Source of the DNA: Dudresnaya verticillata
Lineage: Eukaryota
NCBI GenBank assembly: GCA_977862235.1
Contig: OZ374560.1
Location: forward strand, 1,798,001 to 1,862,000
DNA length: 64,000 bases
Direction of reading: 5' to 3'
Shown one piece after another: positions 1 to 64,000 of the stretch; the stretch's first letter is position 1, and each line of letters opens with the position of its first letter. The notes beneath the pieces were generated by a model. The model was given only the letters and a program-made list of their open reading frames with translations, made no database searches and was not told the origin of the DNA. The position numbers were made by a program, and so were the translations under genes.

Positions 1-106
1 AACCCGGAGGGTGATGACTATGATGAAGTATGGTTACTTAAGAAGCAAAACTACAAAGTGGATCTATCATTAGGTCTGGTCATCTCAGATGATATCCGCA
101 AGGGGC

Positions 107-3100
107 GTGATTGATTCTGGCGCCGGAACGAATCTGATTCATGTTAAAATGTTACCTAATGGCTGGTAAAAGCGAGCCAAACCCTATAAGGAAACCACTC
201 GTAGCATCGTCGACGCTTCTAATAATCGAATATTACCTCTAGGAGTCATCCCCTTATATATCCGTGTCGGTAATCTCTACACGAAGACCCATTTTCTGGT
301 TGTTGCTAATATGCCTGCCGAAGTTATACTCGGTACAACCTTCATCGATCGACATATCACAGCCATCATGCCTGGACCCCGAAGGTTACTATTGAGGGAT
401 GCTCCAGTAGTACAAATGCTCGGTGTTTCCATGGGAGGAAGTAAGGTTACCAACGATAAACAACCAACGGTTTCTACCAAAGTGAGATTGGTCGAAGACT
501 GGGTCATACCTCCAAGGTCACGCTCGTTTGTGCCGGTAAGACCAAGCGCATCCGGATTATGCCTGGTTCATAATACCCCACGGTCACTACACAAGTCGTT
601 AACCATAATGGCAAAAAGGGATCAGGGATATCCTTCCGATGGGAGAGTTTTTCCTGTACTACTGACCAATTTTGGTGATCGCCCTGCTCGACTGAAAAAA
701 ACTCAAGTAATAGGCCATGCATTGCCCAGACCTGATCAGGTTTTGAGTATAGGTACTCTACAAGAGAACAACCAGTCGGATACCCAGGAGGTGAAATCAA
801 TAGCGGAACCCAGTTGGGAAGACACTGTCCATACAGGTGTCCAAGACAGTGCTTCCCGATCCCAAGTTATGGAAATGTTTCAATAGTATCAAGAAATGTG
901 GTCCGGCCAACTAGGTACCATTAAGGATACTCAGCACAGGATTGAGTTGATGGAAGGGGGGAAACCCATCTATCAACACCCTTATAGGGCCGGCCCTAAA
1001 GCTTGAGAAGCTGAAAAGACGGAAGTACAACGAATTTTACGCGAAGGCGTTATTGAACCCTCGGGCAGAATGGGCCAGCCCTGTGGTCCTTGTGTCGAAA
1101 CCTGATGGGTTTTTGCGCTTTTGCGTCGACTATCACCGGCTGAATAGTATTACTCGGAGAGATTCATATCCGTTACCTCGAATGGACGAATGTATTGACT
1201 CACTGGGAGATGCTAAGGTATTCATGACGCTCGACTATAATAGTGGCTGTTGGCAAGTGGAAGTCGATCCCGACGATCGCAATAAAACGACGTTCACTTG
1301 CCACGAAGGGGTATACCGTTTTATCAGGATGCTACTTGGTCTCAAGAATGCGCCCGCCACATTCCAACGAGCAGTCGACATTATACTGTCCCGATGCAAG
1401 TGGCAATACGCTTTTTTGTTTATCTCGATGACGTTATCGTTTACTATCGGAGTATCCAGAACCACTTCCACCATTTACGTACTGTACTCGATCTACTCCG
1501 AACCGCTCGGGTTTCTCTCAAGTTGTCTAAGTGCAAGTTCTTCGAAGCTTCCGTCGATTACCTCGGACATGTAATACGTCCCGGAAAGCTTGAGGTAGCC
1601 TCTAAGAACGTTACCGCCCTACGACAGGCGAAACCTCCCACGGATCAAACCAAGTTAAGGTCATTTCTTGGGGTATGTAACGTCTATCGACGTTTCGTCC
1701 CCAATGATGCACGGATTGCGTCTCCGCTCTCCAGGAAACGTCGACAAGATCAACCCTTCACTTTTGAGTCACTGACCGAAGACGAGTACGACGCCTTCGA
1801 CGATCTCAGGCGTCGTCTTTTAACGGCACCCATATTGGCTTTACCTCGAAAGGGATTCCGCTATTCAGTTGACACCGATGCGTGCGACCTTCAGGTTGGC
1901 TGTTGCTTACTTCAAGAAAACGAGCAAGGAGACAAGCTACCTATTGTTTATTGGAGTCACACACTTAATTCCGCAGAGCGTAACTATTCGGCCACCGAAC
2001 GGGAATGTCTCGCCGTAGTATGGAGTCTTATAACCCTCAGAGCTTACCTTGAAGGCGACCACTTTACGGTTAGAAGCGACCACGAACCGCTTCAGTGGCT
2101 GTTAAACCTCTCGGATGCATCGGGTCGCCTTGCCCGTTGGCGCTTAAGACTCTCGGAGTTCGACTTTCTAGTCACCTATAATCCTGGACGGGAACATCAT
2201 TTGGCTGACACCATGTCACGGCTTTCGACTCCAGGGAGTGACCAAACGCCATTAGACGATGACATCCCCTGTTTTACCCTCGCGGTTGAAAATAGCGCTC
2301 TGGGTTAGCTCAGTTTACCTACCGTCCGTGACTTGGCAAACGAAAAGGGTTTACCCCGCCAGGTTAGTAAGCAAGAACTCCTCGAGGAACAATCAAAGGA
2401 TGCGTATTGCCAACAGATGGCTAACCAAGTTGGTATCGCTGGATCCCAGTTCCAGTGGGACCATAATGGTTTTCTAATCCGCCAGGCGACACTCGATGGA
2501 GTACTCCAGGTCGTGGTGCCAAAGTCCCTGCACCCTCGCATACTATATTTAGCCCACTATTCCCTCCTTTCTGGACACCCTGATGGTTCAAGAATGTATT
2601 ACACCCTCCGGCGACAGCTTTATTGGCCATATATGGCTAATGATGCATATGCCGTAGTGGGTGACTGTACTAAGTGTGTCCAAAATCGGGGTACCTTATG
2701 GAGACATCAGAACTACCTTAACTTATTTCCAGCCGCTGGCCCACTGGAATTCATTGCCATGGACCTCGCGGGTCCTTTTCCCCAAACCGAACTTGGTAAA
2801 CGTTTCGTCTTGGGTATTACCGATCGGTTTTCTACGCTCACCCGCGCCATACCTTCACGGAACAGCAATGCCCGCACGGTTGCACAAGCTTTTCTGGACC
2901 ACTGGGTCTACCCTTACGGTGTTCCGTTATATGTCCTTTCCGATAATGGTCCACAGTTCGTGTCAAAGTTCTTCGCCACGGTCTGTCAAACCCTGGGGTT
3001 ACGTCAGTTACTCACCACCGCTTACCACCCCCAGAACAATGGTCAGGTCGAACGGTTCAACAAAACCCTTGTCCAGTGGTTACGTCATTACGTAGGGGAT

Positions 3101-3955
3101 CATCAACGTGACTGGGACAGTTACGTACATCCGCTCACCTATGCGTATATCCTTCAGGTTCACCGCTCTACGGGTACTTCGCCCTTTGATCTCGTCCTAT
3201 CCCGACCACCTTCGGTTATACATCTCCAAGGTTCTCCCACAACGGATCTCACCAATCAGTTGGATTCTCAACTCACCGCTGCTTCTGTTAAGCGTTTAAC
3301 CATTCGGAAACTTCAACAGGCCATTGCTACCGTCACCCTCACGGCTGCCCAACAACGTTACAAATCTGCCTTTAATACCTCCGTGGCACGGCCCTTTTCG
3401 GTTACTGTTGTTGATTGGGTCTATCTCGATCGTCCTAAGTTCACTAAACGCCAAGTTGGTGAGCGACAGGCTTCTCTCGTCGACCCCGCCGAGGAGCAGA
3501 ACCTTTCTAGGAAACGTTTGCCCAAAACGACCGGACCCTTTTTGGATACAGCCGTTCATAACGACCATACGGTCACGAATATGCAATACGGGATTTTTAA
3601 TACCATTTCTCAAGACCGCATTTCGGTTGACCCTCATCGTGGTCCTGGCACCCCCCTGGCCAACCTTGAGGTCACTTAGGATCCGCCATCGGCTCCTCCG
3701 CCGCCTACGAGCCCAACCCAATCGGATTACTATACAGTTGACCATTTGGTTAAGCACCGTGTCACCGACAGTGGGTACCAATATAAGGTTCGCTGGTATG
3801 GTTACGACCCCAATGATGATACTTGGGAGCCACCCGCGCACATCCCTCACAACTTCGTGTTATGCTACTGGCGCCGGCTTGACCAGACGCCACCGCCCGG
3901 AGCTGGGGGGTGTAGGCCTCAGAGATTTTCGCGGACTCCAAATTATCCATCGTGA
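107..3955 (+). pseudogene. pol: Gypsy pol (protease, dUTPase-like spacer, RT, RNase H, integrase, chromodomain), disrupted
   Basis: VIDSGAG protease motif from 107; WASPVVLV..LRFCVDY..YPLPRMD, NAPATFQR, YLDD; TDAC..NYSATERECLAVV; SDNGPQF..AYHPQNNGQVERFN; YKVRWYGYDPNDDTWEP chromodomain at 3746-3955; in-frame stops (e.g. 884-886) and frameshifts. Confidence 0.95.
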
Positions 3956-4210
3956 AACGTCACTCAGAGAGTTAGCGCCACCCAATCAAAAGGCCTCGCG
4001 AAGGCGTTATCTCATAGATTGAAATGAACCGGCACCAGGTCTCTCTCTCTTCACTTTTTCTACTTATTTTACGCTACTTACCTACAGTACCACTGTACGC
4101 TCACAGAAACCAAGACAAAGGAGAACCACACAGGGAGATACAACACAAGACATACGATGTTTTATTGAAAACTCTTCAGATCACCCTGGAGGCTCATCTA
4201 ATAGGGATAT

Positions 4211-5476
4211 CTACTGGTAACGGGAAAGTTTCTCAACAGACCCCTCGAAGTCACCCAAACGTGAAGACGCACGGCGACGGGGTTGGAAAGGAGACGCTCG
4301 ACGATTCTCCGCTGGCGTAGTAACTCTAGGAGTCGCCTCGCGCAGCGCCGCATGACTCACTGCCTCCAAGGGAGAAGCCACAATGGTAGGGTTCCCGGTA
4401 GGAAGGGGCTGCGCTACCTGATAGGTAGAAGAGCCAGCTGGAGTCTCCTTGGGCTGCTCCCTCATAAACACGTTGGTAATTTCCGCTGGGGCAGCGGATT
4501 GCTGTTCAGCTCCCTGAGCCGGCACCGGCGATGCCAGAGCCAAAGGGTCACCCGGTTGGTAGTTCACCACTTGGGTAAGTGAACCGGCCGCACCACGGGC
4601 TAGAATACTCGGCTGAAGATCGCTCTTGCGCAATTCCTCTCGGGTTAACTTGTTGCAGGACGTAACGAAACTCGTGGCGTTCTGAGGCATCGCAGCCGCC
4701 ATACTAGCAAGAGACGCCCTGAGGGTTGCTACTTCGGTTCCTAAACGGTCTATCGTCGCCACGTGGGTACCCAGTTGGTTCACTTGGAAGTTACCCATAT
4801 GGGCCACCTCCCGTAGTAGCCAAGTCAGGAGTGCCTCCTTCGACACCCGCTCCCGAGCGGTGTCCAGAGCATCCTCTAAGGTAGCCGGTACCGGGATTCT
4901 CGCAGCGCGACACGCCTCTTGAAGTCGCCCAACCCGAAGGCGAACCGAGGCAGGTAGAGTCGTTCCGGATGGGGCCGTCGCTGTACCAGAGGGACCACTC
5001 GGTGAAACCAATGGGTTAGTTCGACGAGTCGCTGCCTCAGGAGTTACCATCGCGGGTACGCCAGTGGAGGCTGCGCACGCGGGTGTCGCCGGACGCGCCT
5101 CACGCATGTGCGTGACTGTCTCCGGTGCCGCTTGTGGGTTCGGTGTCCCTGGACGCGCCCCAATGCCCCGGCGCGCGGTCCTCGCTCGAGTCGCATGCCC
5201 TGAAGCCTCACGCATCCTGTTGGGGTAACCACTATAGGTTGGCGCCACGTCTTCTTCGACCACTTGGTTTCTATCAGAGTTAGGCTCCATGTTGCCCCAG
5301 CCACGGCCTATACCCTCTGTCTCCTCAAAGGAGTGAAGCGGCGAACCAGGACCGTTATCGATGTTGTGTCGCCTACCAAATCGGACCGCTGCTTTGGAAA
5401 CCTCCGGGTCATACGCGACCCAAACCTCACTGGCAGCCCACTTCAAGGTCTTCGATGCGGTTAGAAGTCCCACCAA
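4211..5476 (-). CDS. Antisense ORF B inside Gypsy 3' region; Ala/Pro/Thr-rich with central predicted coiled coil; unknown function
   Basis: 421-aa open frame; helical segment LEDALDTARERVSKEALLTWLLREV..IDRLGTEVATLRASLASM; overlaps ORF A by 16 nt. Confidence 0.55.
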   Translation of the reverse strand: MVGLLTASKTLKWAASEVWVAYDPEVSKAAVRFGRRHNIDNGPGSPLHSFEETEGIGRGWGNMEPNSDRNQVVEEDVAPTYSGYPNRMREASGHATRARTARRGIGARPGTPNPQAAPETVTHMREARPATPACAASTGVPAMVTPEAATRRTNPLVSPSGPSGTATAPSGTTLPASVRLRVGRLQEACRAARIPVPATLEDALDTARERVSKEALLTWLLREVAHMGNFQVNQLGTHVATIDRLGTEVATLRASLASMAAAMPQNATSFVTSCNKLTREELRKSDLQPSILARGAAGSLTQVVNYQPGDPLALASPVPAQGAEQQSAAPAEITNVFMREQPKETPAGSSTYQVAQPLPTGNPTIVASPLEAVSHAALREATPRVTTPAENRRASPFQPRRRASSRLGDFEGSVEKLSRYQ

Positions 5477-6606
5477 CTCGTCACCCGCAAGGTACTACCC
5501 CCACAAATGAGGTCAACCCCAAGGGTGCGGATTGACTCGATGATTGTCTTGGATAAGCGAAAGAGGCGACCATCAGGTAGACCATCTTGGGCATGGTAAC
5601 CAGCTTCGATATTGGGCGTTGAGTCCCACATACCAAAATAGGCTGCCTGAAGAAAGGCCAGCGCTACGTGGAGTACCTGCTCGGTTTTGGCGATCGACCA
5701 CACTGGGTAATACCACTTCTCCGCGGAGTCACGCGCATGGGCGCCTAAGTACACCAGCACTCCCGGAGTTAACGACGGAAAGGAGCGCGGACCTTCGATG
5801 GCGTGGCACCAGCTGGGCTTCTTCACGTAGTGATCACGACGCCGACCCATGGGGATACTCCACATTTCGACATTGTGAAACCCCGCTAGGAGACCATCAG
5901 TACGGTTGCGAATGCGCGTCTCCGTCCAAATATCCACCGTCCACCGCTCGGTTAACCAGCACAGGTCGGGAAAAGGCTTCGACTCCAGGAGTGACTCCGG
6001 AAGTAATTTGATATCGTTCACCCATTGGTTTCCCTCAAGGAAGCAGTAGAGCGAGGGTACATAGTCTTCTTCGAACCCAACGCGCAACCACTTGAGGTCA
6101 CTACGGTAGTGACACGGAATCAGGGCGCTCGGCGGGCATTGACGCAAACGCGCAACCCACTGGTTCTTGCGCGTACCTTCGGGGATCGCCCGGAAGCGGT
6201 AGGTGTCCGGATTGGCGTCGACGAGGTAACCTTGGAACGGAAACTGTTCTAGCACCTCCTGATTGGAAAACGCCGACAACCCTCCGTGGAAACCCATCGG
6301 AGAAGACTGTGCCATCGCGGCATAGTAACCTCCGCGGCGTACGCAAGGCGTGACTAGAAAGACAACGTCAGGGTTGGAGAGACGACGGCGACGGGGTGGC
6401 GAGTGGCGTGGTGTTGGTTGCGATTGACGTGGGACCATGTTGAAAAAACCTTTGGGGTGATGATGCAGCGGAAGAGACGTACTGCTGCGCGCGGGATCGA
6501 TTGCGAGCCGACGACGGTCATGGGAGTTGAGCCGTCTGGATACCAAACGGTTATGGTTTCGCGCGAAACACGTGCAGACTGCCCTGGCGTCCCGAGGACG
6601 GGCCAC
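5461..6606 (-). CDS. Antisense ORF A inside Gypsy 3' region; globular aromatic-rich protein of unknown function
   Basis: 381-aa open frame with Trp/Tyr/Phe-rich, protein-like composition, starting just inside the PPT; real start probably a downstream ATG. Confidence 0.6.
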   Translation of the reverse strand: MARPRDARAVCTCFARNHNRLVSRRLNSHDRRRLAIDPARSSTSLPLHHHPKGFFNMVPRQSQPTPRHSPPRRRRLSNPDVVFLVTPCVRRGGYYAAMAQSSPMGFHGGLSAFSNQEVLEQFPFQGYLVDANPDTYRFRAIPEGTRKNQWVARLRQCPPSALIPCHYRSDLKWLRVGFEEDYVPSLYCFLEGNQWVNDIKLLPESLLESKPFPDLCWLTERWTVDIWTETRIRNRTDGLLAGFHNVEMWSIPMGRRRDHYVKKPSWCHAIEGPRSFPSLTPGVLVYLGAHARDSAEKWYYPVWSIAKTEQVLHVALAFLQAAYFGMWDSTPNIEAGYHAQDGLPDGRLFRLSKTIIESIRTLGVDLICGGSTLRVTSWWDF

Positions 6607-6623
6607 AATCTCGGGGGGAGCTC

Positions 6624-7020
6624 TGTAATACAGTGAAGGGCTTACAGAACTGGACCCTCTGCCCTCGTGAATGCGCTGAAATAGCTTTACCTATAGGGTG
6701 CCAACAGGGACAAGACGGGTAGTCTATGATTGGTCCAAGCGTCACCCTGTAGGTCAGTAGCTTACTATCTGTTTGTTTATTTTCGAAATGATAGCTTAGG
6801 ATAGTGGTCATGTATATAGCCCAGTATGAGGGGTGCTGCCTGACAGTCGGAGTACCATATAAGGGTATCTCCCATAGCGGTCACTGTACAGTAAAAGCAA
6901 GCACCTTCCGGCCCCAACTACCTCTCCAAGCTATCGGCACCGCAGCACACTTGTCACAGGTGCCCGGCTAACCGCCCGCCCAGTGAACTACCTTCAGTAT
7001 CGTGCTTCCAATCAGGTTAC
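6624..7020 (+). repeat. Putative 3' LTR of the Gypsy element
   Basis: GGGGGGAG-ctc-TGTAAT start; TATA-like TATATAG near 6813; ends GGTTAC (terminal A missing); partner LTR not in window. Confidence 0.6.
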
Positions 7021-7849
7021 GTGCCCTTGTCTACCCTCTGGGTTCCTCCCGCTCTACCACCGCTACCAGGTACCCGCTCTGTGGCTTTCGCATTGAGTGC
7101 ACTCTTTGAGTTCACAAGAGACCTAAAAGGTACTTCCTTACAGAACATTGCAACCTGCATCGAGTCAGCAACTGCGCTTTCCATGCCCGCTAAACGGTTG
7201 AAAAACCCCTCAAAGTCATCTATGTAGTCAGCCATTGGTTATCTGCTGTAGTTCAAACGAGCAAGTTTAGTTTGTAACTGAACTCGCGACACTAGATTGG
7301 AGACTGCATATCGTTCTTTCAAACGATTCCACATCTTGTTAAGGTTCCCTTTCTTACTCAAACAAAGCCTTCAGGGTTTGTCGCGTAACCATTGAATTAT
7401 AATAGCCCTTGCCTTGGCTACGGCTAGATTATTGTCTTCTGAAAGACTAACAGTACCATCTCCAACGATATCAGACAGTACTGTCCGAAGCACTTCCTTT
7501 GCCTCCAGGGCTACCTCCGTCCTGGGAGCCCAAAGATAGTAGTCCTCACCTGGGCGCCCATAAAATTTATGCAAGCGTTTCGAGTCTTCCATCTTCACCG
7601 AGGCCTTCTAGTACTGACGAATCTTGACAATAAATTCAAAGTCCCTTTCGACAGATCGATAACCGAGGGGTGAACACGTTACTGTAGTGCGCAGGAAGAG
7701 CTGCCTCGGCCCATAACCTGATGGTGGTAGGGTCAGAGCGACAAGAGAGGTGGTTGGAATGTTCAGCACTGTACGTGGTGTCGATACCGTTTTAAAAGCG
7801 GTACCGAAGTATACTTAGCTCGTAGCTCTGATTCGTACTTATACTAACA
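7021..7849 (-). mobile_element. Ty1/Copia 5' remnant (131-bp LTR 7719-7849, PBS, gag fragment) interrupted by the Gypsy
   Basis: Minus strand TGTTAG...CATCA, then GGTTATGGGCC (7718-7708), the Copia-type PBS for the internal half of tRNA-iMet; gag motifs FYGRPGEDYYLW..ALEAKEV and MADYIDDFEGFFNRLAGM. Confidence 0.85.
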
Positions 7850-7891
7850 ATGTCCCACGAAAAACCCACCTAAAAGATGTGGAACAGATAA

Positions 7892-8782
7892 TGTGGTGCA
7901 AACGTCTGAAGACGGAACACCGCCGAGCACTTCGGGGCTCGGTGGGTAGCTGCGCCCGTGGCGGTGAGTAGCCTCGCCTTGGGCCGCTTGTGGTAGACCA
8001 GTGGACACGCCTTGGGCGGACTGTAGACGCCCGAGGCGGAAAGGAAGGAAAAAGGAAACAAAAAGGGAAACACGTCAAGGACGGTGATAGACGTGGAAGC
8101 ACAGGAGGTAGACGCTTGAGCCGTAGGCAGCGGTAGGGTACGCGCGTGCGGAACGGGGAAGTCTGGACCAAGGCCGGCTTTCCTGGGCGTTTACTGCTAC
8201 GTCTGGGACGGCTTACCTAAGTATAGTACGGCGGTGCGGCGGCGGCGGTAGCGCGGGAACTCGGGACACGTGTTGTCCCGAGGCGCGTCTGACAGATCAC
8301 CCATCGCATGCAGCCGCGCGCCTGACAGATTGCCGTGCAACCCCCTGTGTGGGCCCTTACACACACACGTGGACGCGTGTGCATTACAGCTGTGCGCGCG
8401 CGTGTGCTGTAGAGCGCGCCTTGGATCTAATCCGATACTTGTCCGATCCCGATCCCATCCGGATCCGGGGCAGCAATGCGAACACTCGCAACCTTACAGG
8501 CGTGTATCTTACAGCTCAGGCTATCCGGATAGCAAATCTGGATACCGGATCCGGATCCCATCGGGATCCGTATTACAGTGCCCCGGGGCGCCAGGTCAGC
8601 CCATCACCGTACAGTGCCCGCGTGGCGCGCGGCGCGCAGCGTGCGTGCGTGCCCCAGTGAGCCGTCGATGACGTGTTCGCGCGCCAACGGCGGTGGTGAG
8701 CGCCGGTGGCGGTTTCTCCGTCGGTGGACGTATTTGTTGCTCCGTTTTCAGCGAAAAAGGGGCTCACCCCCCTTGCACCACA
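7892..8782. mobile_element. Solo LTR (891 bp), family A
   Basis: TGTGGTGCAA...TTGCACCACA termini; perfect 5-bp TSD GATAA (7887-7891, 8783-8787); inverted homolog at 26812-27708. Confidence 0.85.
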
Positions 8783-9845
8783 GATAACAGTGATCGCAGA
8801 CGGCGGGGACCACAGTGACAAAACAAACATGCAGTAAAAACACAACTAAACAATTCTACAATAGGCTGGAGGTTCAGTCCTCGCGGTCCTCAGGAGAATA
8901 TTTCTCCCGCCAAATATTTTTCCCCGAAATTCAATCCAGTTGTACACCAGTCCTCGTTATCGAGATGAGAAAAGGGCATCGTCCTCATTCTAACAGTTTT
9001 GCGTGCGTTACACACCATCTTGAAATTCTATTCTCTGTATAGAACAAACTTTGAGGACTCAATCGTTTCGTGTTCTACAATTGCATCCCTCGTACGAAGG
9101 GTTGCTTTGTATCACTTTTGTCAGAACGCCGAGAATTCCGTACGGAACTGTGTATTTGATGCAGGTAAAAGGGAGGTGAGACACTGCAAAACTCTACTAC
9201 AAGGTGGAAAAATGTTCTTCCAAAGGCGCGTTAATGGATACCCACCAAGAATAGCTTGACGCGATCGTTAAGTATTTATTTCTAGTAAATCCGCTGCTGA
9301 GACTCACTGCGTAGCTACTTCATTTCATTTAAAGAATTCTTTACCTCGATTCCGTTCCTCGTTACTGCTTTCAGTAACTAAATTTGTGTTCAGCTGCACA
9401 GCTCGGCGAGCTACAAGTACTACTATCAAAAAAGCACTGTGCCATGGTATTTCAATAAATGTCAAATTAATACCTCTTGTGCTCTGTGCAATTTAATTCA
9501 GAGATGCGTATTTGTTCTAGACCAGTACTGCAAGTCGAGCAATACCTATTTTGTAAAAGATTTGCTTTTTATTCACACTGCAATTCCAGATCAATAGAGG
9601 AATCGGACGAGAGTTGCAAGGGGGTATGAACTATACCAACAAATAGAGAGTTCCGAAAGTACAACAAAGATGTTCAGAAGAAAAGAAAATGAGCGATCGT
9701 ACGAGCACAATCATTGATACACGTGCAGAATATAAGTCATACAGACAACGCCTGGCGAAGTTTGATTTATTGGTAATTTGTTTAGAGTGGTCCTGCGCGG
9801 GCGGTTATAGCCCATTTGCAGGCACACTTTCGGGCTGTGGTCTAT

Positions 9846-12800
9846 TCAGGCGATGTGGAGTGCTCCTGCGGGAGGGGGAGAGGGAATTCTTCTTGGCAGG
9901 CCGCTCGGATCAGGTGGATGGCTTCCGTTATTTCTTGGAGATCTTGAGGGGTGGGGTCGCGTAGGGCGAGCTTGTGTAGAGTGGCAGCGGGTTGGCGGAG
10001 GGCAGCGCGCTTGGAGGGGCATTTGGGGGTATCGCCGAACTGCCAGTTTCCGATCTTGGTGGTCCCAAAGGAGTAATGCAGGTGGGAAGCGGTGGGATGA
10101 GTAGACTGGCGCGGGTCTCCTTCTGCTGAGTGCATCGCTCCACGCGCGATGCAGCTCGGACAGGTGTGCCTGGCGCTGGGATGGGGGCGGAGGACTCTGG
10201 GCTGCGCTACGGAGCGATACGCTCGGGAACTTTGTGAGGGCCTGTAGCGTATGGCCTGCGTGCCACGATGCGGTTTTGTCTTTTGATCGTTCGGTCCTTC
10301 GGAGGCATGGGATGAGCTGATGTTGTAGGTATGAATGGCGGACCTTCGGGGGCTCCATGCGGTAGAGGGCGCGTAGTTTCCGCAGCCGGGGAGCAGATAC
10401 GCGTTGCGATTTCTGCCCTATGCAGATACGGAGGAACTGGGAGTCTAGGGTGTCGAGAGCGGTTTCCAATTCGCTCGTTATGTTGACCAGGGCTAGGCCA
10501 TATTCGTAGACCGGTCTGACGAACGCGTTGTACAAATATATCGCGGAGGCGGCGGGCATTGTCGAGGAGAGTGAGCCCAAGGATTGCAGTGCGCCGATGG
10601 CCCTTTTGGCAGCTGAGATGCGCGCGAGTACTGTAGCGGCCCCGAACCCGTTGATGTTAACTTCAACACCAAGGTACCGAATGGTGCTCCGGACAGGGAT
10701 TGGTGCGCCCGCGATACTGAACGCTGCTGTGCTGGGTCTTGTTCTGTGACGTGTTGGGAGTATGGCCGTGCACTTGGCTGGGGACCAGGTCATTCCGTGC
10801 TTGGCAGCCCATTGATCGCAGACCTGTAGGGCTAGGCGTAGGGAGTGGGGACACGAGGCTTGTATCAGGCAGTCATCTGCAAACAACCGGCCAGGTGGGT
10901 CTTGGTCACTGCGGTGTAGAGCTTCACAAAGTTCGTACGCTAGCGAGTCGATGAAGATATTAAAAAGGATTGGGCTGAGGGAGGATCCTTGCACCACACC
11001 GCGTTGTATTACAGCCTGGCACGGTGTGGCATCGCCTGCAGTCCGCACATTGAGAGTTACAAGGGTGCTGCGGATCATTGCAGTAAGGTGTGGGGAGAGT
11101 CTTTCTTCACAAATGTTGATGAGTTTGTGTCTGTCCACTCGGTCGTAGGCCCGTTTTAGGTCTAGTACTGCTCTGTAATCTTCCCCTTGGCAGTTTATAG
11201 ATAGTGTGTGTATGACTGCCATCTCCGCATGGAGACACCTCTGAAAGCCTAGTTGCATCTTGTGCGGCTTAAAGATTGCCTCCAGCTGAAACGCGAGCGC
11301 TCGTTCGATTGTTTTTCGTAAGTGCGAGAGCATACAAATCGGTCGGTAGTTGGATGGTACATCATAAGGACCGGCCTTGTGGACGGGCACCAGCAAGCCA
11401 TTATTCCAGCTGCGAGGGAAGATTCCCAAGTCACCGCAGAGTTTCCAGACGGCGAAGAGCACATCTGCCGCGAGTGTAGGGCACAGTTTGAGCATTTCAG
11501 CATGCACGGCGTCGGGGCCAACTGCTTTCCCACTCTTAGACGACAGGATAGCCATTCTTATAGAGTTCTTGAATGTGGGGGGCAGAAAGAACATGCAGGG
11601 CTGAGGTGCGATCGCACCACCCTGTTGTGAGGCCATACGTCGTGTAAACGCTGCTGGCTGTAGTTTCGGACCTCCGGAGTTCAATGTCTGGATGCGCTTG
11701 GCTCTCTTTTTCTATGGACTCTGATGGCCTGCGCTAGTTCGGAGTGGGGCCTTTGGAGAAGCTCGTTGTCGGATGCGAGGTGTTGCTGGCATTTCAAGGC
11801 TCTCACCTTGGACCGTACAGTACGTTGTAGTTTGCGGTAAGCTTTTTCAGCCGCATGGCGGTGATGTTCACTATTGGAGTTCTTCACAGCTCGGTGCGCA
11901 GGTTGGCGTTTGGCGCGCAGCATTTGGAGTTCAGGTGGGAGATAAGCCTTGCCAGGGCGGCGGGGTGGGGGAACCGCTTGCAGCCACGGCTGGATGAAGA
12001 GATCCGGCAACTTGTCGAAGGCCTTCTGAGCTTCCAGTGGGTCGTGTATTTTTTGTAGACTGTCCGCGAACGCCTTGAGGGTGAGATTGTACTTCTGACG
12101 TACGGACTCGTGGTAGCGTGGATTGGCGAGGATTGGTTTGGTGATGTATTGTCTTCGCTGCCTGGCCGGTGGGTCGTCGGGCTCAAGCGGTCTTGTAGCC
12201 GTACTGTTCTGTGTTTGGACTTCAAAAAGGACTGGCGTGTGGTCACTCGCCCCATCCCAACTTCCAAGTGAGAGGTAGGGGTGCAGGGTGTCACCAGAAT
12301 TTGACAGGCAAAGGTCTATGGTGCTGCGTCCTCTGCTACCGTTGTGGCTGTAGAATGTCGGTTCGTCCGGAGCAAAGATGGAGAAAGCAGACTTGGCGCA
12401 CCACTGGGTGAGTGTGAGCCCTTTCGTGTTTCTTGCAGTGCACCAGTGCGTGTGCCGCGCGTTAAAGTCTCCTAGTAGCAACGTTGCGGAAGGTGCACGT
12501 TCTTTTACTGCATTGAGGGCTTCAATGAGCTGCTCCTTTGACGCTCGAGGGCTGGCATATGTCCCAACAAGGTCGCCAAGGCCCCGTACGTGTATGCAGA
12601 GGAGTTAGTATAATGACGGGTGGAGGTGGAGTGGGGGTGTCACAGTGAACTTCATTCGGGCTCGTACTTCTGGTCGGGTGATGATGGAGACTCCACCGAG
12701 CCAGGGTCCAGAGGGGCCGACGCGGACAGCCGGGATGGAGAAGGTGGCGTGTGGTAGGTTGGTGCGAGTCGGGTCTGGCGCATGCCTTTCAGTGAGTACC

Positions 12801-12911
12801 AGTGCGTGTGGTAAGTTGGTTGTGAGGAAATACATGACGTCCAGATGGCAGGAGTTTAGCCCTGCAACATTCCAAGTGCCGATCTGCAACATTCCAAGTG
12901 CCGATCAGCAT
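9846..12911 (-). pseudogene. LINE ORF2: apurinic-like endonuclease plus reverse transcriptase, disrupted
   Basis: IGTWNVAG, LLGDFNARH..W, TIDL, SDHTPV (APE); KAVGPD, NYRPICML, QLGFQ, LDLKRAYDRV, GVVQGSSLSPILFNIFID, LFADD, YLGV (RT); stops and frameshifts. Confidence 0.93.
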
Positions 12912-13829
12912 TAATATTCCATCGCGTGGGGTCCCGGTTCATCGGGGGGGAGGCGTCTTTGAGGTGATGGAAGGATAGCGGCGCGCAGTGCTTTCAGGCG
13001 TCAGGTTGGGGTTGTGCACGGGCAGAACAGTCCTGATGTTTCCTCCCGGGGCAGGGGCGAGCGCTTCGCAGTGCATCGAGGAAGTGCCTTGTCCCTTTCG
13101 AGCATCACACTGGCCTATGTTTCGTAGTTTGGGGGGAGGCTGATCCTTTTCGGCTGCGGTCACGCCATGCGTCCGCACCGAGCGGCTCGAAAGAGGCGCT
13201 AGGGGGATAGAAGAGTGGCTATCCTCGTGGGGAGTTTGTGCGGCGTGGGCTGCGCGATGTTAGACGTGGGGCGGGACGGTTCCATCGCTTGGTTCGGTTC
13301 CGTCTGCTGGGGAGTGGCGGGTCCTATTGTGGTCCAGGTTCGGTGTAACAGGCGGTGATTGTTCTTCCCATTGGAATGCATGAATTATCCGTGGGGGCAG
13401 AGCTCGTCTGTGGATGCCAAGAGCACGGCAGATTCCGTCCCTTTCGATGCGGGCGAGCAGGAGATCCCTTGCTTCTGGATGGGCAGCGCAGACCGTGCGG
13501 AGGCGTCTCTAGTACCAAGATGCTGTGGGTGCGTGAGGGGTGAGTTTCCCATTTCTCCACCACCTCAGTGCAGCTCCAAAGATGTGGAATGTTTCGTCCG
13601 TGTCAGTGGTGGGGGCTCGGAGGGGTCTAAGATGGACGGGACCGGGCGCATGAACCGCGATAGACTTGTCTCAACCAGTTTCCGTGACTCTTGCTCGAAT
13701 ATAATCTCGAGGGCGTACGGCTCGGACGTGGTATGGTAGGAGAGACCACGGATCGGTCGGCGATTCGATCCCATTACATCGTGCAGTAGACAGGTGTGCA
13801 ACTCCCCAATAGGAATCCATTTATCGTAG

Positions 13830-15044
13830 TCAAAGTACGCGAAGGTCAGGGGGCTCGTTGGATCCCATTGAGAGATTTGTCGGTTGCGGTCGGCCGTACA
13901 TGGCTTCGAGCGACGTCATGGTCTGATGTATCCTTGCGGCGAAGTGGGGAGGTTCCGTACTCGCGGCTTCTAGGAATGAGCGTTGCGAGCGAACTTCGGT
14001 TGCTGCTTCGGTATCTTGGTCTCGAAGTGTTCTAATCGCATGTCTACTGGGAGGCATTCTTCTATCTTGCTGTTGAGCTTGCATTCTGGTTATGAGGTCG
14101 GTCAGCTTGGACGTCTGGCGTTCCGATAGGGCTTCCGCCTTCTGTTGGCTTTCCATTGCTCTCTCATCAATGCGCGCGGCCAGCGAGGTTTGCGTAGAGT
14201 GCAGGTCGCACTCTATGGCAGCCATTCGTGCACTGTGGTTCTGTTCGATCGCTTCGACTCGTTGTTGTGTGGCTTTGAGACCAGCCCCTTGTTCTCGTAG
14301 AGACTCATCGATACGTTGTAGGAGCCGTTCTGCGACAAGGGTTTGCGTGCGGGCCGATCTTCTAGAGGGTTTGGTGAGCACCAGCGGTTTAGCCATTTGT
14401 AGTGCTGTCTGTTGCAATGCGCTGGCAAAATGCAGTACTTTCAGCAGCTTGTTCCCCGAGATCGAGGAGCCACAATGCCAGCAGTATAGGTCCACAACGC
14501 TGCTGTGCTTGAGCCCCAGGGAGCCCGGGTGTGGGGTGACACAGAAAGGGCAGAGCGCGTAGTACCTCGTTTGCGCGGTGAACTGTCTGGGGGTATGCCG
14601 TGATGCGAGGGAGGAGAGTTTGGGAGGTAGCACGGCTTCAGTCGCGGTGGTGTCCGAAGGCGGCGAGCTTTTTGTGGGACTGGAGTGGCGGGGGTGTGGT
14701 CGGGGCCTGGGGGTGGTGCGGCGGTGTCGGAGTGGAGGGGTGTTGGTCGTGGGTGGGATCAGATCGACATCAGCGTCGGCGTTGGCGCCGTTGGAGAGCA
14801 GGTCGGGCCTGTCAGATGTGTAGGTAGCTCGGGTTGCTCTGACAAATCCTGACGTCTTTCCAGGGGTTGGGGAGGCTTGATTTTGGGGTGCTGGTCGGGC
14901 CTGATGCGGGAGCCGGGTGATGTGGTTTGTTCGTGTCGTGTGGCCCGGCGGACCTGGGGATGGGCCGCACATTCGTGCGTGGTGATGTGGCAGTAGGTCG
15001 GGCCACGTGGAAGCTCGTGGGGGCTCCCGTGGCAGGTTGTCCAA
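13830..15044 (-). CDS. LINE ORF1-like protein: Pro-rich N-terminus, CxxC-CxxC zinc finger, coiled coil
   Basis: 404-aa frame upstream of ORF2; CPFC...CWHC; heptad-rich LLQRIDESLREQ..LTDLITRMQ; probably continues, frameshifted, toward ~13300. Confidence 0.7.
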   Translation of the reverse strand: MDNLPREPPRASTWPDLLPHHHARMCGPSPGPPGHTTRTNHITRLPHQARPAPQNQASPTPGKTSGFVRATRATYTSDRPDLLSNGANADADVDLIPPTTNTPPLRHRRTTPRPRPHPRHSSPTKSSPPSDTTATEAVLPPKLSSLASRHTPRQFTAQTRYYALCPFCVTPHPGSLGLKHSSVVDLYCWHCGSSISGNKLLKVLHFASALQQTALQMAKPLVLTKPSRRSARTQTLVAERLLQRIDESLREQGAGLKATQQRVEAIEQNHSARMAAIECDLHSTQTSLAARIDERAMESQQKAEALSERQTSKLTDLITRMQAQQQDRRMPPSRHAIRTLRDQDTEAATEVRSQRSFLEAASTEPPHFAARIHQTMTSLEAMYGRPQPTNLSMGSNEPPDLRVL

Positions 15045-15577
15045 TGGCCTTGATTGGTTTGTCGCGGGTCGGCCCGGGCTTCAGTTCGCGATGGTCAACA
15101 GAGTGGTAGTGCGGCACGATCCAAAGGGTCCAATTTGATGGTGGTAGCATAATCGAGCTCCACGTGGGCATGGGACCATGGAATATATTTCAGAAATAAA
15201 ACTTTGGCCCATAACTGTCCGGTAATAATTGATACTGACAGAAAGACCCCGCAGCCGCGGCTAGCACATGCTCGTATGCATTTTTCGTGCATCGTACGAT
15301 GCATGCAGCCGTACAATAGCCCGCCTTTTGCACTGGTAAGGCGAAAAGGCGGGCTATTCTACGGCAGCAGAATCTCCCACATGGGTCGACTTTCGTCGCG
15401 ACACTGCGACGTTCATATAGAAGCTGCGACGGGCGTCGACCTGTACGAACTTCGACCCAGCGATCGCTCCAGCGCGCGCACGGTACGCATGGGTCGCTCG
15501 ATCGCGGAAACCGTACGGTAAGTTGTAGGATGAGGATCGATTCGCGCATGCGATCATGGCCGCCGCCGCCAGAGGTT

Positions 15578-15805
15578 GGTTACGGAGTCCATAATGAAAA
15601 ATGACGCTTCCTGCAGGAGAGTGGCTGCGAGGGCCTCTGCGTCAACATGTGCCCAGAGCTTTTTCACTGAGATCTTAAGTCTCCCGGTTAGGATGACCCC
15701 AGATTATGATGACTGCAGCTGCTAAATGACATTTGGAGGCCACACCCCCTCTCCCCCTTGGCAACGATCCTGCTCTGTCTGGCCACTGCTTCATTTACTG
15801 CAAAA
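15578..15805 (+). pseudogene. Fragment of beta-carotene isomerase D27-like C-terminal domain
   Basis: Manual translation GVHNEK*RFLQESGCEGLCVNMC/QSFFTEILSLPVRMTPDYDDCSC*MTFG/PPLPLGNDPALSGHC follows the D27 pattern KCRyLEeSgCxGxCvNmCKxPTQxFF..LPlxMxPnfeDxSC. Confidence 0.8.
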
Positions 15806-18545
15806 TGGCTAGACCCGTGTACCAGCGCGGAGATAATGTATGTGACGTTGATAGTGGGAAGGCAGCACGGAGCGTGCTGCCAGCCTCCGTTACAGGTACC
15901 AGGAACACCTCAACGAGTAAAATCTCTGCCTTCAGCAGCATGTACCATCATCTACGAGTGCCACTCTCTTCCACCATGCCATACACTCCCCGAATCAGCC
16001 CGTCCAGGTCGCTGTCACCGTCGTATCCATCTCGGCTTATTTACAACAGGACAGCCGCTTCCGCCAGTTTCTTCTTGAGACGCGTGTCTGCGTTAAGTCG
16101 CTCGCATTGCGCTGATATTGCACAAGCCGCCCACGGTTATTCCAGGCTTGCCAATGATCTGTCGAAAAACAGATTGGGGAATGTGAATGCGATGTACGCG
16201 TTCATGCAGGTCTGCGGGAACAACTGTGAGTTTGCGTCGCAATTGTAGATGGGCAACATCCATCCCTAATTCGACCATCTACAACTGAGCTGTCTCGGGT
16301 ACTTGAGCGTTAGCATATGCGTGATTCTGCTGAGCTCGCCGCAATGCGCTATCCATCTCTTGTGCGCACCCGTTCTCTTCCCTCCGCACGCGTTACCATA
16401 GCTCTGAGTCCACCCCATTGTCAACCTCGATATCCCTTGATTGTTCCGGCCCATGACAGCCTGCCCGGCTATTACTACCGCTGCAACCGGGGGAACTGCG
16501 TCCACCCGATCCTTTGTGATCCTCATTTGAGGACTAGTCTTTGTCTTGTGATGCGTGATGCGCAAACGCTTGAGACCCGACGGGAAATTCTTTGTGGGAC
16601 AACAGCATGGTTCTGTAACGCCGTTCTTCTTCTGGAACTCCGAGTAGGTTCAGCCGCGGAATCATTCGCATTGGCGTTCCCCTCCTCTTCTTCCTCATCG
16701 TTACAAGGCGAAAAGCCCCGCACCCCAAGCACGCATGTGGACGCCTTGTAGGTAACCTGCTTGATCTTCCCTATCCCTCGGCGAGTAGCACGTATTGCTC
16801 TGCTGTTGACCTCATCCTTATCGGCCTGAGCAGTGATGTCGGCAGCCTTCATCGCATCCCGATCCCACTCAACGGTGTTCATCTCGCGGCGCAGGGAATG
16901 TCGTGCTTGCGGTCATTGCGGTATCACTCCGATCGCGGGCGAGTGAACCGCTCCTGCGAGCGGCGCGACGGGGTGCCTGACTCGTTCGGCGACGACCTCC
17001 CGTTGCTGGGCCTACTTCTATTCGTCTCGGGTTTGGAAGGTGACTCAGGCTTGCGATTCTCCCCGCGCTGCATGGTCTACGCCGGCTTCGAAGAGAGCGC
17101 ACCCCTCAGCGCTCTGTGAGGGCTCCACCGATGATTTCTTGTCGGAAGACTTGTCTACGGAAGACTTGTCCGCAGGCGGCTATTCCACGGAGGAGGGGTC
17201 GGGTTTATCGGATGAATATTCCAATTGTTCTGTTTCTGGTGATGCTCGTTGGTCTGACCTTATTCAGACCTGAGGGCTTGTCTAGTGCATGCGATTCGTC
17301 CTGTGGTTTCTCCCGGCGGGTCTTTGCTCGCCCCTTCGTCGCCCGAGGACTTCTCAGGGGCTCCGGCTTCGGCTGTTGAGCAGTATTGTCACTCTTCTCC
17401 AAGTCTGGGGTGTTGGGCGCAGCGGCAGTAGTGGTGGTGGCATCGGCAACGGTGGTGGCGATGGTGGCGGTGGTGGCGGTACCGACAGCGGAATGACGCA
17501 GGGCACGGGCCCAGCCAGTTGTATACGCTGTCATCGCTGTCGTTGTTGTCAGTGCTGTTGTACGTTGGTACGCGCTGTCAACGCTGTCATTTTGGTCAGC
17601 GCTGTTGTACGTGGGATCGTCGGGGTCTGAAAAATCATGAATAGCTAATAAATATTGCCCATACAAGTGTACACGTAGAAGATCTCACTTCGACAAAGGC
17701 TCTAGCTGAACCAAGAGAATTGTAGAAATACCATCCTGCGGGGATCATAATTATCGTTCTCGAGATTTGACTCTAACGTTTCTAAGGACCACACAGTTTC
17801 GAGTCTACATCTCTGATACTAGTTCAGACATGTGTTTCCCACTTTCGACTGATGCCCTAGACCAGAATATCATTTTGAGGCCCGACAAAGGCAAAGAACG
17901 TTCGACCTAGATGTCTGTAACAATTTAGCTTGGGGAGGAGTCTGCCGCGTATCCGACAAGGCGTGGTTCCACATGCTTCTAAGACTCGAAAGACCCGTCC
18001 ATGCCCATGGAGTTCATTTGTCTATTTAATCTCACTGCAGCGAACTCTGAACCTCTTCCCTCCAAATCAAGTTATTGCAAACTATCCTATATTTTCTTCC
18101 GCCAGATTGCACACCTGAGCAGCAGCTAGATCTACTGTACCGGGCAGAGACGAGCCAGGCATCTATAAGTAATTTTTCCTCTCCTGGGGACCGTAAATAT
18201 GTTGCTGCGTGGGAAAAACCAGAGAGATGCTAGGCAGCTTTGGGCTGCCGAAAACATTAGAAAGTATTTAACATTGCAACTCCCCAAACCTCCGGGGAAA
18301 TATACTTTATGCTGTCGCAGAGACACCGAGCAAAGGTCTCTACTACGGTTCCAAATACTATTTCTTGTTATACTAACAAATACCACCCCTTCTACTCGAT
18401 GCGCTGAGTGATGTTCGAATTTGATTCTTGTTTGAGGTGGAAATGTGAATAACGTACTGTGGACAGCAGCTATTCCGCCATGGACACGATATGGTGACTT
18501 TTATTCCTCACGACGTAAGCATAAAAGGCGCCGGGTAGCCCCAAG

Positions 18546-18681
18546 CAGGGCTGCGAGCAATAACATTGCAAGTTATTGCTGCTCATCAAAAATGTAACAA
18601 GCAATATGTTGCACCAATGCTCTCCCCTTCGGCAATATATTGCAATATATTGCTATTGCAATTAATTGCACGACAGCCCTA
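18546..18681. mobile_element. MITE, hAT-like termini
   Basis: TIRs CAGGGCTGCGAGCAAT / ATTGCACGACAGCCCTA; flanking duplication CCCCAAG; internal GCAATATATTGC-type palindromes. Confidence 0.7.
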
Positions 18682-19124
18682 CCCCAAGTCATGCTGTACA
18701 TCCGGCGTGTGGCGATCGGCGGGGCAGAGCATCCCTGTAATGGCCAAGCGGGCACTTCCTTGACACAGACGCTATAATATGAGCGCAAGAAATACGCAAT
18801 GGCGCCAACGAGGAATCTTAGGCCATGCCAACAAATATACAATTGGTAGCATCGTGCGGTGCCACTCTCTCTTCTTCTAGTCGGTCCATCATAATAACAG
18901 TTTTGAGCGCCGCTTTACATTTCGGGGACTGTGGTATAGCAAGATTCAGCAGGTGTTTCAGTAGGGCATGCAGTCTTGTATTCTATATCTACCGAGGCGG
19001 CTTTGTCGCAAGATTGATTGCGCGGATTGGGGAACTACGACTGCATTACTCTACCAGAATCTGCGGAGCTTTAGAAATGAAGTTAGGCTATTGGCAGCGC
19101 TCCAACCCGCCCTGTTCAGACGGT

Positions 19125-19500
19125 GTGATGTTAAACTTCTATTCGTTGTTTTGGGTGGTCCCGCTCGGGCGACTTGAAGGCCCATGTGCAGGCACACCAG
19201 GGTTGGCTGCAGTGACAGAGGGCTGTCATTGTAGTGTATCCCGGGGAAGAGAACGGAACAGTCGTGGTGTGTCTATGATTGGGGGGCTGACGGCGTGGTG
19301 AGCGGGGAAGACTGCGTGTTCAGAGAGGGAAAATGTGCTGAACACAGGATGCGGATGGTGGCGATCGTGCTGGTAATGGTATGTAGATCTTCGGGGGTGG
19401 CATCTGGTTTGGAGAGCAGATGGAGGCCTTGGGCGTGGGTTCGCAGGGTTGCACGTGTGGTGGAGCAGGAAGGGGGAATGGGGTGCTGCTCCAAGTGCAG
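19125..19500 (-). mobile_element. 5'-truncated 3' fragment of a related LINE
   Basis: RATLRTHAQGLHLLSKPDATPEDLHTITSTIATIRILC resembles RAALRQPAATLHKLALRDPTPQDLQEITEAIHLIRAAC at ~9900-10010; shares the GTGTGCCTGCA.ATGGGC...CGCCCG tail; 5' boundary approximate. Confidence 0.75.
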
Positions 19501-20309
19501 CCCGCGACATTCCCGCGTGAAATCGCGATCAGCGCCCCGACGCGAATCCGGACCCATGGTGAAATCCGATTGGATCATGCCCACCATTTGAACATTCCAT
19601 TGGGCCACTTGGCGCACGGCCATCTCATACATCGCCGCTCAGCAGTTGCCCGAAAAGCTTTTTGGGCAACTGCTGAGCGGGTTTTTTGAAAACCCCAAAG
19701 CGTCACGCCGTCGTCCCGCCGAGCTCCACCGCACCGGCACATAGATACTGCAGCATGGTCACCGACCAGTCCCAATGTACAGCTCTTCCCGTTTCGCACC
19801 TGCCCTACAATCTTCTCGTGTTGATTCGTTCATGTCCTTGCAATAAGGTATGCAAGCAATAGCCAACAGCTAACCTTGTATACCTTATTGCAAGGACATG
19901 AACGAATCAACACGAGAAGATTGTAGGGCAGGTGCATATTATTCTGCGCCTGTCCCGTGCCACTGCCACTTCTGCTTTGCTCACAGCGCTTTGCCATGGT
20001 CACAGCGCCCCGCGACGCTTATCGGTGCGAAAGTTCGGCAATTTTACAGGCGATGCGATGTGCACGGGGACGGCGAGCGCTCGTGTGGCATGTGCCGAGC
20101 AATTAAGACAAGTGCTACCTTCTCTTGTGCACTTCGACTTCGTACCCACAAAGTCGAGGTTTCCAAGAGAAGGCAACACCTTCCTTAACTGCTGGGCACA
20201 GCAAGCTTACACGCTCTCGCTCCAGTGCATCTCTTTCGCTCTCACTGTCTCACTTTCTCTCTCTCTCTCTCTCTCGCCTCCAATATCTCGACGCCGATAC
20301 TGTCCGCTC

Positions 20310-21060
20310 CCGAGGCCTCGACCTCAACCTGTCCAAGTGCAGCGTCTCGTGGCCGTCCGAGCCGTCCGCTACCTCCCGTGCTCTCTACCCAGACTCTGTC
20401 ACACAGGAATATTGTGACATCGCAACCGTGGTTTTAACGCACCTCTCCGTACAGACCAGTTTGTGGAGCGTTTCTTCCTTTCCCACGTGGCCAATATGGA
20501 CAAGCTCTTCCAAGCCATCGAGGTCCTGGACAACACACAGGTGGCTTACTTTCTCCTTCGGTACTGTTTCGGCACCAGCCAACTTATATACAGGCTGAGG
20601 CTTATACCGCCACGCCTATCCCTTGCAGGCTTTCGTGCGTTGGACAAGCGGATCTATGAGTTCTTTCGAAACATCATTGATTGCTCTTTGTCGCCTACAG
20701 CCTAAAAGAACTCATAGATCCGCTTGTCTAACGCACAAACGCCTGCAAGGCCTTCAGTTGCCAGTTCGAGCTCCCCAGAAAACCCCGCCAATCTCGTTAT
20801 CGTCTTCCGCTGTCACGCTCTCACCATGTGCATACCTTGCATCCGTCGGGAAAACAAATCCGACCTGTGCTCGCCTACAAGAGACGTTCTCTTGTAGGCA
20901 AGCACAGGTAGGCGAGCACAGGTCGGATTTGTTTTCCCGCTGACGCAGACCCGCCCGGAACATATCTGGACACACTTCACTCTTATGAACGTTGGAATTC
21001 TCTCTACAGCCCTGAAATTTCCCTGCGGTATGCGCTTGGGTCCCTGGCGTCCTGTTCGTC
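20310..21060 (+). pseudogene. Fragment of CRE/RLE-type non-LTR retrotransposon RT (C-terminal part and thumb)
   Basis: GLDLNLSKCSVSWP followed by LDNTQVAYFLLRYCFGTSQLIYRLRLIPP...LDKRIYEFFRNII; boundaries approximate. Confidence 0.7.
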
Positions 21061-22118
21061 AACATACTTCCCCCCAAACGTGACCGTTTGGTCCCGCTCG
21101 GCTCGCGTTGACGTCGAGAGAGATCGTCGAGGCGTCAGCCACTTGCTCGCCGCGCACGCTCGCCACCCGCTGCTTGGTGGCCAAGCGGCCGCCTCGCCCT
21201 CGTCTGTTGTTGCAGCAACTATCTCTGCCCCGCAGTGCGCGTCGAGCACGGTACTGCACAAACAGGAAACCGCGAGCCGCGCTGCGGAGCGCGGGGGAAA
21301 CGAAAAAAGGCCAGCATCATTCCCTTATTATATATAGCATCGGGAGTCGGATGCGTGGGTCCCGCTCGTTTTGCCGACCCGATGTTGCGACCGTGAAGCG
21401 CAACCCTTGAGAGTACTCTGAATTTTCGCAATTCCCTTATGCAAACTACGACAAGCCCACCTGTATCCTACGCGTTGTTCCTAGCAATAGCCCTTCCGCT
21501 TGTATGACAGGCGCCGCTGCGTCACTTGTTTACATGGACCATGACAACCACAGTACAAATAGCGTCGCCGGCGACATTCTCTGCGACGGAACACCACGAA
21601 CAGCGACTCGGTGAATGTCCTTGCAAGCGAGTAGGCGCGAAGAACTGCGAGTGAAGAACCCCCGTAGACGACCTTACCCGATCTGCAGCCCAACTTTCCG
21701 TGCGGTAAGTGCCAGCCGGGCGCTCCAACCTTTGGTCTCGTACTAGAAACGCCGATGCTGACCTGGACTGTGTCTCTCAAACACTGCTATCGTGCGAGCG
21801 CAACTGCACGCACGCGGGCAGAAGTTGGGCACAGTCGTCTGCAACGTGGGCAACAAGAGGCAACAATTTCCTGCGCCTTCTCGCGAGTCGCATCTGAAGT
21901 GAAAGTCAGTCCGTACCGGTGGCCGCTTGCTCGCTCCTACGGAAGACCCTAGCAGCAACATCACGCTGGTCGTTGCTATTGCTGTCGTCGTCGCCGTATT
22001 TCTCAGCAGCGCAAATACTCACAGACAGTCCACACACGAGCCCTAACGAGGCCTGCACACATTCACGCCCGCGTCCGTCTCTGCAGTATGGCGAGCCAAA
22101 CTTTCCTGGATCCCGCGC

Positions 22119-22172
22119 TTTCTTGCTTTCGATGATTCAAAACGAGGGTGTTGAATCATCGAAAGCAAGAAA
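22119..22172. repeat. Perfect 22-bp inverted repeat with 10-nt loop
   Basis: TTTCTTGCTTTCGATGATTCAA-aacgagggtg-TTGAATCATCGAAAGCAAGAAA. Confidence 0.9.
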
Positions 22173-25100
22173 TCGCGAGCTGTGGGGACGCACCCACCGC
22201 TGCAGCTTGTGTACCTTATTCTACTCCTGTACCGTCCCACAGCCACTTCTTCTTGCTCACAGCGCTCTGCCACGGTCACAGCACCCCACGAATCCCAATT
22301 GTCGACCTTCCGCGCCGAAGCTTATCGGCGCGGAAGGTGGACAATTGCGATTCGGGATGTGATGCGCTGCGCACAGAAAGCTTGCACGCTCTGAGAGCGA
22401 CTGGCCGGCAATCTGCCCGCCAACGGCCACCGCACAAGCATCGGCGGGCGGGGCAGCGTGGAGCACAGAAGCACTTCGGCCACGCGTTATGTTGCACACG
22501 CACCTCGCCAGACGGCCACAACTCCACGGACGGACGCACGCGCGATTGTCGACGCCTGCCCGCCCTCCTCCGCACGAAGCTGCGCGGCCGGGAGGGATGA
22601 GGAGGGAAGTCTCAAAAAGTGTGCTCACAAAATATGCAAAAATAATTGCGCTTTTTCCGAGATGATTCAACTCTGACGACTGTGACGCCCAGCACCTCAT
22701 CTCCTCGTCAACAGTGTGAACGAATACTGTAAGGCGTTGCCAGCGCTGAAAAGTGAAAGGGACACCCTGTCCCATATGCCACACGCGTGGAAGGCGATGC
22801 AACAGGCTTTGATCAAGGGGGAGACCCCGCAACTGTCAGCCAGAAGAGGAGTACTGCACTGGGGACGAAGAAAAAGACCGACTACCTTCTAGGGTGGTCT
22901 ATGGAGGTTGCTTGGCCGAATAGGATCATGAACAGCGAGCCTGAGCTGTGGGGCACGATGCTCGAGTCCGAGCGGCACGGCCGTGGGCCGGCTGCTGGCC
23001 ACCCTGTGCAATTGCGACGGGCAGTAAACTGACCTCGGGCGCGCGACGCGCGATTGCAGCGCCGAGCTGTTGCCGTTCTTCCTTTGCGAGTGGGATTGCG
23101 TTCGCGGAGCGTTAGCGAGCGAATCTCTTTACTTTGTGCAAGCGCGGATGGTCACACGACTTGGTCTCGTTGATCCGATCTGCAGACCGACTGAGTAACG
23201 CTTCCTCCAGACCTCTCGAGTTCTTACAACTTCGAAACTCCCCGCGGTAACTACTGCTCAGAGCGTTCCATTGGCGTCCACCCGAATGTGCCGGGCAAAG
23301 AAGTTGCAGCTGAACTGCTGTTCCCGCCCCCAAACTCACCATGCTGTAGAACTGTGCGGGTAAGTTTATCAGCGCCCTCCAGTAGAAACGCACTTCTACC
23401 CACTACTTTCAAACTTTTATCGTAGTAGAACGAAGTGGAAAGAATTTAAGCACCCTTAAAACAACTCATCCGTACCGCATGCTTTCTGTACTCGATACGG
23501 TCGCCCCCACGCCCATTTGCAACAGCCTCAATTGCACTGGTTCAAATGTTCAATATTGCACCTTCCAACCTGCCCTTCTCTGGGCTACTACCGAAGCTAG
23601 TCTCCTTCACACTACTTCCAACACTAGGGTAATGTTATAACAGTATTTTTCTCACCCTTTCGCCGGTACATTGCCGAAACGGTGAGCACAGCCCGTCCTA
23701 CATGTAGCTACGTGTTTGGATACTGTATTCAGCTACCGCTCTGTTTGATGTCTCTCGTGATCCTTCCGCTCACCAGGGAATCCGCAGCTTAACTATTACA
23801 ATCCCTCCACGACTTTCAGAAACAGCTTGTTCGACATTCCATGAAGGCGGAAATCCGCTCCGGTTGCCGACCCCGCTCCGGCGCGCACGCACACACAGGC
23901 TAGAACAACCAACACGGTCTAGAAAGCAAAAAAACAAAGTTCTGGATATCTCCATTGGCCAGCCCAAAATTCGTGAAAAATACTGGCCTCGAAAACAATC
24001 TTTTCTCTGCTTACCGACTCACCGGCTCCCTTTTGCACTGGTTGTGTTGGCTGAAAAGGGGTCTCCTTCCGCCCAAGACCCCACCCCCCGCCTGCCTCAC
24101 CCTACACTTCCCCCACGCCCTCCCCGCTCTCAGCCTCTACTAAACTCTCCCGTTCAGGCACAACTCAAGATGGGGAAGAGGCGCACTGGAAAACGAATCG
24201 AAGTGCTTTGCTTTGGAGATTCCGCCGGGGTTAAGAAGCTCAATGAAGGTAATGGGAATGTCTACGAGGACGAGGATTACTCGCAGGATGGTATCTACCG
24301 AGATACTTGGGCTTCCATAATCGAAGAGGCAGACGAGCGCCAGACCGAGCTTGAGACCAAGATGGCCGGCAAAAAGAACCGGCGCAAGTTTTTTGCAGAA
24401 GGGCGCTAGAAGTGCACAAGTCATACAGGCCGTGAGCTGCTACATGACAGGTAAGACCAGCGTACCAATATGGAGCAACGCGGCGAGACGAAATTGCTGG
24501 CAATGCCTCTAACAAACTGTTGACTACGTGCCTTTGATGTTCTCCTCCAGTTCAGTTGATACCGCAGCTCTTTCTCAATCAATCGTTGTCTTCAATGACT
24601 CTCTTCTGCTTTGTCTTTGTGCACATGTGTCGGTTGATACTGCAGCTTTGGGTCTGCTTGTTTTCCTTGAGAGCCATTCATATAGCTGACGAGTCGAGTT
24701 GTCTGCTCTTCCGCCTTATTTCCGTCGTGACCTTTTGTCCGGTCTGGCAGTCTGCTTAGTAGCTGCAGCTACCGCAGACTTCCGCACGAAACCGGCGAGA
24801 GATTCAAAGAAACTAGCCCTCAAGGGCTCAATTGTTATTCCGTGTCCACCAATGACTCGAGCACCCAGTAGCCAGCCTGTAGACTGCTTCAGACTGCCAG
24901 TAAACCATTCGCCTTTCTTTGTGTCTGCTCATGGCCATTGACAACATCATGTGTTGTTTGCTCTGGTAGAGATCGGGACGCGGCCTCCACCCTTATCCCA
25001 TACGTGGATAGACGAATAATTGCCCAGTCCTTTCTACTTCTGGCGACGAAAGTTGGTACTCTCATGAAGCTACAAATTTGGACATTGGAAGGAAGTGAAG

Positions 25101-25599
25101 AGCTTCTGCTGAGTTTTCAAAATGCAGTAATAGTAATGTGCCGGTCTGCTTGGCGGAAAACGTTTGTCTATTCGAAATCCAAGTTAATGTGCAGGAGAAG
25201 AAGTCTGGTTCCAAATTTTCGCATAGCTCCACCTCCAAATCTGCCAGTTGACATGTTATCTGCGTGCCTGTCCAAGCAACCGTCCCTTTCTCTTCGAATT
25301 ACGAAACCTAGAACAACCCCATGGCACGCAAGAACTGAAATTAAATCCTCAGCTGCCAGATGAGCTTTGGGGTAGCACGCAAAGTTATCTTGTGGCTTCT
25401 CGGAAGTACAGTACGAAGATAACCTGCTCAGCAGGAAACAATCACGGAGCAAACAGCACTTCAGTGGCATTTCGTACCATTGTCTTAGTCCGAGGGGAGC
25501 TTCACAGTGCTCACGTGTCCTGCTGAGCATACTCTGGGAGTAATTTCTGATACCTTTAAAAACTCACATACCTTGCGTCTGGAATTCTTATCAGAAAGA

Positions 25600-26040
25600 C
25601 AAGTCGCACCGCCTTCGGCGGAGGCGGCGCTGCGCGCCGCTACTCCCTCCGCCTTCGGCAGGGGCGGCGCTGCGCGCCGCTAGACCCCGCGCTTCGGCGC
25701 GGGACGGCACTGAGTGCTGGTATGATAAGCACCACGGCTTCGCCGCGTGGTGTAACGGCGGTCGCGCGCGCACAAAAGTAAACGACCAAATTGAAGAATC
25801 AGGCGCACAGCAAAGGTGTCGGCTGTAAGGAGCACCATCCCGCCAATCAATGGTGAGCTTTGCTGCTGCTGCTGATCTTTTTCATTGGCGCTGCGGCCGC
25901 GTACTTAAGATATAATTTCGGATGCGTACAAACTACAGTGGCGCCAAGTAGATTTGCTGCCGCATCGATGTAGAAATTTGTTTACTTTTCGAGACCTGGC
26001 CGGGCTAATACTACCCTTCACGCGGTCATACCCACATAAA
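25600..26040 (-). mobile_element. Non-autonomous Helitron (~440 bp)
   Basis: Minus-strand first ~200 nt align with 34181-34395 (5' end of the large Helitron); 3' end CCGCCGAAGGCGG hairpin, TGCGA, CTTG|T. Confidence 0.75.
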
Positions 26041-26238
26041 CGAATCCCTCGAGGGGCCTCGTACACTGACTAATCATTACTATGGGGGGAACAGGGGAAG
26101 ACACGCTGCTCGCCGCGATGTGACGTTCTGGTGCTGGATTGTACTGCTGACTTGAAGGGAAGATTGTGTGTCGGAAGCAGAAGTGAAAGGTCTTGAGAGA
26201 TATTTTTAAGACGATGTAATGCAGGAAAGATATTTGAG

Positions 26239-26322
26239 GGCCTTTAAGAGGCTGCTAGAAAAATCAAGGTCTTTAAGAGGCCGCTAGAAAAACTTCAAGG
26301 CCTTTAAGAGGCCGATGAAAAA
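26239..26322 (+). repeat. Three tandem ~30-bp units with quasi-palindromic core GCCTTTAAGAGGC
   Basis: Units start at 26239, 26268, 26299; same core occurs once per Helitron arm (~28027, ~40575). Confidence 0.8.
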
Positions 26323-26418
26323 GAAGACAGAGAGTAAAAGCAGCAAAACCACTTAATGTCAGTGCTTTTGTTCCAAAAACATGACTGCTTCAGGCAGAAA
26401 TGAATTTCCAACCACTAC

Positions 26419-26712
26419 CCGCCCGCGGAGGCGGACGGGTGGAACAGTGGTTCACCGCTGGGCCGTTGATTCCGGGAAACCGAGTTCGACTCCCCCCAGG
26501 TCCCATGGTTCTACAATGTTCTCAAGGATGTTTCCCCACCGGGGTTGTTTGCCCATTCTTCTCATGGAGCCGGCTGGACTGCCTCCAGATTACGGGTGTA
26601 AGCCCGTCTAGAGTACCATACAGTAGATATCTGTTGGTAGGGTGTGTGCCTGCAAATGGGCCCTAGTCGCCCGCGCAACCGCGCACGTTAAAGATTCAAT
26701 AAAGTACAACAT
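26419..26712 (+). mobile_element. tRNA-derived SINE with LINE-derived 3' tail
   Basis: A box TGGAACAGTGG (~26440), B box GAGTTCGACTCC (~26482); tail GTGTGCCTGCAAATGGGC..CGCCCGCGCA..CAATAAA matches the LINE 3' end; candidate TSD CACTAC (26413-26418, 26713-26718). Confidence 0.8.
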
Positions 26713-26730
26713 CACTACTGGAATCTTGAC

Positions 26731-29700
26731 GTCCCTGGAGCCCTTTACAGTTTCGCAAAGTAGTTTTATATGTGCCGATGTTTCTGATGTAAACGTTTGA
26801 GAGGGGTTCTGTGTGGTTCAAGGGGAAGCGAGCCCTTTTTCGCTGAAAGCGGTCGGACTAAATACGTTGACCGACGGAGAAACCGCCATCGGCGCTCACC
26901 ACCGCCGTTGGCGCGCGAACACGTCATCCAACGGCTTGCTGAGGCGCGTGCGCGCACTGCGCGCCGCGCGCCACGCGGGCACCGTACAGTGGTGGGCCGA
27001 CCTGGCGCCCCGGGGCACTGCAGCGCGGATCCGGATGCGATCCGGATCCGGCATCCAGATTGGCTATCTGGATCGCCTAAGCTGTAAGGTATGCGCCTGT
27101 AAGGCTGCGGGTATCAGCATTGCTGGCCCGATCCGGATGGGATCAGGATCGGACAAGTACCAGATTACATCTAAGGCACACGCTCTACAGTGCGCGCGCA
27201 CGCGCGGCTGTAAGACACACGCGTCCACGTGTACATGTAAGCACCCACACAGGGGATTGTACGGCGATCTATCAGACGCGCGGCTGCATGCGACGCGTGA
27301 TCTGTCAGACGCGCCTCGGGACGACACGTGTCCCGAGTTCCCGCGCTACACGCACGCCGCCGCGCCGCCGTACTATACTTAGGTAAGCCGTCCCAGACGT
27401 CACAGTAATCGCCCGGGCAAGCCGGCCTTGGTCCAGACTTCCCCGTTCCGCACGCGCGCATTCTACCGCTGCCTACGGCTAAGCGTCTACCTCCCGTGCT
27501 TCCACGTCTACCATCGTCCTTGACGTGTTCCCTTTCTTTTTCCCTTTTCCTTCCTTTCCGCCTCGGGCGTTTACAGTCCGCCCAAGGCGTGCCCCTTTGC
27601 TCTACCACCAAGTCGCCCACGGCGGGACTACCTACCGCCGAGGGCGCAGCTACCCACCGAGCCCCGAACTGCTCGGCGGTCTATCGTCACTGGACGCTTT
27701 GCACCACAGTCTGGACGTGGCAGTTTGTCATTTGACAGGGTGCCTGGTCACAACTTGCCAGTTTGTCATTTTGACAGGCTGCCTAGACGTACCGTTTTGT
27801 CATTTTGGCATGTTGCCTTAGTGTGCTTGTCTCGAATTTAGACAGTTTATTTTACCTCGGTGTTCCACTCTCCTATTTACACGGGGTGTTTGTGTACCAG
27901 GCTGTCACGGCAGGGCATGTAAGGTGTCAAGACGATTTAATGCAATAAAAAGAAGAAAGAGAACACATATTGTCGTTCTGTAAGAGAACCTCCAAGATGC
28001 ATTGAAATATGAAAGGAATTATCGACGCCTTTAAGAGGCTGTGATTGTCTAAGTAGTAGAATCATCCATCACGTCTGCCTTCAACAAAGTCAACAGCCTC
28101 TCGGAGAAACGGGTTGCTGATGGTAACAAGCATATTATGGAATGGATGTTCGGGGTCGGATGTATGATCTTCCTCCTTATGTAGCAGAAGAATATCGCCA
28201 GATTTCTTTGCTCGGGAAAGGGCAACGTATAGCTGCCCTGGAGAGAAGAAGTTGGAACGCAGGTCGACGATCATTCTGCTTAAGGTCTGTCCTTGTGCCT
28301 TATGCACCGTAGCGCTGAACGCCAGACGGATAGGGAACTGCCTTCTCGTGACGCGAACTCCGTGAAATTCAAACTGAAAGTCTATGCGATGTAACGCGAA
28401 GTATTCCAGTTCGCTTCCAGATTGACCAATCTTCGCAACGTAAACCATTCTGCGTGTATAGCGCTTGACGACAAACATTGCTCCATTGACAATGTGAGGG
28501 TGAAGAACGTTTCTGATAACTATGACTGGAACACCGAGTTTAAGTTGTAGATCATGCGGCGGAACCCCTGTCGGAATGTACCGGTACGTCATTTCTGCCA
28601 CAATATTGTTGCTGATAGGGTTGGAACTTCTGCCGCTGCGTCGGACCGGAACAATGCTGGTTGCCGACTTGAGTGAGAACATTGCTCCCGGGAATCGTTT
28701 CAAGGATTCCTCATTGTGCTCATCGACGAGTGCGTTGGTGGGACAAACAATCATGTGCTTCGGTTCCACATCCCTCGGATGTCCGGTTCTAGCCCACTTC
28801 CAAATACCTTCGTACGCTGCTGTCATATCTCCGGTGGATGAAAGGGGAACGGGACGTGTGGCTGGGAACCTCCCAGTTGCGATGGACATCAACATGCTAC
28901 TGAATCTCTGGTCTTCTGCCTGACGGACCTGCTGAGTAATGCGGAGGACATTCACACGGGGCCAAATGGAGGAAGCCCACGGAAGTTCGTCCAAAAGTGA
29001 TACGTGAACGTAGCGTGTAGTCCCCTGTTCATCTTCCTCCAGTCTCCTTGACGGCACTACGGGTAGAAGCTGAAGATAGTCTCCCGAAAACACGATACTC
29101 AAGCCTCTAAATAGCGGCTTGTCTTGTGCAGAATACGAGCTACTGCTGGTACCCCCACCACCGGTCCTTGAATGCCCCGGTCTCACTCTAAGGTCCTTCA
29201 GAATTGCGGCAAAGTGCTCAAATAAAACGCGTTGCATCATTGAGGCCTCATCAATAATGATAAGTGCCATGTTTCGAAGCATCCCTGCTCTTTGCGAACA
29301 TAGCCCATACTTTGAAAGCTTCGCATGTCGCTCAGAACTGTCTTTCAACTACTCCAGGGCCAAGTAAGCTATGGAGTGTGCGCCCCACCCCCCGAGTACA
29401 GTGATGCTGCAATACCTGTAGTCGCAGTAATCTCCACGTGCATTCCCTTGACCTGTGCCATGTCGCGTAGTAGAGAAAGAAGATAAGTCTTCCCTGTTAC
29501 AGCGTGTCTTTGTAAGAAGAATGCTTTTCCATCTGTCCCCAGTGTGTCTTGCTGACGTCGTTCGATTACATTCTTCATGAGCCTGTCAAACACACGCTTC
29601 TGTTGCGAGGTTAAAGTACGGTACTTGTCCTCCAGACGTGTTCGTGTACTCCTAGACGAAGAAGCTCGATTGATCTCGCTCTGTACCCTTTCAGTCTCCG

Positions 29701-32700
29701 TGGATCGTTCCTGAGAACTGACGAAAGATCGGAATGACCGGTGATGCCTTATAAGATGCCCGCCATGACTGTCGGATATCTCAAAGAGTCTGCGGATAAG
29801 CTCGGCCTTGTTCCTAGCAGTAGATCCCAGGTCAATATCGGATATAAAATAGTCCAGGTGCCTCTCTAACATGCTATTCGGATGCCCTCCCTGCTTGTAA
29901 AGCGTCCCTATCATGAAGCGCAGGCTTCCCGAGTTGAATGCATTCGCACTGCTTCATCGACGGACCGGTCATACTCATTTCCATCGGCATAGAGACAAAT
30001 AGCTGCTGCTGCATCGCGGAACGACTCGTATCGATTCCCTTCTAATTCTTTGCCAGCTGCGAATGAGGAGAGAGTCCTGTGTATGACGATCACTCAGAGT
30101 GCAAAAAGCTCGACATTGGCTGGTGAAACGAAGCGGATTCGTGCTACAGTGTCTTCATCGGATCCGCTCCTTACCATACATTGACTGGGATGCCCATTTT
30201 CGCGTGGAATGTCACCACGTCGGGACTGAAGGCTCCCTGGAAGTGTCTCATAGAACTTGAACTCTTCCATGTAGTCGAGAAAGGTTTTGGACCTGTACTG
30301 TGTCGGACGCTTGAAGTATCGAAGTAACGGTGAGTCTGAAAACGGACGAGGAAGATTCGGGTTGCGGATGACAATGTTTCGTTCTCCTTCTAAGTCTATC
30401 TGATATGAGAAACCGTAGGCTTCATCTTGACCTGTCTGAACTCAAGTAGGGACTAGGCCGTCTCTACTGCACCCCTCACTCTCGCGCGCACGTAGAGTCG
30501 AAATGCGTTGTGCGTATTGTCCCTTGCGGGGTTTCTCTGTGTCCCGTCCCTGCCCTCTTTTGCTCCGGTTCTTATGCTTACGTTGTGAAACTTGGGTGGC
30601 TTGAATGTATACTTCATGAGGTATGCGACCGCTCCACCGCCTTTTGTGCGTTCTATATTGATGTTGCAACGGTACCTTCGTGTTATCTTAGCATTGAAAG
30701 GTACAACTCGGAGATCTTCCGCTTTCCTCCGCCGATACACAACCCGATTGCATGTCTCATCAATGTATGTGGAGGGAGTCACGACGGTTTTATCGTACCC
30801 GAGGCGGCATCTTCTGCCCCGCGTACGGCCCCTACAGTACGGGGAGTGCCGATGCATGTTCAACTTCTTGACAAAAGCTCGGATTTCCGGATCGCCTTCC
30901 TCAGTCGGCAATTCTGCACTGATCATGGCGTCAACTTCATCCAAATACTCCAGTAGTCCTCCCTCCAAGAATACCAACATGTGGTTGCGCGGCGTGTTCC
31001 TTTCTTGGAAGTCCAGGTTTGAGGCAATACAGATACAATGTCTACCGAAATAATCTTGTGCGTTCTCTTGTATCTCCCTCATGACATCGTTTTCCAATTG
31101 ATTATAAACGCTTGCAGTGAGATCTGGGCGGTCGAAGACGCGGGGCTTGCTTCCATGAGGCTGGAAGGTACTGCGGTGTTGAATGTGAAAGCCTAGCCGG
31201 CCCATCTCTTCCCTCCATGGGTTCATCGTGACAGTAACGAGAAGAGAAGGGATGTGCATTCGTGCAACGATTTCCTGCACGTCTAGTAACTTCCCCCGCC
31301 AGTATGAAGGAGATTTGATGTGGTTATCAGTAAGAAAGAGCCGGCCAGCACGATATATCTCATCATCATCCATCACAACTTCTTGCAGTTCTCTCTCCTC
31401 GACGATTCTTGCCGTTTGCTCACGTTCAAGGAATCTAAGACGCTGATCTTCTATGTTCGTAACGGTTCGAAGTAGCCAGACTTGGAAAAGTGTCCCGCTG
31501 TCCTGGAGGATATTGTCTGAGTATAGTCACCGCTTGACGTGGGTTGCCCACGTCAGCTTACGCACCTTCTTCTGGCTTGCCTCTTCTTCATAGTCAGTAT
31601 TAGTGTTATCCCCTCCTGCTTGTAAGAACAGTTCTATATCGAACGGGAAATGCTCATCACTACACGGGTATAGAAGCGGAAACGCCCCCACCTCTGCTAA
31701 CTAAGATGCTGCACTCAACGTACGGTACTTAACAACACGTCTTTGACTGTCCGGTGCCCGACCTGCGGTGGTTTCTCGATGCACATCTGTGCTTCCGACT
31801 ATCTGCACCATTGGCTGCTCGCTCCGATACAGCCCAGAAAGATCTACAGTCTAGCTGTGTAGATGCCTTGGTACTCCCGTTTGATCTTACGGAAGCGGTC
31901 CCACTCCTCCCACGCCTTCTATGTCCCCAACATGTCTCCCACGGTAGTTTTGCATTACTACACCGTCATTTGCAACTTGTTCATTCACTTCTACTGTATG
32001 AACAGTGATTGAAGGGTCATTGGAAGAGCTGCCGGCAGCAGCACGCGAAGACTGAGAAACCAAGGAGCGGTAAGTCTCCCTTAGTATACGCGGTGGAGGT
32101 TTCAGACGATCATACAGAATCGGGACGAGTCGGCGAACATTTTCGTTGTTAACAGCATCCCACATCATCCTTGATCGCTGATCGAGTTCCCTCAAACTTG
32201 GTACCTTGTCCGACCAGAAGAAGTTGTATCTTGCATCACGCTTTGGTACAGATATGGCTGCGTTACCGTACAACTTCATGAAAGAATGCCCACCGGCAGG
32301 CATGAACTTGAGTTTCATGAAGGATAGACAGGTAGCAAAGAGAGATTTAAGCTTTACAGACATAGTACGGAAAGCTCGGAGCTTGTATACATCTGCCAGC
32401 TGATTAGACTGCTGTCTCCTTCGGGATGTGACGCCCCATCCCGAAGGACCCCTCTTTCCACAACAAACACCATCAACTTCCTTTCCAAGGATCAAACGTC
32501 CGCAGTACTCTCAGGTTCTTATGAAGAGCGTCCATCCTTCTAGAGAACAGCGTCGGGCAGTATGGCTTCGGTCTTCACAGTTGGAACATCTTCGCCTCGT
32601 GTCTCGATAAGTATTGAACTCCTCAAGAATGCTTCCGGATGCCTTGGCATCCTCTAAACCTAGATCAAAGGCCTAGGAGACAGAATAAAGTCCGTTTCCC

Positions 32701-33317
32701 ACCTTTCCTACTTCAGACATATGAGTAGCATCTAATGTCCCCGAAACGGGCTCTTCTATGTTTTCTCATACACGTCGCTCACCGGACCATTTGTAATGTG
32801 ACCGCCTTCCTCTGAGAGCGTTCCTTGATCCGGTTCAGGCACCTGAGTCCTTCGTGGCCTCCCACTTCCCGCAGGAGATCCTCCAGCGTTTACCCGAGCA
32901 TCTCCTGAATTCGCACGTGCATCACCGGCGTTGCTGTGAGCCCCTCCAGAGCTAGCTCGACTTTCTCCAGCATTAATTTGCGCCCCTCCCTCGTTTTCCC
33001 TTGCTCTACCCGCATTCTGGTGCGAGCCCCCCGCGTTTTCTCTTAGCCCATCCGCATTCGGACGCGCACCGCCCGCATTCGTTCGCGCACCGCCCGAATT
33101 TGAAGGCGCACCACCCGAATTCTGACGAGGCCCCCGCGAATTCGCACACGCTACCTCGGCTTTATCGCGTTGACCACCAGAATTGCGCCTTGAGCCACCT
33201 GCATTCGACCTCGCACCACCTGAATTACGCCTGGCACCACCTGAATTCGCCCATACCCTGCCATAATTTTCCCGCGGCCCACCCGACTCAGGTCGCGGAC
33301 CCCCGCGTACCATTTCT
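26731..33317 (-). mobile_element. Helitron, left copy (lacks own 5' end and terminal hairpin)
   Basis: Reverse complement aligns with 35216-40983 once the solo LTR is removed. Confidence 0.9.
26812..27708. mobile_element. Solo LTR (897 bp), family A, inserted in left Helitron copy
   Basis: TGTGGTTCA...TGCACCACA; TSD TTCTG/GTCTG; empty site (minus-strand ATCTG) present in right copy near 40903; homologous to 7892-8782. Confidence 0.85.
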
Positions 33318-33340
33318 GTACAATATCTAATCATGCCCAT
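28062..33340 (-). pseudogene. Helitron RepHel (HUH-Y2 Rep plus PIF1 helicase), disrupted
   Basis: LLVTVTMNPW, RPDL, FQERNTPRNHML, YLMKYTFK; TGKT, IIDEASMM, GDYLQLLPVV, QFPIRLAFSATVHKAQGQTL, GQLYVALSR. Confidence 0.95.
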
Positions 33341-34180
33341 GAAGATCTCTCACTTGCTCCTGAAGGGCCCTTAGGGACGAACGTCCAGGACATCCTCCTC
33401 TTCATGTGTCTCAGTACTGGGAGCAAGTTGAGCTAAGCTTCGCGGATCTGCGTCACGTGTGCCACTAGGTCCTGCTGGAGATGGGCTGTTCAGCTTGAAA
33501 GTCTCTTCAAAGGTGGCCTCCGCGATGGTTGGAGTTTTGGAAGCAGGATAATGCGAGTTTGGGTACCGGGACTCAGTCATTGCACCGCAACCAGGCCCGT
33601 AAAGGCCACTGGTATCCATCAGCTCTTCCCGCGGTGCATGCTATCCCGTCGGCTCCTTGTACGAGGAACATTCGTGACCGTTTCGACCAGTACCAACTCG
33701 CGTAGAACTTCCATAATTGTTTCCCGAGTGATAGGGGTCCGTGCGGTTTCCATTACCAATGTAGCTACCACTGTAGCCATATCCATCGCCGGTACCAGCA
33801 TTGTATCCGTTATCGTAAGTATAGGCTCTAGCGTTGTAGTCTCCAGCATTTTTGTAGCCTGGAATGCGATACGGCAGCTGCCTTCCATGCTGCTTCCCAT
33901 AATAACGATCGTACGATCCTCTATTTCCATCTGCAGGTCCATTGTAGCCATGGTAGCCACCTCTGTCCTCGTCGGCATGGCCGCTTCCGTAACCGCGATC
34001 GTATCCGTGCTGATCACCGCCCCTGTTTCTGAGGGAGCTGGCAGAGAATATCGCCCGCGAGTGGTGGGTGGAACAAACCCTTCCACGATAGAGTTGAGGA
34101 TACCTTGAGTTGAGGGCTCACGATGGCGCCCCTCCAGCTGGTGCCTCTCCAGCAGGTGAGTATTTACCTTATAGCAAGAA

Positions 34181-37100
34181 TTTGTAGGGGTATGACCGCC
34201 CAAAGGGTAGTATTAGGCACGGTAGGGTTGCAAAATTAAACAAAATTCTACATCGATGCGCCAATGCTGCCACTTCGCGCTACAATAGTTTCTACGCATC
34301 CGAAATTATATCTAAAATACATGGTCGCAGCGCCAATGAAAAAATCAGCAGCAGCAGCAGCAGCAGCAGCAAAGCTCAACTGTGATTGGCTGCGCTCGTG
34401 TTGACAGCTTCTTGCAGAGCCGCGGGCATACAGTACGTGGCGCACGACTCTGTTATTGGCTGTGCGCTTGGCGATTTGGATCACGCGCGCCTTCCATTTT
34501 ATATTATAGATATGTATGGCATACAGTACGTAATGGCATGCAGTACGTAATTTTTCGTGGCGCACGATCTCCGACGCAGTGGCCCAGTGGGCGCTTCGCA
34601 GGCACAGGTGCACGGAGTGGTGCTGTTGCATCCTTCTATTTCTGCGCAGCATGCGCGCGCATAAATACAATGGCACCCTGCGTTGATCAGTACGACCCCC
34701 CACCGCGAAGCGAAGCGTGCGACGTCAGGCTGCTGAGGACGGCGCGGGACCACTCTCAGGACTAACTTCGAGTGAAACGTGAAGTCCCCGTCGTGAGGCA
34801 GCCTGGCACAACAGTACGCGAGTGAACAGGCAGTGGGAGTTGAGCAATTCGGTGATTTGGAGGCCTTGTGCAGCCATTGCTACCGCGAGCGTCCACCTGC
34901 TGGCCAGCCCGCATCCAGGGTGGAGTCACAACGGGGTGGGCGTTTGTCGGTAGCCACGTCCGTGTCGCGCAGGGGGTTAGGCTTGGCGAGCGGTGTGGCC
35001 GTACACCTAACCAAGCTATTTGTCCCCGCCCCCTAGCAGAATTCCTGAAGTTGCAAGCTTGCTTGCAGCACACGAGTTGCTGGCTGCTACCGGTGCGAAC
35101 AACAAAGACGTGTGACTGTGAAATCTCGGCATGCGTCTTAGCCGCTTAAGTTGTCTGCGCGCACGTGTGGGCGAGAGCGAAGCGAGAAGGCAGAAGGTCA
35201 ACGTCAAGTGGGAACGGAAATGGTACGCGGAGGTCCGCGACCAAACTCGGGTGGGCCGCGGGAAAATTCTGGCGGGGCGCGGGCGAATTCAGGTGGTGCC
35301 AGGCGTAATTAAGGTGGTGCGAGGTCGAATGCAGGTGTTGCGAGGTCGAATGCAGGTGGTGCGAGGCCGAATGCTGGTGGTGCGAGGTCGAATGCAGGTG
35401 GCTCAAGGCGCAATTCTGGTGGTCAACGCGATAACGCCGGAGGAGCGCGTGCGAATGCGGGGGGCTCGTCCGAATTCAGGTGGTGTGCGTGAAAACGCGG
35501 GCGGTGCACGTTCCAATGCGGGCGGTGCGCGTCAGAATGCGGGTGGTGCGCGTCCGAATGCGGGTGGGGTAAGAGAAAACGCGGGAGGCTCGCCCCAGAA
35601 TGCGGGCGGAGCAAGGGAAAACGCGGGAGGCGCTCGAATTAATGCTGGAGGAAGTCGAACGAACTCTGGAGGGGTTCGCAGCAACGCCGGTAGTGCACGT
35701 GCGAATTCCGGAGGTGCTCGGGTAAACGCTGGAGGTTCTCGTGCAGGCAGTGGGAGGCCACCACGGACTCAGGTGCCTGAACCGGATCAAGGAACGCTCT
35801 CAGAGGAAGGCGGTCACATTACAAATGGTCCGGTGAGCGACGTGTATGAGAAAACATAGAAGAGCCCGTTTCGGGGACATTAGATGCTACTCATATGTCT
35901 GAAGTAGGAAAGGTGGGAAACGGACTTTATTCTGTCTCCTAGGCCTTTGATCTAGGTTTAGAGGATGCCAAGGCATCCGGAAGCATTCTTGAGGCGTTCA
36001 ATACTTCTCGAGACACGAGGCGAAGATGTTCCAACTGTGAAGACCGAAGCCATACTGCCCGACGCTGTTCTCTAGAAGGATGGACGCTCTTTATAAGCAC
36101 CTGCAAGTACTGCGGAAGTTTGGTCCTTGGAAAGGAAGTTGATGGTGTTTGTTGTGGAAAGAGGGGTCCTTCGGGATGGGGCGTTACGTTCCGAAGGAGA
36201 CAGCAGTCCAATCAGCTGGCAGATGTATACAAGCTCCGAGCTTTCCGTACTACGTCCGTACAGCTTAAATCTATCTTTGCTACCTGTCTATCCTTCATGA
36301 AACTCAAGTTCATGCCTGCCGGTGGGCATTCTTTCATGAAGTTGTACGGTAACGCAGCCATATCTGTACCAAAGCGTGATGCAAGATACAACTTCTTCTG
36401 GTCGGACAAGGTACCAAGTTTGAGGGAACTCGATCAGCGATCAAGGATGATGTGGGATGCTGTTAACAACGAAAATGTTCGCCGACTCGTCCCGATTCTG
36501 TATGATCGTCTGAAACCTCCACCGCGTATACTAAGGGAGACTTACCGCTCCTTGGTTTCTCAGTCTTCGCGTGCTGCTGCCGGCAGCTCTTCCAATGACC
36601 CTTCAATCACTGTTCATACAGTAGAAGTGAATGAACAAGTTGCAAATGACGGTGTAGTAATGCAAAACTACCGTGGGAGACATGTTGGGGACATAGAAGG
36701 CGTGGGAGGAGTGGGACCGCTTCCGTAAGATCAAATGGGAGTACCAAGGCATCTACACAGCTAGACTGTAGATCCTTCTGGGCTGTATCGGAGCGAGCAG
36801 CCAATGGTGCAGATAGTCGGAAGCACAGATGTGCATCGAGAAACCACCGCAGGTCAGGCACCGGACAGTCAAAGACGTGTTGTTAAGTACCGTACGTTGA
36901 GTGCAGCATCTAAGTTAGCAGAGGTGGGGGCGTTTCCGCTTCTATACCCGTGTAGTGATGAGCATTTCCCGTTCGATATAGAACTGTTCTTACAAGCACG
37001 AGGGGATAACACTAATACTGACTCTGAAGAAGAGGCAAACCAGAAGAAGGTGCGTAAGCTGACGTGGGCAACCCACGTCAAGCGGCGACTATACTCAGAC

Positions 37101-40100
37101 AATATCCTCCAGGACAGCGGGACACTTTTCCAAGTCTGGCTACTTCGAACCGTTACGAACATAGAAGATCAGCGTCTTAGATTCCTTGAACGTGAGCAAA
37201 CGGCAAGAATCGTCGAGGAGAGAGAACTGCAAGAAGTTGTGATGGATGATGATGAGACATACCGTGCTGGCCGGCTCTTCCTTCCTGATAACCACATCAA
37301 CTCTCCTTCATACTGGCGGGGGACGTTACTAGACGTGCATGCAATCGTTGCAAGAAGGCACATCCCTTCTCTTCTCGTGACTGTTACGATGAACCCATGG
37401 AGGGAAGAGATGGGCCGGCTAGGCCTTGACATTCAACACCGCAGTACCTTCCAGCCTCATGGAAGCAAGCCCCGCGTCTTCGACCGCCCAGATCTCACTG
37501 CAAGAGTTTACAATCAATTGGCAAACGATGTCATGAGGGAGATACAAGAGAACTCACAAGAGTACTTCGGTCGACGTTGTATCGGTATTGCTTGAAAGCT
37601 GGAGTTCCAAGAAAGGAACACGCCGCACAATCACATGTTGGTATTCTTGGAGGGAGGACTACTGGAGGATTTGGATGAAGTTGACGCCATGATCAGTGCA
37701 GAATTGCCGACTGAGGAAGATGATCCGGAACTCCGAGCTTTAGTCAAGAAGTTGAACATGCATCGGCACTCCCCGTACTGTAGGGGCCATACGCGGGACA
37801 GAAGATGCCGCTTCGGGTACGATCAAAATGTCGTGACTCCCTCCACATACATTGATGAGACATGCAATCGCGTTGTGTATCGGCGGAGGAAAGCGGAAGA
37901 TCTCCGAGTTGTACCTTACAATGCCACGTTAACACGAAGGTACAGTTGTTACATCAATGTAGAACGCACACAAGGCGGCGGAGCGGTCGCATACCTCATG
38001 AAGTATACATTCAAGCCACCCAAGTTGCACGACGTAAGCATAAGAACCGGAGCAGAAGAGGGCAGGGACGGGACACAGAGAAACCCCGCAAGGGACAATA
38101 TCCACAATGAAATTGGACTCCACATGCGTGCGAGAGTGAGGGGTGCAGTAGAGGCGACCTAGTCCCTACTTGAGTTCAGACAGGTCAAGATGAAGCCTAC
38201 TGTTTCTGCATATCAGATACACTTAGAAGGAGAACGAAACATTGTCATCCGTAACCCGAATCTTCCTCGTCAATTGTCAGACTCACCGTTACTGCGCTAC
38301 TTCAAGCGTCCGACATAGTACAGGTCCAAAACCTTTCTCGACTATATGGAAGAGTTTAAGTTCTTTAAGACACTTCCACGAAGCCTTCAGTCCCGGAGTG
38401 GTGACATTCCACGCGACAATGGGCGTCCCAGTCAATATGTGGTAAGAAGAGGGTCCGATGAAGACACTGTAGCACGAATCCGCTTCGTTTCACCAGCCAA
38501 TGTCGAGCTTTTTGCACTCCGAGTGATCGTCATGCACAGGGCTCTCTCCTCCTTCGCAGATGGCAAAGAATTCGAAGGGGCTCGATACGAATCGTTCCGT
38601 GATGCAGCAGTGGCTATGGGTCCCTATGCCGATGGAAATGAGTATGACCGGTCCTTCGATGAAGCAGTGCGAATGCATTCAACTCCTGGAAGCCTGCGCT
38701 TCATGATAGTGACGCTTTACCAGCAGGGAGGGCATCCAAATAGAATGTTAGAGAGGCACATGGACTACTTGATATCCGATATTAACCTGGGCTCTACTGC
38801 TAGCGACAAGGGCGAGCTTATCCGCAGACTCATTGAGATATCCGACCGTCATGGCGGGCATCTACTAAGGCATCACCGCTCATTCCGTTCTTTCGTCAGT
38901 TCTCAGGAACGATCCACGGAGACTGAAAGGGGACAGAACGAGATCAATCGAGCTTCTTCATCTAGGAGTACACGAACACGCCTGGAGGACAAGTACCGTA
39001 CTTTAAACTCGCAACAGAAGCGTGTGTTTGACAGGCTCATGACGAACTTAATGGAACGACGTCAGCAAGACACACTAGGGACAGATGGAAACTTATTCTT
39101 CTTACAAGGACACGCTGGAACAGGGAAGACTTATCTTCTTTCTCTACTACGCGACATGGCACAGGTCAAGGGAATGCACGTGGAGATTACTGCGACTACA
39201 GGAATTGCAGCATCACTGTACTCAGGGAGGCGCACACTCCACAGCTCATTTGGTCTTGGAGTAGATGACAAAGACAGTTCTGAGCGACATGCGAAGCTTT
39301 CAAAGTATGGGCCACGTTCGCAAAGAGCATAGATGCTTCGAAACATGGCGCTTCTCATTGTTGATGAGGCCTCAATGATGTAACGCGTTCTATTTGAGCA
39401 CGTTGACGCAATTCTGAAGGACCTTAGAGTGAGACCGGGACATTCAATGACCGGTGGTGGGGGTACCAGCAGTAGCTCGGATTCTGCACAAGACAAGCCG
39501 CTATTTGGAGGCTTGAGTATCGTGTTTGCCGGAGACTGTCTTCAGCTTCTCCCCGTAGTGCCGTCAAGGAGACTGGAGGAAGATGAACAGGGGACTACAC
39601 GCTACGTTAACGTATCACTTTTGGACGAACTTCCGTGGGTTTCCTCCCTTTGGCCCCGTGTGAATGTCCTCCGCATTACCCAGCAGGTCCGTCAGGCAGA
39701 AGACCAGAGATTCAGTAGAATGTTGATGTCTATCGCGACTGGGAGGTTCCCAGCCACATGCCCGCTTCCTTTTTATTCCACCGGCGATATGACAGAAGCG
39801 TACGAAGGTCTTTGGAAGTGGGATAGAACCGGAAATCCGAGGGATGTTTAACCGAACCGCATGATTGTTTGTCCCACCAACGCGCTCGTCGATGAGCACA
39901 ATGAGGAATGCTTGAAACGATTCCCGGGTACAATGTTCTCACTCAAGTCGGCAACCAGTATTGTTCCGGTCCGACGCAGCGGCAGAAGTTCCAACCCTAT
40001 CAGCAACAATAGTGTGGCAGAAATGACGTACCGGTATATGCCGACAGGGGTTCCGCCGCATGATCTACAACTTAAACTCGGTGTTCCAGTCATGGTTATC

Positions 40101-41019
40101 AGAAACGTTCTTCACCCTCACATTGTCAATGGAGCAATGTTTGTCGTCAAGCGCTACACATGCAGAATGGTTTACGTTGCGAAGATTGGTCAATCTGGAA
40201 GCGAACTGGAATACTTCGCGTTACATCGCATAGACTTTCAGTTTGAATTTCACGGAGTTCGCGTCACGAGAAGGCAGTTCCCTATCCGTCTGGCGTTCAG
40301 CGCTACGGTGCATAAGGCACAAGGACAGACCTTAAGCAGAATGATCGTCGACCTGCGTTCCAACTTCTTCTCTCCAGGGCAGCTATACGTTGCCCTTTCC
40401 CGAGCAAAGAAATCTGGCGATATTCTTCTACTACATAAGGAGGAAGATCGTACATCCGACCACGAACATCCATTCCATAATATGCCTGTTGCCGTCAGCA
40501 ACCCGTTTCTTCCAGAGGCTGTTGACTTTGTTGAAGGCAGACGTGATGGATGATTCTACTACTTAGAAAATCACAGCCTCTTAAAGGCGTCGATAATTCC
40601 TTTCATATCTTAGTGCATCTTGGACGTTCTCTTACAGAACGACGATATGTGTTCTCTTTCTTCTTTTTATTGCATTAAATCGTCTTGACACTTTACATGC
40701 CCTGCCGTGACAGCCTAGTACACAAACACCCTGTCTAAATAGGAGAGTGGAACACCGAGGTAAAACAAACTGTCTAAATGCGAGACAAGCAAACTAAGGC
40801 AACATGGCAAAATGACAAAATGGTACGTCTAGGCAGCCTGTCAAAATGACAAACTGGCAAGTTGTGACCAGGCACCCTGTCAAAATGACAAACTGCCACG
40901 TCCAGATCCCCTGTCAAATGTTCACATCAGAACCATCTGCACACAGAAAACTACTTTGCGAAACTGTAAAGGGCTCCGGGGACACATCGCGGCGCGCCGC
41001 GCCGCGATGGCTTCCCTTG
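34181..41019 (+). mobile_element. Helitron, right copy, apparently with both termini
   Basis: 5' A|TTTGTAGGGGTATGACCGC (shared with the small element); 11-bp GC hairpin at 40985-41009, then CTTG|T; subterminal TGTCAAAATGACA repeats at 40805-40920. Confidence 0.85.
35220..40553 (+). pseudogene. Helitron RepHel (7-aa repeats, CCHC knuckle, HUH-Y2 Rep, PIF1 helicase), disrupted
   Basis: GGARxNA repeats; CSNCEDRSHTARRC; CKYCG..VCCGKRG; EFQERNTPHNHML; YLMKYTFK; GHAGTGKTYL; helicase motifs through GQLYVALSR; several stops. Confidence 0.95.
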
Positions 41020-41311
41020 TAATCCTGCATAAGGATAGTGATGACGGCCGTACGGTTGGCTGACCATGACTGAATGCATTGTATTACCTTAGGGTGTCAT
41101 TGAGACCCGGAAACTGGCGCAGCTCACACTCGGAGGTACGCCTATCCATAACGTCTCTATTGTGACGGTACCGATCACTGTCTCCTCCTCCGTATAATCC
41201 CTCCCACTGGGGATTGCGTTCCTGCCACCTCTCGAGCTTCCGGCGCCGCCTACTCCAGATTCCTCTGGAACTATTGAAACAGTACTGATTACGATTTTTT
41301 GTTATAGTAAC

Positions 41312-42199
41312 TCATGATGTACTTCTGGTCTGATGGATGGCTTTCGGTGATACCCACCTTTCCAAGCTCAGACCAAATAAAGAAAGGGGGTCATCTCGGG
41401 GCTCCTCTGAGAAGACCATTTCGTTGTGCCAACCAGCCGCGAATTTGTTCACCTCGCGAGTCATCGGGACGATGTCCTTGATAAGGACCTCTTCTATCGT
41501 CTCGATACCTTGCATCGTCTCCTCAACGCGGTTGACAGTACTGGCATTCATGATATACGTGCGAGAACCACGCAGGGCCTCGCTCCACCACACATGTAGT
41601 AGAAGAGTCGAGTACTAGATCTGAATAGAAAATAGCAAACGCCTGAGTCGATTCGTGTTGTACTCCTCTCCAGCGTCCTTGACCTCCTTGAAGAACTAAA
41701 ACACAGCAAATGGAACCGGTACCGGTAACGCCGCAGGATGCTGCATGTGAACGACCTCGCCTTGGGCCGTAGAATACGTCTCCTTCTTTTCGTCGACACG
41801 GAGATATGGACCCTCACAGCGGTCGAGTGGGACCCAAAGATTGAAACGACGGCGATAGTAGTTCTCACGACATAGCGCCGGACGGTAGTTGAATGAGTGG
41901 AACCATCTTACCCCAAACTTGTGTTTGGTTATCGGCACCATTGACGCGGACAGGGACTTGTCGCCCAAGCTCTCATCGCTAGGGCGGATGTACATTTCAT
42001 GAAGGTATGGAATATCCTTCGCCTCCTTTGCGAACGTACGGTCGCATTCTAGGGTTTTCTGAGAAGCGAACAGCGAACGGATGCTGTTCACGCGAAGGCA
42101 GAAGGCGTCCTTCGCAACTGCGACCCCCTTTTTCACATCAATGTACGCATACGCGTTCATATCAGCCCGTCTGGAAGAAGGGCTACAAGACTCCACCAA
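41312..42199 (-). pseudogene. Decayed ORF of unknown function
   Basis: ORFs 41696-42199 and 41312-41593 are in one frame, joined through two stops; protein-like composition. Confidence 0.5.
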
Positions 42200-44488
42200 C
42201 TGCCAGTAGCTGTTGCTAGCCGAAGGCTCTGGGTTTCAGTCTTGCTTCCTGGAAAGGAGAGCCGAATGCAGCTTGAACACAGCGCCCGACCCGAAAATCT
42301 GATCAGCCTCGCTGGTACCGACTGGCGTCAGGTAAGGGCCACTCTGCAAGGAAACTGCGGGAAAACTTTTCCCTTCCATGAACATGATTGTCCGGGGCTG
42401 AAGCTGAGGTAGACGGCGGCAGTGCAGGATCCTGCTGCGGTGTTGTTAACTCTCCATCGGGTTGCGCAGACGGAGTACCGATACCGGTCCCATGTGTGCA
42501 GGCGCCGCCCCGTCTGTCTAGTCCGATGAGCACGTGCTCATGGCGAGAGCGCAGGAAATCACACAGTGGGAAAGGGGCGCGCACTAGTCTAGTGCGCGCA
42601 CAGGGGCGTGTACACGGGGCCGACCGTGGCAGGGTAAAGGGGGAGTGGAAGGGCGTGCGTAGAGAGGTAGGGAAGTGTTCGGAGGGAGCCGACAGGTTGT
42701 GGTTGTGTGGGTGCCGGGTGAGGGAGAAGGGGGCGAACGTGCGTGTCGATTCGATAAACACCCCGGCTCACTCTCGATTGCGCGCCAAACCCAAATATCC
42801 CATCAATGATCCTGCCAATAGTGGCGGTCTGGCCCAAGCAACCGGCCGTGCATGCGCTGCGAAGCCACAGCGGGTCGCTGGGCGAACGCCCACATGGGTA
42901 ATATTGCGCCGGCGGAAGGCCTTCCGGAGCCGGTTCAGTATGCTGGGCATGTGCCAGAGTGCCAGCCTCCGGGTCCCTCTGCGGCTTCCCATGACAGATC
43001 TGCAGAACATACGCCGCATATGTAGCCGTTCGGCTCATATGTTCGGCTCATAGCTCTGGAAATCCACCAAAACGTATGGATGACGCCACTAGGGCCAGAA
43101 ATGTGCACATCCTGCCGCTAGATCGTATGCACGCGGTGCGTCGGAGCGGGAAGCAGGATCTGGCCCAGTAATGTTGCTCGGACCACTGCGAGGGTATCGG
43201 AAGGGATTAGTTCCAGTGCTGTTGGTGTCAGTTGGCCTGTAGGCCGAAACTAAAGGGCCCATAGACCGACACACTCAGAAAAGCATAAGCTTATAATGCA
43301 TTTACACAAATAAATGGACAGCAGCGATGCCTGCTCGAGTCGCATGTCGAGATCTGTGATGCACGTTGCACAAGACCACAAAGTGGATTGTTCCTAGGGC
43401 CAATCAAATTACATGTGTATATGCGAGTACTTGCAACGGCTGATTAAACCGGTTCAGGCTGTCATCATCTCGTGGCATACTGTAATATCAAAATCTCGAG
43501 ATCCTTGCCGGCTGCATAACAGCAATTGTCCTGTCGCCCTGAACCATAAATCTTATTGCTGCAGAGCGATAATTTTGTGCCTTCACTATCCCACTGGGCT
43601 GTTATATTTGGACCTTCAGTACTGAACGCCTGTGTCACAATTGTTTCGAAGTCTGCCACCACCACAATCGTGTCCCGTGAAGTACGAGGACTACACTGTA
43701 CTCCACAGATGCATACTCACGTCAAATATGTCTTGTTAACGGCATGACCAGGTATCTAAATCCCTACTGTTAATGAATAATCCATTACTCCTTAAAACGC
43801 TGTAAGCCCAATAAAATATTGTAAATGGATATCAATATCCGGTCGAACCTGTAGCCGAGGACTCGATGTATAGGGTACCCTGCTGCTACAATGCAAAAAT
43901 ATCCGATATATATTTCTGAACCACTAACCGTAATGGATAGAACTATTGAATGGCACTCGCTATTTGTACCATTGGATATGAGAACAGACTGAATTTGTTT
44001 TAATAATAAATAGGGATTCCTATTTCAACGAACAGCCACATACGATCGAAAATTCTGAAACGATAAGATATCCTATCGATACTCGGTATTATCACAGTAT
44101 AAACATACCGTAGATGTAGGTGAATTGCAATAAATCATGCTTCATCCCATTCAAATGTAACATTGGCCATAACCTTGTAGCATACTGTGCAGTGTTTTGT
44201 ATGTAGGGCTTTTAGTATGAACAATACTTATTGTTCATACTAAAAACCTAAGTATTTGTGGCTCAGATCCTGACATTTGTAGCAATCCGTACGCATTCGA
44301 CGTGCCGATTCTGCAACAGGGCACAGCGCTGTCTCAGTCAGGATAACAGCTTCAAACGGATCTTTACTCTAGAATTGTTCGCAAGGAAACTTCTATTTGC
44401 AAAATACACATCTTTGTACGAAGGGTATATGAATAAGTGAGACGTGGGACGCTAAATTTCTAAACACTTTAGGTGGTAATCAGTACCA

Positions 44489-47400
44489 ATGAATCCCTTT
44501 CCAAATGCAAAGAAGATAAGCAGAAGAACTGAACAGTCTTCATGGGAACACCAATGTCGGCAGATGTCCTCTATTATTCAAACAATGCAGGATTACTTTC
44601 AAAATTCCGATCATCGCAGTCGAACGAGAAGTGAATTGGACGCCACGAACACGTGGCGACGGCGACGTCGACGTTAGAATTTTGCGACGTTAGTGTGCAA
44701 GATCCCAAAGCCGAGCTAGATCGTGACAACATACCGCAGCAGGAAGGACCTACTAGTTAGCCCGTACCGGCTTCCTTAAATGAATTACGAGCTCGAGGCG
44801 GTAGGGAAAATATTTTCAGGAGTGCTGCACCACCATTTATGGTACGAGTTGCAATCTTTTCGAAAATCTTGCGGAGGAGATGTTCACCACAGCCCCTGAG
44901 CATGAGTTCGAGTACCCCTTGTTTCTGTTGGACGACATAGGAAGCATTCTACCTGAGACAGAAGTACTTTAGTATCTAAACGTCGAGTCTTTTACAAATA
45001 AGACAGTATATCTGCGAAGAATCGAAAAGCTTCTATCGTTATGGAAGATTCCTCTTCATTTTACTGCCATATTGTGTGTAGTAGGAAGCGTACGATTCAC
45101 AGTTGAATAGTATGCGTTTTTGAGGGATCTCATCGAGAAATTCAGTACTGAATGTCCTGGAGTACTCCAAAGAAAGTGAGTCTGATGACACCAGACAACC
45201 GAAAGGTAATATGTTCGCGTCTAATTCTGTACAGAAAGAAGACATACGCATCATCCTACCGAGTTCTTGGGCAAAGCTAGATGTTTGCATACCTCCTCTG
45301 TTTGAACAGATGTTCCCCAACTTTGTAAGCAGAGAGAGGCAACCTACTAGGTTGCTAGTAGTTGCAGTGTGATGTTGCAAGAAAAGGTGAGGGACAATGA
45401 ACTGGAGTACTCCAATATGGCGTAGCGAAGAGAAGCTGTTCTACTATCGTGTCACCAAGTATACGCATAAAATGATGGGCAATTCATACGATGCGTCCCA
45501 AGAGACAAGTTATATATCAACTGTTCAGACACTAGACCTGCCTTTCAAACAGGATTCTTGCTGTTCAGTACTGGCGTTTGTTACAGCTTTAAATAATCAA
45601 CTACCTTCGTATGGTCCTTTACAGCAAATGTAAAGACAAATAAAGCTTTAAAAGGTTCGTAAAGATTCCACACTTATCCCAACGCGAGAAGAAAGTGATG
45701 GAATGCTTAAAAGGTTCAGTATCTGGAACCAGAACCGGACGTGGGACTGAATACGATGCTTCGGGAGTACTCCCTTCAGATGTATGTTGTCTTCTGCGCA
45801 ATGCAAAATTAGAAAACCTGTGAAGCGCCCTCATCTGTCTTCCCAATTCCTGTGATACTGTTCTGGAGAAAAGAGTACGGGAAGGCCTCCAAGACAGTCA
45901 TTTGGATAAAATGGGACTCCGTTCGGAGTTATATTGAGAGCGATTGTACAATAATAGCTATACAGCCGAACAAGTTAATACGACATGTTGTTGAGAGTGT
46001 CTGCTATGTGCCCGGAACCAGTTTGTTCGCGGAGCTCCCTTCCAGTTGAAGTAGTAACAAAAAGCATGGAATAGTTCAGAACGGAGGGAACCTTATGTTA
46101 TATATATAGAGAACTCTTACATAGTGATGACTTTCAAAATACTGCTACAATGACCTCTCAATGGTCAGCTGGAGGTCGTTGCTTTCCACCCATTTCGCTA
46201 CCCCCAGAGGCACGAAGGTTAGCTTCATCCGTATGGATAGTTAGCTTAACATCTCCTGGGGTTTCATCCAATGAGGTAGTGAGGTTCATAGTTGCAGACT
46301 TGGTTAAGGCAGCTTCATAAGGCGTGGATGGCTACACACCGGACGGTTTGGCAGTTAAAATATTTATCGACGTCGTAGGGTACGTTCCGGACTACTCAGC
46401 ATTAGCGGGTATTGTTGACGTCGTCGCCCATGTTGGAAATTCTCCGTGCACTTTGTATTCTTTCCGGAGACTCCCTAAATTGAAGGTTGAAGGGACGAGG
46501 TACGGGTATACAACACAGCTTCACGCAAGGAATTCCGCTTTCCCTCGACCCGCGAGAGGCATACGTCTATTAGAGAAAATGGAATTGCGATCGCAGTTGC
46601 AAGTCTTCTTGGACTCATACGAGAATCTAGGGCCTCAGACAGTAACTGCCCTCTAGTATATTTACAAAATTGTGGCGTAGACGTCAGGTCGAACTGACGT
46701 CTAGCTGCGCTGGTCGATCAGTCGCGCCCAGACCCGTCGAAGGGTGGTAGCTGTGGTGGTAGAGCGGTGGTGTCGGCCGCGCGCGCCGTCGACGGTCGCG
46801 GATCAACGGCGTCGAAGCCTGAGCGCGCACGGGGCGTACCGTACGCGGGCAGCAGCGGCCGGATCCCTGCGTCCCCGTCGTGGGGCGGCACGAAGCCGAC
46901 GGTAGGGAAAGGAAAAGGAAAGCCTAGACGGATAGGGAAAGAGGGAAGCCGTAGGGCGAAGGACTGGGAAAGAAACCCAAAGCAGAAAGGGCAAGCCTGG
47001 CGTAGGCTGGCTTGCCTTGGTTTACTGAAGCCCAGAGGGGCGACTACTAGATATACTACAGGGCCTGCGGCGGCACCAACCCGGGAGGTGCGCCGGCGCG
47101 CCCCAACACGCGTCGACGCGTACGGGTAACGGTAACCCGGGGGCGCGCGTAGGCGGAACGGTCCACACGTACTCAACGGCTCGACGCCGGAGTGTGCGCG
47201 CGCGTGTCACGCACTCAACGGCTCTGCGCCGGAGTGCGTGCGCACAGCGCGCGGGACAGCAGGGCGTTCGACCGCCGCTTACACTAGAGGGTGCTGTACA
47301 CTTACAAAACAATAAACGTAGAAATTACATGGGAGTTTCAGTGTCACACGCGAACGCGTGTACACGTGGGCGCCACTGCGCACTCCCTTACAGTTCAGCG

Positions 47401-49263
47401 GGGCTTCGGCGCCACCGGCTGACAGCGTGTGCACAACAGTGCACACGTGGCGCAGCTGGTCTTACAGCTGCGCGCGCCACTGCGCACTTCCTTACAGTTC
47501 AGCGGGGCTTCGGCGCCACCGGCTGACAGCGTGCGCACAGCAGTGCACACGAGGCGCAGCTGGTCTTACAGCTGCGCGTGCGTGGCACAGCTGGTCTTAC
47601 AGCTATGCCACAAAAATCCTTGGAAGACGCAAGGAAAGACATTCAGAAGAACGATCAAGGAGAACCCGTCTGGACAGGACTGTTCGCCGCGTACCGTTCC
47701 GATCTCGTGGCACCAGATAATCTCTTGACAGGACTCTAAACTATTATGGTATCAATGCTTCTCAGCCTCCCCACAAAGGAACTCAGATGTGCCACATCGG
47801 AATACAGGCGGACGGAATATGTGCCAGTCTCACTAACAATGGACTTATAAAACAGAAGCGAATATGCAATGAGGATGTGAGAAAATTGAACAGTATGAGC
47901 CTTTTCGGAACATTTTGTGTTTTACTTGTGTCGGCACTGACCTTCACAATATTAGGAGCTTTCATTCGATCAAACCGTACGGAATATTACCGAACGCTAG
48001 AGCTTCTCAAACTTTTCTAGAGGCTTGTGGCATTCACATATTGGTGGTCCGAGCAAGAATTGGATGGGTTTAAGGCCTACGATACAGTCCGCGGTAACAA
48101 TGTGACTTATATATCGGAGCTGAGAGTACGCTCCAAATGGTGGGTGGAAAGGATCGAAAAGCTCTGTACAGAGTTTTAAGAGAAGAGGAAATTGCTGGAT
48201 AAACCGAACTTCCACCGTGTAATTGAACTGTATGAGCACTCCAACTCTGCCTTCGGAAATATTAGAAAGTTTATGGAGTTGGCATTTGAGTGTGCGCACC
48301 AACTTTTGAACCGATGTCTTCAAAGAAGCAATAAGCACAATTTCCACATTTCGGTGGTAGATCATTGTGTGGGAAACGATTGGCAAGGAAGACTAGCAGT
48401 ACTGCTAGCACTTTCTCGTTCCCCTGAAGACGAAATCCGAAAGAAGTGTTTCGTACGAAGGCTTCTGCTCGGAGAAGAAGTACATTTGCTGGACGAGGAG
48501 AAGGATTCCGACCTTCTGGCAAGAGTAGATGCCGCAATGAGTGGTCAAATTAATCGCACACTAGAAAAGAAGATACTGAAGCAAGGAAGAGCTGGTAGCT
48601 CTTCTGTACAGAGGTCATCGAAATAGATATGCAGAAGTCGTACGACAGCGCAGGATGTAGCCCGAGTTGTTTTCCTTCCGGAGAGGGATGTAGAAGAGGC
48701 CGTTACATCAACCTGGAAAGGCCTGAATGCATTCTATCCTTCCACTGAACGACTCAGTCGAGGAGATAGTACTATCCCTGAACTTTATAAGTTGGCCAAA
48801 AGAGTTAGCGTTGGAAGCAATGGCATGAAAATTGGAACTCCCGCCGCCTTTGATTGCATTTACTGCAACATCGTCATTCAAGCATACTGCAGTCCTGAGG
48901 ATATTGGAAGACCCATTCCCATACCATGTATCAGCCCCGATGCGAAAACTTACCTTTTTACCATTTTATGTGCAATAATGGTACCAGATAGTGTGTGGGT
49001 GCTTTGCGTGCGTTGCACACCATCTAGAGATTCTATTCTCCATATAGAAAAAACGTTGAGTACTCAATCGTTTCGTGTTCTACAATTGCATCCCTCGTAC
49101 GAAGGGTTGCTTTGTATCACTTTTGTCAGAATGCCGGGAATTCCGTACGGAACTGTGTATTTGATGCAGGTAAAAGGGAGGTGAGACACTGCAAAACTCT
49201 ACTACAAGGTGGAAAAATGTTCTGCGAAAGGCGCGTTAATGCATACCCGCCGAGAATAGCTTG
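44489..49263 (+). pseudogene. Highly decayed CACTA/EnSpm-like transposase
   Basis: IFIDVVGYVPDYSAL..DVVAHVGNSPCTL (D-x-P/SA..GH..C motif); PDNLLTG; KPNFHRVIELYEH..FGN..ELAFECAHQ; C-terminal YPPRIA*; 5' boundary uncertain. Confidence 0.7.
46671..47612. mobile_element. Solo LTR (942 bp), distant relative of family A
   Basis: TGTGGC...GCCACA termini; perfect TSD AAAAT (46666-46670, 47613-47617); internal ~105-bp tandem duplication. Confidence 0.85.
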
Positions 49264-49870
49264 ACGCTATCCTTAAATATTTATTTCTAGTAAATCCGCT
49301 GCGCGACACTCACTGCGTAGCTGCTTCATTTCATTTAAAGAAATATTTACCTCGGTTCCGTTCCTCGTTACTGCTTTCAGTAACTAAACTTTTGTTCAGC
49401 TGTACAGTTCGGTGAGCTACAAGTGCTACTATCAAAAAAGTACTGAGCCATGGTATTTCAATAAATGTAAAATTGATACCTCTTGTGCTCTGTGCAATTT
49501 AATTCAGAGATGCATATTTGTTGTAGACCAGTACTGGAAGTCGAGCAATACCTATTTTGTAAAAGATTTGTTTTTTATTCACACTGCAGTTCCAGATCAT
49601 TAGAGGTATCGGACGAGAGTTGCAAGGGGGTACGAATTATACCAACAAATAGAGAGTTACGAAAGTACAAGAAAGATGTTCAGAAGAAAAGAAAGCGAGA
49701 GCTCGTACGAGCACAATCATTTATACACGTGCAGAATATAAGTCATACAGACAACGCCTGGTGGTAGCATCATCGAGCTCCACGTGGGCATGGGACCATG
49801 GAATATATTTCAGAAATACAACTCTGGCCCATAGCTGTCCGGTAATCATCGGTACTGACAGAAAGACCCC

Positions 49871-52800
49871 TGTCTGTGGATTATTACGCGACCGTCTGTA
49901 ATTGCGTTACCTGCGCGAAGAACCGGGTACTGATGCGAAAGAACGTGAAGGAGATGAAACTGTTCGCAGCCACCGAGCCTCTCGAGTTTGTGTCCATCGA
50001 TATACTCGGGGAACTCATACGCACTAAGCGGGGGAATAAGTTCCTACTCGTCATAGTGGACCGCTTCTCGAAGCTGGTCCGGACGGTTCCCTTGCGTAAG
50101 ATTACGACATTGGAAATCGCTAAGGCTTTTGTTCGACACTGGGTGTTTGTGTATGGCCCACCCAAGAAGCTGCTGTCCGACAATGGGCCGCAATTTGTAG
50201 CCAAGTTGTTCCAGGCCGTCTGCCGCATCCTAGGGATGGAGAATCTCTTCACCACTACGTATCATCCACAGTGTAAGGGCCAGGCGGAACGATTCAATCG
50301 AACCATCCTCGCCTCCCTCCGTCATTACGTGGCAGAACACCCAAGGGACTGGGATTTGTTCACCTATTCTTTGCCGTTCGCGTACAATACGCAACTGCAT
50401 TCGTCTACACACCTCGCTCCGTTTGAGCTGGTGCTATCTAAGCTCCCGCGACCATTGTCGCTGGAAGCGGAACCGTCGCTTGAAAGCGTGCCCAACGCCG
50501 GGCAATACTACACCAAGTGGCGAACCTAGCTGTCTGCATTGATGGGAACCGCTAAACCGTCGCTCGCGAAAACGCAGGCGCGTTACAAACGGAACTTCGA
50601 TACTCGTCTGAGGAAATCGAAGGATAATATCGCTGTGGGTGACTTCGCATTCCTGCGGAAATAATAATTCGCCCGTGGCGGGAGCACCGATCGCGCAGAG
50701 CGGAAGCAAAAGCTCGCGCCTGTGGCGGATGGACCGTATCGAGTAACTCACGTCAATGACGAGACTTTCATCGTCGACAAAGGGCGTGGGGAACGCGAGC
50801 GTTTATCTCGCGATCGCGTGATATGGGCGCCGACCCCACCAGAGCACGTTACCCCCGCAACCGTACAACCACCGGGACAACCTGAAGGACCTGGGCCCAC
50901 TTCCCCCACGTCAACAGAAGAAGGAGCAGGAACCCAAGCCACGCCACAAGCGGACCCGGCAGGAGGCACAGGGACACCGCGAAGCGCAGAATACTCGCAG
51001 GAGAGAATGAATGCAACGCCGCGAAGTCGTGGGTTGGCAGAGCGCTCTCCCTTTTCCGCCAACCCCGACGACGGTGTTTCGTAATCGGTCTCCGAAGATG
51101 AGGAGGGTCCAGGCATCCGTACGCGAATGGGACACGCAACCTCGGCATCGCCGGCTACCAATGTAGTTCCCGTTTCGAGCGCATCGAATGTTGATGAGAA
51201 AGACCGCGCTAACGCGAAGGACACCGCTGGAAGCGAGGAACCGGTACGTAAAAGCGACGAACCACAACCCGCTACGCAAGCGCTCGGGGCACCGACCCAG
51301 CGCCTTAGGCGATCGACTCGTCGAGTACGGTTTGCAGAACCGGTGCAGACACCCATCGCGCAACGAAGTGAACCATCCAAGGCGTTAGAACGGCAGGGGC
51401 CCAAGTCGATCGCTGCAGGCGAGAAGGAGTACGTTATCGAACGGGTTGAGTCGCACGCACACGCGAAAGACAGCGAGATCCTCTACCGCGTCCAGTGGTT
51501 TGGATACCCCGCTTCAGCGAATACCTGGCAACCAGTCTCCAGTCTACCGCGATCGCACGTCGCGCGATATCACCGTTAGAAGCACACGCGTCTGCCGCCA
51601 AACATCGACGACGCGCAGCGCTAGTAACCCTAGTTAGGGTGGATGCTGGAAGCGAACGGGGAGGTCTAATTCGGCGAAAGTACACGCCACATCCTCATTC
51701 GGGTCGACGCGGAGGTGAAATAGTTACGGACGAAGGGTGCTGTAATCTATCGCATCACGACCGGTTGGGTTTTCGACACGTGAATAGGTAACCCTCTTCG
51801 GAGGGGATCCGTAAGGACAGGACGGCTGACGGTAGTCAGAAGTCGTGGAGGGCGCACGCACCGCACGAAATCGGGCAACAAACGAAATGGACAATTTTAA
51901 TGTTAAAACAATAACGCGAAGGCACCACCAGCCAGGCAGCGCCCAACAACGAGGGTCTGACAAGTGTGTGCCCCGGCACTACGAGCGCCCGCGAGGCAAA
52001 CGCAAGCACGGACGCCACAGACCGTCTCCCACATCCACGCCAGGATGCACCACCCACGGCCAAGTCCGAGACGTGCCACCCTTACGGGTTGCGCGAACAC
52101 AACCGCTCCAAGCAGAACGCTCGCGATCGCCAACGACGTGGTCGCGGTCGCAAAAGGGCGGACCAAACACGAGAGGAAAACCAATCGTCGGAGACGGAGT
52201 TGTCCCTGTTTCGTGCTCGACGCGCTAACCGCGAAAAGACTCCGCCGCTGGGCGTGGCGACCGCGCTCGCGAGTCGCGGGAGGCACACCCAACATGCAAC
52301 GCATAACCGGAAGAGCCTTCACCGACGCTAGGCCAACAGCTCTCACATCTAGGGCAACAAGCCAACCGACCAACGCAACGACCCCCCAACTACATATTTG
52401 AATTTGTAGGCAATCGCTTAACAAGCGGAGTCACGATGTGAACAAAACGACTAAGTCGGACTAACAACATGGGATCCCCCAAAAGGGCCTACTACTGTAG
52501 CGGCAACAAGAACGAGGACGCCGCCAAGGCGACACCGCCCCAAGCATTTACCCAAGCGCTACTACAGCGATCCGAAAACAACGACGACGACACGAACGCA
52601 ACCCGTCGGCTACACATTACTCGCTATCGCAGCGCTCTACACCAGGTGGGACAATAAGCAACTAAGTTTGACAACGGTTACATTTATTCGGACTTCACAA
52701 GCGGGGGTAACCCCCGTGCCCGTATGACTTCTCACTACACCTATGTTGCGAGACGCTGCACTAACCGTCTATGACGTCTGAATCCCTCGCTCACCACCCC

Positions 52801-52922
52801 GCTGCGGGGCAGTCGAAGCGACACCACAAGCGCTCTCGCGTCCGCTAACCGTTCTTAACGATCCGACAACGCTACGGCTTTTTCGTCGCAGACGGCTCAG
52901 AACACTGGTTTCCCGCGTTACA
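49871..52922 (+). mobile_element. Ty3/Gypsy chromovirus 3' fragment with putative LTR
   Basis: Integrase and chromodomain; PPT-like plus TGTA junctions at 51741 and 52496; GTTACA ends at 52682 and 52922; LTR limits uncertain. Confidence 0.75.
49876..51579 (+). pseudogene. Gypsy integrase, long linker and chromodomain, disrupted
   Basis: CVTC, PLEFVSIDILG, IVDRFSK, SDNGPQF, TTYHPQCKGQAERFN, DGPYRV, EYVIERV..YRVQWFGYPASANTWQP. Confidence 0.92.
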
Positions 52923-55165
52923 GAATGTACCTTAAAAAACAGACTGAAATGAAACGCTTCCAAAGTACATGCGTTGGAAAGGGGATCGTCTCCTGAGCAC
53001 GCTGGTGCAAACGGAGTAGAGAACTAAGTAGTAGTTCGCGAGTTATGTTGGTTGGCGTGCTAACCCGGCAGCGGGTCTGAATTAATTAATTTTGCTGTAA
53101 TTTCCGAGATTTTTAATTCGGATTTTGAGGTAACCTACCTCCATGGGCCCCTCACCGCGCAGTATTCGCTGCCCCAACAGTACAGAACTACTCGTCAGTG
53201 CAATACAGCTCACGCCGCTATATGCACGGAATTGTCCTTTGCATTCTGTCGAAGTGCAGTCGAAATGGGCACTTCGCGCTACATCCGGCACACGCATTCT
53301 AGGTCAAAAACTGCTCAGTTACAATATGGCAGCCCTCCCATGAACTAGCGCGTTACAACAGGCTCGCTCATCCGGGTTCCTCTCATGGATTGGGTTCGTC
53401 TCGCGGAACACGCGCAACAAGAACTTGATGGGTGTCATTGGTCGTCTGACTCAAATCCGCTTCCTTTGCGTCTGTCACGGCGTGCAAATTCCATCGCGGT
53501 TGGTGATCATATTTTTGCTCATGTTGATGGTCATGCGCGTCATCATGTAGCAGTACATACAGATAACTGCGAACGATTGAAGAATTCGCTCCAACCACAG
53601 CGTTAGCGGCTGGACCTGATACCGCGAGTAAAAACACCGTATTCAGGCAGTAGGTTGTCTGGTGCCTGCTCGCTAGTAGCTACTATTGACCATCATCTGT
53701 TTCGCAGTGCGCGAATGTTGTACAGGACTTTCAACATAGAATTGGCGGGCTCCGCAAAGCTTGTTGCACTTCGGAGGGCAGACATATTGTAAATGTGAAC
53801 GCCACAGGCTGTGTGGTTCAGTTTGGGTCAGTAGAACGCCCCGTTTACTTTCCATTTCCTGTAACTTTCAACTTCAACAGGTAGAACGGGACATCCGCCC
53901 GCTACTTGCTTAATCAGCTCTTGTCCAGGATTCCCTAATATCAACCTGTCTTATCCAACTACCTGTTGAGAACGAAACCGCTCGGATCAGTCAACTGTCA
54001 ATTGAAGGAAGAGTCCAACATAGCCTGGTGCCGTACATTCCCTCCCTAGTAATGCCCCTCACACGATGATATCGTTATTTGACCACAAGCGTAGCGCCTC
54101 TCCTTGCAATAATCTTCTTATAGCTGTTTATGAACACCGTACTCATCCCTAAGCATATGAATATCCCGCCGATCCTCATCCTCGATTGAAACATATTCAT
54201 CCAAACACGTACTGCTGGGTGTAGTTATCCTTTGAGCCTGAATCTGTTATTCTCGTTTTGCCGCTTAACTAGCTCCTGCAATACAGTTGTGCTACCAGGG
54301 GAAATCCCGGCAAACGTCCCACATCGGGCTGAGCCACCGAAGCAGACACCCAACCCTGTCTTGAATGCTGACAGCCGACGATTTAGAATCAAGCTTTTTG
54401 ATATCTGCGTTGAGGTAGGCATGCCACTGTAGAACGCTTGAGGTTAAATGGGTCCGGATTCCTCTTATTCCCCTACATTCACGCCCACTCGTCCAGGCCG
54501 CCGTTGCGCCCATAAAAGATGCAAGGATTCTCCAGCATCGAGTACAAAGAAAATAAAGGTGCGTTGCTACGCAAGAAGCTGCACGCGTGTAGAGTCATGG
54601 CTTTGCATCGCAGTGTGAATGGGTTTTCAATCTGTTTAAACGTTTCCCGCATTACAATGACTCTCCAAAGCCATGATCCGAATTGTTCCAACGATTTAGT
54701 ACTGTGACTTTTTCAGGGACTCTAAGGAGAGCGAGCGAACCGGAAGGAGGACTAACCTTTCCTGCACTCCTGCAACTATAGTTGGCTATAGCCAGCCCCG
54801 TCTCCAACATCGTCACTCCCTGCAAATATAGACTTTGCACGCTTCATGATAATCGCTGCTGTTGTGGCCAGGGGTCGGGTATTAGCGGGTTTATCAATTG
54901 CTTTCGAGCACCGGGATTCGTCTGGTTAGGCACATATGCGTGTTCTCGTTCTGAAAATATCGGAACCTCCTAGAATCAGGCTGGCAAATCAGGTGGATCC
55001 ACGCCATTTCGCAATATTTCCCAGAAGTTTCACCCGCGCCGGCACCTGCCGTCGCCTCCTCAATGTTATTTCCCGGTGGTATCATCATCTGGAAGGAGAT
55101 CTCCGCGACTCGGAGACTACAACGGTTGGCAGGCTGGACCAGAAATGTAGACATCTTCAGCTGCA

Positions 55166-58143
55166 GTGCATGAATATAATGATGGGAAGGAAATTGTTAC
55201 TCCCCCTACGCGAAGGCGTTTTCAGTTGCTCGACAAAGGGCTGATAGTCGGCACCGCTGAGCCGCTCGCCCCGCCAGAGCCTAGTGCAGCGGACAGCACA
55301 GGGTGCTATTGCACTAGACATGGGCATTATCTGCACGAGGTCGAGGAGGAAGGGCAAACATTGGCGGTCATTTACAAGGTGAAGATAGAAGGAGAATTTG
55401 CTTCGAAGCCCTACCGTTACACCTACAAGGGCGTCGAAGATCTTCCTGCTACTCTTCGCGGTCTTGAGGTAGGAATTCATGTTTGGGATGTGGCGCAGAT
55501 GCGCAACAAACATGCTGCCGCCCGCTGCAGTACTGCAGCAGACACACCTCTCCCCGCGACCCGTCTTCCCGGGGAGCAACCTTCTATGAAAACACCGCCA
55601 AAGAGTCGCCGACGAGGAAAGAGGCTGACTGTTGATTCCCCGCAAACAGCTCCTTCGCCGGTATTGACCGCATCAGCTCTGCAATACACACCTCGAACCA
55701 GACCGCGATGGCGACCTTTACCAGAGGTTTCAAATACAGCTGGTATACCCAGACCGAGTACGAAGGATTCTTCGGAATCAGAAGAATCTGGTGACGAGGC
55801 ATACGTACCGGAGGGTGACGGGGGCGATAAAGAAAGTGCTGAGGATGAGGACGATGCCGAAATAGAACGACCAGTTGAGGCAAACGCGGTGCCCAGCCCT
55901 CCTGGGGAGGGTGCTGCTGCTGTTAGCACAGGGCCGGAAGAGGGGGATGTAGACATAGCACAAGGGCACACCCGGCAGAAGCGAAGTTACAATTATCACA
56001 GCAGGCCGAAAGGAACCCGTTGTGCTCCTTTGATGGCCAGCAAGCGCCGGAAACTGCTCGAAGACCTTGAGAACACAAACATCTCGTCATGGTTATGCTT
56101 TCAGTCAAAACAATGTTTTGCGACAATTGAAAGCACATATATTCAGGAGGAAGCGAGGCGTACGATTGTAATGAACGGAGCAGCTCAGCGGGCATATCTA
56201 CGAAGCCTGTTGGAACCCAACTCTAATATGTACTTCTTCAACGCCAGGCCGGTGTGTTACACGTCTCTGGAACGGGCATTTGGATTTTCAAGGGACTTGC
56301 AGTCGTCAACGAAAGGAACGAGACAGGCCCGAAGGCGGGCCGGCCCCGGAAAGAGCTCGCGAGATGCTTCCACAGACTCTCTTGAACTCATTGTGAGCTT
56401 CTTAGAGAGGTCAGCGGAAGCTACATCTGACGCAATGCCGGACAGAGACGAGCTTCATCTAGCCTTCTTTCGAAAGCAGGCGGTGTACGAGGTCTTTGTG
56501 CGTGAGCTTTCCAAATTGTACCGAGGAAGGACACCTCCGTCTCAGAGCTGCTTTTACACTGTTTGGACTGCACATTGCGCAAGGATCAAAGTGCGCAAAA
56601 CCCACCGATTCGCGAAGTGTGCCGAGTGCAAGAGTGTGAGGGACCAGCTTGCCCACATGACTTTGGGGGGTGCAGACCAGACGGCAACAGAGGGATTGAG
56701 ACAGCGCCGCAGGCGGCATATAGAGATGGTAAGGCAGGAAAGACTCGAGTACCGGAAGAAATGCGACATGGCAAAACTCTCGCCGACAAGGTATTGCTCA
56801 ATGATTATCGATGGTGCAGATCAATCGGCGTATGGTCTGCCGCACTTCCATGTTCGATCGAAAGCCACAACGGGTCATGCGCTGGCAGCAAAGTTAATAG
56901 GAGTACTGGACCATGGTGCTGCAGATCGATTGTCGTTATTAACAATGACTGCCGAGTTCGAATCCGGTGCAAACCATATTGTTGAGGCGTTGCACCGCGT
57001 GTTAGCAACCAAATATGATATAGGGGAGGTCCGGGACACTCTCTTTCTGCAAGGAGACAACTGTACAGTGAAAAAAGAACACGTTCCTACTCGCGTACTT
57101 GGCGTCGCTCGTGTCGTGGGGGGTATTCACTGAAGTGCATATGTCTTTCTTGCCAATCGGGCACACACATGCCGAGACCAAACGTTTAGTTGCACCTCCA
57201 GGAGGCTTCGCGTCCACGACGCGGTGACTATTCAGGACTTGATGGAGGAACTACGCCAATCTTACACACCCGCGCCTATAGTGACGCGCATGCGACACAT
57301 CGCGAACTGGTCCGGGCTCTGCAAACAGGAAAAGTGTACTGGGGGGTTAAGCCTTTCTCCCACTTTCGCTACTTCAAATTGTCCAGATCTGAACTGGACT
57401 CCGGCTCTACTGCAGCTTATTATAAGACGAAGTGTGAGGTACGAGTGGGTTGCAAGGATTCGTGGAAGGCGTTGAAAACAAAGGGACCTCAACAAGGTTT
57501 CTTGCTATTCCCACCCGAGTTGGGAAAGACACCTGCCACTGCGATAATCTCCCCTCCAGGTAAAGAAGAAGTAAGCAAGCGCTTACGCCCAGAGGAGCTG
57601 CGAATCAATGACTCCGCGAAGCTAAAGGAGTTACAAACGTTGCGCGATGAGGTCTTCCGCGATCGTGAGGAGCCTCTGCATTGGGACCTGACAAAGGTAT
57701 TCGAGAAGAAGGGGGTACATAGAAAGTTGGAGCAAGTTGTCGAAAGCGATGGTGAGCTGGAGGAGGACGCAGATAGAGACGCTGAGGAGCACGATGACGC
57801 TGAGCACGAGACTCAGCGTGCTGACTTGACGTATGGTTTCAACCGTTTCGTGGTGCTGAACATTAAAGACAATAATGTGCCTTTCTGGATCGGACAGGTA
57901 CAGGGCTGGAAGAAGGACAGCGCGGGTGTTGTTTGCACCCTGTCAATCAGGTGGTATGAGGTTGGTTCAGGACAGGACGCGTGAGACGGTAAATATCGCC
58001 CTCCTGTCTACGCCAGAACCAAGAAGGCATGGACTGACGATGTTGATGCCGCGCCTGTCCTCGTTGAGTTTGAGAAACTGTCTAATAGATGCCCAACCCA
58101 AGCTGTTAAGAAGAAGATACGAGACTCCCTACAGACATCGTAG
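55166..58143 (+). pseudogene. Sola-like (DUF7869-type) DDD transposase with several frameshifts
   Basis: FAKCAEC; MIIDGADQ; GANHIVEAL; LFLQGDNC/KNTFLLAYLASLV.WGVF.EV.MSFLPIGHTH/DQTFS; joined across frameshifts near 57070, 57175 and 57340. Confidence 0.8.
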
Positions 58144-60239
58144 CACGACAGACCATTAAACTGTTTTCGCTTGCGGTGCATCATTTGGAGTCTTGCACAT
58201 TTCATATCCAAGTGCGCCCTCGAGGTGGCTCAGGTCGGGCAGCTTGCGCATTGCGCCGCTGTTGCATTTGCGGTTGGTGGCCGCGGGCGAGCGCGTGTTG
58301 GGAGCGTGGCGCGTCTCTTCTCACAGTTTGCGAGATAGACGGTAACCGTCTTTGTAGCGTGACACACAAAACTTTAATGCTGCGTAGATAGTGCCAGCAC
58401 ACTTCTCGTTGGCTACACACATATTGTCGTGTAGCACTACGCAACACTTTCTCAACTAAAACCTTGACACGCTCTATTGTATTCAATAGAGACAACTTGT
58501 GTTTTACAACGTGCTCGTTCGGGCAGTGATTCTCAGTCTGCCCTTTCTCCAAAAGTGCATTTCCTGACTGCCGCGAATCCAAGAGGATATATGTAGTTGT
58601 CGAACTCTCCCATCAAATGCCTGTTCGCAGAACGCATCGAAAACCTTCTCAAACGCCATGACATACTTGTCGACACAAAACCACCGCATATGGGGCTCTG
58701 CCGTAATCACACCCATGTGCGTCAATTAGAACCTCTCACTACTGTCCAGGCACGGTCACTTTCTTGCCATCACCGCGCGGGGCCCATGCAGCGCAAACTG
58801 TACCTCTTCGATTAACACATGTAGAGTACATATATCTTCTACTTAGAGGACACCTCAAAAGGTTGGGTTCGTGGTTGCTTAGATTGTTGCTGCGTGCAAC
58901 TTCGTCTTGAACAAGGAAATCTGTTTGTACTGTGCACATCCCCCCGATTGAATCCTTTTGCAACCTCGTTCTCACTGCGACAGCCGCCGAGGAGAGTTTC
59001 TATTTCCTGCCAGTCCTCCCACTGATCCTCGTTCAAGGAGCAAGCTCTCCAAAACGACACGTCATGATTATAATATCCGTGCTTGCGATAGGAAAGCCAA
59101 GCATAATGTTACAGGGCTCACTTGCTTGTCTACAGAAGCGAGCACTGCTGTGCGTGCCACCCACTGGGTGCCTGGCAGGCACTGCGCAGTTGATATCAAC
59201 AACGCTGTGAACCCAGATGACGTGTTTACACTGCCTAATAGGACTGGAATAACACAATGCAGGATGCACGGCATAGGCGTACGCACTTTTTAACGCCGTT
59301 TCGGAAAGAAACCTCGGAAAAACGCACCTACATTTCTAGACGTCGACGCGGTCGTCACTCCTTCGTTTGTAGCGGTATTCGATGCCAATGACGTTGCCAT
59401 CGAAGATGTTGCAGATCATCTCCAGCAGCTATACCAAATGCTTCTACGCTCGTCGTTGGTGGTCCTGATTCTTGATTCGCTTAAGCGCTTCAGCTGAAGC
59501 GCTCTCAGAGCCTTGCAAGTCTGATAGACTAGCCGACTCGGGACGTTTTTCTTCCGTCGGCGTAGTGAGATTAGTGCTTAAAGCTCTTCTTGCGGCGTCG
59601 TTGCCGTGGTAACCCCAGCCTGACAATACCTGGCCCTCGGTTTTCGCAGCTGCCGCATTCTGTTTTGATCGGGAGTCAACGGGCAGTTGACCAGAGGATT
59701 GATGAAGACTTTGACGGCCAACATGCAGCATTACCCGGTTTGCATGGGCTGAATTCAGACGCCCACGTGCGTGCAACGTTTTCCTTAGTCAGCTTGAAGG
59801 GTTAGCGCTCCCTCTCCTCATGCGTCTCGACCAGCTGAACTACATAGACGTATGTATCCTTGCGAGGAGCTCGTAGTGCCACCTTGTACTCTGAGGTACC
59901 CATACACATCAGTTCCATATTAGGCAACACGGAAGCAACGTGGAGGCGTGGGCGCGGCAGCTGTGGGAGCGTATGTCGCGATGATGATGGGAGCGTATTG
60001 CGCACGCGTCTACGCTCGATTAGCGCAGCAGCAGACGCGGCAGATCTCGACAACACCAGGCGGACGTCGACGCTGCGCTGCGACTGCAGCCTGCTCAGGG
60101 CGGGACATACAGCTGAGGGTGTGGGTGTGCTGCGCAGGGGGCGTTTTGGGCAGGGAAGCAGATGCAGCTATTCTGATGTGTGTCATACCGACAGCGCGGC
60201 CGCGTGCCTGCAGCGACGGGACTGTGTGATTCCGAGATG

Positions 60240-60580
60240 GCCGGATAGGTTTCTGCTAATGCGAGCCGCCAGGACCTATCCGGCAATATCGATATTAGTT
60301 TTTAGGTTTTCTCGACCCGGCGACGCAAAAAACTTTCCAACAGGTATTCTGGTTGCGTGCTTACAAATACCTATAAAGGCATTTCTGACGCGCCGACAGC
60401 AAAACCTATTGCAATAGGTTTTGTGAAAGTGATTTGGAAAATAACTATATAGGTATTTCCAGATTCAGTGTAGAAATACCTATTAAACAGATATTCGATC
60501 TCGCGCGCCGTGAAAACCTATTCGTCAATATTGATATTAGTTTTTAGGTTTCTGCAAGTTCGTGCTGTGAAAACATATCC
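60240..60580. repeat. Array of ACCTAT/ATAGGT motifs with palindromes and a ~35-bp direct repeat
   Basis: Perfect 24-bp palindrome CAAAACCTATTGCAATAGGTTTTG at 60400-60423; GCCGGATAGGT/ACCTATCCGGC; CAATAT.GATATTAGTTTTTAGGTTT twice. Confidence 0.85.
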
Positions 60581-60959
60581 GGGGCTCCCGCGGCTCGGTC
60601 GTACACAGTCCGCCGCCTGCCGGCGGTCCTCGCCAGATTTGTGCGTGCACCTCGCGCACCATGCCGCGCACCATCCACACTGCCGCCAGTTCTTCCTGTT
60701 CACGCCGAGGCTATCGTTGCTGACCCCGCGCCGGGTTTAGAGCCGGCGCCCATGTGACGCAGAAACGCTCTCGCATGGCCAAATGTCCTGCGCACAGCGC
60801 ACAGCGCAGGGAGTCGTCCTCTGCAGCAGTATCGTCAAGCACGGATACGGACGCGTGTCCTGTGGTTCGAGCGTGAGAAGAGATGGAAAGAGACAACACA
60901 ACGCAGTTTACATTTCAGTTTCTGGCGAGGCACAGGACCACTCTAAAGATTGCCGATGG

Positions 60960-61244
60960 CTATACGTTTCCGGTATCCCCCCCTCCATCCGAACCGGGGT
61001 TCTGTTCGTTCTGTGCTGGACCATATATTCTGGTAATCGCCCTGTATAGGGCACTGACTTTCCCCCTAAGGCTCCTCAGAGCGTTCACAGCTTGCCTGCC
61101 TTCACCATACACAATCTCTCTCACGGTTTGTGCCACGGCCCGAAGTTGCTCATCGAGATAGTTTGCTCTCGTCTGCAGTTGTCGAACCTGCAGACGGAGG
61201 TCGTCAATCTCGCCTCTCAGCTCCTGGAATGTTTGACGTGTCAT
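60960..61244 (-). CDS. Small coiled-coil protein, unknown function
   Basis: 94-aa ATG ORF with heptads FQELRGEIDDLRLQVRQLQTRANYLDEQL. Confidence 0.5.
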   Translation of the reverse strand: MTRQTFQELRGEIDDLRLQVRQLQTRANYLDEQLRAVAQTVREIVYGEGRQAVNALRSLRGKVSALYRAITRIYGPAQNEQNPGSDGGGDTGNV

Positions 61245-61302
61245 TCTGATTTCTCTTCTAGCCTCTTCTCACTCGGCACATCGGTATGCAGTGCAATGGC
61301 GA

Positions 61303-61749
61303 TCAAACTGGAGGGGGAGGCAAATGTGATTCTGGATCTGAATCCAATTCGATGTCCACCTCTTTTCTGTGTTCAATTCCCAACCTTTCTTCAATTGAAC
61401 GTAGTATGTCCCGAGCCTGCCTGGCAAACCTCATGACCTGTACAACGACCTTTCCCACGCGGTTGAAAACATCGCTATATATGGCATCCAGGCGCAGTCG
61501 TGCGTCATCAATGAACGACCTCATCTCGAGGACCTCAGCCCGAACAGTCTGAACTTCACGCAACATTGTCGTGGGGTTAAGAATCGGAATTCGGTCGCGA
61601 TGTCCATGTGAGGAGTTCACGGGGTATTTCGTTGTCCACGTTCCAGACATTGCAAGGCCATTGCAGAAAAGCCGCACTTGATCTGGAATAAATGCTGTAG
61701 ACGGAGGATTCTGAAAAGCTCGTGCCAGGCGATTATACCCAATATGCAT
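61303..61749 (-). CDS. Small helical/coiled-coil protein, unknown function
   Basis: 148-aa ORF; MLREVQTVRAEVLEMRSFIDDARLRLDAI..ILRSIEERL. Confidence 0.45.
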   Translation of the reverse strand: MHIGYNRLARAFQNPPSTAFIPDQVRLFCNGLAMSGTWTTKYPVNSSHGHRDRIPILNPTTMLREVQTVRAEVLEMRSFIDDARLRLDAIYSDVFNRVGKVVVQVMRFARQARDILRSIEERLGIEHRKEVDIELDSDPESHLPPPPV

Positions 61750-61757
61750 CTCGGAGG

Positions 61758-63923
61758 TTACTCTGACGGTAATATCGTACTACGACGATTCCAACTTGTG
61801 CAAATCCCATGCAAAGAACCAAAAAACGCGGCTATCTCCGTAGCATTCTGTGGGTAGTCATCGCGATGTCCCTGCAATGTCCTGGCATCTTTGCAAGCGG
61901 TGAAGGGATATTCCGGGCAGTCGAACCCAGCATCAACCAGAGCACGTTGATAATTTGCGAAGTTAATGAAACTGCAGAAGATGAAAACCCAGTGACCAGG
62001 TTTAACGACCCTTCGACAGAATTCGATGAATTACTTAATCTCCCCATCGCTGATATAATTGTCGCAAGATGTACCAGCATTCGAACGACTAGGCGGTGTT
62101 CCGTACGGAGGGTCCGTCAGTACGAGGTCGAACAGTGGGCTCGAATCGCTTCGAACGGACTGGTCATACGTCTGCCACCTCATGTGGTGGCAACTGATCC
62201 TCATTGTATTCAGTGCATCGACTTCTTCAGTACCTGGTGTTTCGAGCTTTTCAGACTGTATGGTAGACGCGGACGATCTTGTATGTTTTTCATTCCCTTC
62301 CAGATGGTCATTTGTGTCCTCCCCGGTGTCTCCAGCATGGATACTGGCGGTCCCTTTCTCGTGTTCATGTGTTGTGCCACAGTTGCCATCCTCATTTGGT
62401 GATTCCTGCTCGTTTCCCTGCGGTTCTGAAGGTTTTGTTCCGGAACCAGTGGTACTGTCAAAACATCCCGCGGCGACAGACTTGCAATTCTGTTTATCAA
62501 CAGGTGCCCCAGGTTTTGGTGAAGGGGTGGAATCTCCACAATCATTGCGCTCGGCACTATCACAGTGCAATTCCGACCCTTCCAGAGAGGCATTATCGGG
62601 ACACTGTCCTGAACTATGTGTTGTCTTATTTCCGCCAATGCTCTTAAGCAAGTCGGCATGCTTCTTCTCCTTAACAGCAGCTTCCTGGGGACAGAAATCC
62701 CTGTACAATTCCAGTATAGATGCCACAATGTCCTTGTCATTTCCTATATTCTCCGCAACCTCGTCATCCATCTTCTGTGTATTGAGAAGGTTCGAGTGAA
62801 GCACCTGCATGGACTCTGGCTACTCGTGACTTTCCCGGAGAGCTTCAAACTTACGAACCTCGCGAAGAGTGGCGGTGGCCTTCTGAAACTGTTCCACGGT
62901 GTACCGGTAAGACAGCGGTTTGAAGTTGTGTAAACGGTGCAATTCTCTCAAACGTTATAAATTCGCAATATGTGCTTGTACACCATCCGGTGCTTTCGAC
63001 GCGTTAATGAACACTGTTGCGGACTTGACAGATGTTATATTGATAAACTTGCGGTACACGCGACAGTCCACACTCTTATTGATGTCCTAGTGATCCACAG
63101 TTGTAGATCGAATCGACACCAAATCATCCCTCTCCTCGTTTATAATGTCTCCGATTGTGTCAATCACTGCGTGGTCAAGTCTAAGGACAGTCTGAGCAGT
63201 CTGTTTAACAGTATTGTCCCTGAAATGGTTGCATCCGTCATAGGCTTCAGCAATCCTCGTGGGATTCGGACGTTTTCCGCCATTCCCCGCTGTGAGACGA
63301 TCTGCCTCCTCTCTCAGGCCTCGAAGAGTATCGTAGAAGGTAGTCTCGATGTAGAATGAAGAATCGTGCTTGTCATTCTGGTAACGAGCCTATTGTCGAA
63401 GTGACTGCAATTCATGGCTCCCTCTCAGAACAGTAACAGACCATGAGAAAGATTTCCGCGTCTCGTCATCCTCCTCCCGGCGTTCTGTGACAGCTATAAG
63501 TCTGTGCATCCCGTCCACTACTCCATACCATTTCGCTCGATTGTTTGACATTTCCACGGATTCTTTTTGCGAGTATGACGTTCCGTCTTTCTTCAACTTT
63601 TGTTGGAAGTGCTCAATTACCAAAGATCGAAAGGACCCAGACATTTCAATTACAATGGGAGCGTTAGACCCAGCAACATATCCAATTGTACTGGCTCGAG
63701 GATTGTGGTGGTCCTTGCGCGACACATCAAAGCGCGCCTTCAAACGCTCTACTCCAGACCTCACAATAGGAGGAATGGACATCAATGGAATGCAGGAAGC
63801 GGGGTCTACTCTTGTGTTGACGGAACCATCTATTAAGTCGGCGAATAGAGCTTTTGCGGTGTATGTCGATCGAGGAATCTGTTTAGGTCCAGCACCTCTC
63901 GACTTTCGCTTCCCACCACCCAT
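61758..63923 (-). pseudogene. ParB/Srx-like domain fused to N6A/N4C (beta-class-like) DNA methyltransferase catalytic domain, disrupted
   Basis: APIVI...WYGVVDGMHRLIAV (DGMHR at 63501-63515); FDLVLTDPPYG (DPPY at 62103-62114), then in frame *FIEFCRRVVKPGHWVFIFCS..YPQNATE; one frameshift near 63270 and five internal stops. Confidence 0.8.
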
Positions 63924-64000
63924 TCCGAATATGAAGGTGATTACCTAGATGGCTGTGAAGGATGGTAGAGCGAATTCAAGAACTTAGTCAAACCCCGGAA

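What the first reader, a model, noticed from the sequence alone, without database searches (positions are those of the whole stretch)
61758..63923. ParB-domain / amino-DNA-methyltransferase fusion gene in a eukaryotic transposon landscape
Seen: the separate ORFs 63390-63923 and 62031-62810 join into one ~720-codon minus-strand reading through single stops and one frameshift. It carries a ParB/Srx-type DGxHR motif, then ARYQNDKH, an HTH-like stretch (PTRIAEAYDG..RDNTVKQTAQTVLRL), a linker, DLVLTDPPY and RRVVKPGHWVFIF. I found no FxGxG SAM-binding motif downstream, so the C-terminal half looks deleted. Known: DPPY followed by RvLKPgG is the beta-class N6A/N4C MTase layout; ParB-MTase fusions are typical of phages and prophages; eukaryotic amino-DNA MTases are sporadic and often horizontally acquired (e.g. 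bdelloid N4CMT). Inference: a mobile element carrying its own 6mA/4mC writer with a ParB-like loading module, perhaps for self-marking or evading silencing. This copy is dead, and TE-borne amino-MTases have been reported before, so novelty needs checking.
Basis: partly seen in the sequence, partly recalled or inferred. Interest (0 to 1): 0.9.

Follow-up and report, generated by a model that had tools for sequence, protein, structure and literature searches.

The report
Dead transposon-borne ParB-methylase gene
This is a broken, cut-short copy of a gene joining a predicted ParB-type domain to a bacterial-type DNA methylase; its intact relatives likely travel with a transposase in jumping genes and would mark the element's own DNA, a pairing already described in a brown alga.

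Summary
It is a pseudogene cut off after about residue 700. The SAM-binding half is not found anywhere in the window.

Intact relatives (about 890-1190 aa; 144 clusters at E<=1e-30) have a ParB/Srx fold (Z 10.8) and a complete beta-class methylase (Z 23.7 to CcrM). In three families, exact contig-length matches tie them to DUF7869 transposases (9 matches, null mean 0.3). The window holds such a transposase, broken, on the opposite strand (55217-58134), with an inverted-repeat array between (60245-60578).

This layout is published for the Ectocarpus Sola1-1 transposon (PMC12477816); similar cargo and arrays are described for Bostrychia Plavaka elements. Additions here: a 95-residue domain that sits on either the methylase or the transposase, and loss of the catalytic motif in 35 of 58 full-length members.

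Self-methylation is inferred, not shown. Verdict: new member of a known, untested kind.

The parts
61758..63923 (-). ParB-methylase pseudogene reading frame, 722 codons, five internal stops; homology to intact relatives ends at about 61815
63318..63857 (-). ParB/Srx-fold domain (predicted from relatives), with DGMHR at 63515-63501
   Evidence: family profile iE 1e-56; model of relative P0100 matches PadC Z 10.8, pNOB8 ParB Z 9.1, KorB and Srx Z 8.8
62652..63317 (-). all-helical region: an HTH-like unit, then a family-specific helical domain with an invariant DxR
   Evidence: family profile iE 2e-72; helical, pLDDT mostly above 90 in models; HTH matches only Z 4-5; motif counts
62220..62651 (-). 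unconserved linker, predicted disordered
   Evidence: mean identity 6-18% per 30 residues; pLDDT under 50 for residues 443-513 of P0004
61815..62219 (-). first half of a beta-class amino-methyltransferase with DPPY; the second half (EEK motif, SAM-binding motif I) is missing
60245..60578 (.). array of inverted repeats: half-site AWACCTAT in alternating orientation, seven inverted pairs plus a lone half-site at each end, one perfect 22-bp palindrome at about 60401-60422; candidate ParB binding array
   Evidence: 12 half-sites at <=1 mismatch; best 8-mer count 12 against at most 7 in 60 shuffles; best 6-mer 8 against at most 6 in 300 shuffles; repeat finder
55151..58150 (+). broken DUF7869 transposase-like gene, convergent with the methylase gene
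   Evidence: 39-40% and 37% identical to intact P0184 over two frames, with stops and a frame change near 57343; Pfam DUF7869 E 1.9e-5, 158-168 bits in four relatives
55217..55504 (+). about 95-residue domain at the transposase N-terminus, homologous to the C-terminal domain of many intact ParB-methylases
   Evidence: tblastn E 1e-10 from P0002, P0004 and P0007; profile iE 7e-20
60960..61779 (-). two short ORFs (61303-61779 and 60960-61268) of no known family between the breakpoint and the array; membership in the element is not established
   Evidence: only weak coiled-coil-type Pfam matches

Best explanation
This is a dead, 3'-truncated copy of a ParB-methylase fusion gene that likely belongs to a two-gene DNA transposon together with the broken DUF7869 transposase on the opposite strand; in intact elements the protein is predicted to load on the element's inverted-repeat array through its ParB/HTH half and would add N6-methyladenine to the element's own DNA. 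Shown: the fusion, its decay and truncation, intact relatives with full methylase motifs, the array, the neighbouring transposase, and a domain shared by the two genes. Strongly inferred: physical linkage to the transposase in three related families. Inferred from known families: DNA adenine as substrate (DPPY rather than SPPY), dimeric binding to inverted repeats, and ParB-type nucleotide-gated loading or sliding. Inferred only: the benefit to the element, most likely keeping it transcribed or marking it for its transposase. Odds: dead transposon cargo about 0.9; self-directed 6mA writing in this subfamily about 0.5.
For: Fusion and intact relatives. Methylase fold closest to CcrM, M.BceJIV, M.MboIIA and M1.HpyAVI (Foldseek E 4e-11; Z 23.7-21.8). 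ParB/Srx fold: the top 11 Foldseek ranks shown are ParB or Noc (best E 7e-3), and the top 8 VIA rows (Z 10.8-6.4) are PadC, ParB, KorB, Srx (two), serine kinase, SbnI and Atu1540, with the next row at 5.0. The window copy falls in a group of 11 (support 99/95) in which all keep DPPY and the 10 complete members keep motif I. Linkage: 9 exact contig-length matches among 60 methylase and 55 transposase lengths, in three cluster pairs (5, 3 and 1); jittered null mean 0.30, maximum 4 in 10,000. The shared domain is complementary in 3 of 3 linked pairs. Array statistics. DPPY as the bacterial N6A motif and SPPY as the N4C motif: PMC8885841 passage. Same layout and hypothesis in PMC12477816. Inverted-repeat arrays beside a ParB cargo gene in bioRxiv 10.1101/2025.02.11.637652.
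Against: No activity, binding, expression or methylation data. 35 of 58 full-length members lack a canonical [DNS]PP[YFW] motif while keeping long ORFs, so methylation is dispensable for much of the family. Linkage rests on contig lengths, not on contig sequence; order, strand and spacing in relatives were not seen, and only 9 of 22 methylase contigs of 5.5 kb or more had a match among the transposases looked up. No element ends or target-site duplication were found. The array lies about 1.2 kb past the breakpoint, behind two unassigned ORFs, and was not seen in any second copy, so it may belong to another insertion. The HTH match is weak (Z under 5) and Pfam ParB_N does not hit. ParB evidence comes from models of relatives, not of this copy.
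Confidence: 0.6

Rival explanations
1. The protein works mainly as a DNA-binding scaffold, anti-silencing factor or transposase partner, and the methylase domain is a binding module whose chemistry is incidental.
For: 35 of 58 full-length members lack the catalytic motif, and 24 of those keep a motif I. One group of 24 (SH-aLRT 98 on the N-terminal tree; 75/93 on the methylase tree) has 23 without it. The motif needs 6-7 changes on the trees.
Against: The group holding this copy keeps DPPY in 11 of 11 and motif I in the 10 complete members, although the nearest relatives are only about 37-43% identical to this copy, which points to selection on catalysis.
Confidence: 0.2
2. The enzyme is active but its mark is not self-directed 6mA: it writes 4mC, or methylates host DNA broadly or RNA.
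For: The beta-class fold also covers N4C enzymes (PvuII Z 19.2, rotifer N4CMT Z 19.8) and, more distantly, METTL3 and MTA1 (Z about 14-15). PMC12477816 leaves N4mC or N6mA open.
Against: DPPY rather than SPPY; the four best structural matches include the N6A DNA enzymes CcrM and M.BceJIV; fusion to a ParB-type module suggests local loading (inference).
Confidence: 0.1
3. In this window the methylase remnant, the array and the transposase are chance neighbours from separate insertions.
For: The window is a nest of Gypsy, LINE and Helitron pieces. The two genes are about 3.7 kb apart with unassigned sequence between, whereas in one related family both genes fit on a 5,994-bp contig. No termini were found.
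Against: The window's transposase is close to P0184 (93% coverage), whose length-matched partner P0035 is the nearest row to the window's methylase on the N-terminal tree and among the top blastp hits.
Confidence: 0.08
4. The segment is bacterial or phage DNA (contamination, misassembly or a recent transfer).
For: Both domains are of prokaryotic type, and the gene has no introns.
Against: GC is continuous with the window at 48-54%. No phage record covers 80% of the query and the listed hits cover only the methylase at about 27%. No plasmid matches the N-terminal half. The gene shares a domain with the adjacent DUF7869 transposase, and its neighbours are eukaryotic elements.
Confidence: 0.02

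Closest known systems
ParB-like + N4mC/N6mA methyltransferase accessory gene of Ectocarpus Sola1-1_Ec32 (PMC12477816; passages and supplementary rows seen)
   Same: ParB-like domain plus amino-methylase in one protein of about 1,100 aa, on the strand opposite the transposase of a cut-and-paste element; the same self-binding and self-modification hypothesis.
   Different: The passages read mention no repeat array, no shared transposase domain and no catalytically eroded members. That element is 21.5 kb with 282-bp terminal repeats and a 4-bp target duplication; ends were not found here.
Plavaka accessory genes PAG2 and PAG3 of Bostrychia and other red algae (bioRxiv 10.1101/2025.02.11.637652; section 8 and passages seen)
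   Same: Transposon-borne N6_N4_Mtase and ParB-like domains; tandem arrays of inverted repeats beside the ParB gene; cargo that moves between transposon families.
   Different: There the methylase is fused to SET (PAG2) and ParB to a 2OG oxygenase (PAG3), in separate genes. Here ParB and methylase are fused, no SET or oxygenase hit appears in 57 relatives scanned, and the partner carries DUF7869.
Beta-class DNA amino-methyltransferases CcrM, M.BceJIV, M.MboIIA, M1.HpyAVI; rotifer N4CMT
   Same: Fold and motif order, with the catalytic motif before the SAM-binding motif.
   Different: About 15-21% identity; no ParB module; N4CMT has SPPY.
ParB-linked eukaryotic N6A methylases in Iyer, Zhang and Aravind (PMC4738411; passages and one part of the main text seen)
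   Same: Eukaryotic N6A methylases related to phage ParB-terminase loci; one chlorophyte/chytrid family is fused to a ParB-type HTH.
   Different: That family is placed in group 2 (M.EcoKI/M.TaqI type) and is described with the HTH only. No red-algal or transposon-borne ParB/Srx fusion appears in the passages read.
Phage and prophage ParB_N + N6_N4_Mtase fusions (recalled)
   Same: Domain order.
   Different: Only the methylase part matches phage proteins, at about 27%. The N-terminal module matches viral ParB proteins only by fold (best E 5.6e-3) and has about 230 extra helical residues.

Membership tests
beta-class DNA amino-methyltransferase | catalytic [DNS]PP[YFW] motif N-terminal to the SAM-binding motif | tested here: met
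   DPPY then D-x-Y-x-G in intact close relatives; DPPY present in the window copy
beta-class DNA amino-methyltransferase | SAM-binding motif I present in this copy | tested here: not met
   the copy ends before it, and no match is found in six frames of the window; met in 46 of 58 full-length relatives
beta-class DNA amino-methyltransferase | permuted Rossmann fold | tested here: met
   model of relative P0004: Z 23.7, rmsd 2.9, 229 aligned to CcrM; Foldseek E 4e-11
beta-class DNA amino-methyltransferase | methylates adenine N6 or cytosine N4 in DNA | not testable with these tools
   needs an assay
ParB/Srx superfamily | ParB/Srx fold | tested here: met
   model of relative P0100 (pLDDT 93): Z 10.8, rmsd 2.7, 97 aligned to PadC; first row outside the ParB/Srx-type block at Z 5.0; top Foldseek rows are ParB or Noc but none reaches E 0.001
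ParB/Srx superfamily | GxxR nucleotide-binding motif (motif recalled) | tested here: met
   DGMHR in this copy; DGxHR in 21 of 54 full-length relatives; G in 60 of 61 and R in 34 of 61 rows
ParB/Srx superfamily | profile match to Pfam ParB_N | tested here: inconclusive
   no Pfam ParB_N hit; weak hits to DndB (E 5e-4), PHROG 1033 ParB-like (E 0.015-0.027) and DGQHR (E 0.069)
partition-type ParB CTPase clamp | HTH after the ParB domain | tested here: inconclusive
   model residues 181-248 match TetR-type and other HTH units only at Z about 4-5
partition-type ParB CTPase clamp | CTP binding, dimer clamp and binding to a palindromic site | not testable with these tools
   an inverted-repeat array exists but binding was not tested
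Sola1-type element with ParB-methylase cargo (Sola1-1_Ec32 kind) | ParB + amino-methylase gene on the strand opposite the transposase | tested here: met
   description
Sola1-type element with ParB-methylase cargo (Sola1-1_Ec32 kind) | transposase homologous to Sola1 | not testable with these tools
   no Sola reference sequence or profile was available; that DUF7869 motifs resemble Sola is recalled; Asp 535, 538, 658 and 660 are invariant in 26 relatives
Sola1-type element with ParB-methylase cargo (Sola1-1_Ec32 kind) | terminal inverted repeats and a 4-bp target duplication | tested here: inconclusive
   none found between 51000 and 64000; the gene starts 77 bp from the window edge, so one end likely lies outside
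Plavaka PAG2/PAG3 cassette | methylase fused to SET; ParB fused to 2OG oxygenase | tested here: not met
   no SET or oxygenase hit in 8 plus 49 relatives; ParB is fused to the methylase
Plavaka PAG2/PAG3 cassette | tandem inverted-repeat array beside the ParB gene | tested here: met
   60245-60578
Plavaka PAG2/PAG3 cassette | EnSpm/Plavaka transposase | tested here: inconclusive
   the four relatives scanned hit DUF7869 as their only family above cut-off; no Plavaka reference was compared
phage ParB-methylase fusion | sequence homology over both domains in a prokaryotic context | tested here: not met
   neighbours are eukaryotic elements
TnpA-associated domain (DUF8039 / Transposase_23; resemblance recalled) for the shared 95-residue domain | Pfam match | tested here: inconclusive
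   no such hit for 11 proteins, 9 of which carry the domain; no usable Atlas hit; the domain was not folded alone

The most novel reading that the evidence does not exclude
A eukaryotic transposon has repurposed a bacterial partition clamp as an epigenetic writer. The ParB half loads at a parS-like array inside the element, slides, and spreads 6mA over the element. A 95-residue domain kept at one copy per element, on either the methylase or the transposase, couples this mark to transposition. Catalytically dead sister lineages act as readers or decoys.
Probability: 0.2. Interest if true: 0.8.

Novelty: new member of a known kind. Interest (0 to 1): 0.42.

Why it matters
Transposons that mark their own DNA are barely documented: the Bostrychia preprint names VANDAL as the only known case. 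Both algal papers propose this role for ParB/methylase cargo without testing it in the passages read. This locus is dead, but it leads to what a test needs: intact natural proteins with full catalytic motifs, their likely partner transposases, a candidate binding array, and natural catalytically eroded controls. It may also bear on the 66 N6_N4_Mtase genes reported in Asparagopsis (PMC12115072); that link was not tested.

Tried and rejected
Alternative genetic code or a live gene: rejected. TAG aligns with L (15 of 16 relatives) at codon 178 and with W (16 of 16) at codon 368; TAA aligns mostly with Y at codon 323 and with mixed residues at codon 631; the gene is also truncated.

Insertion splitting the gene, or an inversion placing its 3' half upstream of the transposase: no second half is found in the window.

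Co-evolution of the ParB HR and DPPY motifs: Fisher p 4e-4 on 54 rows does not survive correction for kinship (4 independent pairs, not significant), so it was dropped.

Genomic context of relatives: pattern scans confirmed nothing in metagenome contigs, viral contigs or prokaryote genomes. These are insensitive, so the blanks are not evidence. No whole genome is held. No sequencing run was listed.

Fold of the shared domain: no usable Atlas hit, and the whole-protein structure search was filled by methylases. No homodimer prediction was obtained.

Other blanks: no Pfam family in 58150-60231 (three minus frames) or 52900-55150 (six frames); no Rfam hit and no long tandem repeat in 52000-64000; the transposase alignment has no solved relative.

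Literature: DUF7869 appears in 0 papers. Searches listed no paper whose title or abstract start describes the shared domain or the eroded lineages; only listings were seen for most. Bao 2009, Yuan and Wessler 2011 and Iyer 2011 were not held. The Bostrychia supplements were not seen; its Table 6 may already list such elements.

The host was not identified. A florideophyte red alga is my guess from the element mix, GC and recalled literature.

Full report
1. Observation. The minus strand from ATG 63923 to TAA 61758 is one frame of 722 codons with five internal stops. Read with X at the stops, the protein gives one Pfam hit, N6_N4_Mtase at residues 599-657, E 1.9e-4, below the curated cut-off. 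The window is eukaryotic repeat DNA: Gypsy-type ORFs, a LINE reverse transcriptase, two inverted Helitron copies, and no step in GC at the gene. No whole genome is held and the host was not identified; a red seaweed is my guess.

2. The family. A protein search found 8 relatives, 5 of them covering 92-97% of the query at 35-41% identity. The full-length ones continue past the point where the window copy stops, through an EEK motif, a D-x-Y-x-G SAM-binding motif, a linker and a final domain of about 95 residues; 6 of the 8 pass the N6_N4_Mtase cut-off. An exhaustive search with P0004 gave 144 clusters at E<=1e-30 and 436 at E<=1e-10 (the best 150 were listed). Of 182 sequences examined, near-duplicates and fragments included, 63 carry both N-terminal parts and both methylase halves in one ORF. 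Of 49 long relatives, 47 hit N6_N4_Mtase at E<=0.01, and none hit SET, an oxygenase or ParB_N. No source names these proteins usefully.

3. The copy is dead. Homology ends near residue 700, at 61824-61815, and no second half is found in the window. The stops align with different conserved residues, which rules out a changed genetic code.

4. Folds, from models of relatives. P0004 folded at pLDDT 84.5 and pTM 0.78 with a disordered middle linker; the N-terminal fragment P0100 folded at 93.2 and 0.90. The methylase matches CcrM, M.BceJIV, M.MboIIA and M1.HpyAVI. The first 175 residues match PadC (Z 10.8), pNOB8 ParB (9.1), KorB and sulfiredoxin (8.8), with the first row outside this block at 5.0. 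Foldseek ranks ParB and Noc first but none at E<=0.001; viral ParB-like proteins head the viral library at E 5.6e-3. The HTH-like part matches only at Z 4-5. The ParB call is therefore sound at the level of fold and weak at the level of sequence.

5. The partner gene. At 55217-58134 on the plus strand lies a broken DUF7869 gene, 37-40% identical to the intact P0184. Its relatives have invariant aspartates, as a DDD/E transposase would; that it is Sola1 is recalled, not tested. Contigs of relatives could not be fetched, but the cluster tables give contig lengths. Five of the 6 contigs of methylase cluster P0003 have an exact length and source match in transposase cluster P0186; all 3 contigs of transposase cluster P0185 match methylase cluster P0238; and P0035 matches P0184. 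That is 9 matches among 60 and 55 distinct lengths, against a null mean of 0.30 and a maximum of 4 in 10,000 trials. Caveats: members of a cluster are near-copies, so this is three independent cases; the P0238 look-up was chosen after its first match was seen; only the longest contig per protein is shown; and 13 of 22 long methylase contigs had no match among the transposases looked up.

6. A domain shared by the two genes. The last domain of intact methylases matches the start of the window's transposase ORF (E 1e-10). It is found in 2 of 54 transposase sequences (P0183, P0184) and in the window's. In the three linked pairs it occurs once per pair: on the methylase where the transposase lacks it (P0003/P0186, P0244/P0185) and on the transposase where the methylase lacks it (P0035/P0184). 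Three pairs are few, and many methylases lack the domain with partner unknown. Its family is unassigned.

7. The repeat array. At 60245-60578, half-sites AWACCTAT alternate in orientation and form seven inverted pairs, the central five starting 35-39 bp apart. Windows of 400 bp over the array hold 8-12 half-sites; all others hold 4 or fewer. With the best word chosen afresh in each shuffle, the observed 12 compares with at most 7 in 60 shuffles. The region was picked after it was seen. That it belongs to this element is inferred from position alone.

8. Catalytic erosion. Of 58 full-length relatives, 23 keep [DNS]PP[YFW] and 46 keep motif I. One group of 24 has lost the catalytic motif in 23 members. 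The window copy lies in a group of 11 (99/95) that all keep DPPY. Fragments were left out of these trees, and the trees are unrooted.

9. Mechanism. Most likely, in an intact element the protein binds the inverted half-sites as a dimer through its HTH region, is loaded or held by the ParB domain, and methylates adenines nearby, keeping the element active or marking it for the transposase. Steps shown: anatomy, folds, motifs, the array. Steps inferred: linkage (strong), adenine target (from DPPY, PMC8885841 passage), array binding, and purpose. Rivals are a non-catalytic scaffold (0.2), another substrate (0.1), chance neighbours (0.08) and contamination (0.02).

10. What is known. [quoted passage not shown] The Bostrychia preprint describes methylase-SET and ParB-oxygenase cargo with inverted-repeat arrays (section 8). 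PMC4738411 lists other ParB-linked eukaryotic methylases. PMC12115072 counts 66 N6_N4_Mtase genes in Asparagopsis (passage). PMC6431247 mentions enlarged Chondrus EnSpm families (passage). PMC5751038 and PMC3985635 were read in passages for Sola definitions without a usable result. Earlier notes of this scan report similar dead or eroded fusions in other genomes; they are unchecked leads.

11. Verdict. A real, dead member of a published but experimentally untested kind of transposon cargo. The shared domain, the array beside a fused ParB-methylase and the catalytically eroded lineages were not found in the searches listed under Tried and rejected, and they make the published hypothesis easier to test. 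Interest 0.42.

Noticed in passing
window 27710-33252 and 35344-40906: Two inverted Helitron copies, 94% identical over 5.6 kb, with Pif1 helicase ORFs.
   Followed up: no
window 7892-8788 and 26806-27708: A 0.9-kb inverted duplicate (86%) rich in ATCCGG/CGGATC words, abutting one Helitron copy; a second short-word inverted-repeat cluster like the array studied here.
   Followed up: no
window 8998-9755 and 49003-49761: A 760-bp direct repeat (93%) 40 kb apart, and 15139-15250 matches 49759-49870; likely one LTR split by the LINE at about 9800-15100, or nested insertions.
   Followed up: no
window 18550-18680: A cluster of GCAATA/TATTGC words in both orientations; another small inverted-repeat array.
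   Followed up: no
window 19635-22354: Several long palindromes (46-143 bp), possibly miniature elements or hairpin ends.
   Followed up: no
window 58200-60170, minus strand: Protein-like fragments in changing frames starting just past the array; possibly a third decayed cargo gene. No Pfam family.
   Followed up: partly
window 60960-61779, minus strand: Two short ORFs, the second coiled-coil-like, with no relative among the proteins fetched by then.
   Followed up: partly
window 57810-58134, plus strand; P0183-P0186 C-termini: The transposases end in a conserved aromatic-rich domain (FWxGQ..WYEV..GKYRP) outside the DUF7869 match; it looks like a small beta-barrel reader domain (recalled resemblance, not tested).
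   Followed up: no
P0005, P0006, P0238, P0239, P0049 and their clusters: Several natural records are split near residue 500-555 into N-terminal and methylase halves while cluster mates are full length, so other copies are decaying too.
   Followed up: partly
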